Shown here piece by piece: positions 1 through 64,000 of a stretch of DNA of 64,000 bases (the first letter of the stretch is position 1; every line of letters starts with the position of its first letter). A model generated the notes under the pieces. That model searched no databases. It was given only the letters and a program-made list of their open reading frames with translations, and was not told the origin of the DNA. Source of the DNA: Lepidodermella squamata (taxonomy: Eukaryota > Animalia > Gastrotricha); contig JBLDXI010000019.1 of the NCBI GenBank assembly GCA_047495785.1, positions 1,488,001 through 1,552,000 of the forward strand, given 5' to 3'. The position numbers were made by a program, and so were the translations under genes.

Positions 1-3000
1 TTGGCGCCGCCGTCGCAGGTCGACGGCACCGAGGACTCGATATGCGGCGTGACGCGGCTGCGCGGCACCGGCGGCATCCTGACGGCGCCGACGCTCAGCC
101 TGAGCCGCGACGGCCAGGCCCGGCAGCGCGCCGCCATCCTCGCCGCCGGCATGATCAACTGCACGTGGACGATACGCATCACTGAAGGCGATCAAATCCT
201 CATCAACTTCATGTCGCTCAACCTAGGCCCTAGCGAGGTCGTGTGCCGCGATTCTTACCTGCTCATGTACAACTCAGTATCCGACTTTGAACGCGTCGGC
301 TCGCTGGAGAAAATCTGCGGCCGTCTGTCGCTATTCCCCGGCAAGGCGAAGGAGTACGTATCAACTGGACCATGGCTGACTATTCGATACATTTACAAGA
401 TACCTATGGCTGAAACGCAGCTGGAAACCGCGCCAACTGTCTCGTCGTCCGCGTTCTCCGATTTCGACTCAACCCTCGCGCCAACTGTTGCGTCCGCCTT
501 AAGTTACGAGCCGAATTTCCGCCTAGTTTGGACTGCGATTTGGAATTTGAAACAGGGCGAGGAATGCCCGGGCTTTGAGTGTACCGGCCGGCAGGCGTGT
601 CTCGACGCTGGCCGGGTGGTTTGCCACAAAACGCCTCGCTACTGCGTCCACCCAACGCTGCGCTGCGACGGCATACCCCACTGCGGGCCTAGCGACACTA
701 GCGATGAAGAAAATTGCCAGCTGCCGCTGATTTTGTCCGGGGTAGCTGCTGGTGTTGGCTTTTTGTTGACATTTGTCGCGGCTATAGCGCTGATTGTCTG
801 GCGGATTCGCATGCCGAAGCAGCGGAAGGCGAAGGCGAAACCGATGGGGCGGCCGGTTTCGCGAGCTGTCAAAGCCGGTGCGCCGCCGAACCTGTCGAAG
901 ATGTTCGAGCATTTGGCGGAGAAGAAACAGCTGACGGCCGAGTATCAGGCGGTTATTACCAATCAGAATCTGGTCAACACGCGATCGATTTTGGCTTCAC
1001 TAAGTGCTGATAACGGGTTTGTTCTTCTGAAAAATAAATTAAAATCAAAATAATTTTTATTAAGGAGGCTTTTTTAAAGTTTTTAAAATATTTCGGATTA
1101 GGCACACAATTTATTTTACGATTGAATTTCACATTTTATTTTGCAAAAACCGCCCGGATTTTCTTTTAGCGGAACCGAAGTTACTCGTTGCGGAACCAAA
1201 TGTTACCGAAAGCGGCGCCAAATTTTGATTAATATTACTCCGTCCATTTTTCCAAATTTTCTGATGTTTCGCTATTAATTAAAAAATAAATAAATAAATG
1301 ACCGTAGAATTCCTAATGATTTTCAAATATAAGGTCTCATAATCATGATTAAAAAATGACATTCAAAAAAATATTGATAATTTGCGTTTTGTGCCAGCTC
1401 TTGAAATTTGGTTCCGCTGCCACCGATTTGGCTCCCCTTAGAAATATTGGGTGTGACTTTTTTCATCAGACATATGTCTTCTTTTATCAGACAAATGTCT
1501 TATTTCATCCGACATCCTAAAATGTGACTTTAATTATCCGACAACAGTTCTCACTCGGAACCAAGTTTCACTGAATTTTTAGCAAATGAGGGAACTTCAA
1601 GGATAACTTGGTGGCCGTGGATATCTAGTGATTCCGGAGTCGATATTGATTCGGCAAAGGGTTATTTGGTTTAGGAATATTGATGAGTTGATAAAATCCT
1701 TTTAAAGTCAGGATTTCGAACAGCATTGAACCTTTTTTTACGTCAAAGGACGTCATTTTGAAGTCCCGATTCCGCCAACTCATGGGTTCCTCAAGATATT
1801 TCTGGTTTTGGAATCGATTGGAGCCACGGATCGAATATAAAGAACTGAGTTTTTTGGTTCCTGGGCTTGGCTATTGGGCAGAGATGCTCAGCAAAGTTTG
1901 AATTTAGGCAAATTCCATGTCGGTTATTTCAAGTCACATTTCAGGTTGTCGGATGAAATAAGACATATGTCTGATGAAAAAAGTTTTTCTCGAAATATTC
2001 CGCTTTTCTTATGAGTTAGAATGGGTTCAATGTTTTGTCATTTTGCCGCGATTCCAGGCTCGATTCGACCGATTACTGATAACAGGATTATTACCCCGAA
2101 AGAGTCATCTGGGACCTTTATCGCAGTAGAAGTAGAACGAAAACCGGTTTTCACCGTTAGTTCTTAGCTCGTTTTATAGGCCTCGGAATCTAATGGATTT
2201 TGGGGAAAATCGCGTCTCTATAGGATTTGACCTTAAACAACCGATGGTTACTGAACAATTCCTTTCTCCTAATCCAGCGCCAAATGGAGTTGCAGGATTT
2301 TTTTTTATCATTTTATGTCGAGTAATTTTAGTCTTATTTCAGCAAAAATTTTAGCATCCAATTTTTATTTTTTTCTCCTAAAATTTAATGATTGAATGAT
2401 TAATTTCGAGAGCATTTTTACCATCGAAAAGCTGTTTTTTTTCCTAATTATTTTGTCGTTTTCGTCATTGCAGGAATTTCAATGTATGGGGCGATCTCTT
2501 TTAATTTGACCTATTTGTTTTTCATTTTTAGGAACACCCCAAATCATATGAAAACTGCTGACGCGACTGGTGCACCGCCGCCGCCTAAATCTTCCCGGCC
2601 ACTCGCCCTACGGCCTAGCATTGTAGTCAACCGTAACGCAGGCCTCGTCTCGGTGCGATTCGCCGCCGCTACGCCGCCCGGCACGACGCCGAGCGAGGAG
2701 CAAAAGCCGCAACTGCCAAAAGTTGCAACACAACCTGTCATCATTAAAACAACGCAAGCGACGCCCGAGGACGCGATTAAATCGCCGCTGCTCGGCTCGC
2801 CGGTCGACGAAGCGCCCGAGCCGCCGATTTTGAGTGAAATCAGGCCAGGCATTTCAATCCATGAAAACCCGCTCGAGAAGCTGTTGCTGGGTGAACCGCC
2901 GGCAGCGCCCAGTGGGAAGGCGGTTCAGTCACCCAGCGACGAGTCGGGGTCGATTTTCTTCCCCCCGCCGCCCTCCAACGACGAAATCATTCAATTCTCG

Positions 3001-4834
3001 ACCCCAGCTGTAACTATCCCACCTGTCGTGTTAACCCCGCCGTCGGCTAACAGCGGCAATGACTCGAAATCAACGCCAGCACCCGCCAAGCCGCCGCCGT
3101 CTTTGCCAACGTTTAGAAGATCCCACGCGCCTAGTAGTAGCAGCGAGGATGATGATGGCAAGGAGCGGCACCGGGCAAGGCCGAGCCATCACCAGAGCTA
3201 CGCTACGCGGCGGCACCACCGGTCGACGAGTAAAAAGTCGGCAACGCCGCGTCAAAATAGCAATAATAAACCGGAGAGCGAAATTTCGCCGCCTGTTGAA
3301 ACGCCGGCATCGGTGCCTGCGCCCAGGAGTAGTAATTCTGATAAGCCTTCACCTGCTGAAATTGAAGCCAAGGTTCGCGAAAATTTCAGATTTTTTTGAT
3401 AAATTTCTATAAAAATGTTGACTAATTTTAGGATTTGCTGAATGCGCACCTTATACTTTGGGTTCTAGCTGTTTAATTTGAGCACTAGGTTTCCCCATTC
3501 TTGATTCTTAGAATTATGGTGCCTAACCGATGTATCTCATAATAACGCGTATTTTGCACTTTGAGCCGCCAGTTAGACTTTAGTTTTCATACTTTAGGCT
3601 GCAGAGCCGATATCGATTTCAAATATCGATTTTACAAATCAGTGATTTTTCCGATATCAGAAGTGGTGGAAGCAAAAATTCTTCATGCTCGAGGGTACCA
3701 AGATGCCAAAACAAGAAATCCTAGGCTCATTTTGATCATCATTATCGATAAAGAATGGACCAACTCGAATCGCGAAAATCCAAAAGATGCAAGAAATTGC
3801 AAAAAGTCGAATTAAAGGATGGAACCTAAATTTTTATAGTAGTTAAAATTTCAAATATTTAGACAGACAATCCTAATCATGGTTACTTTTGTTCGCTTCT
3901 AGTGTTTTTCTTCACCGCTAATCTCAGTATAATTGAGGTTCCAATCCTAAATTTCGGTGATCTAGGACTACATTTCCATATTTTGCGATTTCAGCTTCAT
4001 TTTTTCCTGTTCTTGTTGCCCGCCATGGCCTTTGATTTGTTATTTTAGCTATCTGGTACCATCAATAGCTGAAAATTTTAAAAGCTTGCTTCCAGCTTAC
4101 TTCCAAAACTGTTGATATCGGAAAAATCACTGATTTGTAAAATCAATAATTGGAATCGATATCGGCTCCGCAGGCCAAACTTAATCTCGTGAACTGACCA
4201 CTGATATCGCTAATTATGCGTAATAGTGAGATCTATCGGCTAAGAAGGATAGGACAAGAAATTGAGATTTTAAGGAGAACGGGAAACTCGAAAAACCATA
4301 TTTTGGGGAAATCTTAAGCTGGAACCGAAATTACATATTTTGATTATTTATTATGTAATTAATATTTCATCCTTTTTACAGACCATAGCAAAACTGCTGC
4401 GTGATAACCCTGACATCGACCGGCGTCACCGGCACCATCACCGATCGCCATCGAAATCGCCGCGGAAGGGCCGTCACTCGTCGAAAACCGGCGACCCAGA
4501 ACCGGCATCGATACCCGTCTCGACCTCGACCGACTTCCAATGGGAGTTGCGCAACTCTGTGCCGCACTCGCCGCCCGATCACCGCCTCACCTCAACCCTG
4601 CCTCACCCGTACACGAAAGCTGACCCAAGCCCACCGACTTATTTCTCGCCCGATTCGCTGGCAACCGCCTCGCCTCGCATCAGCAAACACAAAAAAGCAG
4701 CGTCCGCGAACCAAAGAACGCCCACATCGGCTGATCCTGCTACAACGCCGACGAGCTCGAGGCCTAAATTGAAAAAGTCACCGCGAAGTCGCGATGACGA
4801 CGACCCGCGGCCGTCGCTTCAAACAACCGTGTAA
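1..4834 (+). CDS. CUB-LDLa single-pass membrane protein with long Pro/Ser-rich cytoplasmic tail (NETO/CULD-like); 5' end lies outside the window
   Basis: CUB motifs (CG..L.G..G.LT.P, NCTWTIR, ICG, WLTIRY), an LDLa module (CVHPTLRCDGIPHCGPSDTSDEENC) and a TM helix (LILSGVAAGVGFLLTFVAAIALIVW) followed by RIRMPKQRK. Inferred phase-compatible exons <1-1016, 2532-3372 and 4382-4834. Confidence 0.8.
1165..1443. repeat. Degenerate fold-back (old MITE-like) in intron 1 of the CUB-LDLa gene
   Basis: GCGGAACCAAAT (1192-1203) is inverted as ATTTGGTTCCGC (~1406-1417), with weaker flanking matches. Confidence 0.5.
1456..1984. mobile_element. MITE-like fold-back with ~70-bp terminal inverted repeats
   Basis: Left arm ACTTTTTTCATCAGACATATGTCTT...ATTTCATCCGACA..AATGTGACTT matches the reverse complement of 1918-1984. 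The left arm has a 21-nt internal duplication and the interior is also weakly palindromic. Confidence 0.7.
3457..4331. repeat. Nested fold-back filling intron 2: MITE-like core 3597-4176 inside older degenerate arms
   Basis: GAGCCGATATCGATT.CAA.TAT.GATTTTACAAATCAGTGATTTTTCCGATATCA occurs at 3605-3659 and inverted at 4114-4168. Outer arms TTTGGGTTCTAGCT / AGCTGGAACCGAAA and CCGATGTATCTCA / TGAGATCTATCGG. Confidence 0.75.
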
Positions 4835-6502
4835 AAATCAGTTTCTTCCTTAATGAATTAATTTTGCAATCTTCGATTTTTTTAAACACAAAAAAACCTC
4901 ATTTTTTATTTTGTTTTTCTTTGCATTATTTTAATTTTCTGCCAGCCCGCCGCTATCGCCGATTAGGTCAGTTTTACGCCAACCGGCGGATTGCAGCGAG
5001 AAATCGCTGTCGCCGAAGCGAGTGTCAATTAAGGTGGAAGAAGTTTATGATATTATCAACGTTGATTATTAGCTTTCTTGCGAGAGGCTTTGCCGCTTTT
5101 TTAACGTGCTATTTTTCAACGATCGCTATACTTAACTTGGTTTGGCTTAGTTTTATTGATGTCTCAATGAATAGAAAAAGCACAATTTTCGTATCTGAAG
5201 TTTTCCGTTTTTCTTGTATTTTATTTATGTTTGTTGAAAATAATAACTTCGCTTCGTAGTAGAAATTTTTATCGTAAACTCAGTATTATTTATAGAATTT
5301 TCCGCTATTATCTGTTTTGATTGTGCCAATTTAAATCGGAAAATTTTATATATATTATGGCGGCGAAGGCGAAGGGTCCATCGAGCGCCCCCGAAATTGG
5401 CTTCTTCGCGTCGGAAACAAATTATCTGTACAAATATGCGTCAATTTAATTATTAAACTTCACGTACCTAATTTGTAAAATTATTTATTCTGATCATAGA
5501 GAATTCATTATTCTTTGAATTTTGCGAAGGAGTAATAAAAACGACTGATGCTGATTGTTTTCTATTTTTCTGGTTCTTTGTTATTCGCGGGAAAAGTAAA
5601 CATTAAAGTGTTGGTGCATGAAAATAGGTGTAGATCAGCTCCGAAAACAAGGTGAGAAAACAAAAAACAATGCCAATCGATTTTTTTCGGGTTATGGTAT
5701 AAAAAATAAAGGCAAAAATCAGGTGAAATTCCGAAAAAAATCCAAATATTTCCGCTTGCAATTAGTGGAAGAATCGAAATTAATGCCGAGGCAACGATGA
5801 AACCGGCCCAGTTTTAGAGATCCGGTGATGAAAAACGAGGCTAATTCAGCATTCATCCGCCTCATTTCCTGGAACTGCAGTTTAACATTATAGACGAAAA
5901 AATCTGTGCAGGCTACAACTCACGCAATTCGCTTTGGCATAAATAAAGGAAAAAATTAATTGCCGAAATCGATTACAATGAGATATGGATAAAACAACAG
6001 TCAACAGGTAGGCATTACTGAAAATAATGCAAAATAATACGGAAAATACCCGCTCACCTTGTTTATTTGTTTATTTATTTGTTTGTCGCATGAAGCCTTC
6101 GATTCGGCACCTTATACATGCGCATATAAGCAACCCGTTGTTATTGGCTTATAATTTTTATACCAGCCCAGCTATGACTTCTCATGTGATGATTTTTGCA
6201 ATTAAATCGCATTGTTTAACGAGAAATTCTCTCACTTTTGTATGCCATAAATCGCGTCTTGTTTATGCGCAAAAATTCGAAGCGATAAATAACGTCTTCT
6301 ATTAATTAAAACTAAACCGAATTTTTACCCATCCATGATACTACTGTCACGCAAGCTTCATGACACTTTCCACGAAAAATACCTGCTTAATGCGTGCTAA
6401 ATTTCCGCAATTATTAGCGAAAAAAATAGAACAATAGATCAATTGTCTTTTATTCATGGCTCCAAATAGGGAAGACTTTTAGCTGTAAATTTAGAGAAAA
6501 GA

Positions 6503-9500
6503 ATGAAACCCAAGTCGTTAGTCCAAATCGGGGTATTTTTCATGGTTTTCGTCCCTTATTCCTACTCTGCCTCGGCGGATGATGGTAAGTGTTTTGATCC
6601 ACCCTAATGATAAATTGATAGCATTTTCGATCGAAACAGCTCGGCGGAGAATAACTTACATAATGCTACAAGGCAACTGCCCGGGCGCTTTTTTGTTCGA
6701 TAGCCCGCTTCAGTCGATGGCTGATTGTAAGCAACACTGTGGCGTTCTGCCTCAATGCGCCGGGTTTTCGTACGCAGCCGACCGTGACTTGTGTTACCTC
6801 AAAAGAGAAACATGCTCCGAGCCACTTTCCGGCAGTGAATTCACGTTTTACCAAAAATGTGAGAAAATTTAATGTAAATCCGCCCTAATTCAAATTGTAA
6901 TTATTTTTTTTAAAGTTGATCCATCCCTGACTGACATTCCGAAAGCGATCACAGACTCGGACGTGGATGACCCAGCGTCGATGATGACTGAAACTTCGGT
7001 ATTTTTCCGGGCGCCTGGTTCCAACCTCGAAACACCGCCGCCTCTCAGCTCATCATCATTCCGAGGTCATGCAGGCGGGTTTGTCCCTCGCGTTGAGTCG
7101 AATTTCAATTCACCGGGCGGTCGGCGGCGAAATCAATCGCATGCCTTTAATTGGAAGCAATTCCAACAAAACGAGCTTGCTGGAAATGGAAATATCATCG
7201 ATCTAGTAAGCGGACGAGGCCATTCGTCGTCGAAAAATGACAACAAGGAGATTCAGGAAAGTATCTTCAATCAAGCCCAAGCTGTTTTAAGGCAAGTCAT
7301 CACTTCCTCTACTGCTGTGCCTACGCCTGATTGCAGTAAGTTATGCCTTAAAATAAGTACACGAATTTTTCTGTAAACTTCCTATTTAAAGCCCAAAATG
7401 CTGGTAGCCCGAACGAGTACATACTAATGTTTCTCTTCAACCTACCCGACCAGCCGCAGTTATTTGACCTTGAAATTTACGTAAGCAGCGAGCCGCTTGG
7501 AAATGTCGCGACTGATATCACAATATCTATGCCGCGATACCCCGCGTTTCAAACTCTATCCGGGTCTGTCCAACCCGGTCAGACGGTCATGTTCAAGTTA
7601 CCGCAATCAGTCCGTCTCACTAACACTGGCATCGAATCTAAAGCGATTCGGGTAGTCTCGAAAAATCCTAGCGCAAAGGTATAGTCCGAGAATTCTGAAA
7701 GATGATTGCTGATTTTTCGATTTTTTCAGATATCAGTTTACGCGATGAATAAGGAAACATACACGGCTGATGCTTTTCTGGTGTTTCCGACAAATCAACT
7801 AGGCTTGGAGCATTACATCCTAACCTGGCAACCGTCGACTCGTGGGAGTGAATTCGGTTTCGCTGTTCCTTACGACGGCACGAACGTTCAAATTTTCCTG
7901 CCTACCACGCCACCAGCCGGCAGTGAACCAGCTCAAATTACGTTCAATGGCCGAACTTACACGAATGGCGATATCATTCAGCTATCGCTACAAGCCAACG
8001 ATGCCTTCCTTGCGATAAATGATAATTTGAATTCTGATCTAACTGGAACGCGAGTTGTGTCAACTAAGCCTTTAGCTGTTTTCAGCGGCGATAAACGAAC
8101 GGCTATCAAGTACATTTCCGGCGACCCACCCACCCGTGATCACCTTGTCGAGCAACTACCGCCTGTTCACGCTTGGGGTATGGAATTCGTGTTTTGCACA
8201 TCACCAAATCGCTCAGATGGAGATTACATGAAAATTGTCGGAAGTCAAGATCAGACTCAGGTGTTAGTCTACGGCGGGATAAGCGGCGCTCAGCAGAGGA
8301 CTATCGCGAGCCCGGGCGGTTTCATCCTGATTGAAACTGCCCCGCTGGAATGTCTCTACATCTCGTCGACTAAGCCGGTTATGGTTGGCAAATTTGTGGT
8401 CAGCCAAAAGCCGGATCAATTCGTCGAGCGGACTGACCCAGCTGCTGTAGTCATACCGCCGACAAGTGCCTACAAATCGGCGTATTCGTTCATGACACCA
8501 ACATATGCCGGGCTGACCCCGGGCGAGTCCTACATGCATTTCGTTTTGATTGGAGTGAAAAAGGATTATAAAGATGGATTTTTAGTCGACGATAAACCAG
8601 CCATTCTGGAAAAAGTCCTGCCAACCTATGTGAGCGAATTTGAAAAGTTTAAATTCAAAGACTAAAGTTTGAAATTTAATTTTAATTTAATTTTTTTGTA
8701 AATTTTAAAATATCATGAAAAATTCATAAATTCCCAAATTTTTCAGTTCATTCCAAAATGTTTCATAAAGCTTGAATACATACATATTATATGTGTAACA
8801 TTTTCAGAATGATTACGTATGCGGTTATCTTAATGTTTCTGCGGGCTCTCACTCGATTCGGCACAGCAACGCCAATGTTCAATTTTTGTCCATTTTATAC
8901 GGCGCTGCTGACCGCGAAAGTTACGCGTTCGTTCTTGGTGAAAACCTGAAACCAGTTTGCAGTGGGTCGAATCGTAAGTTCAAATTCTTGGTAGTCCATC
9001 TTTTCCAATTTTTCAATGGTTCCTTCCAGCCTCTGGACCATGTACCCCAGGAACTTTACTCGGATCCTGCCCTTATTGCCAGGGTGAGTCATCACGCATT
9101 TCGAACCCTATTTTTGTAATCGAAAAGCTTGACAAATGAATTTTTCAGAGGCTAGTGTGGCCCAAGGCTGCTACGGCAACATTCTTGCCATGAACTGCCC
9201 TGTAAATCGCGTTGTGAAGGTCATATCGGCGCATTTTGGCTGGTTCCCGGGGATTTGCGGCGGCTCGGCATGCGGCCCGGTTCACCAGGGCAACTGCGGC
9301 ATGTACAACGTGTACGACAACATTGCTCGATTTTGCAACGGCCAGCCGCAGTGCAACTTTCCAGTCGCTATGAACGCGCTTTTCACCACACAACAATTCG
9401 CCAATTATTTTTGCCCAATTTGCAGCACTCGCGTCATAGTTCACTACATATGCGTCCGTAAGTTGATGAAAAATTTTCGAAGTTTTCGAAATATTTTCAT

Positions 9501-11558
9501 TGAAATGTTATAGCTGCCTCTGCGTTACCATGTGCCAATCTTGTGGGCCGAACTCCGCTTTTTGTTCGATATACCGCGTCTTCATTTTGGCGCCGCGAGC
9601 CAGGCCGTTACGAAATAACATGTCCCGACGACATTTCCATGCTGACCCCGATCGACGCCCTCGCCATTCCAGCCTACCTGCCTGAATTCGCCCGCTACGC
9701 CGCGCCTCACGGCTTGATGTGGTGCCCGTCAGAATGTGACACAAATTCAAGCTACATCCAAGTCGACCTCGGGCGGGTGCTCCGCATCACTGGCTACGCG
9801 ATTCAAGGCCGTGTTGGGTTCGAGCAGTGGGTCAGTTCTGTGGCGATCGACTACAGCTCGGACGGGCGAACTTGGATGTCGTTAGGGTCTAAGCCAGGTA
9901 CGACGCAGCCTGCGATGGGCTCGTCATCTGGCTATGCTGTAATGGACGGCAACAACGACGCCGAGAATGTCATGGTCTGCGATTTGACCACGTTCGCCAT
10001 TGACGCTAGGTACATTCGAGCCTGGGTTCGAGGCTATCAAGGCTACCCATGTATGCGATTCGATGTGTTCACATGTAACGACGCAGCTCAGCGTAAGTCG
10101 AAAACTCAATTATATCCTTGATTATTTTTCCGAAAATATCGTGAGCAAAAATGGAAATTAATGCTGTGATCTGTTCAGCAAATTCAACTAACTCAACTGG
10201 TTTCCCAATTGACCCCCCTTTCGTCATTACGAGCCAATTCCCCATTTTCCCACCGGTAACTTCGCCTGTTGTAACTCTCGGTCCGGTGATGACCACTGCG
10301 CCTGGCGGAGGGAGCACCCCGCCTATTGGCACTGTGCCAACTCAACCGCCAGGTCCTGGCCCCACGACGGCGCGACCTGGCCCAGTTACCGGGACGACGC
10401 TTGGCCCGGCTACAACAGTGCCTACCGGTATTTGAAAAGTGACGACGTTGTACACTGAAAAAATACTAAAATTCCGGGCTATATCAATTCATTTTCTTAA
10501 TGGCGTCATCTTAACTTGAATCCTCTTCAGAAACCGCTACTTTCACCCTGAAAGTGTCAGCTTTTTTTAAGATGGAAAATTTCAATTAATCCTATGAAAT
10601 CTAAATTTTCATCACGACTAGGTACCACTACAGGTGCGAATGAGTGGAGAATGATTATTTCTCGATTTTTTATATCTGATGCGCCTTGAAATTCGCTATC
10701 TTCTGCTTTCTATTTCCGCTAAATTTTCATCTTTTCTCTTCTTCACTATCCATATACTTGTATAGACTAAACGGTTAGTATAATTCCTGCCTAAATACTG
10801 TATAAAATGCATATAAGGTCCGAGAGTGCTGGCTGATGACCATGACTTTAACGAAGGTGAGGAAACTCTGAGCCGTCGCCACCTGGCTAAGCGAAGCGCA
10901 ACCGGGGCCTCGTCTGGCACAACATCAACAAGTAAACTCGGCGATGCGGATGGAGAAACCATTGATTTGCGTGTTGTTTAAACGACGACCTGTGTGCTGA
11001 CCTTTTATCTAGAACGCTTATCTTAATTTCAAAATTTCCGCTTCTATATTAATTATTTTTTTCTGAATTTTGCCAATACTTTCGATTTATTGCTCCTTTA
11101 TGATTCAGAGGCGCCAATACCACCTGGCTGCCCACCTTTGGCGATCGCGAATTCCGACGCTACCGGTACGCCGAGTCAAAGAGGCATGATTGGCCAACGA
11201 CTGATCGTTCGATGCTTGCCCGAGTGGATGCTGCCTGATTTCTCAATCGAATTCACCGCCATTTGCGACTCATCCGGTCTGTGGGTTGGTGCCGATTACC
11301 AATGCACAGGTAAAACTACTGATCTTATACTTGAATCGTGCTTCAATTGCATTTTCTTTACGACTTATAGAGGTGCGAAACTGCGGGCCGATTCCGGAGG
11401 TTGATAATGCCAACTTTGTGGTCAGTGGAGATCCGATGCGGGTTGGCGGTTCGTTGACTTACACGTGCAATGCCGGGTACAGACCAGTCGGAAGCCTGAC
11501 GGTGACCTGCCAATCGAATACGCTATGGACGGCAATACCTCAATGCAATCCGTTGTGA
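6503..11558 (+). CDS. Secreted FCGBP-like mosaic protein: signal peptide, PAN/apple, IgGFc-binding domain, SUEL/rhamnose-binding lectin, F5/8 type C, Pro/Thr-rich stalk, two Sushi/CCP domains
   Basis: Signal peptide MKPKSLVQIGVFFMVFVPYSYSASA; PAN (CKQHC..LPQCAGFSY...CYLK); IgGFc-binding motifs (ADAFLVFPTNQLG, DLTGTRVVSTKPLAVFSG, DHLVEQLPPVHAWG); SUEL (CPVNRVVKVISAHFG..CNGQPQC); F5/8C (IQVDLG..ITGYAIQGR..ARYIR..CMRFDVFTC); Sushi (C.PIP.VDNA..YTCNAGY..TCQ..WT..PQC). Multi-exon with GT-AG junctions. Confidence 0.85.
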
Positions 11559-11787
11559 AACAAAATAAAAATTATTGAATGATTGATGAAAAGCTGCTCG
11601 AAAATGAAAATTGTCTCAACTTATATTTTAGCAATACCTAAATATCAATTTTATTATAGTTATCCTCTTTTAAACATTGCATATTATAATATCAATGTGT
11701 TTTATCTGCGAAATGTTTTTGTCTTATATCAGTAATCAGCAAATTAAAATCGCAAGGCGTTTTCAAGTTCTTTATTACATTATGGGA

Positions 11788-14700
11788 TTAAAAAACCATG
11801 ATGCGTGTGAAAACCATGGTGCTTGTGCCGTCTTTTTCAACAGTTACATAACGGCCCTGAAGAGGCGGCGTGCAGTGGGCTGTTATTGCCTGGCTAGGGA
11901 TCGGGTTTGGAGCCCGCAGACCATCTGTCCAGATGTCGCATACAGCGTTTGGCGACAGCGATGTAGCGGCATCAGTGTTCCCCACTCTGAATGTAAGCCG
12001 CATCGATGCGATGTCGTTATCGGCTGGCCAACCTCCGGCGTTAGCCACAAGAACTACTTTCGAAACAAACTGGCCTACCCCTAGATCTACCTGGAGCCAC
12101 CATGCCGCCGAAAAGACTGCTGCTGCACTAGCTGGTCCCGGCTTCGTGAGGCCAATCAAATTGCTGGCACTTATCGATGAAACATTCGTTGTCACTATTT
12201 TATATGCTGCAAAATCGGTGGAGTTATCACTGTAGATCGAAATCTGGCAAATCTCCATCGGATTTCCATTCGCACCTATTACAGTGACGTAACGAGCAGT
12301 GACTGGCTTCAAGCACGGGATGGAGACCGTGCTTCCATATCGCATCTTGGGATATACGCTTGAATATACGCTTCCGCAAATTTCCTGACTGTCTACTGTA
12401 GCAGCTGTTGGCGTCGAGTTGCCAAGCCTGACACCCAGATAGTTGGAAGCCGCCGAATATTCAGGATAGCTGCAGCCTCTGAGGCCAAATCGCCCTGTAG
12501 GGAAGTTGAAGAATTCGTCGATGTAGAACCTCACAGCCTGTGTGACGATAACGGGTTTAAGATAGTTGATCATGGGATTAGGATTCAAAGCTGCATTTGG
12601 TCCATCGAAAATGCGAATCCGAGATCCGTTGTTTCTGAACGCGTAAGCAGTCCATAGATTCGCATCCAGAGAGGTCATCAGGTGGAATTTAGTGATCCAG
12701 GCAGTTTTTGCATTATTACACTGTACAAGAACGGTAGTGACGATTTTTGATCCTGGAAACTTGACTTGATAGTATAGCTCTGCATCGGATGGCAATGGAA
12801 TCCAATCGGTTGAATAATTAATTTCAGCTCTAACGGCAGTGACTTGTCCATTGCTGTTAGACGAAACCGCGTCGGAGGCGTACCAGTCAGCTAATTCTCC
12901 CCGGCAGAAGAAGTCTGAATAAATATTGACCATCAATGCAAAAGGTTTAAAGCCGAAATACAAATTACCTGGACATCCTCGCAGCATGAATCTCATGGCT
13001 ATTCCTCCTGACCAAGTTGCTGGAAAAATTCTTAGCCTCCTACCAAAGAGAGGAGGTCGGAAGTAGTTCCACACAACTGTATCTGCATCTGTATTACCAT
13101 TGAAATACTTCAATTCAACACCGCTGAATTATTTGATCGCGAAAAAAGCTTCACATAAATACCTTGATGGATGGCTCTTTCCCAGGTATGTATGACGGAA
13201 TGTACCTGAAAATTGTTGAATACACAACAACCCAGTATTTCGTGACATAATAGCCAGTGGAGTAGTCGCCTTGTGTTCCGATTGACGTCACGGTGACTGT
13301 TTCTCCTAAATCCATTTGAAAAAATTGACCTGCATCTGTAGTGGCCAGTTGTAGGCAACAAGCAACGGATCCAGGTGTGTTTGCGTCCCCAATCCATCTT
13401 CCGTTGAGGCGATGCTGGTTGAAGGAGACATTTGCGGATGATAAATAAGTTGCTGAGCCTGATACGGTGTACTTGGACGACAGATCAATTTCGCATGCAT
13501 GTCCTTGAACTACATCAATTTAGAAATTGATAAAATAGCCATGAATCTTGTTTTATGATCCAACTCACGCATGGTTGGGCCAGGACACGCGGTAGCGATT
13601 TCCGCAGCTAAATATTGATTTACAGGGCCCTGGTAAATTGCAAGGCAAGCGTAGTCGCCATTTGACCTGTAGTTGTAATACGAATCCTTTCCAAGGCAAA
13701 GCCGTGATGTGAGAGCATATTGTGAATTCACTGGCAAATTAGCAGTTGCCGTTGTAGCTCCGTCTACATAGCCGCGAAATTGCAATGCTGACATGTCCAT
13801 AGTTATCATGTGATGCTGCCACGTATTGAACGGGCTTGTCGCATTGACCGCAGTTGCTGGCTGGATTGCATTACCACCTCCATTGACTACTGCCAAAGCT
13901 TGATAGTATAAGATTCCAGGCGTTGTCAATCGTATAAGATACCATGGACTGTCTGTGTCGACATTCAAAATCGGAATGCTAACCCCACTGGCCGCCTCTC
14001 GGCTATAATAAAATACGCCAGCGGTGTAGGAAGTGGTGTTCGAGGTAGTGCCATAACCAACCAGCATATTTGCTTGCGAAGAGTAGTAAAAATTTGACCA
14101 GCTTACATTTGCATGCAAGCTCGAAGTTTCATTCGTAGAATAAGGGAACGTGGGTGCCAAAAAATAGCCATTGGACGCCGTCCATGGCATCGTATTGTCA
14201 TCGATGCCTCCTCTTCCAAACGACCCGTCCAATGGCGAGTTGAACGCAGACATCATATCCGGCGCAGATGTCAAGGGGCATCGCCTCAACGAGTAGATCT
14301 GCTTACGGGTTAGTACGGTTCCGTAGACTAGTAAACAGGCGATATCAATTCCCGGTAGACCGCCGATTCTGAATACATTGGTCGATGTTTCGAGGCTTAT
14401 CGAGCAAACCAAGTTAGCTGAAGCCACAACTTCGCCATCTAGGTATATTTGAAGATTTGGGGAGTTTGTAGGATGGTACCACAACGCAACATGGGCCCAG
14501 TTTTTCAAAATCAAACGTCTTGCCGACGTGATTGTCTGACTTACAGCTTGGTTCTGGCATTTGGCGTAAACCGTAAGATAATTATTTTGAATGCCCAGAG
14601 TAACAGTTGCATTCGTTGTAGAGTAAAACCAGCCCATGACTGTTCCGTTGTTACTGGAAGTCACGTTGAGTTGCAGTAGCACTGTGAAGGCAGACTGCAG

Positions 14701-17425
14701 GCTCAGAGCATTCGCAGGGGCTGATGTGATCGGCATCTCCAAATAGTCTCCTGTAGACTGAAAGCTCCAAGAACTGTAATAGTTTATTTATTGCCTCGGG
14801 TCCAGAGTTAGTAACTCCTCAAAACTCACGTCGAACTGAAACCGTAAATTTTCGAGCATGCAGGAGTTCCCACAGAGCTAAAGCTGGCACCGAAAGATAC
14901 CAAATCAGTCAAAGAGCAAGCTAGCGGAAATACTGCCAGAGGCTGTGGGGCTGTTATCAAATAAGTCAATAGAAATATGCAATTCAGTTTGAAAAGGACT
15001 CAACTTAGCCACGGACAAAGACTAGCTTGTTCGATCTCAGAATGATCCAGGCCTCTTTTGTAGAACTGCATGCAGGCGATTCTACCGTTCCACGCCCCGT
15101 TCATCATGAAATACTGCGAAAGTTTGAAAGCGTCGGAAGCGCAGCCGACTTGCGCGATTGCACGGTCTTGATTGTCGATGAAAATTCGTGCGATTCCAGT
15201 AGAGCAGTCAACGGTCAGGGCAAAGAAAAACCATCGGTTTTGCGGCACCACGACATTACTTTGAGGCCAAACCCATGAAGTCGAGGTGCTAGTTGAGTAG
15301 TCAACCTTGATAGCTCGATTGCTCGCAAGAATTTTAATGTTGAGCCGCATAGCCCTTAAAAAATGCAGAATTACGTATGACATATGCCTGAAGTAATGGA
15401 AATGGATAGCAAACCCGTTATTCATCATATTTTTCATCAGAAATACGTCGCTTGTGGCGGAAGTGTAAAATATCCACATAGCAAAGGTCCAGCCGTTTGA
15501 AGTGACCAAATTGTTGATGTTGGTCGTCCTAACTAAAGCATACCTATCCACGCCGCTCCATTGCAACGCCCCCATGGGCCGGCCGTCAACTCCATCACCA
15601 TATGTCAATTGGTTCGAGAAAACTGCATGGTTCCAATTCTCTGACATATCGTCTCCTCCTCGCAGAATATCGAATAGCCAGAGACCATCCGGATTGAGAG
15701 TGACAAGCGGAGTCATGGTTGGAGAAATGATCTCGACAGATGATATTGGCACGCTGGTTCCCAGGTCCACTGTTACGTAAGGACGTGCATTAGCGTTTGG
15801 AAGGATACGAGTGCAGTTCTGTATATGCTGCATGCGAATAATCCTCGGCTTCGTTAAAACCGATGGGTCAGATAATTTTGACATTGAGTTTGTATCGTAA
15901 GAGGATGCCGTGACCGCTGCATTCACTGCGATGTTTTTCAAGTAGCTAGGGATAGCTGTAAAATCAAGATTTACTTATTATTTAAAGCCTAATTTACTAC
16001 AAAAACATACTTTTACAGCCTAGCAATTCAACCCGATAACAGATCGCCGTTGAAAACGAAATAGGGACAACGTTGAAGAACTGTGCGACCACTGCAGCCG
16101 GGAATTTGATTGTAACCGGCGTGGATGGGTTTGTGTTCCCAGCAAATGCGCGATTTCCCGTTGAATCTTTGGCTTCCAACCATGCATCCGCCTCCTTGGC
16201 TTTAAACCGGATAGAAAAGCTGGTGACCCAAGCTGATAGATTTTTGCAACCTTGTACTTCGATACCAGTGACCACAGTTTGCTTTCGAAGATCGATCAGC
16301 AAGTATGAAGGGTTGTTTGTCAATGCCATTCCCCAATTAAGACGCTCGAAGAACGACGTTGCTGTTGCACCAGGTGCAATTAGTTGGCTACTGCTGATTT
16401 CGCCGTTTTCAATGCCGAGAGGATCCATGCATTCCGCAGGGCAGCCATCAAACCGAAAACTCGCGCAGTAAGACGTGCCATTAGCAACAGTCATTGTCAT
16501 TTTCAAATAGCGCAGCAATGTTGGCGTCGCGAGCTGAAATGTGACCGTTTGGCTCGGAACACCATTAATCAGCTAATTTTACATTCATTGATAAGCTTCA
16601 AGTTTGATATTTCATTTTAGATACCTTGGGTTGACCATTTCCAATTGTTAGTGGGCGATAGTAGACGTCATCAAGGCTTGAATCAACTTTGAACTGTGGA
16701 ATGCATGATGCATCCACGCATTCGTACCATAGCTGCGTGAGCCAAACGTATCTTTGCAGGTCGACTTCGAACCAGCTGCCAACTGGCGATCCTGAAGCGA
16801 AGCATGCTCGAGAGAGATGCCCGGCTGTAATCCTTCCAAAAGCAGGTACATCCGCTGGCAAGCTGACCACAGAATTCGTAGTTGTAGAGCTCGAGCTATA
16901 ACCAAGATCACTGACATAGCTCGTGTCATAGTCGAGAGTTTCGGACGGGACGTTGAAGGCATTGGAATCGGCCGCCTTTAAGCAAGCAGATCGGTCAGCT
17001 CTAATTTTGATGACATCGAAGAACCAGGCACCTTTGCAATCCTGCTTCTGAGAACGGCATTGAGATGATCTTCCAACCAAACTTTGTCCGCCGATAACGA
17101 ACGCGGTGAAGTCTGAATCATCAACAAAATTCGCCAACGTCGAACCTTCTGGCGATATTGTGAACAGAGTGCATCCCTTGATGCTTTTCTGGTGTTGAGC
17201 AGTTATACAGCGGTGGTCGTTCGTGCAAAGAGAAGCGCAAACGGATTCAGCGCTTGCAGCCGTAACCCCAGCTATAGTGAAACTGTTAAGATTAGCCAAG
17301 CCACTGCTCGATGTTGGGCTGACTTTTTTCCCGGGGTATATCCTGTAGTGAGCCCCGCCTTCGCAATAATGAGCGAAGCCAAGTAGCAACAAGATCAAAC
17401 TTGAAATGCGTGATCGTGGTGACAT
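11788..17425 (-). CDS. Large secreted multi-lectin protein, copy A (~1730 aa): SP, PAN, 2x F5/8C, F-type lectin N-half, 3x LamG/ConA-like, 2x F5/8C, F-type lectin C-half, F-type lectin-like
   Basis: Nine inferred exons: 17425-16625, 16572-16011, 15955-15415, 15354-15005, 14950-14830, 14773-13569, 13509-13163, 13107-12969 and 12914-11788. They sum to 5193 nt (divisible by 3, open frame) with 52-60-nt GT-AG introns. Signal peptide present, no TM helix. Confidence 0.8.
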
Positions 17426-17786
17426 ATTTTATGCTGTTTCACATTCGAGAATGTCTGGCATTTATTTTTTTGTCTTATTTTTTTGTCTAGAAGGCGACAG
17501 TTGCCTTCGGCGCTGCGCGAGGCGAGCCCCGTTTACAGACTCTTCCACTAAATAATTCCAAAGAGTATCCATGGCGCAACGAAGCAATTTCTATCGGGTT
17601 TGGGAGAAACAATGAAACCGCCGAACATGGCTAAGTTTGAGAATTGTAAATTATTAAGTGTTGCAACCCTATTTATTTTAAAGTAAGGCTGGGATATCGA
17701 TCTGCAGAAACAAACAGGAGCAGCACGGAAAGTCAAAAAAGCTGCATACTTAATTTTGCAAAATGTACATATACAAAATGTGCATT

Positions 17787-18250
17787 GTGAAATTGTTAAG
17801 ATTAGCCAAGCCACTGCTCGATGTTGGGCTGATTTTTTTCCCGGGGTATATCCTGTAGTGAGCCCCGCCTTCACAATAATGAGCGAGTCCAACCAGCAGG
17901 AGAATCAACCTTGAAATATGTGACCGTGCTAACAGTTTTGCTAGCTGCTGTTTCATATTCGAAAAATTTTCGGTATTTATTTTTATGCCGTCAAAAAAGA
18001 ACGGCGATTGCCCAGAGAGCTGTGCGACGTTACACTAAATAATTCCAAAGAGTTTCCATGGCGCAAGGAGGCAATTTCGATTGGGGCGCGGAGAAACAAT
18101 GAAACCGCGAAACACGGCCGTAAGTTTGAAAATTATTCATTATCAAGTACAGTAACCCTATTTATTTTAACTAAGAAAATATTGATCCTAAGAAACGCCG
18201 GTTGCACGCAGGTAAAAAATGCGGCATAATTAATTTTGCAATTTCGATGC
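17787..18250 (-). pseudogene. Orphan 5' fragment (signal-peptide exon start plus upstream region) of a more diverged lectin paralog
   Basis: 17956-17787 encodes ...SHISRLILLLVGLAHYCEGGAHYRIYPGKKISPTSSSGLANLNNFT and then breaks off. 17960-18250 aligns, with many substitutions, to the upstream region 17430-17760. Confidence 0.8.
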
Positions 18251-18860
18251 GCATTGCAAAGATAAAAGACTGCGCGACCAGGGGCGTAACCAGCTGGTTG
18301 TTTTGGTTGTTCAAATAACTACCAAAATAACAATTCGAAACCCCATCATCGGCCCAATTTCTCTATAAATGGCTCACATTGCTTATAACGTGAGGAAATG
18401 GTTGCAAAATTGCCAACAAATGTCTCGCTTCGCTCAAAATCCCGATAGTTTGTTTCCTATTGAAAATGAGTGGCTGAGCGAGCGTAGCAGAAAAGTGTGT
18501 AGCGCTGCAGAGTGAACGCAGCAGAAATCGAACCAGTTTAGTAATAACGCGTGTTTATTAGCGCTAAAAAACGTAATTCGTCGCGCTTTCATCTAATCCG
18601 CTGCGTAATCGCGTGCTATGATGCAGCAGGAGGTGCAGCAGGTAATTTGATCAAAACTAAATTTGGTGAACGAATATCATGAACGTAAGTTTCCGCTCCT
18701 TTGAAGGTGATGTACGCAATAATACTAACATTCTCAGGAAGGGGGCGAAGTAGGTTCAAGCGATGACGAGACTGACCAAGAAGGCAATATCGTGGGAGAA
18801 CACTAGCATGATTCCATTAAAATTTCTGAACACCTAGCAAGATTGCTCACCTCAGATTAC

Positions 18861-19072
18861 CTCGCATCGTACCTGGACCGCCGTATTTCCCGTGAAAACT
18901 TGCCTCCAAATGTAGGGCGCCCTCGTGAGGTTTTCAATTTTCCTATCCTTCGACTTTGAGCAGCGAAATGTTGTGCGCTCATTTATTTTCATGGTCAAGG
19001 AACCTCACGAGGGTGCCCTAAATTTGGTGGTAAGTTTTCACGGGATATACGGCGGTCCAGGTACGATGCGAG
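18861..19072. mobile_element. MITE with 72-bp terminal inverted repeats
   Basis: CTCGCATCGTACCTGGACCGCCGTAT.TCCCGTGAAAACTT...CCCTCGTGAGGTT (18861-18932) against its reverse complement at 19001-19072, with about 5 differences. Confidence 0.75.
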
Positions 19073-19811
19073 AATCCGATCGAACTGATCGATCGATAAC
19101 TGAGGGTATTCCAACTCGGAGAAGTTTCACGTCCTTGTCGAATGCAGGCGATCAGCTCTGTAAAGCATCGTCCATATCTAACATTTTTCTTGTACTTGAG
19201 ATGTGTGTGGGTGTGGAAGTGTAATCAAAGTCCAGTGTCAGTTGGTTTGTGATAGATCTACCCGATTTCTCTTGAAGTTCGCCAGCTTACAAGCAACTTA
19301 ACCAAACAACGAGGCGTCCAGAAATAATTTGGCGGTTGAGAAAATAAAATCCCGAATTTATCTTGCAATCAGTTCTTCAATTTAATCCTCAGGTCCTCAG
19401 GCCATTCCAACTGATCCCAACTGGTTGGTAGACAGTGTGACCGGTGGTTGGTCCTGTGCGTGCGAATACTGAGCGAATTTAAGTCTCTACGCCCGAATGC
19501 CACCAAGCAACCAGTGCTTGTGGCATGCTATTGCCAACTTCGGCGTGACTTGAAAATCATGTGACTTGAAAATTGTCATTTTCACCAACAACTCGACTGT
19601 CCCTCTAGCTCTGCGCGTTGGCAGTACAACCCATTTACTCGGCTTATACAATTCTGGACTCTTCGCCTAATTGGAACCCCTTGCTAATGCGACAATTCCT
19701 CCTGAACCTCACTGGAGTGAGCCGGTGACAACAGAAAGTAACCCGCTGCGCATGGAAGCGAGTGGCGCAGGCTTCTTAGGTCAGCTGTTGTCCCAATTAA
19801 TTGCTGACCCG

Positions 19812-20905
19812 CTAGTTGAGGAAGAAACTCCATGCTGGACAGTCCTTCTCCAGCATTCGGAGGCCGAAGGCGTCAGGCTGGAAGCTGGCAACGTAGGATA
19901 TGTAATCCTTCATCCCGTTATTTGCGTTGAGGCACCAGATGGCGTACCGCATCAGTTGATGCTCAAATGTGTCGCTGATTGCTTCCACGCCAGCTTCGAC
20001 GACAACACCGAAAGGGTCGCACTCGATAGGCAGATCCAGGGCAGCTTTCAAGCCGTGGGCCTGGAAGCCGAACAGACGTAGCTCGAACGACTTGGGAAGA
20101 CAATACCAGGCTGGTGAGCCGTAGGTAAGGACACTTTCAATGAGAACTTTGCTAAAACGAAGGCAGAGGTCACTAGGGACAACTTTCGTGCGGCGATGCC
20201 GCGAAAGCATGCAGCTCGTGGTTTAATTTTCGCTGATAGCCGATCAAGATGACTCTCCCACGAGAGTTTCGAAGTCAATGTGATTCCGAGGTACTTAACC
20301 TCTTTCACTTGCGGGATTCGCACACCACCAATAGACAATAGGACGGAGGGGGAGGAGGCGCCATGATGACCGATTATAATACACTCGCACTTTGTCGGGT
20401 TGAGGTCAATCCATCTAGCACACCAGGTTTCTGTCGAACGTAAGGAGACTGAAGCCGCGAAACACATTGCTCATAATGGGGCCCCCATGCCCAGTTTGCA
20501 GCGTCATCGGCATAAGTGCCGGTGCCCACGATTTTTCGACCGTCGTCGGGGTTGACTCTCAGGGGTTGCATATCTGCGCAGTAAAATATGAAAAGAAGCG
20601 GGCTCAAAGGGCTTCCCTGAGGAACACCGCATTTGATTTCCTGGGGCTCGCTCAGGTCGTCGCCGACCCGAACTTGAAAACTTCTGTCGCTGAGGAAGTT
20701 CGCCACCCAGCGCACAATTGGCTCGGGGGGCTCCAGAATCATTGAGCTTCTGCAACAAGGCGGCGTGCCGAACTGTATCGAAAGCGGCACGGAAATATAG
20801 AAATACGGCTATCAGCTTGCTATGGTTGGCCATAGCCAGGGCTGCGTCGCTAATTAGGCGAAGCAGCGGGTCCACAGCACCACGTAGGCGGCGAAAACCG
20901 TATTG
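19812..20905 (-). mobile_element. 5'-truncated, frameshifted non-LTR retrotransposon reverse transcriptase (Jockey/I-group-like)
   Basis: QYGFR, AAFDTV.H..LL.KL, FLSDRSFQVRV, GVPQGSPLSPLLF, YADD, LNPTKC, VKYLGITL, YGSPAW, distributed over four overlapping ORFs. Confidence 0.9.
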
Positions 20906-21094
20906 ATGGAGCTTGAAGAAGTTGTAAACGCATTTGTGAAAGTAAGGTAAGGTGAGTTTGAACAGATTTAACGAGCAAAGCGAGGAAATTTCCGGAAAGT
21001 TTCCATGAAAACACGTCAAAACCCCTGTCAAAATTAGAAAATGACAGCTACTTATTCTTAATTCTTGAAAATATTTTGCACACGCAGTCAAAAC

Positions 21095-21181
21095 CCTCAG
21101 CGTGCCACTTTCGGCACGCATGCCGATCAGTTTTCTTGGAGTGCCACGATTGGCACGCGTGCCAGGGTTTGAGAACCACTG
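21095..21181 (-). mobile_element. Single hAT (Charlie/Buster-like) terminus
   Basis: The minus strand reads CAGTGGTTCTCAAAC followed by GGCACGCGTGCC-type subterminal palindromes. No partner end was found. Confidence 0.55.
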
Positions 21182-21730
21182 GCTTATAATTTCATCGGGG
21201 CCTCACAGTGCCCTAATACCTGCTTCTTTTCTCCAAGTGTTTAGACGCAATTTTGGCGTCACTATGTTTGATTTTGAGGTAACTTTCACTTCGGACATCT
21301 CGTTGTCAGCTGCCGAATGACTCAAAGTTTCTGATTATTAATATATGTATCGTGGGAAGTACGCGGTTTCAAAACATCCTGGCTGCGAAAAAGTGAATTA
21401 TGATCATTCCTTTCATTTTGATCATTGAGGATAATTATTGTGAATCCGATTATTTTACTTCAATTGCCTACATATTTTCACCGCGATGGCCGGTCGAAAT
21501 GAAATGAAAATCAGCGGCGTAATTTTTTTTAAATTGTGACCTAATGAGGTAACCGTATTCGGATGCAGCAGGTAGCAAAAGGCTCCATATCCCCTTGAAA
21601 CACCTTGAAACATTAGCCGAGGAAAAAATTTCGATTCCTGCTCTACAGTCACATGACGTTCTGATGACTAAATCATGATTCATCGTTAATCCAAAAGTAA
21701 AAACCGGCTGCGCTATGTACGGGCCGATTC

Positions 21731-22079
21731 CGACTGATCGTTCGATGCTTGCCCGAGTGGATGCTGCTTGCTTTCTCGATCGAATTCACCACCATTTGCG
21801 ACTCGTCTGGTCTGTGGGTTGGAGCCGATTACCGATACAGGTAAAACGTACTTGAATCTTGCTTCAATTTCATTTTCTTTGCGATTTGTAGAGGTGCGAA
21901 ATTGCGGGCCGATTCCGGAGGTTGATAATGCCAATTTTGTGGTCAGCGGAGATCCGATGCGGGTTGGCGGTTCGTTGACTTACACGTGCAATGCCGGGTA
22001 CAGACCAGTCGGAAGCCTGACGGTGACCTGCCAATCGAATACGCTATGGACGGCAATACCTCAATGCAATCCGTTGTGA
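21731..22079 (+). pseudogene. Duplicated 3' end (part of Sushi exon 1 plus Sushi exon 2) of the FCGBP-like gene
   Basis: Matches 11198-11558. The first exon part has indels and no upstream exons. The last exon is intact (VRNCGPIPEVDN...QCNPL*). Confidence 0.85.
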
Positions 22080-22291
22080 AACAAAAATAACAAAATTCAA
22101 TGATTGATGAAAAGCTGCTCGAAAATGAAAATTGTCTCAACTTATATTTAAGCAATACCTAAATATCAATTTTATTATAGTTATGCTGTTATAAACATTG
22201 CTAATATCAATGTGTTTTATCTGCGAAATGTTTTTGTCTTAAAAGTATCAGTAATCAGCAAATTAAAATCGCAAGTTCTTATTTTAGGGGT

Positions 22292-25200
22292 TTAGTAAAC
22301 CATGACGCGTCCGAAAACCATGGCGCCAGTGCCGTCTTTCTCAACGGAGACATATCGGCCCTGAAGAGGCGGCGTGCAGTGGGCTGTTATTGCCTGGCTG
22401 GGAATCGGCATCGGAGCCCGCAGGCCATCTGTCCAGATGTCACATACGGCGTTTGGCGACAGCGATGTAGCGGCATCAGTGTTCCCCACTCTGAATGTAA
22501 GCCGCATCGATGCGATGTCGTTATCTGCTGGCCAACCCCCGGCGATAGCCACGAGAACTACTTTCGAAACATACTGGTTAACCCCTAGATCTACCTGGAG
22601 CCACCATGCCGCCGGGAAGATTGCTGCTGCGTTAGGTTGTCCCGGCGTCGTGAGGCCAATCAAAGTGCTGGCACTTATCGATGAAACATTCGTTGTCACT
22701 GTTTTATATGCTGCGAAATCGGTAGAGTTATCACTGTAGATCCTAATCTGGCAGATCTCCATTGGATTTTCATTTGCCCCCATTGCAGTGACGTAACGAG
22801 CAGTGACTGGCTTCAAGCACGGGATGGCGACCGTGCTTCCATACCGTAGCTTGGGATAGAGTAGATATGGGCTTCCGCAAACTTCCTGATTTTCTACTGT
22901 AGCAGCTGTCGGCGGAGAGTTGCCAAGCCTGACACCCAGATAGTTGGACGCCACCGAATATTCAGGATAGCTGCAGCCTTTGAAGCCAAATCGCCCTGTT
23001 GGGAAGTTGAAGAATTCGTCGATGTAGAGCCTCACTGCCTGTGTGACGACAACGGGTTTAAGATAGTTGATCATGGGATTAGGATTCATAGCTGCATTTG
23101 GTCCATCGAAAATGCGAATGCGAGATCCGTTGTTTCTGAAGGTGTAAGCAGTCCATATATTCGCATCAAGAGAAGTCATCAGGTGGAATTTCGTGATCCA
23201 GGCAGTTTTTGCATTATTACACTGTACAAGAACTGTAGTGACGATTTTCGAACCTGGGAACTTCGCTTGATAGTACAGTTCTGCATCGGTAGGCAAGGGA
23301 ATCCAATCGGTTGAATAATTGATTTCGGGTCTAACGTTAGTGACTTGCCCATTGCTGTTTGACGAAACTGCGTCGGAGGCGTACCAGTCAACCAAGTCTC
23401 CCCGGCAGAAGAAATCTGAAGAAATTGCGGCTTGTTGAATACACAGAAGTTTAAAGCAATAATAACATTTACCTGGACATCCTCGCAGCATGAATCTCAT
23501 ACCTATTCCTCCTGACCAAGCCGCTGGATAAATTCTCATTCTCCTACCGAACAGAGGAGGCCGGAAGTAGTTCCACACAACTGTATCTGCATCTGTGTTA
23601 CCATTGAAATACTTAAATTCAACAGTTGAATTATTTTTTGTCAGCGAAAAAGCTTTACATAAATACCTTGACGGAAGGCTCTTTTCCAGGTATGTATGCC
23701 GGAATGTACCTGAAAACCGTTGAATACACAACAACCCAGAATTTTGTGACAAAATAGCCAGTGGAGTAGTCGCCTTGTGTTCCGATTGACGTCACTGTGA
23801 CTGTTTCTGCCAAATCTATTTGAAAATTTTGCCCTGCATCCGTAGTGGCCAGTTGTAGACAGCAAGAAACGGATCCAGGTGTGTTTGCGTCCCCTATCCA
23901 TCTGCCGTTGAGGCGATGCTGGTTGAAATTGACATTTGCGGGTGATACATAAGTTGCTGAGCCAGTAACCGTGGACTTGGATGACAGATCGATTTCGCAT
24001 GTATGTCCTTGAACTATTACGTCCATTTACAATTGAGAAACATAGCTAAATATCTTGTATTTTAATCCAACTCACGCATGGTTGGGCCAGGACACGCGGT
24101 AGCGATTTCCGCAGCTAAATATTGATTTACAGCGCCCTGGTAAATTGCAAGACAAGCGTAGTCGCCGTTTGCCCTGTAGCTGTAATACGAATCCCTTCCG
24201 AGGTAAAACCGTCCTGTGAGAACATATCGCGAATTCACTGGCAAGTTAGCAGATGTCATTGTAGCTCCGTCTAAATAGCCGCGGAATTTCAAGGTTGACA
24301 TGTCGACGGTAATCATGTGATGCTGCCACGTATTGAACGGGCTTGTCGCATTAACCACTGTTGCTGGCTGGATTGCATTTTCAACTCCATTAACAGTAGT
24401 TAAAGCTTGATAGAACATGTTTCCGGGCGTTGTCAATCGAATAAGATACCATGGATCGTAAGTAGAGCCACTTATTTTGTCGATATTCAAAATCGGAATG
24501 CTAACCGCATTGGCCGTTTCTCGACTGTAATAGAATACGCCAGCGGTATAGGAAGTGGTATTAGAAGTAGTTCCATAGCCGACCAGCATATTTGCCTGCG
24601 AAGAGTAGTAAAAATTTGACCAGCTTACATTTGCATGCAAGCTCGAAGTTTCATTCGTAGAATAAGGGAACGTGGGTGCCAAAAAATAGCCATTGGACGC
24701 CGTCCATGGCATCGTATTGTCATCGATGCCTCCTCTTCCAAACGACCCGTCCAATGGCGAGTTGAACGCAGACATCATATCCGGCGCAGATGTCAAGGGG
24801 CATCGCCTCAACGAGTAGATCTGCTTACGGGTTAGTACGGTTCCGTAGACTAGTAAACAGGCGATATCAATTCCCGGTAGACCGCCGATTCTGAATACAT
24901 TGGTCGATGTTTCGAGGCTTATCGAGCAAACCAAGTTAGCCGAAGCCACAACTTCGCCATCTAGGTATATTTGAAGATTTGGGGAGTTTGTAGGATGGTA
25001 CCACAACGCAACATGGGCCCAGTTTTTCAAAATCAAACGTCTTGCCGACGTGATTGTCTGACTTACAGCTTGGTTCTGGCATTTGGCGTAAACCGTAAGA
25101 TAATTATTTTGAATGCCCAGAGTAACAGTTGCATTCGTTGTAGAGTAAAACCAGCCCATGACTGTTCCGTTGTTACTGGAAGTCACGTTGAGTTGTAGTA

Positions 25201-27954
25201 GCACTGTAAAGGCAGACTGCAGGCTCAGAGCATTCGCGGGCGCTAATGTGATCGGCATCTCCAAGTAGTCTCCTGTAGACTGAAAGCTCCAAGAGCTGCA
25301 ATATTATATCCGCATTTCGTCAAGGCTGGAGTAGGTCACATCTCAAAACTCACGTCGAACTGAAACCGTAAATTTTCGAGCATATAGGATTTCCCACAGA
25401 TGTAAAGTTGGCACCGAAAGATACCAAGTCACTCAATGAGCAAGCTAGTGGAAATACAGCCACAGGTTGTGGGGCTGTTTTACAAATTCATAATGAGACT
25501 ATGCCTTTCAACGAGAGAAAGACTCAACTTTGCCATGGACAGAGACTAGCCTGTTCGATCTCGGAATGATCCAGGCCTCTTTTGTAGAACTGCATGCAGG
25601 CGATTCTACCGTTCCACGCCCCGTTCATCATGAAATACTGCGACAGTTTGAAAGCGTCGGAAGCGCAGCCGACTTGTGCGATTGCACGGTCCTGATTGTC
25701 GATGAAAATTCGTGCGATTCCACTGGAGCAGTCAACCGTCAGGGCAAAGAAAAACCATCGGTTTTGCGGTACCACGACGTCACTTTGAGGCCACGCCCAT
25801 GAAGTTGATGTGCTAGTTGAGTAGTCAACCTTGATAGCTCGATTGCTCGCAAGAATTTTAATGTTGAGCCGCATAGCCCTTAAAAATGCAGAATTACGTA
25901 TGACATATGCCTGAAGTAATGGAAATGGATAGCAAACCCGTTATTCATCATATTTTTCATCAGAAATACGTCGCTTGTGGCGGAAGTGTAGAATATCCAC
26001 ATAGCAAAGGTCCAGCCGTTTGAGGTGACCAAATTGTTGATGTTGGTCGTCCTAACTAAAGCATACCTATCCACGCCGCTCCATTGCAACGCCCCCATGG
26101 GCCGGCCGTCAACACCATCACCATATGTCAATTGGTTTGAGAAAACCGCATGGTTCCAATTCTCTGACATATCATCTCCCCCTCGCAAGATATCGAATAG
26201 CCAGAGACCATCCGGATTGAGAGTCACAAGCGGAGTCATGGTTGGAGACACAATCTCGACAGATGATATTGGCACGCTGGTTCCCAGGTCCACTGTTACG
26301 TAAGGACGTGCATTAGCGTAGCTTGGAAGGATACGGGTGCAGTTCTGTATATGCTGCATGCGAATAATCCTCGGCTTCGTTAAAACCGATGGGTCAGATA
26401 ATTTTGACATTGAGTTTGTATCGTAAGAGGATGCCGTGACCGTTGCATTCACAGCGATGTTTTTCAAGTAGCTAGGGATAGCTGTAAAATCAAGAATTAC
26501 TTATTTGTTAAAAGCCTTATTTACTACAAATGCATACTTTTACAGCCTAGCAATTCAACCCGATAACAGATCGCCGTTGAAAACGAAATAGGGACAACGT
26601 TGAAGAACTGTGCGACTACTGCAGTCGGGAATTTGATTGTAACCGGCGTGGATGGGTTTGTGTTCCCAGCAAATGCGCGATTTCCCGTTGAATCTTTGGC
26701 TTCCAACCATGCATCCGTCAGCTTGGCTTTGAACCTTATATAGAAGCTGGTGACCCACGCTGTTAGATTCTTGCAACCTTGTACTTCGATGCCGGTGACC
26801 ACCGTCTGCTTCCGGAGATCGATCAGCAAGTTCGAAGGGTTGTTTGTCAATGCCATTCCCCAATTAAGACGCTCGAAGAACGATGTTGCTGTTGCGCCAG
26901 GTGCAATTAGTTGGCTACTGCTGATTTCGCCGTTTTCAATGCCGAGAGGATCCATGCATTCCGCAGGGCAGCCATCAAACCGAAAACTCGCGCAGTAAGA
27001 CGTGCCATTGGCAACAGTCATTGTCATTTTCAAATAGCGTAGCAATGCTGGTTTCGAGAGCTGAAAGGTGACAGTTTGGCTCGGAACACCATTAATCAGC
27101 TAATTTTACATTCATTGACAAGCTTCAAGTTTCAGGTTTCATGTTATACATACCTTGGGCTGCCCATTTCCAGTAGTTAGTGGACGATAGTAGACGTCAT
27201 CTAGGCTTGAATCAACTTTGAACTGTGGAATGCATGACGCATCCACGCATTCGTACCATAGCTGTGTAAGCCAAACATATCTTTGCAGATCGACTTCGAA
27301 CCAGCTGCCAACAGGTGATCCTGAAGCGAAGCATGCTCGAGAGAGATGCCCGGCTGTAATCCTTCCAAAAGCAGGTACATCCGCTGGCAAGCTGACCGCA
27401 GAATTTGTAGTTGTAGAGCTCGAGCTATAACCAAGATCGCTGACATAGCTCGTGTCATAGTCGAGAGTTTCGGACGGGACGTTGAAGGCATTGGAATCGG
27501 CCGCCTTTAAGCAAGCAGATCGGTCAGCTCTATTTTTGATGACATCGAAGAACCAGGCGCCCTTGCAATCCTGCTTCTGAGAACGGCATTGAGATGATCT
27601 TCCAACCAAACTTTGTCCGCCGATAACGAACGCGGTGAAGTCTGAATCATCAACAAAATTCGCCAACGTCGAACCTTCTGGCGATATTGTGAACAGAGTG
27701 CATCCCTTGCTGCTTTTCTGGTGTTGAGCAGTTATACAGCGGTGGTCGTTCGTGCAAAGAGAAGCGCAAACGGATTCAACGCTTGCAGCCGTGACCCCAG
27801 CTATAGTGAAACTGTTAAGATTAGCCAAGCCACTGCTCGATGTTGGGCTGACTTTTTTCCCGGGGTATATCCTGTAGTGAGCCCCGCCTTCGCAATAATG
27901 AGCGAAGCCAAGTAGCAACAAGATCAAACTTGAAATGCGTGATCGTGGTGACAT
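22292..27954 (-). CDS. Large secreted multi-lectin protein, copy B
   Basis: Same nine-exon layout and domains as copy A. The apparent frameshift at ~25877 falls inside a 59-nt intron (60 nt in copy A). Confidence 0.8.
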
Positions 27955-28565
27955 ATTTTATGCTGTTTCACATTCGAGAATGTCTGGCATTTATTTTTTT
28001 GTCTTATTTTTTTGTCTAGAAGGCGACAGTTGCCTTCGGCGCTGCGCGAGGCGAGCCCCGTTTACAGACTCTTCCACTAAATAATTCCAAAGAGTATCCA
28101 TGGCGCAACGAAGCAATTTCTATCGGGTTTGGGAGAAACAATGAAACCGCCGAACATGGCTAAGTTTGAGAATTGTAAATTATTAAGTGTTGCAACCCTA
28201 TTTATTTTAAAGTAAGGCTGGGATATCGATCTGCAGAAACAAACAGGAGCAGCACGGAAAGTCAAAAAAGCTGCATACTTAATTTTGCAAAATGTACATT
28301 TGGATTGCAAAGAAAATGCCTCTGGATTGTATTGATAGTCGATAATCCGACAGTACTGTTCCGACTGTCGAATCAGTCACCTATTGAACTAATTCAAATT
28401 GCCCATTTATCTGTATCTTGATTTATGCCGCCAATTGGGAATTATTCATCGAAAACTAGGTCATTCTTTCGATAAAATTTCACTTTTCGACTATGCTACG
28501 GCTTACTGCTTGGTGTAATTGAGTAAGAGTAACTGCAATTAAAAAGGTTCGGCTTATTCTCGAGA

Positions 28566-28820
28566 TGACCGCAACAAATAATCAAACAACCAGATTCTTC
28601 GTTCTGCGAATGAAGCCATCATTTCTTCGTTCTGCGAATGAAGCCATCATTGATGGCTTCATTCGCAGAACGAAGAATCTGGTTGTTTTGGCGCGTCGTT
28701 AACGATATTATTTGTTGCGGTCAAAACAACCGCAACAATTTGTTGGTCAATTTGTTGGTCAACGCGCCAAAACAACCAGATTCTTCGTTCTGCGAATGAA
28801 GCCATCATAATGATGGCGCG
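28566..28820. repeat. Complex palindrome made of direct and inverted copies of a ~38-nt unit
   Basis: AAACAACCAGATTCTTCGTTCTGCGAATGAAGCCATCA occurs forward at ~28584, partially forward at ~28623, inverted at ~28651-28689 and forward at ~28770. Flanked by TGACCGCAACAAATAAT / ATTATTTGTTGCGGTCA. Confidence 0.9.
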
Positions 28821-29059
28821 TCGTTGGATATCCAAACTCCTCCGCAAAGTATCTAATTGCAGCCGAAAAAATGATTCGGCATAGCAAATTCATGGGCCCC
28901 GAATTCATGCGTAAAAGAGCCGCTAATGACCAACCTACGGCTGGCTTTCGTCTGGTGAAATCTGCTAATGAGAAACAGCCGCACAGCCGCTCCAATCAAG
29001 AGCTTACAACTTACATTGAACACCTTTCACTTCTTCTAATATTTTTTTGCTGAAATAAA

Positions 29060-31636
29060 ATGTTACATTATCTTGTCGGATTTATTATGTTAGCCTGCAT
29101 CGTTTCGCCTTCAGTACAATGGCGCCCGGGCGGGAAGGCGAAAACAACGCCGATGAATTCAGGTTCGATGAAATTTCGTGTGACCGGCAAAGTCGTCACT
29201 CCAACGCCGCCAACTGTGAGAACTACGCAACACGTCTGGAGATTCACGGCCAAGACGAGTACAACGATTTCAACTACTTTGAAGCCATTGACAACTATTG
29301 TGAAGCGAAGTGCGATGACAACAATTAATCAACCGCCGAATGATGAGCAGCCTTTCATCTGGAAAGAATCAGCAACAAATGACGACCGGAATTCTACGAA
29401 TGAAAAGCTCACTTTGCCGGTAGCAGAGGATTCTCTGAATACTACGACAGAAAAGCCTCTCCTTGGTGCAACTCGAACTGCGGACATTGATGAGCTATCA
29501 CGAATTACAAATTACGAATCTCCATCTTTAATAATGATGAATATCACGCTTGACCTTCAAATCAAGGAGGTGAGAATATTTTTCACGTAAAAAACGTGTC
29601 TTATTTATCTTCCTTAAAGCATGTAAATCGCACCAGAAGCAATTCTACAGCGGAAGAATTTGTGAATTGGATACCCAATAGTTCGAATAGTTCCGAAATC
29701 CAGGTGAAAAATGCGAATGATGTTCCAATTTTATATAAAGGTTTTCTATTTTTAGTCTCACGATTTTACGAATTGGATTTACGAATCTAATTTGACTGAA
29801 TTCGCGACGCAAAACGTTAGCGAGTTCAACGAGCCTGAGCCGGTTCCCGTGTCAATGAATGCAACTGTATTTGAGCCGCTAGCTGCTGTATCGGTGAGTG
29901 TAATTCAGCATTTTTTAACGCGTTTTCATTTCAATTTGTGACAGGCATCAACAAGCGTTGGAGATGAGCTTGGAGAGGTTACAACGGTTTTAACTGAAGT
30001 TGTGAATCCTGAGAATAATAACGCGGTATAATTATGAACAACATTTTTTTCTCATGGCCTTAATTTTCGATATATTTCTGTTGGTTCAGACGTTGAATTC
30101 GACTGAAGAAACGCTACAGACTGAATCTACCCCTGAGCTTATTGTCGAGGCTACGCTGGAGCCGGAAACTACCATCTTACCTTCAGTCGAAGATTCCACA
30201 ACCGAAGAGCCGCAGGTATGAATTTTCTTTGAAGCGAAAACTTATAAAGAAAACTTGGGCAGACCGTCATAGCAGCAAATAGCCAAAACAGCCAAAACAG
30301 CAAATGCGACAAAACGGCAACTTTTTCAACTTGCGACATAACAGCAGGAACATGATGCTTCTGTTACATTCTAAGTTTTTGCTGTTTTGTCGCAAAATAA
30401 AAAATGTGCTGTATTGTCGCATTCGCTGTTCTGCTGTTTTGTCGCCGTAACAAAACTTGGCATTCATGTAGAAAAGTTAGTTCAATCGGTGAATACTTTT
30501 ATTAGTGTATCGCATTCATAACCATTTGCAATATTTGCGGGGTAAAGTTTAACTTCGTCTAAATTATATTTTCTGCTAAAAAAAACATGGATCAGCCGCT
30601 ATAGTGATCAATTTTCAAATTTTTCGATTTGAAATTTTATCAAAAAGCCTGATTTTTCACTTATCTTGATCTTAATTCCTAACATTTTATCCCACCTTTT
30701 TAGCTGAAGGCTGAAAATATTGTTTCGAGTACCGGCGCATCAACCATCGTCCTAACCGCAACTGAAGACAGCTCATCAACTGCAGGAGTGGTTTCCAAGT
30801 CTGAAATTACAGAAAGCCAATCGCTAGAAGATCTCACAACCTCAGCCCCTCGGATAGAAAGTAACACGAGTAATGGCGAAACAACAACACCTCCAGATTC
30901 CATAGAAGGTAGTGGAAATACCGAGTCCTTTTTCAACACCACGACTACCCCGGCAGTGTTGACAACCGATTACTTGCAAAGTAACTCGGAGAAGGCGGTT
31001 TCTGAACGCACCGAAACAACGACTATCTTGAGAATTATACCTACTACTTTGCCGCCATTGGTGACTGATTCTGCGGATGGAAGCGGATCCGGAAATGGAA
31101 CTATTGCAGATTGGACATTGGAAGGAAGTGGATCCAATGAAACCGCCCATTCCACAACAACTACGGCTGTCAAGATCGAGACAGTCCCGGTGACTTATGT
31201 TATGACAACTAGCGCAAGCGAAGAAGCGGCTGTAACAACAATATCATTGACAGCTCAATCGTCGCCAGTCGCAGAAACGACTCAGATTACTAGTCATAAT
31301 GACCCGATTTCTCTGCCGACAACTGGCAATGACGAATTAGTAACCCAGCCGTCCGGTTTTATGACTGTTAATGACATGCGTACTCTTGTGGTGCATCTAG
31401 ACAAAGTATGTCCTACTTCAGATTCACTTATTGGCAAGCATCTCGAGCTTCTGTGCCTTGTGCGACACGGTAATGCACCGGCTATTGCTGATTTAATTGG
31501 CGATCTATCGTCCTCGTCGCTGTTCGATGAAGCGTATCACGGCGCGTCAGAATTAACGGCGCGTAAATTAGCCGCTTATCTCGACAACAGCGCTGTGTTG
31601 GAATTGATGGAGCGTGGTGATATCAAGTCAACTTGA
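29060..31636 (+). CDS. Secreted Ser/Thr-rich mucin-like glycoprotein with a C-terminal ankyrin-repeat-like segment
   Basis: Signal peptide MLHYLVGFIMLACIVSPSVQ; Thr/Ser/Glu-rich phase-0 exons with many N-x-S/T sites and several D/E-GSG motifs; C-terminus LCLVRHGNAPAIADLI...ELTARKLAAYLDNSAVLELM. Confidence 0.7.
30285..30445. repeat. Intronic fold-back built from GCGACAAAACAGCA-like units
   Basis: CAAAACAGCAAATGCGACAAAACGGCA...TTGCGACATAACAGCAGG against TTTTGCTGTTTTGTCGCAA...TGCTGTATTGTCGCATTCGCTGTTCTG. Confidence 0.75.
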
Positions 31637-31825
31637 TTGACGAAAATACGCACACTTGTCTTTAAAGACGATGAAATGTCGGAATAAAAAGTTCGATAGG
31701 AAACGCTTTTTTGTCTTATAGTGATTATTGTTTACTAAAAGAAATGACGTGGATTAATTATACACATTGGTTTAAATATTCGAAATTTGTTTGAAACTGG
31801 GTTGACCGAAATAAGTTCGAATTGT

Positions 31826-33394
31826 TCACAAAATCGTTGATGTAGATAGACTGCGGAGGTGTAGGCACAAATTGTTGTAGTCGAGAAAAACCCCGGTCGC
31901 AATAGGTTCAGCGAACAGACCAGGGTGATTCAAGGCTATTTTAGCCATAGCATCCACTCGAAATTCCTCAGCTAAAGCCAACTTATCGACCAAGCGTAGC
32001 AAGGCGTCTCGGCGAAACGCATCCGTGAACAGACTTTCGGACGGAATCGAGAGCATTGCCCTACCACAACCTGAGAAAAAAATTTAGAAAAAATTTAGAA
32101 AATTCTATTTTCTTACCTTGCTCAAAGCAAACTGCAAATAAGTAAGCCAGCTCTGCCATAGTTGGATTCCACGCGCTGAAATGCTGACAAATATCGCTTA
32201 AAATCTGAGCCGCAGCCTGAAAAATAATCGTGTTATTTTCCGAAGTTTCAGGCTTCGTTTCAAGTACCGAAAATTCAGGGAACAGCCATAAAAATCGCTG
32301 CGTATTATTTCCGAGAATCAGCGACTGGTTACTAGCCGCCATGCGGCAAATTTCAGCCGCGACTAATTTCCCACCGATTCGCGCGAATAGACAGCGCCGG
32401 TTGGCTAGATCCAACGTCGAGTAATTCGGCATTTCGTGAAAATATTTCGAAACGGCGGTTGCAATCAGGTCGAAATGCTCCATAACTACGCGCCACATTT
32501 CAACGCTAGTTGTCACGGCGTAATCCCGATTAACCACCGGCATCTAAAGGGGAAATAATTGAATCAACAATAGTCGAGTGACAAATAAGCCAAACCATAG
32601 CCAGTGAATTAGACAAGTTCGAATAGGCGCGGTAAATCGTATTTATGACGTCACCGTGAATCATGTTCGGCGAATTCGAGGGCTGAATGCTCATTGATAA
32701 TGGTGACGGTGCCGCGCAGGCCAATGGTGATGTTCCGAGTTGCGTTTCATACCGGAAAAAATGGCTTAGTTCCCGGCTTGGTGATTTTTCCAGTTTGACA
32801 TGACATGGAGATAGCAAATTATGCTCACTCCCGCCTGATGACGTTGTAGGCGAGGTTAGTGGAGATGGGTAATTAGCCGAAGCCGATTTCATGCCACTCC
32901 ATGAGACCGTCCGCGAAACTGGCTGGTGCAAGGGGCTCAAGTCCCCGTTTCGGCAATGTTTTTCTAATAATTCGAAATACAGGAATAATTTTGATGAATT
33001 TTAATAAAATTCCATACCAATCCCGGAGGCTATGCATTTATCGTATCGGCATTTCGGGCACGACATCCTCCAAACAAGGCCCGAACTGACTGCCGTAGCG
33101 TTTTTGTTGCCAACAATGCAGTTATTTGTGCCTGAGACGCATCGCAGCGACATTGGCGAGTTGTTTCCAACATTTTTCCGACGGCAGCGATAGAAAAATT
33201 TCTGAAAAATGATTCGAAATTTGTTGCTAGTTATGATGGTCCCTCAGTTAACCTTGCAGGCCTGGCAAATCGGAGTTGAGCTTGTTTGACCGTCCGTGAA
33301 CTCAAACTCGCAAACCTGTGATAGTTCATGCGATGCCTTGAATGAGTTTAAAATTTAGAATATATACAAAACTTACCACACAGCTTCTCATCAT
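31826..33394 (-). CDS. Divergent orphan nuclear receptor (C4 zinc-finger DBD plus LBD)
   Basis: Spliced translation MMRSCV|VCEFEFTDGQTSSTPICQACK|KFFYRC...CVSGTNNC...CPKCRYDKCIASGI. LBD signature YFHEMPNYSTLDLANRRCLF and helix PTMAELAYLFAV. The DBD exons are too short to appear in the ORF track. Confidence 0.8.
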
Positions 33395-34860
33395 ATCAGG
33401 AGCAGGTGAATCAATTTCAAATTCGACGATGGATGAAACAAACCTGCAACGGCAGATATGAACTGCTAGGAGATTGATTTTTTTTAATGAACAGTAATGA
33501 GACGTGATTTTTTGACAGCCTGTCGATATAACCAATCAAAAAAGCACCTGAGATAACTTTATTTTGTTTTACTGAATAAATTAAATTAAACACCTCAGAA
33601 GTCGTCACTTCTTCGAGCTATAAATTAACAGCTATTTAAGTGATAAATACTAAGTTTACAGGTATTATGATGCTAGAAGAGCCCATCATTCGATTCGATT
33701 TCAAATTATTAAATACAGTGATGGCATTTTTACTAAAACCGGCCAGTTTAACCGCGCTCATGATAAGGCATAACAATCAACAAGCTATAATAGCAATCAA
33801 CAATCAACAATCATTCGGAAATCACGATTGCCCTACTCCAATTTAATACTTGTTGCTTGAGATTGACGAATTCTCGCTCAATCTCTGTAAATTCGCCGAA
33901 GTCCACCGCTGGATAATAATGCGCCTAAAAAATTGAAAAATGCAATAAATTATCAAATTTGACAAGCTTATGTATACCTTTTTCCGTCTGCAGCTAAACT
34001 TGATTTTGTCAGGTTAATTTTCGAGTTGAAATCTACGCTTGAATAAGAAATAATGTGAATCGATTTAGTATTTATGATGCCCGAAATGCCCAGTTTTTCC
34101 TATAAATAATGATCATCAGTTTGAGTATTATTTGGGCAAATTAAAAATGTGATCGAAAGATATGAATAATCTAATAAGAATTTTACGAGGGAGCTAACAT
34201 TTTTCGCCAATAGTAATATTTGAAATTAGCTGCGTTGATTTTGACTAATTACAGAATAACATGGCTGTCTATAATACTCATCGCCACGAAACATGAAACG
34301 TGAAACCTCAAAAACTGCAAATTCCATCATCTGTAGATAAGTTGGGCAGTTTTTGAGCTACTGTTATTTGGCAAATTTTTTGCCGGTTAAATAGTATCTC
34401 GTAATTGGAATCTTACTCTGAACTGTTCAAACGTGATAGCGAGGGTGGTGATAATTAGCTCGGTCAGAATTTTTTACTTTTAATACGCGACTTTATAACG
34501 AATTCGCTGTTGATTTCGCATACCTGAGACGGCCCGAGGCGTTAGCGTGACGCAAAACATGAATCTTGGACCTTTTAGTATGTAGTACGGTGACACGAAC
34601 CTCAGACCTGACACTTTGTATAACAATTAGTCTTTTAACGAAACATTCCGTCCTAATTTTCCCACCTTTTCTGATGAATCATTGGCAAATGATTCTAGGG
34701 CAAAGTATAACGGCAGTGGATGTTAGGACGTTAGTAATGGCATATTTAACAAGTAAATACGTATAATTCAATTTTTCAAATGTAATCTAATTAACGTGAG
34801 GTAACTGGTGCAGTTATCTAGAGAGTAATCACGTACCCCTAGGCCAAGCATATGAAAAAT

Positions 34861-35810
34861 TCGTCGTGTGCGCGGAAAAAGTGCTATGATGTCCACTCTA
34901 CAATAATTTGAAAACCCCGGCTTCAAAATTCCTCAGGGATCAAGAGAACTATGTCCACTGGGGTCGTCCTCTTGCGAGGTCATTTTCGACGGTTTTGCTG
35001 TAACGTGGTCTTATTTTGAACAAACGTGTTTTTCGGGCTTCGGCTTTTGGGAGAATGAATTTTTGACGCGCCAAAAGATGCGCCTTGAAAAATTGCATAT
35101 TCTAGTGTTAATCATGGCAAAAATAAACCTTCTCCAGCACGGGTAATCACGGGTAACTGACTCGGCTAATTTCGGACTAAACTGGGATAATTTCGGACAG
35201 CTCAGTGTGAATATTTAGATTAGGGTCAAAGTTCTCATTATGGCGAAATAAAATTTACGAGCAGATTTATAATAAAAGAATTACTTGAATTTGGAGGGAT
35301 TTGAACCCCCATGGAACCCCCTATAGTGAACTGTGCTCCCAACGCAGCTCAGTACTGTTCTCGCTAAAATATGGAGTTAAAATGCTTAAAAATACTTTTC
35401 TAGCTGAATTTCAGGACCAATGTCCCACACAATTTGCTCCAGGAGAAACTCATGCTAAAAGCCAAAAGTGCGTCTGAAATTGCCCCGTTCGAAAAAGGAC
35501 CGCGTTACAGCAGTCTAAGGCATGGAGCTAAGTCCACGCAAAAATGAATGAATCGTAAAACTGATTACAGAGAATCAAACCCGAGACGCCCGCAAACCAT
35601 GTTTTTACGCGAAAATTAAAAAAATATCCAAGTATCCATTTTTACCTGTGGCGCAAAGATGCTTCAATGACCCTCCTGAAGCATCAAGTGATATTTTAAA
35701 GCAGTCGTAACTTCGATGTTGTGAGGTTCTCAAAGTTGAAAACTACCTTTTTCGATTTATCTCGAAAATTCGTTTTCTGGACATCGCACTTTTTTCCGTG
35801 CGCACGACGA
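34861..35810. mobile_element. Nested non-autonomous inverted-repeat elements
   Basis: Outer arms TCGTCGTGTGCGCGGAAAAAGTGC..ATGTCCA / TGGACATCGCACTTTTTTCCGTGCGCACGACGA. Inner arms CTGTAACGTGGTCTTATTTTGAAC (~34998) / GTTCGAAAAAGGACCGCGTTACAG (~35487-35510). Confidence 0.7.
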
Positions 35811-36449
35811 TATGTCTACATATTTTTATATATTGGGCAGCTGAGTTTTCAAGGGAGATCACACATTGGACAGCTGTCTATTTAAGTTAAGGCCCATGAA
35901 AATCCCGAGGCCCAAGAAACCCGAGGAACCCAAAATAGCTTCACTATTCAAAATTAATTGAGCGCGTTGCTATACGACAATCGGCCCCAATTTCGACAAA
36001 ATCTAGTAGAATTCGGCCTCAATTTCGACAGCATCGTGCAGCACTCAGCTCCAATGTCGACGAAGGCGAGGACGTTCGGTTTTCCAACATATTTCCTCAT
36101 CTATGTCCTCTGTATTCACATAACAAAACGCCGACTCTCATAATATTCAACGCTTTTATTTAATGAATCATTGCATATTTATAATCAAAGGCCATGAAGC
36201 ATTACCATCGCAATAAATTACAATACACTTATCTCGCAAACATCAACAAAAAAATTGATCTCGAGATGGATATATCAATAAACCGCTAAAACATTTCATG
36301 ATCCCTCTAAGTAAAGGACTAGCAGAGGATCGTTATTCCGAAACAGAAGGCCACAAGAAGTAAAATAATTATAACTCATTTTTTTAGAAAAGGCTATTCG
36401 AATCCTTCCTATAAGATATCCAGGTGCTCGAGGCTTATCTGCTTAGGTG

Positions 36450-39400
36450 TTAAGTTTTGAAATTCATCTTATTTCCGGGCTGTTGCGGAGGAGGCATCAT
36501 CGGTTTCTGCATCATTTGCTCGAGCCGATTTTTCAGGAAAGGCGAGCTGACTGAACCAGAGTTGGACATCAAATACTCAAGGCCGTAATTTCTGTTCCAT
36601 TCATACTCAAACTGGTGCTCAGGAATCTCAGCATCCGGCCTGCCCTCCAGGCCTGTTTCCGCCAGGGTGAACTCGCACATTGCCATATCATCGACACCAG
36701 CCAGTTTCAGGACAGGATGCATGCTGTCTCGAAGCTCGAGTTGTCTTGCAATCCACTGGCCATCAAAATGAGCCAACCACCAGCCAGCAGTATACGACGC
36801 GCCTCGTGTTCCCATTTGTCTTAAAGGCAGTCTGAAGTAACGTTGCTTTGGAGGTTCAGGGGGTCTTAATACAGGATCGGTAGTATGTTGGACCAGAGTT
36901 AGAGGGGTATTGAATTGCTTATTCAGCGAAGGAACGTTAGCGCTAATCATAGTTTGATCGCTTTGCTGCTGCAAGGCGTGGCTCATGACCGACCCCGGCA
37001 TTCGTTCCTGAGTGCTGGCGACAGCTGTCTCATCACGGCCCCGATTACGCATCTTCCACTCGTGGTAGATGCGTAACCGGCGATGAAACTCTTGCCGACA
37101 CTCCTCGATCAGCTCAATATCGCACGAGGTATTGATTGTATCGCGAAGATCAGCGTACTTCCAGTTTGTCACGTCATGTTTCTTTTTCGTCCCAGCTGAT
37201 CCGGGCGGGGAGGGTTGTTTGACCTCAGCAGGTGGTGGTGATTCATCGACAGTTTCTACCTGATTGCCGTTAGCCATTCGAAGGGCGAGTTCGTGGTCCA
37301 GTTTCTCCTGCATCGCCTTCTGCATTTGCACCTTCTCACCGTCTCGATCGATCTGTTCCTGCAACGACTTGGCAAGTTTCGCGTCTTCAGTCTCAGAAGT
37401 TGTCCCCTGCTGCCGCATTCGCTCCATCTCAGCTTTCTGCTTTTCGATAGCGGCAAGGGCGATCTTTTTAGCTGCTTCTTCTTCCGCCCTTTGCTTTTCC
37501 TCTCGAGCTTTCGCCTCGGCTTCCTCCTTCTCCCGGCGTCGCTTCGCCTCAGCCATTTCAGCTTCGAGTTTCCGCAGCCGCTCCAACTCAGCGTCACGAG
37601 CGTCTTGTTCGGAAAGACGTTTTTCGACCTCCTTGATAAAACGTTCAACATCGGTCGTCCTCGCCACAACCCCAACTTCAATCGCCTTCTTTTCCAGTTT
37701 TCCTTTCGTGTCTTTGAGTTTTAAGATTTCCCCCTCAATCGATTTTACCAAAACGTCGTACTCCGCATCAGTTTTCTTTCTAGCCTCGTCCTTCAGCCTT
37801 GCAACAGATTTCGAAATCTCGTTGGTGACTCGTAATTTCAAAACTTTAAGGCGCATGACTGCGTTGAGTCTTGGTCTTATCTTCGCTCGAGCCAGTAAAC
37901 CACGGGTCATTTTCTGGATAATTACGACTTGTGATTTCCGATGAGCCATTCGCCGTTTGACGCGAATGGCGCTCAGCGTAAAGAATTGCGCCTTTCGCCA
38001 GCGCGCTTTGATAATCCAGTGTTTAACGTTTTCGATGAGTTTACGCAGATTTTCGCCATCAGACCGGACCATTTGGTCGAATTCGGCAAAGCGGCCCGAT
38101 CGGAAGAAGACGCGTGTTGTGCCAAATGTGAAGTCGCCTTCCTTCATGCCAACGGCTTTGCAAAGAGCCCGACAGAACATGCGCGGATCTAACTTGGCCA
38201 AGCTTGCTGGTAGCATACCTTTGTACAAGCTGCAAAACATCAAAAAATCATCAGTCAGCTTCCAGCCATTAAAAACACAGTTAAAGAAGACTTTATTTTA
38301 CCTGTAAAAGTCTGCAAAGTTGACTCGAGATGGATAGCCTTGTTGCATGAGTCTGAGAGCTTCCGTCATTCCACTGGCCTGAAGCTGGCTCAGAACAGAT
38401 GCAGCTTCGAACTTCTGAGGTGACATTGCTGAATTAGGCTTGACGCATCTTATGAAATGCGTTCCAGTTGCCTGTAATTTCGCAATCAACTGATTAAGCT
38501 GCTCACGGAACTTGGCGCTTATGCTGACAAAAGCTAGCTTATTAGGGGTCGAGCCAGCCGAGCCTTGGCGCGGCTTTGCCCCATCGCTGGTGAAGATACG
38601 TCTTAGCAATTCGTTCGAGCTTGAGTGAACAAGACCCTCTAGAGATGCGTGAAGGGCATCGTTGTTCTTCTCCAAAAACCCAGCAGTTTGATAACAGACG
38701 GCCCCGGCGTAGTGGCGAATGACAAAGCCTTCTTCATCACGAACTTCTTTATGCGACTTCAACTTCGACTTCCTTGGAACACATAATCGGAAATGGCCAT
38801 TGTTAAGGCGGTGAACTTCCTGAGTGAAATGCTGACTACTAGGCCGCGGGAACTTCGACTCTTCGTCCATCAAGTAGAAAATCCCCCCAGGTTTAACGTC
38901 GAGTAGTTCAATGCAATCTTCATTGTCGACGAAGTTGATTCGACTGAAGGTAAGGCCTTCTTTTTCATACAGGTCCTGTTCAGCCTTCAGGACTCGTTGC
39001 GTGAAAAATTGTTGCAGCCGTTCGTTGCAGTAATTCACGCAAAATTGTTCGAAGCTGTTAACATCGAAAAATTCGAACCCGGCAATGTCGAGAACGCCGA
39101 TGAATTGCGACGCTGAAGTTTGGTCGAAAGGCAGTGAAGAATTCACTGCTCCGACTACGAAGTCAAATAGCCGGCTGTAGATCGATTTCGCCAAAGCGTC
39201 CCGGGCATTTCTCGCTGCCGTAGCACTAAGCTGGACGTTGCAGGCTGTACCTTTCGCGCCCTCGGCTCCCATCATAACTCTTGTGGTCAGCGCGAGGGAC
39301 AGGGCGGACTTATCGACGCCTAGGAAGTTACTAGCGACTGAGAGAGATTTCGTAACGGTAGGCGAACGTTCATCAACGACGCAGCCTCCCTTCGTATCCC

Positions 39401-40525
39401 GATCGTTATCGATAAACTCAATATTTCCAAGGTGTAAAATTGCCGCTAATATTTTGAAAATGTTGTTTTGTGACGAGGCCAGTCCCATTTCGGACATTGC
39501 CTTCGTTGTTTTCGCAAAATCAGCCGCGTCGTCGAGCATGTCGTCTTTCAGGAAGTTGCCGGATGTCGCGGAAGATTTTCGGAAAAATTTCGCGCAGCCG
39601 TTTCTCAGATAAGCGAATTCTGTTGGATCGGCGAGGTTCAACTCGCGGCGCAGTTCTTGATCGGTCAAACCAGCGCATAGTTGATAGAAAATGTGGTAAT
39701 TTCGCTCCTCCCCATTTTGCATGCAAATTCGAGATTTTTCCAGCAAGTAATGCGAAATATGGGCCCCCGCAACTTGATTACCTGGAAAAACATGAAATTT
39801 TAGAAAAATCCTAAAATTTTAAGAACAGTGCTCACTCGCAGAGAAGTGGAGTTCGATGAATTTTCCGAATCTACTGCTGTTATTATTTCGTCTGGTTTTC
39901 GCGTTACCAAACGCTTCCAGCAATGGGTTCGACTCAAGAATTCGCTGCTCGACAGGCCCAGCCCGCGTGCCCCAATTCTCGGTCAGATATCGCAGAATAT
40001 GCTTCGTACATTCGGTTTTTCCAGCCCCGGATTCGCCGCTAACAATCACAGCCTGGCTTGTTTTTTGCACCTTCAACGAACGATGGGCGTTATCGGCAAT
40101 CGCAAAGACATGCGGAGGCATTCTTCCCAGCGATTTGTCGTTGTAAGATTTGATGCATTCAGCATCGTACAACTTCGCAATTTGTTTATAAGGATTAACT
40201 GCGATCAGAATATTCCCGACGTAAGTGTAGATTTTGTCGTTGAAATATCGCCTCTTGACATTTGCAAGTAAAGTAGCTTCGTTCAGGAACAAAAGCGAGC
40301 AATTATCGTCGACATCGGGATTTTTCGGATGTTCAGCGCGAAGAACAGACGAAAAAGGCACGGTATGCTATAAAAAAATGTTTTCATTAATTCTACATGT
40401 TTTGCCTTTCTTACCTTGGCATTTCCGTCTAATGTTTGAACAAGGGCTGAATCCGCTCGAATATCGATAATTTTACCCTGGACATAAGCGTCAGTGGGGC
40501 TGGGGATCCATACCAGCTCATCCAT
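36450..40525 (-). CDS. MYO6: Unconventional myosin VI
   Basis: P-loop [24 protein letters not shown], insert-2/IQ (RWRKAQ...[11 protein letters not shown]), SAH, MIU (DHELALRMA) and cargo-binding domain ([25 protein letters not shown]; [11 protein letters not shown]). Four coding exons. Confidence 0.95.
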
Positions 40526-41646
40526 TGTCTGGTCTACTTATTTTTAAAGGCAGTGTAATTGTTCACCTGGAATTTCAAAAAAAAATATTCTGCGTGATGA
40601 AATTTCCAGAATACGTTATTATTGCGAGCCCTGGTGTCACGCAATACTTGGTATATGGGGAGCAAAAATTTGTTTCGCGATGTAATTTTTATGACACATA
40701 GCCGCGATTAGGCGATGAGAAAGCGCACGCAAATACTGCTTTGCCGCAGCAGAGTCGGCAGCAGTCCATCAGTCAGTCATATCGCGCTCGTCATGCCGCA
40801 CATGTGTGTGTGTGTATGCGAATGTGGACAGGTATAGGTAGATTTTTTTCGCCAGCGCACATCGATTTTTTGCGCGCGCACACATCAGATGGAGCCCAAT
40901 TTAAAATAGTATAATGTTGTAAATATAAATTAGGGGTAGAAATAACAAGCCATCCTGATGTGTAATCTCTCGACGCGCGCCAGGCCTTGATGCGCTTTAC
41001 AATATGCACTGGCTAAAAACTGCCGGTACGATGGGCTTTCCAGGCAAGAAAAAGGCAGGCATTCAACATAAAATTCAAACGAAATGTATGGCGAATTTCG
41101 GTGGTGAATTGCATTAGTAAAAAATCATCTTAAAAATTTGAAAATTCCTCCTTAAAATTTGGCGACGAGCCACTTAAGTGATTTAAAAAATTGGAAAAAT
41201 TAATGCAAAATATGATAAAAATTGTGGCAAAATTGCTGAATCGATATCGTATCATCGTCCACCTTAACGCGCCGTCGGCGAGCCACGCGATATGGCTAGT
41301 TTGCGGCCAAAGGTGTGAAAATCAGCTGCGCCCAGGAATATAGCGCCTCATTTGAAGCGCGCGCACGCCGCCTTAACAACAAAATGGTGCGTATTTGCCT
41401 TGTTGATGGCTCGCACACCACGTGGCGCGGCGGCACCCACTTTACCTGACTCGCGTTTCACCGATATAAACGTAAATAACAGTAGAAACGCAAAAAATTA
41501 CTCAATGAAACATGAGTAAATATGTGTATTACAAATGGACCGCGCTTCTGCTTTTACCGAGTAATTACATAAAACAACAAACTGTGGCGCAAAAATACTC
41601 AAAAATTTATTCAATCGATTTTTCACAACACTATATTAATATTTGG

Positions 41647-44600
41647 TCAGAAAATTTCACGGAGTGACCGGTAAAATGGCAAATTTTCTGTTTGAACCAT
41701 CGCAATAGCAGCCACGTAGAGAAGTCCGGCGAGTAGACCAAGCCTAGCCATGCGATGCGGCAATTTTCGATCGTCATCAGTTAGGCGATATTTTTCTTCA
41801 ATTCGAAACGCTTCAATCACGCTGATCAACGGCAGTACGAACGCCCAAGACCAGTTCATAGTACAGGCAAAAAATATGATATATGGCGAGAAAAGTAGCA
41901 CGCAAAACACGACATAGGACATCACTGGACCGATTAAAATAGCCAGGGTGACTATTCCGGCTGATTTATCGGCTGCTGAGTCTCTCACGTTGTTCGAATG
42001 AAGAACGGCCTCGGTGTGGGATGCGATTGGAATCGCGTATAGGACAGGTAGAAGTGACAACCCGCCGCATTGAGCCATGTAGGCGAAAATCACGACTAGA
42101 GGGCCGAATGTTGTGATGATGACAATATCGCCCAGTGCCATGTATTTCAGCCCTATTCCGCCTGTGTATAAAAACGACGATGACATGCCGCCGAAGTAGA
42201 CCAGAGATAGCATTTCGATCCGAGCCGGGCTTAGATTGACTAGAATGAGGAAGAAAACGCAGGCTGCCGTGTAGAGAAGACCGCCTAGCGAGACGACATC
42301 GGCTGGAGTTAGGATATGGTCGACCAAAGTCCGGTCATCGCTTCGCTTTGTATCGATTCCACCTAAAATGTCAGGAAGATAGCGTTAATGTTAAACCCTC
42401 TCTATTTTTGAAATTCTTCGAATTTTTTAGAATCTTGAATTCGGAAAACTGATTAATGTAAAGCAATGCCAGAATTGAACGTTACCCAACTTAAGTTACA
42501 CCCATTCGTCGAAAATCCATACCAACAGCATTAAAGCCACTGATAAGTACAGAAAACTGAAACGATTTTCAGAATTACGCGTCCAAGGCTGGTAAGAAAA
42601 GCGGAAGCTTCGAAAAAAATCTGGCAGGACTAGCTCAAAGCTGCGTTTTTTGAAACTCAAAGAAGTACAGGGTGTTCAAGAAATAATAGTTGGGCTATTT
42701 TTAACTTGGACTTTAACCAGATTGATGTTGACGACCTGGCTATCGTGGACGTAGCACATTGACCTCGTGGACCTCATCCATAACACAACTCTACTCAGTT
42801 TCAGTGTTTATTATCGCGTGTCGAGCGTCAATTTTCAGATCTTTTCGCGTGCCGGAAAAGTGGGGGAAAGAAATATAAAAAGATCATTTTTTTAATTTTT
42901 TAAATAAAAAACAATACCGATTTTATTTTATACCAATTTCACTCTAACATTTAATGGCGCGTTTTAAATACCCCGATGAAATTCGGGGTAAAATGGTCAC
43001 CATGTTTATCGAAAATCAGCGTAACGCGTCGAAAACTGCAATGCAATTCAAGCTTGCCTATCCGGAATACCAGAATGTTACCTACAGAACTATTCTGTTT
43101 CAGTGGCGTAAATTTGATCGCTTCGGTAGTTGCTCCGATCGCAAAGCGCCCGGTCACTCGGCGAATGTTATTACCGATGCAAACATCGATCGCGTAATTC
43201 ATTTCTACGCTCATTCGCCAAAAACCTCACTAACCGATTCTTCCAAGATGTTACGTATCGGGCGCACATCTGTTCATACAATTTTATCGATGCACAATTT
43301 TCATCCCTACAAAATGATCTATACTCAGGCTTTTCAAGAAGATGATTACGAAAAAAGGTTAAATTTTTGCCGATGGCTACTCAATATGGAAGATGAACTG
43401 CATGCATTTCTCAACAAAATTCTTGTGGGTGACGAAGCTTTATTTCGCCTTGATGGCTTCACGAATCACCAAAATTACCGTTGGTGGTCTCCCGTTAACC
43501 CAAACTGGATCATGGATATCAAAGATCAAAGTTCTCCGAGAATAATGGTGTGGGCGGGTATCTGGGGCGACCGAGTAATCGGGCCATATTTCTATGATCG
43601 ATCAAAAGCAGTTATTATGCCGCATACCGATATAAAAGCCGCAAAAGGTCGAAAAATTGAATATTAGTAAGTCTTGTAAGTTTATGCGCGTTTCCTCATC
43701 GCTGACACCGTTAATAGAACTCAGAAACAGGTCTATTAAGCGGGCAATGCATTTTTCGAATTCCTCATCAAAATCAAATCCTGGGAAGCGGCAGAAAATG
43801 TCGAATACCAACAACCAACCAATCCCCTCATACGAAGCGGAAATGGATTCCGATAGTCTCGGTCCGCCTCCAGATCCGCTTTCACCGGAGCAAATTTTGG
43901 AATTGAGTGGAATTGAGAAGAGGACGAGAAATGAGGTCAAAAGTAAAATTGCGCGCCTTTATTCCTTTTTTCCGCCTCATGCGACTCGAGTGTCTGTTGC
44001 CACGTCAAGTCGCGTGTTGTCTGGTCAAAGTTCAATACTAAAAATAGTCCAACTATTATTTCTTGAACACCCTGTATATGAAACGGCCACACTTGGCACG
44101 CGTAGTTCACTGGACGATGCCTTGTCGGCCACATTGGTGTGACGTCGGATCAACGAACGGTATCAAAATCAACTGGGCTCCGCGGCACATGGCTACGCTA
44201 AGAACGATCGGACGCCTGATCAACTTCGTATGCTTAGACGCAGGTTCAGTTCTGTATCATGACTGGACGACGGTAACTTCGGACAAGGAAACTCGTTTTT
44301 TGCTGTGATCAGTTTGACCGACGAACTCTTGGCTGTAGAGCTAGCTTCTAACAGCGCTGTCACAGAACTGGTTAACCAACCTGTTGCCGTTGGCTCCCCT
44401 CATCAGGCAGGGAAATTAACAATCTATCAATTTCAAATATCGGGGCCAACGTCAGATGAAAGCTTAGCCAAGACAGTTTGTCCAATCACTTCGTTTGGGC
44501 TGAAGAAAATTTGCCGCGAGTCGCAAAGAACACGGTCCACGGGGCATAAATGGTACGGCTGTCCATTGTTAGCGACCCAGCAGATCATCGAGGAGTTCCC

Positions 44601-46057
44601 ATGTTCCGAGTCGGACTCTGAGACCGACTCGAATTGTTACGTATCCTACAGTACCTGAAGCCACGAAAAATAGCCGGAAGGATAGTATTAGAGCCGAAAA
44701 ACAAAGGCTTTACGGCTGATAAGAGCCGGGTCTTATCGAATTCGCATATGATAGATCCTCAGTATGGAAATCGTTTAGAGAAGTAGCAATCCAAGAACAA
44801 CTCAAGAGTAGTTTCAAGGAAATGATGACAATACAGTAAGGATATCTCATTAAATCGGTCTCATTGAATATATGTACCTACTCTCGCATTTACTGCCTTA
44901 TTACCGCAAATAATTGCTAATTATTTTCATTATTCCCTTCGTTCCTCTTGACTGAATGGGGAAAAGTTCAACTTGACAATAGACAATAGATGACAATAGA
45001 TAAACGACAATAGATAAACGAAGAAAACCGCGTCAATCCTTAGAACCTAAAACGATGATCCCTGTCATCATACGGCAAGAAGCTGCCCGAGAATTGGCTA
45101 TTCAAGAGGAAAAGGAGTAAAACCGCGAAACAAATGAAAACAGTCGCCCGCTCGACATCAACGAAGTCTTGTGTGTCGATGACCAGATGCAGGTACATCA
45201 CGCCTTTACTAAGCAGTTTCATGTTTCCCATGGTCCAATCGCAGTTCTGCGAGTCGTGGTGACGCGATCATTGTTTACATTGGTAGCAGCGGTCAAAGAC
45301 TTAGCTACAGAGGCACATCTTCATTTTCATTTCTACCTAGGAAACATTCTTTAAGAATATAAAGACCATGGCGTCAGAAGATGTCAGCGATAATGTATCC
45401 GTCACCTCCGACCTGAACAGGGTCACCGTCGTGGTGACGGGTTATTTCAATAAACTCAACACGTCTCTCAAAGTTTGAAACAGTCTCATTGATCTCGTGA
45501 GTGCAATAACTTGGTTTCGGCTAAAGATGCCGATCAATTTTCTGGAGAGACAACCTATCGATAGGACTCAATTATCCACAATTACCGAGGTGAGAGAGAG
45601 ATACACCAAAGGATTTTCATCAATTGCCTGAAACCGGTTTCAAACGAGTGTGATCGATCGCCGATTCAAGGATTTCTATTGCGCACTCATGAAAAAAATT
45701 ATTTGAGAACCCGCTTAGTTTTCGCAAAATCTTATCTAATCTTAGAAATTAGAAGCATGCAAAATAGTAAACTCATGCCTACGTTTGAAGTCGTAGTAAG
45801 TATTGACCAGATTTCCAGCTGAATGAACGCATATCACCGTCAGGGCTGTGAGCAGCAGAATAGCGAGATCGAAGGTGCCTTGCAGCTTGTAGGCGAGGAG
45901 ATTGCCAAGAATTATCGGCGTCAACGAAACGGCAAGCGACCATGGCCGAATGGCTTGCACATAAAGAGCCCACCTGAACAAAAAAGTTATCAATTTTCAA
46001 TAAAACTCAATTAATTCGCCATTAAAATTACTTCGGCGATAGAATATCACGCAGCAT
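41647..46057 (-). CDS. UBIAD1: UbiA prenyltransferase domain-containing protein 1 (heix/MenA-like)
   Basis: MLRDILSPK|WALYVQAIRPWSL...HSAGNLVNTYYDFKR|GIDTKRSDDRTLVD...LHSNNVRD. Exons 46057-46032, ~45973-45783 and 42362-41647, with a 3.4-kb second intron. Confidence 0.92.
42668..44074 (+). mobile_element. Tc1/mariner-superfamily DNA transposon, internally deleted, in the UBIAD1 intron
   Basis: TA-flanked ~55-bp TIRs CAGGGTGTTCAAGAAATAATAGTTGG.CTATTTTTA at both ends; transposase ORF inside. Confidence 0.9.
42954..43667 (+). pseudogene. Truncated Tc1/mariner-type (DUF4817-like HTH) transposase
   Basis: HTH region, FHPYK, RLNFCRW, first catalytic Asp in GDEALFRLDGFTNHQNYRWW, and MVWAGI..VIGPYF. 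Homology stops before the second and third catalytic residues. Confidence 0.85.
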
Positions 46058-46303
46058 CGAGATTCAGGAAAATTAAACACAACAAAATTCCCTAATTCAA
46101 AATATTGCAACACTTTAACAGAATTATCCGTGAGCGTCGAGTTTTTATTCGAAATATTGCATGCTTGAATAAAATTTTCGAGGCAGTAGACAAATCAAAT
46201 TGAAAAGAAAAAATCACAGAATAAAATCAGGAGATTCAAAATACTGAAAATATGGTGAAAACACGTGAGAAAGCAGGCGCTAGAAAGTTTAAATTTGATT
46301 GCG

Positions 46304-47506
46304 TCAAAGCTCGTCATTGATGACAGATTGTCGATTGCGTTGAATTCTACGCTGGCGAATCGCTGACAGACGATCGCAGGCGGACTGCACGTTGAGAAAA
46401 ATATTATGCTCCTTCTGTTTTCGCTCCTCGTCCTGAAAACGATCGGGGTGGTGCTCTCGCAACATTTTACGGCACTGCTTATCAATTTCGGCTTCCGAGG
46501 CGCCGGGTTCAAGCTCCAGGGCAGTAAATGCCGCTTCTTCGCCTAGCGGATCTGATATTTTTATGAAGCGGTTCCAAGCTTGACCAGGGCCGTGAGAGAA
46601 CAACGTGGCAAAAATGTCGTAGATGACAACTTTCAGATCACGGAACGCCTCGGAGCTAGGCGAAAAATTCACTTTTTTTAATTTTTTGAAAAATCTTAAT
46701 AAACTTACTTGATGAAATTTTTCAATGCCTCGCTGACTGGAACTTCAACCCCGTCATGAGTGATAGTGGCGTTGTGGAAAAATGCCGAAAACCACAGTGC
46801 ATAGACAATACTGACGAAAAACGCGAATTTAGTCAAATGCGTGAAGTACGACTGTTTTTGCTCGAGATTCAGTTCTTCCATCGTTCGGAGGCGATTTCCG
46901 CGGTAATTTGACCAAATCGTCGAGCTCAGGGCCATGTAAAATATGTTTGAAGGGCCGCTTCGAATGATTAGGGGCAGAGTTAGAACTGCGCCGAGCAGAC
47001 TTTGGCTGAAATCTATACGCTGAGAACCGATTCCGCCAACGAACCAGATTCCTAATTTAAAATTTAAAATGCGAATACTTTTTTAATTATTTCGGAAATT
47101 TCACTAAAAATTTACCATAGGCAGTGACAACAGGCGTGACGATGCAGATGAACGAGTAGTAAATCGCTGCATGGCTATTAAGCCACGATTCAGGGACAGC
47201 AGACAGTGTGCCGTAGCCGAGAACACACGCAAAAACCACCTCGGCAATGCATCGCTCCCACGAAATTTCCAACCGTTTCTGGCGCCGTCGAGCTAAATGC
47301 AGATCAATGTAATCTTCGTCGAGATTTGCCTCGCTGACATATCGCGGAATGGCCAGCATATCGTAGAGAAGCCCCATGCCGTACCCGCCAAATGTGCAGC
47401 AATACAGGACGGCTTGGCGGGATCTTTTTAAATACAACAAGTGCCAGGAAAAGAGGCCACCGGTGAAAAACAGCACATAGGCTAGCCACGTGCTTTTTAC
47501 GGCCAT
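46304..47506 (-). CDS. DNAJC22: DnaJ homolog subfamily C member 22 (wurst-like): TM2 N-terminus, C-terminal J domain
   Basis: KSTWLAYVLFFTGGLFSWHLLYL (TM2), several TM segments, and a J domain with HPD (REHHPDR); three exons. Confidence 0.88.
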
Positions 47507-47622
47507 TTTTTCAAAAAAAAAATCTAGAAAAATAGTTTAAAAATTATTAATTAAAAAATACCACCTTAATTTATTGCCAAACACCGTGCGATAATTTAAT
47601 TCAATTTGTATGTTTTATCAAG

Positions 47623-49887
47623 TTATTTAATAGAATGAAGCGCCCGTTGGCGGACGTCGGAATTTTGAAAGAGCGCGCGGATAATCGTCCGCAATTCGTC
47701 AGCAGCGAAGGAATTCGCAAGTGGCCCAGCACCATCAGCCCAGCGGTTGACAATCGACGCCAAATCGCTATCCAGCAGCGAAATCATGTCGAGAAATCGC
47801 GGCCATTGCTCCGGGCTCAATTTCGACAGGAAGACTTTGCCCATGATTTGCGATGAAGATGTCGAATTATTTTCAGCAGCAGCGATTGCTCCGACTTTTG
47901 TTATCATATCGTCACTAAATCGGGTCAACATTTCGAAATGAACGCGTGATTCAGCGTCGCTGATATCAACTCTAGACGCCAGATTTGTTACCATATTAGC
48001 CAAAACTGCATCTAACAGCAAACCAAGGGCGGATGAGGCAAGAGTTTGCGGTAGAACGGTTCGAAGTGTAGAAATTACGTGGGCGAGTTTTGAAACCACG
48101 TTCGATAGCGACTGCTCGCAACGAGCCCGAAACCCGGTCGCCATCAATTTCCCACCCGCGCCTTGAACCCAGGCGTCTAAATCAACCTCGAGCAGTTGCG
48201 ACCGAGTTTGGTCAAGAGCCTTACGAAACAAACCCCAGCCATGCGACCTGGCTGGTTGAACCATGTCGAGAAATAAAAAGGGTGGTAGAGCTTTTTTGCA
48301 CGTTTCATTCGACTTAAACGCCGAAAATTCGACCTCAAGCAGAAGTAGCGAGTTTGCGAAGTAGGCGCAATCGCATAAAATTATCGCGGCACTAGTTAGA
48401 TTTCCGCATTTTAGCGAGGCGGTTCCAACGGGTAAGAATGCAAGGAATAAATCGGCAACATGGCGGGCACAAGGCGCCATGAAACGAAGGACACTTGACA
48501 ATAACGGCGAATTCTTCTCGCCCTCATGCAGCGCCAGAGTTTTGATTTCATCGATAATTTGTCGCAGTAATTCGACAAGTTTCACTAGAAATGAGCTGAC
48601 CTGACAATGCGGCAGCGAAAACAAATTTTGATTAGCTGAACCGAATAGTGTCTCATTCAATGAATCGGCCGATAGACGGGATGGCAATTTCACTTCGATT
48701 GAGCTCGGAGCTTGTTTGAAATCGCTCGAAATTGCGACCAAATCGTCCCAATTTAGTAGCATTAAATCTCGAGCCTGAAGCAACATTGTGGTTTCATATT
48801 TTTCCAAAACAATATTAACATGAGAATCTACAAATTCTTCCAGCGTTTTATTCGGTTCGGGTTGGAAACCAGCTTCCTCCAGATAATTCTGCAATTCCCT
48901 GACTTGAACAGTCAACTGGTGGAAACTGCTCAATTTTGATGGTCTATTAGGCAGTAAGGGTCGAAGAAAAATCGAGCAAAACAGTGAAGACATGTCTCCA
49001 ACAATTTGCGAACCAAATCGAGCGACCAAGTCGTGGTAGAATTTTCGGCTTTTTACGAAAACAAATATGTGCTCTTTAACGAATTTGAAGACTGAAATTA
49101 TTGAAGGCACCACAGCCATAGCCGGAGATTCAGTGCCGCAGTCAAATCGATCTGGGCTATCAGTCAAGTCTTCTTTTTCTAGATTCAACACCAACACGTC
49201 GGCATTTTCGTTAATCGACGAGGCAGATCTACGCAAAACTGGTACGATAATATTTGATAGCAACTGATTCGCAAACAGCACGAAAACATTGATCAGTAAA
49301 TCGTAGCTTGCTTCTTTGCACAGATTTTTCAAATATTTCTGATCGACTGAGCAAGAAATGGAATTTTCATTCGAGGTCACGGTAATACACTGGTCCAGAC
49401 AAGCCCCGAGCCATTCTGATGACACTTTCTTCCATTTTTCCACTTGTTGAGCAACGCCAGCGAATACCTTGGCGCTACGAAATGGGCTTTCGCTCAAATC
49501 GTGCCGTAACTGTTCGACTTTGACCACAAGCCGATAGAAGTCTTTCTCGGCAAAATGTGATTCGATTTCTTTTACAGTTTTGATAGATTTCTCTGCAGCG
49601 GTGAGCAGATCGATAGATGCGTCAATTTTTTCGACTTCTTTCAACTTGTTTTCCACAGCCTCTTGCATTGAAGATAAATTAGCCAACAATTCTTGACTCT
49701 TCTCATTCCGATCGTAGATTTCTTTCAAAGTGTCGTCGCATTGCGTGAAAACTGCATCGGTTCCCTCCACCAATTGGTCAATGCCATCAATCTCATTGGT
49801 AACTTCCTTCAACTTTTCAACAGATTGCCGGAATTTCAACACGGCTGAAACCGATTCGCGATCTGATGAAGCATCAATTGTAGTCAT
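47623..49887 (-). CDS. ZW10: Centromere/kinetochore protein ZW10 homolog
   Basis: Intronless 754 aa. C-terminus LASIVNRWADGAGPLANSFAADELRTIIRALFQNSDVRQRALHSIK is typical of ZW10, and the internal FSLPHCQVS motif is present. Confidence 0.88.
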   Translation of the reverse strand: MTTIDASSDRESVSAVLKFRQSVEKLKEVTNEIDGIDQLVEGTDAVFTQCDDTLKEIYDRNEKSQELLANLSSMQEAVENKLKEVEKIDASIDLLTAAEKSIKTVKEIESHFAEKDFYRLVVKVEQLRHDLSESPFRSAKVFAGVAQQVEKWKKVSSEWLGACLDQCITVTSNENSISCSVDQKYLKNLCKEASYDLLINVFVLFANQLLSNIIVPVLRRSASSINENADVLVLNLEKEDLTDSPDRFDCGTESPAMAVVPSIISVFKFVKEHIFVFVKSRKFYHDLVARFGSQIVGDMSSLFCSIFLRPLLPNRPSKLSSFHQLTVQVRELQNYLEEAGFQPEPNKTLEEFVDSHVNIVLEKYETTMLLQARDLMLLNWDDLVAISSDFKQAPSSIEVKLPSRLSADSLNETLFGSANQNLFSLPHCQVSSFLVKLVELLRQIIDEIKTLALHEGEKNSPLLSSVLRFMAPCARHVADLFLAFLPVGTASLKCGNLTSAAIILCDCAYFANSLLLLEVEFSAFKSNETCKKALPPFLFLDMVQPARSHGWGLFRKALDQTRSQLLEVDLDAWVQGAGGKLMATGFRARCEQSLSNVVSKLAHVISTLRTVLPQTLASSALGLLLDAVLANMVTNLASRVDISDAESRVHFEMLTRFSDDMITKVGAIAAAENNSTSSSQIMGKVFLSKLSPEQWPRFLDMISLLDSDLASIVNRWADGAGPLANSFAADELRTIIRALFQNSDVRQRALHSIK

Positions 49888-50036
49888 TATTTTTTTAACG
49901 ATTGCCTATCGAAAAGTTGAAATACATTAGCTTTCACACCCCACATAACGTTCGGTTTATTTTGAAACGCCAGTTTAACATTTATTCATATTGTGGAAAA
50001 AGCTAATATGACAAAGAAGTGTGAATATTTTCAGCT

Positions 50037-51020
50037 TCAGATGGATCCTGGAAACTTCGAAAGAATCGATGGCTGATTGGGGAACAGCTTCGACAGCGAG
50101 CCGTACATTTCCTTGTAAACACCTCTGATTGTCGACTCAGCAACGCCGGTGATTTCAGCGACCTGTGTGATGCTTTTGTTCACATCAACAGCAAGCGTAG
50201 CCAAAACGACGACAGTCGCAGCTGAAATAGGGCATGTAACAAAGGATCATCTAAAGAGCTACAATTACTTACCGACACTGACAGGTGAGCGGCCGCGGCA
50301 TAAATCTGATGACGAAATTTTCGATGCAATTTCTCGAGCCATGCGGATAACAGACTGTGGTAGTTCCAAAAGAGCCGCAAAGCGCTCCAAATAGTCATTA
50401 GACGAAATAAGAGGAACTTCGAGCTTCGTGTCAACGCTTTTCATTATGAGCTTGAAAACACGGCCGATTTCCTTTTTGGAAACTTGACAAACGGCGCAAA
50501 TTTCTTTGAATGTACGAGGAACCTGCTCCTGTCTGCAAGCCATGTACAAGCAAGCACCGACGACTGCTTCTGCATTACGGCCTTGTACTTTCTTAGAGTC
50601 GTGAACTTGTTTGAAAATACGTTTTCCAGTATTGCAAATACCATTTGGCAGATTTAGGCGATCACACATTTGCGACAATGATGAAAATGCGTTCATCAGA
50701 TGTCGATCTGACGCGCTCATTTGTTTACGATTAGCATAAACTGGTTTGCTACCGTCAGTGGCTTGAAATCCCGGCATCTGCTGGATATTCGTTGACAAAT
50801 CCTGGTCGTCGTAGAAATCATTTTCAGCAGCACCGACACGAGAGCGATCGACACCACTCTCTTTGTCAGTGCTCGCGAACGTGCGCCATTCTGATGAAAC
50901 GTCGACTAGCCGATCACCAACAACTAAACCACATCGTGGGCAGATGAGATCTCCGGCTGAGTAGTCCTCAACAAGAGCTTCCTCTGGATGCTTGGGACAA
51001 CACAACTGCCTTTGTGTCAT
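50037..51020 (-). CDS. GTF2B: General transcription factor IIB
   Basis: Zn ribbon CPKHP..LVEDYSAGDLICPRCG, B-reader SEWRTF, SRVG, CLYMACRQEQVPRTFKEI, GRSPVSV. Second exon ~50221-50037 reads (A)ATVVVLA..EITGVAESTIRGVYKEM..GSI*. Confidence 0.95.
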
Positions 51021-51419
51021 GATACAGTCTTGAAAAGTCTATATACTGGGAAGAATTATAACATTGTCAATCGATTCTCTATTCTTCAACGCATGAAAAG
51101 GCAAGAATGGCGAAAAGCAAAATAACGCTACAACACCATTCAACGCAGTAATGAGCTTTTTAAGGTGGAATAAGATGCAGGTTTGAAGTTCAGCGTTAGG
51201 AGACCAAGATTAGGATACCCGAAACGCTTTCAACATATGAAAGCTGAAAGCTTCAGGCTGCATCGGAGTCAATCTGTAGCACAAGTAGCATCGGAGCGTT
51301 CGCAAAATCGAGCTAAACATTGGCCGGATTACAAAAGGCAGGTCTAGCGAAGTCCATACGGTGGTCGTCTACTTATCCCATTTGCATTCCAATAGAGATC
51401 AATTTAGATTTTTTCGCAC

Positions 51420-51600
51420 CTAAAAAAATCATGCGACAAATATAGACTTTCAAATTAAATTTTATGTGTGATGTATGTGATAAAAATAATCTCTTGAATT
51501 GACGATGTCCTTCACGTTTATTTCTGCCCATAATTTTTTTTCGAACGGCAAAAAAACTGCGATGTAAAGACTCGTCATCGCCGCGTCAAGAATGCAGCCG
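51420..51600. promoter_or_regulatory. Probable bidirectional promoter region between the divergent TFIIB and PUS10 gene runs
   Basis: Positional inference: it is the only head-to-head point in 31.8-64 kb, and lies upstream of a TFIIB leader acceptor at ~51420. Confidence 0.45.
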
Positions 51601-51944
51601 GCAGCCGGCAACCCTTTCGAGATCGTAGCCTTCTATGCCGCTACGTGGGACGATTTCTTACCTATTGCCCGTTAATGCTGCGAAATGGGTTTTTGAATTG
51701 AGCCCGTCCGATCTGTCTTGAGGAGTGGGCTACTCGAATGTTATTTCACATGTCCGGGACTTAACACACGTATTTATGCCACTCATCCAACTATTGCTCT
51801 TCATTCGTAGCTCTGGTGTTGCCTTAATTAACATTGATGTTGAGGGTTCCCTCAATCGTGTGTGGTTTTCATTTTATTTCTGGCTGCTACTGGTTGCATC
51901 TTCTCAGCAACTTGTTAATCATGTTTTATCGTGTTCTATCTAGG

Positions 51945-53537
51945 ATGTATTTGTGCGCACGTTGCATTGATCTGGAAGCCATCGCGTTAGCTCCAAGTGG
52001 TACGCGCACTTTCGTGACTGTTGAGCCTGATGAAAATGTCTGCTTCTCTTGCCTGGGTTTATTGCAAACGTTTGTTAGCCAACAATTCATATCGTCCTTG
52101 TGTGAGCGCATCGCTGAACAGAAGTTTCAACATAAGTTTGTTCGCAGTTCGTTGCTACTCCCAAGTTGTTTGTATTTGCGCCAACACGTGGTGGTGCGGA
52201 AAACCATGGGAGACAAAGGCCTAGCTGGGGTAGATTTGAGAGTATGCCTCCTCAAAAGAATGTCTTATCTGAAAGCTGCTTGGCGTGAGTTGTGCGTTCC
52301 CCACCTCGAAAAGACCCTAGGTGTCACTCATCTGGATGGAGATGGTTCTGGAAACGACACTCCCTACTTCGACGTCTTAATCACATTTGACTACGCTTAT
52401 AACGACCTGGAATGTTCGCCTTTGCATAAGTACTTCCCCAAAAGACTCCAACACGTGAAACCACTGAAACGACCCGTCGAAGACTACAAAGGTTCCCTAG
52501 ATATTTCGCCAAACAAGAGTCTGAAACCATCGCAGTTTACGCTGTTAGCCGTAATGGATGCTATTTGTTCTGTTCCATTAAATGAAAATGACCAATATTT
52601 TGAGAAAATTGAAAAAGAGTTCAATAATCATCCATCAGTCGGAATAAATTTGCAAACGCAGCCTGTTTTTGCTTCACAATCAATCTACGTCTACGGTAGG
52701 TATAGAAAACTGTGTCGTGATTTACCGCAGTCGGCGTGGACCCTGGATGACGCAGACGCTGATGATGTTGTTGTTGAGAAGCCAACTAATCAGGCTGTTG
52801 GAGAGTATAATATGGGCCGCTACAAGACTTCTATTGAACAAATCATTGGCGAGCCTTTGCTTAAATACACTGGAGCTGAATCTTATCGATTCTCAGCTGC
52901 TGGTCGAGAAGATGTTGATGTGAGGATGCTGGGGTCAGGCCGGCCGTTTTGTATTCAACTAGTCAACCCCAGAGTGCCTTTTGCCTTGACTCCCGCTGCT
53001 ATGAGTGAATTAAACATAGAGGAAATGAAGGCGAAAAACAGATTGGATATCTTCGGCTTCGAAGAAACCATGAGCCGATTTCCTCTTGATAACATGAAAC
53101 ACGGCGAGGGTCAGAAAGAAAAAGAATATACGGCTGTCTGCTTCATCAGGAAATCATCGGCTTCTTTCCCAGACATCGAAAAGATTTGTGAAATTGTGAA
53201 TTCAGTGAAAACTCCGCTGGAATTGAAGCAAAAGACTCCAATTCGCGTTCTTCATCGCCGATCGCCTGTCGTTCGTCTCAGGCATATCATGAAAATTGAT
53301 GCATTTCCGTTCAAATGCTCTAAAAACGCCACTGCCTTTGCTTGTCGACTTCGCACGGAGGCTGGAACCTACATCAAAGAATTCATTCACGGTGATTTGG
53401 GTCGAACTGTGCCAAATATCGCTCAAATTATTGCTCAAGAGTTGGGTTTGAATGAAGCAGAAGTTGATTGCGATATCGTAACGTTGGATGTTACTGATAT
53501 ATCAGATTTGAAAACCACTGTGCCTCCAAAACTGTGA
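51945..53537 (+). CDS. PUS10: tRNA pseudouridine synthase Pus10
   Basis: N-terminal CARC...CFSCLG zinc ligands, GRYRKLCRDLPQSAW, catalytic GREDVDVRMLGSGRPF, QKTPIRVLHRR and AGTYIKEFIHGDLGRT. The ATG at 51945 follows an acceptor CTAG|G. Confidence 0.93.
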   Translation: MYLCARCIDLEAIALAPSGTRTFVTVEPDENVCFSCLGLLQTFVSQQFISSLCERIAEQKFQHKFVRSSLLLPSCLYLRQHVVVRKTMGDKGLAGVDLRVCLLKRMSYLKAAWRELCVPHLEKTLGVTHLDGDGSGNDTPYFDVLITFDYAYNDLECSPLHKYFPKRLQHVKPLKRPVEDYKGSLDISPNKSLKPSQFTLLAVMDAICSVPLNENDQYFEKIEKEFNNHPSVGINLQTQPVFASQSIYVYGRYRKLCRDLPQSAWTLDDADADDVVVEKPTNQAVGEYNMGRYKTSIEQIIGEPLLKYTGAESYRFSAAGREDVDVRMLGSGRPFCIQLVNPRVPFALTPAAMSELNIEEMKAKNRLDIFGFEETMSRFPLDNMKHGEGQKEKEYTAVCFIRKSSASFPDIEKICEIVNSVKTPLELKQKTPIRVLHRRSPVVRLRHIMKIDAFPFKCSKNATAFACRLRTEAGTYIKEFIHGDLGRTVPNIAQIIAQELGLNEAEVDCDIVTLDVTDISDLKTTVPPKL

Positions 53538-53630
53538 TCTAGTTGTTGCAGTCATTAAATCTGATTTTATTTCATTTAAATTTCATAGGTTTTTATTTTT
53601 GTTTGATGTTTTATCTATCTCGGCACAATA

Positions 53631-56600
53631 ATGACTACAAAGTCGGCTACATGTGAGTTGCCAAATAATTTATGCGGAAAATTATTGATTTTATGTCATT
53701 ACAGTTACTGCAAAAATAAAAGCCTTGACCGACTTCCACAACATGATCGCTGCCCGGTCGGTCAGCGTGCACGGCAGCGATGTTGCTAATAGCCTAAAGT
53801 ATTTCAATCAAACCTTGCTCGGCATCTTACGAGATGTTCCTGCTCTTCCACGCGACCTATACGGTCCAAAGCAAAATGACGCGATTCGGCTTTCAATTTT
53901 CCCTAATTTGGCCTATTCCGCCTTGTTTAATGCTGTTATTCAAATAGTCGATGATCTTCCATTCTTCCAGCAAGGCCTTACAGGTATTTAAGCTTTTGTT
54001 TATTTTATTCTATAGCTAAATTCGAATCGATTTAGATGTGAGTGAAGCGTTGTTGAATATTCTGGCTTGTCTTCCACCTTTTCTCGAATTCGACCTGGTC
54101 GATGCAATTGCCTATACGTTGTCGTGTTCGTTCGGCTATTTCCCGCAGCAACATCACCAGAAGCTGATCGAATTGATATGCCATAATATACTGCCAATCA
54201 CCCTCGGTTTTGCGGGCGATTTGGACGAACCAATATACACTGCCGAATCAACATCGACTATCATTCTATCAGTGTTTCAGCACACTGAAAACCGTGGCCT
54301 TCACTCTAAAATTACCGAAGCTGTCATGTCCTTTAAGGAGGATGTCTATAAAGATCTGTTCATAGTGGCAGCTTATGGCCCTCCTCAAGCTCGACTTGCA
54401 GCTTGTTGCCTATTGTTTCACTATTGGCCTAATATTGGACGACGGGCATTGCTATCTCGTGGGCCATCTCTTCACTACAAATACACAGGTAATTTCGGTA
54501 AAACCTTTCTTGAGCGAAAACTGAAATATTTACCTTTGAAAAAAAGCGAGTGGTATGACGTTTTTATTGTATAATTGTCAATATTGTGACCACCGGTGAT
54601 TGAATATGTTTGCAATGCTCGGTTGTTTTAATAGTTAACTGGCACACATTCTTATATTTTCTAGCTTGGCAGGGGATAATCTGTCAAAGACCATCGTGCC
54701 TTAACGCTGGAAATGCGAATGCCTGCAAGGTACTTTAAAAGGTTTATTGAGGAGGATTTTTCTCATATTTCTGTCTAATTTTCAAGATGATTTTGGAGCC
54801 ATCAGTTTCTTTGGCTGAAATCGCCCGTCCACCGCCGTTGTTTGCCTGCGAAAGCTGTTTCGATCAAATGAAAAGTCTGCCGAATCGTCAACTCGAACTT
54901 GTATATGACGTGATCAGCCCTGTTGTTAGCACATCTCTGAAATGCCAACACCCGTCGTGCCAAAACGCGGGCGGGCAAAACGAAGCTGTGGTGACTTGTT
55001 TCTCAGCCAACTGCACTTCAGCGTTGAAATCCACGCAAAACCCGTTGCCACAAGCCATTCGACTATGCGCGACTTGTTCGCATCGCATTCACGATAACAT
55101 CGATGCGTCGAAATCGCACTCTCGGCACGTCGTTCAATCATCGATTCCTATGCTATGGGAATGCGACTTGGATCTGCAAAATTACATTGTTGACGCTATT
55201 GTTGCTTCGTTGAGAGAAGCTCAAGTTGTGCTGGAGTACGACCCGGCCAGTCAAAGATTGGCTAAAGCCGCGGCCGCAGCTGCCCCGGCGAGCACGGTCG
55301 TCGTTGCTGGTGGCGCAGCTGGCGCTGACAAGGATAGGCCTGATAACTTCACAGTTGAGGATCATTTGTTACTAAGCCGTTACGGAATCTGGCTGTTGAT
55401 GGAAGTGGCTGATATATCGAAAATGCCAGCGGAAGATACGCGAAATTTGAGTGAAGAAACTATCGGACGGCTCGTTGCTATGATTTTCCAATGGTTCAAT
55501 GCAACCGCTTACCTACCAGATGGTAATTTTACAAAAATATATTAATTTTTACAATTTTCCCTTTGAAAATTACGGAAATAACGCTTAACATCGTTTTGCC
55601 AGTTGTGCGATCGAGACCTATTCTTGAACAGAGTGAGGATTTTTCCCATTGAATCATTTCTTTTTGATGTTGCGTATGCTGGTGACGGAGGGAAATTTTC
55701 TTAAACTATGGTCTCAATACTCTAAAATTTCAACCCTACTTTTGCTGTTGTCTTTTGAAGCCCTTCGGCCCAAAGTTGCTTTATCAGTAATTTAATCCTA
55801 TTCTCTTATATTTTTTAGTACCTGAGCAAACCAGCAATGCGTTGGAATCGTTGAAGCAAGATCATATCAAAGCCTGGATTCAAGCTGTAATGAAACGCTA
55901 CGAAAACATCGTAATTTCATGCCTTCTTCCACAACCGCCCGATTTTGCTCGAGTGGGTCGGGCCTGGGATTTCATCACGTCTCGAGTTCAGCAAATCAAA
56001 CACGGATTGAACTGCTTATTCTGCCTGATGCCTTACGATTTGGTCACATTCGAAATCTGGGACGTGGTCATACCCCACTGGCTTGAGGCTGTCCAGTCCG
56101 AAGTGCCGGAGCTTGAGCTGCCAGAATTCAAATTTTTCCTGTCAAAAATGTTCAACATCGATTTCGGCACGCTGCCGTTTTCGGTCGATCAAATGTTTCA
56201 ATTTGTCTCGGAGCGCCTGGAATACGGCTCGCTGCTTGTCCAGGAACAAGCGTTAAGGTGGCTTCAAATTTTGACTTCAATGTCGATTACCGTGCCGATG
56301 AGTCACCTGACGAAGATGTTCAAGCTGAGTATCACCAACATCTGCTCGCCAGATGCGCACGCCTCGGTTCATTACAACGAAGACAACGAGGAAAACATCC
56401 CGTTGACGGTTATTCAAAAAATGTCGGCGGATCATGCTGTTATTCTAGCGGTAAGATTGCAATCTATAGGGTTTGACAGGATTCGCGAGTTTTTCTAGTT
56501 TCGAAGAAGAGTTTTGAAATGTTGCTGAGATACAAATCAATCCTAACTAATCAAAACCTCCTTGCCCTATAAACAGACAGAATTCGTGCTACCGCAAGAT

Positions 56601-59600
56601 TATCAGGTTCGAGTGCCAAACCATTAGCGTTTTGAAATGAGTCATACATAGCTTAGTTGCGCGTTTAAATACAGTTGGAATACAGTTAGCATTTTTTTTA
56701 ACTAACAATTAATTACAGGTTACCGATTGAGACGTAGAATTCGCTTAGAATTTGAATGAAATTTGAGATGTAGAATTCCTGGTTAATGAGATTGTTATCG
56801 TGTTGCCTTGCCTATATAAACCTAAAGATTGCATGTTGAACTGTAGCTTATTATTCTCTTTGAAACATTTTCCAGCCCTATGATACGTCAATATTGGAAT
56901 ACTACCGTTTTGAAACTGCCAAGCAAAATGCGCCTCAGCAGAGAAAAATCGAAGACGTGAATGAATACAAGTTTTACGTGATGAATCTAATGCTGGAGGT
57001 GTTGATCGGGCAAATGGAACTGGCCGAGTTGCAAAAGCATGACTCAATCTGGGGCAAATCTGCCAGTCAAGTTCTGCCGTGTTTGATCGGTATGATCGAC
57101 TGGAAGTGGCCCCACCAGCCACATGGGCCGATTCCAGGATCGGTTAATGCCGCTTGTTTCACTTGCGAGCGATGTGGCGAATTTCTGCAAACCTACTCTA
57201 GAGTTTTAAGGTGGCTGTGTGAGCGGCAGGCGTCGAAAATTCAGAAATTTGACTATGTCGACGCGACGAATAACGCTAGTCTTGAATCGTCTTCGACTAC
57301 GGCGACATTGGAAACAAGTGCTAGCTCGGCTGCTTTGACTTTGAAGCTAGCAGCTAAATCGAACGTTGCGCCATCATTGGCGCCGAAATTGCTCGAGTGT
57401 ATGATTGAAAAGTTTATAACGTCTCTTACGCCTGGAGCTTCGTCGAGTATCGGAATCAGCTCAATCGGTGGATCTGCGACGATTGTTTGGCGATTGCTCG
57501 ATTGCCTTCAGTTGATGATTGCTCACGATGACAGTCTTCGCCGTTATGCGGCCCTTGAAAGTACGAAAGAGAATTGCGTGGCTTTGGTTGGAAAATTCTT
57601 GCCAAAGTAAGATTTCTTTTTTTTCTGATGAATTTATATATCAAAATGATATTCTTAGGCTTTGGCAAGTTTTGGATTCGAGCCACGCTGAAATCCCAAG
57701 ATGTGCAGTTGCTTGTTTACTGCGATGCCTTACGTTATCCGACGATTGCCGCCACGCTTTTGATATCGTCATCAAACGCGATTTTCTCAACACCGAATGG
57801 CTGTGCCGATTTGACGCCGTCGAACGTGCGGTTAATCTCTGCCATCTCATCAGATTTGAAGACGTTGTCAAAAATCAGCAATTACTCTCTTGCCTCGCCT
57901 TGGTTTCTTATCACCTGGCCCTCTCGATTCGAGACTTGAATCTGACGATTGTTCAACGGACAACTATTTTACTCGGCACTTTGCAGGCGAATTCGATCAA
58001 AACTATCGTTGAATCGATGTTATTTCAGTTCAGATACTGCATCGTTGACCGACTGTCGGTTCTGGACACCCTATCGCTGTTATCAGCGACGTTGCAAAGC
58101 CGCCACACGATTATCACATGGGACTTGGTCTACCAATTTATCGACGCGCTAGTCGCTGAAATTCAGGCCAGCAGCGATTTGTTAGACCCGCTGGAAATTG
58201 CCGAACATGACAATCGTTTGGACAGAGCTCGTTTCGCACTGTCCCATCCTACTGTCATTCGAAGCCTTCAACTAGCCTTGTCAGATTTGACGTCTGGAGA
58301 CGCTGCCTCGGTTCAAGCTGCTCAGCGAAAGGACTCAACAAGCCCGTTAAACCGCCAGACTTCATCGGCTAGCATCACGAAAAAGCAGCTTTTAACAGCA
58401 GGTATGATAATTCAGATAATTAAGGTGGAGCTTTTTTCTCGTAATTTTCTCATGTGAAACACTTGCGATTTGAACATAAAATGTCACACTACGTATTAAA
58501 CGTTTGTACGTCATATTTACATATTCGGTAAGCAGTCGCGCTATTTCCTACACTCGGTTTGTTGAAGATGATTTTTTGATATCTGCGATGATAGCGTGAA
58601 AATTAAGCTCCGGATTTGACGCCTTTTTCACGACGTTGTTCCTCGTGTTATTTTTTTAACAATGTTAATTTTTTTCTGATGACAAAAATTGTTTTAAAGC
58701 TATTTATTATTAATATTTTTTCTGGCGTGTAACAATTTTCATGCTTTCCATAAAAAGTGTTTCCTTCCAGCGCATGGCGTGTAGTTTTAGAGTGATCTTT
58801 CACTAACTTCGTCGAATCAGAGTACCTTTGAATAATTTTTCTTCGGCAGTACATCAGCCAGCTCATTCTCCTTCGATGGTGAATGCCTCTCCTTCTTCTA
58901 CATCGGCGACTAGTAAATTTATCGTTACAATGGGCGTCGTAGAATCGTAGATAAAACGTGTAAATATCGTTCGTTTAGATCAAGCCTTTAGATGATCTCT
59001 CCTAAATCATAACGGCGTCCTGAGCTAAGGGTGTTTTTTGAATTAATGTCCAATATTTGTTGATAATTTTAATTTTGAAAATACAATACAGACGCGCAAC
59101 CGTTATCGACCGCAAACATATTTAGCATCATTTGTAGATCAGGTTGACATAAAAATACGAAACTCTCGTAAAAATGATCGCTTGCCGCAATCATTTATAG
59201 TTACTGTTGTCAGTCATTTTTAGAGAAAATACGAAAAAAGAATCATTCGCTTTGCATGCTTTTTGTTACTTGAAATTCTATATCTGAAATATTACTGCTT
59301 GCTCTTTGAAAATCATTCCTTTAATTTTATTTTACCTTTTTCAAAATCATCCAGGCGAAATTTGTTGACTCACCACCGACATGAGGCTGAAGTTAAAGCT
59401 GGCTTTTTCTATCTAATTTTAAACCTGATTTAATGATAATATCAATTTTTAACCTTTATTTCCGTAAAGAATGTGTTTGAACTGCGGTTGGTTCCCAGTA
59501 GTTAATTCGATTTTCTCCACAATTTTTCAGATTTGGTTTTTCAAAAGCATATCAGCCCGCCATCTTCGTTCGATTCATCGCTGGTACAGGCTAGTTTTCG

Positions 59601-62600
59601 AACCTTTGAGCTGAACAAACAACGGCGAGAGGTTATGCATCGGACTATCACGTTCCTAATGAAATTCATGAGTGACCTACCGAGAGAGGCGGCGAGAGAA
59701 CGTGCGGTGCCGATCCCGGCGCCGGGGCACAACGGCCCAGCCGCGAGTGCCCAAAATCACGCGCATTCAACTTCGACGCGCGATAATTTCCACGACAGCA
59801 AAACGCAGAATTCGTTGTTTCGCCTTTTGAATCACCTTCTCGGCTTCAACCCAACTGTTCGAAATATCACCGTCGAACCCGAGCGGTTTCGCCGATCTGT
59901 TGTTTTCAACGCATTTATGGGCCAATTACCGGCGTTGGTCGATCGAAATCTCGAGATTGGCCGAACTTTAATGCCGGCGATTCTTGTCATGATGCAACAT
60001 TGCTGCGTTTCATCGACTGAAGACAGCAATAAAGCGCCGACCCTCGCCCCGTTACATCACTTCATCCGGCGTGATTGGCTTATGGCTTTGACGGCGATTC
60101 TGTACAAATACGACTATAACACCGAGCAGTTGTTCACGGATGGGATTGTTAGCTTGATGACGATTGTTATCGCCACGTTGCATTCAGCTACTCACGACTG
60201 TATCGGAGCTCATTCATCCGGCGATTATTCGTTCCATTCCTCCGCGGCCTTTCAACCCGGGTTGAAGCGGTCGTTGAGTTTGACGAATATGAGAGGGTCA
60301 ACTTCATGGTCGGCAACCCCTGAACCTGATGTGTTACCCAGCACAGTTTCGCCGGGTCTAGCCTTTGGAGTTCAGGCCCAGGCGCATGGCAATCTCGACC
60401 AGTCTATCGGGCATGTCTCGACCAGTTCGAAATCAGCCTTCTCGCTATTTCCACGGGGTGGCCAGAAAAAGGGCGGCCTCCGCGATATTCTAGTCGAGGC
60501 TACGAAAACTTCAATGGCTAAAGCGCCGAGCGTCCACGCCGCTAGTCAACAACAGGCACAGGCTAGTGACGATAACGACGCAGCCCTAGCCCGCCGTCGC
60601 TGCACTATGGCCTGTTCGATTTGCGGCGAACCGATTCTATCAATGTCGCCCGAAACCGTTGGCCTTTGCATTGTGTCTCTATGCGCTTTTGTGCATCGCG
60701 AGCCGGCTCTTGCCGCTCCGTTATTACTCGACGCGCTTCAAATTGTCGCTCGAGTGTCTAATTCCTTCCAATATTTCTGGCAGAAGGAAGACGTGTATGT
60801 TCATATTCCTGGAAATTGCGTATCTGTCGCGAAACAATTCTTGCGGATGTCGATGTGTCAACTTCAGCCGAACGGAGTTGTGCCTCTTTTATTCTCGAGT
60901 CGAATCTCTAGACCCCGCCAATTTTTCGGCGCGTTAGCCGCATCTTTACACGACTACCACGAATTGACGAATAGCGGGTTGTTGCTCGATCTAGTTCGAA
61001 ATCTGAACTCGAAAAAGTCGTTGAATCTGGAGAATACAGATCAAATTCTAGCGAATTTGGACGTTTATTTGAGTCACGTGACCCTGGAAAACATCCCGCC
61101 GTCTGAGGAACTCGACCTTCAAGTTCCGCAGCTGTTGACGAAGCTGAGCCTATCGCCTCAAATTCTTCAATCAGCGAATAAAACTATTTTCAACGTATTG
61201 GGCCATATGTTCCGCTTATTGCATCCGATTGCTAGTCGCGATTTGCTGGACGCTGCTTGTAAATTGGTCGCTGCGATTCTCCACGAGCCGAATACAAGTA
61301 TCCCAGTCCAGGCTATGGTCAATTTATTCAATGCTATTAGCCGTTGTTACGCGAAAGAGCGAGATCGTCGTGTTTTTGTTCAATTCGTCTGTGCCGAGAT
61401 GTTACACGTCATTCGTTGTACTGGCCTGGTTAATTATGCTAACGCTGTTTCGTTGCTACTGTTCATCTCACTCGATGCTTGCCGTATCAGCCCGCCGTTG
61501 ACATCGCATCTCGATCAACGAATCTGCGACCCAGCCTCTGGGGTCCCACTAGACGCGAATTCTCTCGTCAGTCATGGTGTCACCCTAACAGGAGGCGCTT
61601 TAACCGTCCCAGCGAATGTCGCAGATCTCCTGAAGCCGTATTTGACTGATCTAATGAATTTCGTTACCGATTTGCATGCGATTGTTAACATGAAAGTTGC
61701 GTTGAAGGGCCTGGAAACGCCGTTATTGGAAGATGTTGGAGGAGGTTATATCAAGTCGATGGTTGCTCAAATTGCTTCCTGTCTGCTGGCTGATGCGACT
61801 AGTGCTGATCCTCGATCGCTGGGTCGATATATCCCGTGGCTGGTTCAGAATTCACAGAACAGCTCACCTGACGTGTAAGATTTATTTTCATAAAAATCAT
61901 TGAAAATTAACGAACAATTTAATTTGAGAAAAATTTTAATTTGAAAATGTGAAATTAATTGAAATGATTGAAATTGATTATTAATTTGATTGGCTGGTTC
62001 ATTGAAATAATTGAATTGAAATTGAAATTAATTTTAGTCTGAAAAATTTAATTTGTATATATTTTGCAGAATGAAGCAATTCAGCGAAACTCTGGAGCAT
62101 ATTCGATGCCTGTCATGGCTTTTAATCGGCGCTCTGAGCCAAATGGCACTAACTGCCCGGCCCTGTGCGCCAATCCCAACTGATATGCACAGCCGAGTTT
62201 CCGATCAAATCCTCCTAGTCCTATCATCCTACGTCGATCACGAGACGGCCTCAGTCGCTCATATGACAGCGCTATTTCATGCTTTTCTACTCTGCGAATT
62301 GTGGACACTTTACGTGGAGCAACTCGTCGTTTATTCGCCGACTTCCCCATCACCGCTCTCAGGAACAGGCCACATTTGCACTTCTGCATCTGAATTCTGG
62401 GCCAAAGTCACGCCCACCTTAATTCATCTGTTCAGCGTTACGGGCGAGCGATTGACCGCTCGTCTAACTGAGTTATTCACCCTGCACTTCGTAAATTTGA
62501 TCGAGTCACTACAACGAGCTCGATCGTCGACTCTGGCTAGTCTAATGCCACTCTGGTCGCCGATTTTATTCTCAGCCTTTTCGGGCACGCTCTCTGGCAA

Positions 62601-62799
62601 TACGAATGTCCGCCTTCAAAATGTTTTAAGCTGGATGCCCCCGGCGCCGGGTGATGTTTTCACATTGCTGCCAGATCGAGAAACAATCGCACCAAGCGAT
62701 TCGGCCTACAACATCTTGGCTTGTTTGGCAAAACTACGCTTTAAATTATCGCAAATCGAGGTTCAATCTTCGGCTGCCGTTCGTTTGTACCGCGTTTGA
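53631..62799 (+). CDS. UNC79: Protein unc-79 homolog (NALCN channelosome subunit)
   Basis: N-terminus MTTKSATFTAKIKALTDFHN..GSDVANSLKYFNQTLLGILRDVP, FPNLAYSALF, YTAESTS, LLFHYWP, FVHREPALAAPLLLD, C-terminus FKLSQIEVQSSAAVRLYRV. About 11 exons, including a 63-nt exon at 58850-58912. Confidence 0.9.
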
Positions 62800-63188
62800 A
62801 AATGACGAATGAATTAACAGTGCAAACAAATATTGTGTGATTATTTTGTATTTTTTGGAGTATTTTCTCACCCCTGGTTTTTCATCGCTCATTGTTGCTT
62901 ATGAACATATCATTTTTCTAGTCGAAAGCTAAATCTCTTCGTTTGAGTCGAATCTTTATTGCTGCTTGCCCTGACTGCCGTATTTTTATAAAACTGCCAT
63001 TACTTTTTTGTCAATTTGTCGTGTCAAGTCTTCTTAGACGGTGCCTCTCGGACGAGAAATCCTATTGCATGCATTTTTCTATACTATTTTTCTATATATT
63101 TATTTTAGCGCGTCAAATATTGTCATTAAAATTCTCCTTAATTATGGTCTTATTTTTCTAATTTTTAGGGATTTAATTTAAGTTTAAG

Positions 63189-63683
63189 ATGGCTTTGGCT
63201 GATTTGCCGTGCTACACCTTGATCCACGCTTCTGCCGATCAGGAGCCGATCAATGAGATGAACATCCGTCAAACCTTCGAAAAGGGACGCCCTAACGAGA
63301 AAGCCGATGCTTTGAAACGCGTCATCGTCGCCATCATCGCTGGTGAAAAAATGAGCCCTTCCATGCTGATGGCTGTGATCCGCTTCGTCATGCCCACGCA
63401 CGATCATTTGATCAAAAAATTGCTGTTGATTTTCTGGGAGGTTGTGCCGAAACACGGCGCCGATGGCAAGCTGTTGCATGAGATGATTTTGGTCTGCGAT
63501 GCCTATCGTAAAGATCTGCAGCACCCTAACGAGTTCTTGCGTGGCTCAACTTTGCGTTTTCTGTGCAAGTTGAAGGATCACGAGCTGCTTGAACCACTCA
63601 TGCCGGCTATTAAGGCCTGCTTGGACCATCGCCATTCATACGTTCGTCGCAACGCTGTTATGGCTATCTTCACTATTTACAAG
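63189..63683 (+). CDS. COPB1: Coatomer subunit beta, first coding exon (gene continues beyond the window)
   Basis: [72 protein letters not shown]; donor AA|GTAAGT at 63684. Confidence 0.95.
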
Positions 63684-64000
63684 TAAGTCGAAAAACTCTA
63701 CATTTTCAAAGTGAAATGCATTACTTCAAATTTGAAGCCAGCTTTATCAGTGACTTCTTGAATTGATTAAAATCGCTTAAATGTTCTTTTTAATTACCTA
63801 AATTTCAAGAAAATCACGAACTTCTTGCGAGTCTTGAAAAAATCGTCGGCCAGTTTTTAACCACAGGTAGCTCTTAGGTATGGCTAACGCCAGGTAAAAT
63901 TGTGCTCTTATCGGGTCATCTACTGTTTCGTAGCAAAAATTTCAAATGCCTTCGATCACAACCCTGATTTGACCTTGCGAGAAAGCATCAATTATTTCGA

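Follow-up and report, generated by a model that had tools for sequence, protein, structure and literature searches.

Operons whose transcripts are resolved by leader trans-splicing are a mechanism known from other animals, and both leader trans-splicing and the operons are scattered over the animal phyla, with their origins debated. One design is the SL2-type operon, reportedly described in Caenorhabditis elegans: approximately 100 nt separate the poly(A) site from the acceptor, the acceptor reads UUUUCAG, and the downstream genes receive a specialised leader, SL2. In another design, said to be found in the tunicates Ciona and Oikopleura and in the SL1-type operons of C. elegans, the acceptor lies directly against the poly(A) signal or site, or overlaps with it. 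Flatworms, including Schistosoma, reportedly also have leader trans-splicing and operons.

The locus studied here lies in a 64,000-nt stretch of the gastrotrich Lepidodermella squamata, the whole of which we call the window. Like SL2-type operons, it consists of unrelated, mostly housekeeping genes on one strand, in which a poly(A) signal, a U-rich stretch and the acceptor-like site of the next gene follow each other at constrained spacing, and the gene order is conserved across species. It differs from them in the distance from the poly(A) hexamer to the acceptor, 23-52 nt against the approximately 100 nt from the poly(A) site in C. elegans, and in the acceptor-like site itself, which is TAG/R (the slash marking the splice point) and not UUUUCAG; the claim of an earlier note on this DNA, that the spacing is shorter than that of SL2-type operons, holds at the level of sequence. 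With the tunicate and SL1-type operons, the locus shares intercistronic DNA that is very short or absent, and one kind of leader could be enough for all the genes. Unlike in those operons, every junction retains 23-52 nt of spacer, which include a GU- or U-rich stretch, although the shortest spacers, 23-25 nt, approach their condition. Short junctions between the poly(A) signal and the acceptor would also be shared with flatworms, a likeness that does not imply a common origin. Flatworms and gastrotrichs are regarded as closely related (abstract of PMC6468455). The leader-splicing lineages named in PMC5619915 include flatworms and do not include gastrotrichs. A full-text literature search found no published paper tying Gastrotricha to leader trans-splicing.

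Gene Run and Junction Signals

Five genes, TFIIB, ZW10, DNAJC22, UBIAD1 and MYO6, follow each other head to tail on the minus strand (Table 1). Their identities come from Pfam scans of the exon ORFs: Zn_Ribbon_TF and TFIIB repeats (E 6e-37) for TFIIB, whose best matches are spiralian TFIIB at ~55% identity; three ZW10 domains for ZW10; TM2 in exon 1 and DnaJ in exon 3 for DNAJC22; UbiA for UBIAD1; and Myosin_head (E 6e-142), MYO6_lever and Myosin-VI_CBD for MYO6. The coding sequence of UBIAD1 is interrupted by intron 1 at 46031-45974 and intron 2 at 45782-42363; the size of the latter, 3420 nt, is swollen by a transposon. The earlier note had read the start and stop codons, the gaps of 149, 116 and 246 nt, the hexamers, the AGs and a donor at 41445 from the sequence, and we found every one of them where it had been placed; the hexamer-end-to-AG distances of 50, 46 and 52 nt were likewise reproduced.

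Table 1. Genes, junctions and spacers of the locus, with positions in the window
Feature	Positions	Strand	Details
MYO6 CDS	36450..40525	-	introns 40414-40368, 39835-39782, 38301-38230
UBIAD1-MYO6 spacer	40526..41646	-	1121 nt; GC 0.42 (ordinary)
UBIAD1 CDS	41647..46057	-	exons 46057-46032 (26 nt), 45973-45783, 42362-41647
Junction 3 (DNAJC22-UBIAD1)	46058..46303	-	246 nt
DNAJC22 CDS	46304..47506	-	361 aa; three exons; introns 47115-47052, 46708-46656
Junction 2 (ZW10-DNAJC22)	47507..47622	-	116 nt; AATAAA 47575-47570; U-rich tract
ZW10 CDS	47623..49887	-	754 aa; single exon
Junction 1 (TFIIB-ZW10)	49888..50036	-	149 nt
TFIIB CDS	50037..51020	-	310 aa; two exons; intron 50272-50222 (51 nt)
TFIIB/Pus10 divergent spacer	51021..51944	.	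between TFIIB ATG (-) and Pus10 ATG (+)
Pus10	51945..53537	+	first gene of mirror-image run; TAG/G 1 nt ahead of ATG
Pus10-UNC-79 junction	53538..53630	+	93 nt; ATTAAA 53554-53559
UNC-79-adaptin junction	62800..63188	+	389 nt; last ATTAAA 63125-63130

The three gaps between TFIIB and UBIAD1 contain similar signals. At junction 1, two AATAAA hexamers (49986-49981 and 49961-49956) are followed by a GU-rich stretch at 49949-49935 and an acceptor-like site, TTTTCGATAG/G, whose AG ends at 49906; the ATG of ZW10 is 18 nt further on, with no upstream ATG between them. At junction 2, the acceptor-like site TATTTTTCTAG/A (AG ending at 47524) lies 17 nt ahead of the DNAJC22 ATG. Junction 3 has just one AATAAA, at 46149-46144 and 155 nt past the DNAJC22 stop codon, and its acceptor-like site TTTTGAATTAG/G (AG ending at 46092) is 34 nt ahead of the UBIAD1 ATG. 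When scored with an acceptor weight matrix trained on 28 cis introns of the window, the site of junction 2 is strong (10.3 bits, top 0.6% of all AGs), while those of junction 1 (4.1 bits, top 11%) and junction 3 (5.2 bits, top 7%) are only middling and, each on its own, not distinctive: 40-50% of AT-rich control ATGs reach such scores within their upstream 60 nt. A scan with a donor matrix found no donor-like GT within the gaps of junctions 2 and 3, and the sole one of junction 1 lies 33 nt upstream of 49906, too near for pairing. At all three junctions, the 3' UTR of the upstream gene occupies nearly the whole gap and the hexamer is just 46-52 nt from the acceptor-like site; since the 149, 116 and 246 nt are mostly 3' UTR, too little space is left for a promoter. 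This shortage of space applies to junctions 1-3 and not to the 1121-nt gap between UBIAD1 and MYO6.

Form and Statistics of the Junctions

The same layout recurs beyond these gaps. Eight short same-strand junctions, five in the window and three in a relative known from a metagenome, have the last poly(A) hexamer followed after 23-52 nt by TAG/R and after another 15-42 nt by the ATG, without exception (8/8), on either strand and in both species. The distance from the hexamer to TAG/R stays at 23-52 nt for gaps ranging from 63 to 389 nt, and the GC content of the short gaps is 0.20-0.32. We formalised the layout as a composite pattern (a hexamer, 20-55 nt, TAG[AG], 10-45 nt, ATG), which was present in 7/7 tested gaps and in 0.6-3.6% of dinucleotide shuffles per gap, figures that overstate the case, the pattern and its distance limits having been set post hoc with the data already seen. 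The layout exceeds chance. TAG/purine is found at 8/8 junction sites against 1/23 of the other AGs of the same gaps (Fisher p 1e-6), and a purine at +1, present at all eight sites, is seen in only 9/28 cis introns (p 8e-4); the junction sites are, by their apparent form, a class of their own, TAG/purine, distinct from cis acceptors. Across ten gene starts, the upstream acceptor-like sites are better than those at AT-rich control ATGs (P ~0.003), and at all eight short junctions a poly(A) signal and then a putative unpaired 3' splice site precede the next ATG. A search of the 64-kb window for a leader RNA gene gave no Rfam match and no credible candidate with a donor and an Sm site.

The same features could, in principle, arise with no trans-splicing at all, if the genome were compact, transcription started within or just before the gaps, and TAG/R were the cis acceptor of a distant donor or some other signal. 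The strong donor-like TAG/GTAAGA at 51661 (10.5 bits), on the minus strand of the divergent spacer, could indeed pair in cis with an acceptor ahead of TFIIB. Junctions 1-3, however, are without usable donors, the TAG/R class is unlike cis acceptors, and splicing in cis would require a common upstream exon to be joined past entire genes, and that three times over; we consider such an account very unlikely.

Comparison with the Metagenome Relative

The relative keeps the gene orders ZW10>DNAJC22>UBIAD1>MYO6 and Pus10>UNC-79, a conservation not calibrated against the background synteny of the pair. The proteins are 52% (ZW10), 63% (DNAJC22, exon 1) and 75% (UBIAD1) identical, with UBIAD1 exon 3 showing 75% identity to P0272, and the 26-nt first exon of UBIAD1 and both its intron positions are common to the two. 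The spacers of the two species do not align, and one intron has been gained or lost between them. The distance from the acceptor to the ATG is similar: 17 nt here vs 15 nt in the relative for DNAJC22, 34 vs 36 nt for UBIAD1 and 42 vs 37 nt for UNC-79.

The head of the run is different. In the relative, TFIIB was not found at the corresponding position; ZW10 and Pus10 are separated there by a divergent spacer of 433 nt, in which ZW10 must have its promoter. As TFIIB is absent from the head in the relative, its link to ZW10 is without support from conservation, and the TFIIB-ZW10 junction is, from the apparent gene content of the two loci, lineage-specific.

In L. squamata, a promoter acting in both directions presumably lies in the spacer between TFIIB and Pus10. 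Just ahead of the TFIIB ATG, the minus strand of this spacer carries the acceptor-like CAG/T (AG ending at 51046) and TAG/A (AG ending at 51039). On the plus strand, the mirror-image run proceeds from Pus10 to UNC-79 across the acceptor-like site ATTTCATAG/G (AG ending at 53588, 10.6 bits; ATG 42 nt on) and from UNC-79 to an adaptin gene across TAATTTTTAG/G (AG ending at 63168, 11.1 bits; ATG 20 nt on). These first genes bear on the possibility that leader trans-splicing is real but involves no polycistronic RNA, the promoter of each gene being hidden within the 3' portion of the gene ahead of it. Acceptor-like sites precede the first genes of both runs here, Pus10 and TFIIB, and also the ATG of ZW10 in the relative, where ZW10 is a first gene; the sites are therefore not restricted to downstream genes. 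Moreover, UNC-79 starts only 93 nt after a housekeeping gene. UNC-79 is a subunit of a cation-channel complex, and its expression is expected only in some tissues; if so, its position right after Pus10 is a poor fit to joint transcription and hints at promoters inside upstream genes. On the other hand, the spacing of 23-52 nt is held even in the gaps of 246 and 389 nt, a constraint that independent units do not need and that coupling of 3'-end formation to trans-splicing would explain, and a core promoter cannot be accommodated in the ~30 nt from the likely cleavage site to the acceptor. Overall, we regard separate promoters for all the genes as unlikely.

The UBIAD1-MYO6 Spacer

The earlier note had extended the operon to MYO6, proposing that a leader is added at 41582 to a non-coding exon (41581-41446), which an 879-nt intron (41445-40567) separates from the gene. 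All the signals that it named exist. An AATAAA at 41611-41606 lies 24 nt ahead of the AG at 41582, a distance within the 23-52 nt of the other junctions; the donor-like CAG/GTAAAG at 41445 ranks among the highest-scoring 2.5% of all GTs; the acceptor TTTTTTTTTGAAATTCCAG/G (AG ending at 40567), 41 nt ahead of the MYO6 ATG, is strong (13.5 bits); and MYO6 is next after UBIAD1 in the relative also. Against the proposal, the leader acceptor is CAG/T with 5.1 bits and not TAG/R, and the donor, at 6.8 bits, falls near the bottom of the range of cis donors; both are only moderate. Both species have a long spacer here (742 nt in the relative), whereas all the other junctions are short; the two spacers do not align and no counterpart of the proposed exon is recognisable in the relative. 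The GC content is 0.42 against the 0.20-0.32 of the short gaps, and a GC-rich block with CACGTG at ~41440-41330 fits a promoter. Given the length in both species and the GC content, an own promoter fits the spacer better than a non-coding exon. MYO6 is probably a separate unit, and an operon of all five genes appears quite unlikely. The predicted fold of 41320-41490 does not stand out (z -2.0).

Discussion

The reading that we prefer, and consider somewhat more likely than not, is that TFIIB, ZW10, DNAJC22 and UBIAD1 form a single four-gene operon, its transcript resolved by trans-splicing of a spliced leader. Under such a model, the four genes would be transcribed into one precursor RNA from a promoter in the 0.9-kb spacer facing Pus10. 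The upstream messages would be cleaved and polyadenylated shortly past AATAAA and ahead of the GU- or U-rich stretch, and a short capped leader, encoded elsewhere in the genome, would be trans-spliced to the TAG/R found 46-52 nt past the hexamer and 17-34 nt ahead of the next ATG; each downstream message would thereby be capped and begin with a short 5' UTR that contains no upstream ATG. The acceptor at 40567 ahead of MYO6 could serve either leader addition or the removal of an ordinary 5'-UTR intron. Of the five-gene operon proposed in the earlier note, the layout has proved real, non-random and partly conserved, and it is consistent with 3'-end formation coupled to trans-splicing; the membership of MYO6 is doubtful and that of TFIIB lineage-specific.

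What the two-species comparison adds at this locus is that it shows a conserved core, ZW10 to UBIAD1 and then MYO6, with a lineage-specific head, TFIIB. A wider reading, which we put forward tentatively, is that Gastrotricha have operons with a junction design of their own, namely TAG/purine 23-52 nt past the hexamer, midway between the nematode SL2 and tunicate types, in which the ZW10-DNAJC22-UBIAD1 core is conserved and the essential gene TFIIB has been gained or lost at the head. If true, gastrotrich operons bear on the question of whether leader trans-splicing predates flatworms. The tight and fixed spacing from the poly(A) signal to the acceptor suggests a coupling of the two reactions, and the difference in head gene between the two species suggests a way for operons to acquire members: the gain or loss of TFIIB between the promoter and ZW10, if confirmed, would provide a direct view of trans-splicing letting operons grow. 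On a practical level, gene-finding software that assumes one promoter and one 5' UTR per gene will annotate such runs wrongly. At the far end of the run described here, the 3' side of MYO6 carries an overlapping ATTAAA and AATAAA at 36164-36155, ~290 nt past the stop codon.

Results

Gene identities in the window were assigned by Pfam scans of exon ORFs, and the exons of spliced models were searched one at a time; a hexamer-based coding score was also tried as a measure of coding potential and dropped as overfitted to its training genes. The cis introns are mostly 46–72 nt long, as in a small-intron animal, and the GC content of about 0.44 agrees with the 43% published for the Lepidodermella squamata genome (PMC11660948). 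TFIIB and UBIAD1 have their closest relatives in other invertebrates, spiralians for the former and mostly insects for the latter, at about 55% identity in both cases. No record matched the single-exon ZW10 protein exactly, and with ZW10, TFIIB exon 1 and UBIAD1 exon 3 as queries the protein collection yielded no protein or transcript of L. squamata.

Genes of the minus-strand run and of its plus-strand counterpart (window coordinates)
Gene	Position	Strand	Basis or remark
TFIIB	51020-50037	minus	Pfam
ZW10	49887-47623	minus	Pfam; single exon
DNAJC22	47506-46304	minus	Pfam; TM2 and DnaJ domains
UBIAD1	46057-41647	minus	Pfam
MYO6	40525-36450	minus	Pfam
Pus10	from 51945	plus	start of a mirror-image run out of the same divergent spacer as TFIIB
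UNC-79	from 53631	plus	second gene of the mirror-image run
adaptin	from 63189	plus	third gene of the mirror-image run

The earlier note had proposed that the five minus-strand genes form one trans-spliced operon, and all its coordinates were exact on re-check: the gaps of 149, 116, 246 and 1121 nt, the AATAAA hexamers at 49961-49956, 47575-47570, 46149-46144 and 41611-41606, the G of each AG at 49906, 47524, 46092, 41582 and 40567, and the donor GT at 41445. To score the sites, we trained an acceptor weight matrix on 28 cis introns of the window, the acceptors of which are weak and AT-rich, roughly TTTT..YAG. On this scale, 47524 and 40567 are strong (10.3 and 13.5 bits) and 49906 and 46092 middling (4.1 and 5.2 bits), the latter two being, on their own, no better than the upstream sites of 40–50% of AT-rich control ATGs. 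Single sites thus do not carry the case, which is one of pattern.

That pattern was tabulated for all short same-strand junctions visible, of which the window has five and a second species, a relative known from metagenome contigs, has three. At every one of the eight, a TAG followed by a purine (TAG/R, the slash marking the splice position) is the best AG that lies after the last poly(A) hexamer and before the ATG, and the distance from hexamer to site stays at 23–52 nt while the gaps range from 63 to 389 nt; with so steady a distance, the upstream 3′ UTR reaches the acceptor whatever its length. The composite pattern occurs in seven of seven gaps with a canonical hexamer and in 0.6–3.6% of dinucleotide shuffles per gap, although its limits were set post hoc, after the data had been seen, and its true significance is therefore below these shuffle figures, though still clear. 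TAG/R characterizes 8/8 junction sites against 1/23 of the remaining AGs in these gaps (p 1e-6); among cis introns, only 9 of the 28 have a purine at +1 (p 8e-4). No donor able to pair with the junction acceptors was found in the three gaps between TFIIB and UBIAD1. At the first of these, a GU-rich stretch (49949-49935) is positioned like the downstream element of a poly(A) site. Upstream ATGs number 1 in the 219 nt after the acceptors against 12 in the 1081 nt before them, a difference in the expected direction, though not significant.

Layout of the short same-strand junctions (distances in nt)
Junction	Gap	Hexamer	Hexamer end to G of AG	Site	AG to ATG
TFIIB to ZW10	149	AATAAA	50	TAG/G	18
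ZW10 to DNAJC22	116	AATAAA	46	TAG/A	17
DNAJC22 to UBIAD1	246	AATAAA	52	TAG/G	34
Pus10 to UNC-79	93	ATTAAA	29	TAG/G	42
UNC-79 to adaptin	389	ATTAAA	38	TAG/G	20
Relative, ZW10 to DNAJC22	71	ATTAAA	42	TAG/G	15
Relative, DNAJC22 to UBIAD1	173	AATAAA	23	TAG/G	36
Relative, Pus10 to UNC-79	63	AGTAAA variant overlapping the stop codon	25	TAG/A	37

The relative is represented by three metagenome contigs (L001-L003), the mutual identity of which, 96–98%, indicates a single species or closely related strains. UNC-79 and Pus10 share one strand of these contigs, and ZW10, DNAJC22, UBIAD1 and the beginning of MYO6 lie on the other, such that order and orientation are kept for six genes, including the Pus10–UNC-79 adjacency. 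The divergence from L. squamata is deep: identity is 52% for ZW10, 63% for DNAJC22 and 75% for UBIAD1, and the spacers do not align. The two species nevertheless have in common a 26-nt first exon of UBIAD1, and the distance from TAG/R to ATG is kept at 17 vs 15 nt before DNAJC22, 34 vs 36 nt before UBIAD1 and 42 vs 37 nt before UNC-79. That the TAG/R sites have kept their positions although the sequence has not been conserved suggests that they are functional. In the relative's Pus10–UNC-79 gap (L001 1563-1627, minus strand), the sole canonical ATTAAA comes after the TAG/A and precedes the ATG by 15 nt. Either the signal is the variant AGTAAA, or the upstream message overlaps at its 3′ end with the 5′ end of the next. 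Exhaustive HMMER searching for more relatives, with DNAJC22 exon 1 as query, returned one close relative only, the one already known, and metagenome contigs, scanned twice, with DNAJC22 and UBIAD1 alignments, yielded no further ones. A more distant UBIAD1, 59% identical and located on a contig of 2.9 Mb, is adjoined by none of the cluster's neighbours.

At the head of the proposed operon, the relative has no TFIIB between Pus10 and ZW10, the latter lying 433 nt from Pus10 (L001 3229-3660, against window 49888-51944); tblastn detected no TFIIB remnant in its contigs, and the intergenic DNA is unalignable. The head of the run has thus either acquired TFIIB or lost it, and conservation lends no support to the TFIIB–ZW10 junction. 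The minus strand of the TFIIB–Pus10 spacer also holds a strong donor-like TAG/GTAAGA at 51661 (10.5 bits), which may give TFIIB a non-coding first exon, cis-spliced to an acceptor at 51046 or 51039.

At the other end, MYO6 more likely forms a separate unit: the spacer that separates it from UBIAD1 is long in both species (1121 nt in the window, 742 nt in the relative; all other junctions are short), is richer in GC (0.42 vs 0.20–0.32 in the short gaps) and holds a GC-rich block with a CACGTG. In the non-coding exon that the earlier note had placed before MYO6, the CAG/T acceptor scores 5.1 bits and the donor 6.8 bits, and nothing corresponding to this exon is visible in the relative. Either leader addition or the closing of an ordinary 5′-UTR intron could be the role of the strong acceptor at 40567. 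The two spacers gave no convincing alignment, a shared 9-mer, GTGAAACGC, being at chance expectation. A small structured RNA after the donor at 41445 was considered and rejected, the fold being unremarkable (z -2.0).

Discussion

The DNA signals are most likely explained by one precursor RNA running from TFIIB to UBIAD1 and resolved by leader trans-splicing. We infer that a promoter in the divergent spacer (51021-51944) would drive a single transcript through TFIIB, ZW10, DNAJC22 and UBIAD1, that each upstream message would be cleaved and polyadenylated directly after its hexamer, and that a capped leader would be trans-spliced onto the TAG/R some 25–35 nt beyond the cleavage. Such an operon would explain the missing room for promoters, the fixed spacing despite varying 3′ UTR length and the conserved gene order. 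Promoters buried inside the upstream genes are a live alternative: UNC-79, a subunit of a cation-channel complex, begins 93 nt after the housekeeping gene Pus10 and, if its expression is tissue-specific, joint transcription of the two fits poorly. Acceptor-like sites are also found before first genes, namely Pus10, TFIIB and, in the relative, ZW10, so that such a site marks trans-splicing or a 5′-UTR intron at most and not operon membership. For the leader RNA gene, an Rfam search gave no match in the 64-kb window, and a search for a donor plus an Sm site produced only implausible matches inside genes.

Leader trans-splicing is itself a known mechanism, and at the level of DNA the TFIIB–UBIAD1 run appears to have all the features of the general class of operons resolved by it. 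As in nematode SL2-type operons, poly(A) signal, U-rich spacer and acceptor follow in succession; the spacing here is much shorter, however, and the one that defines the SL2 type is thus not seen. Tunicate and SL1-type operons, in contrast, have no spacer, whereas here 23–52 nt are left at every junction. Gastrotrichs are not among the lineages listed with leader trans-splicing (PMC5619915), the genome paper of L. squamata does not mention it (PMC11660948), and our literature search found no paper linking Gastrotricha to it.

Several observations concern the surroundings of the run. The plus-strand genes from Pus10 through UNC-79 to adaptin (51945-63189) share the layout of a hexamer followed by TAG/G, with UNC-79 in an operon-like position, and the presumed 5′ UTR of UNC-79 contains an upstream ATG with a 16-codon frame (53605-53655) that overlaps the main start out of frame. 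Intron 1 of DNAJC22 (47052-47115) is missing in the relative (L001 ~6350); one lineage has thus acquired this intron or the other has lost it. UBIAD1 intron 2 is 3420 nt long, against about 65 nt in the relative, swollen by other inserted DNA and a 1.41-kb element (42666-44076) that is flanked by TA and has 38-nt terminal inverted repeats of 97% complementarity; this is probably a decayed Tc1/mariner-type transposon, the sole Pfam hint being a weak HTH_Tnp_Tc3_2 match (E 0.056). Farther along the minus strand, a lectin-like gene block with F5/8 type C, LamG-like and PAN domains is present in two near-identical copies (~11800-17400 and 22300-28000), about 10.5 kb apart and with nearly the same introns (e.g., 14106/24628, 13568/24075 and 16010/26537), which looks like a recent tandem duplication.
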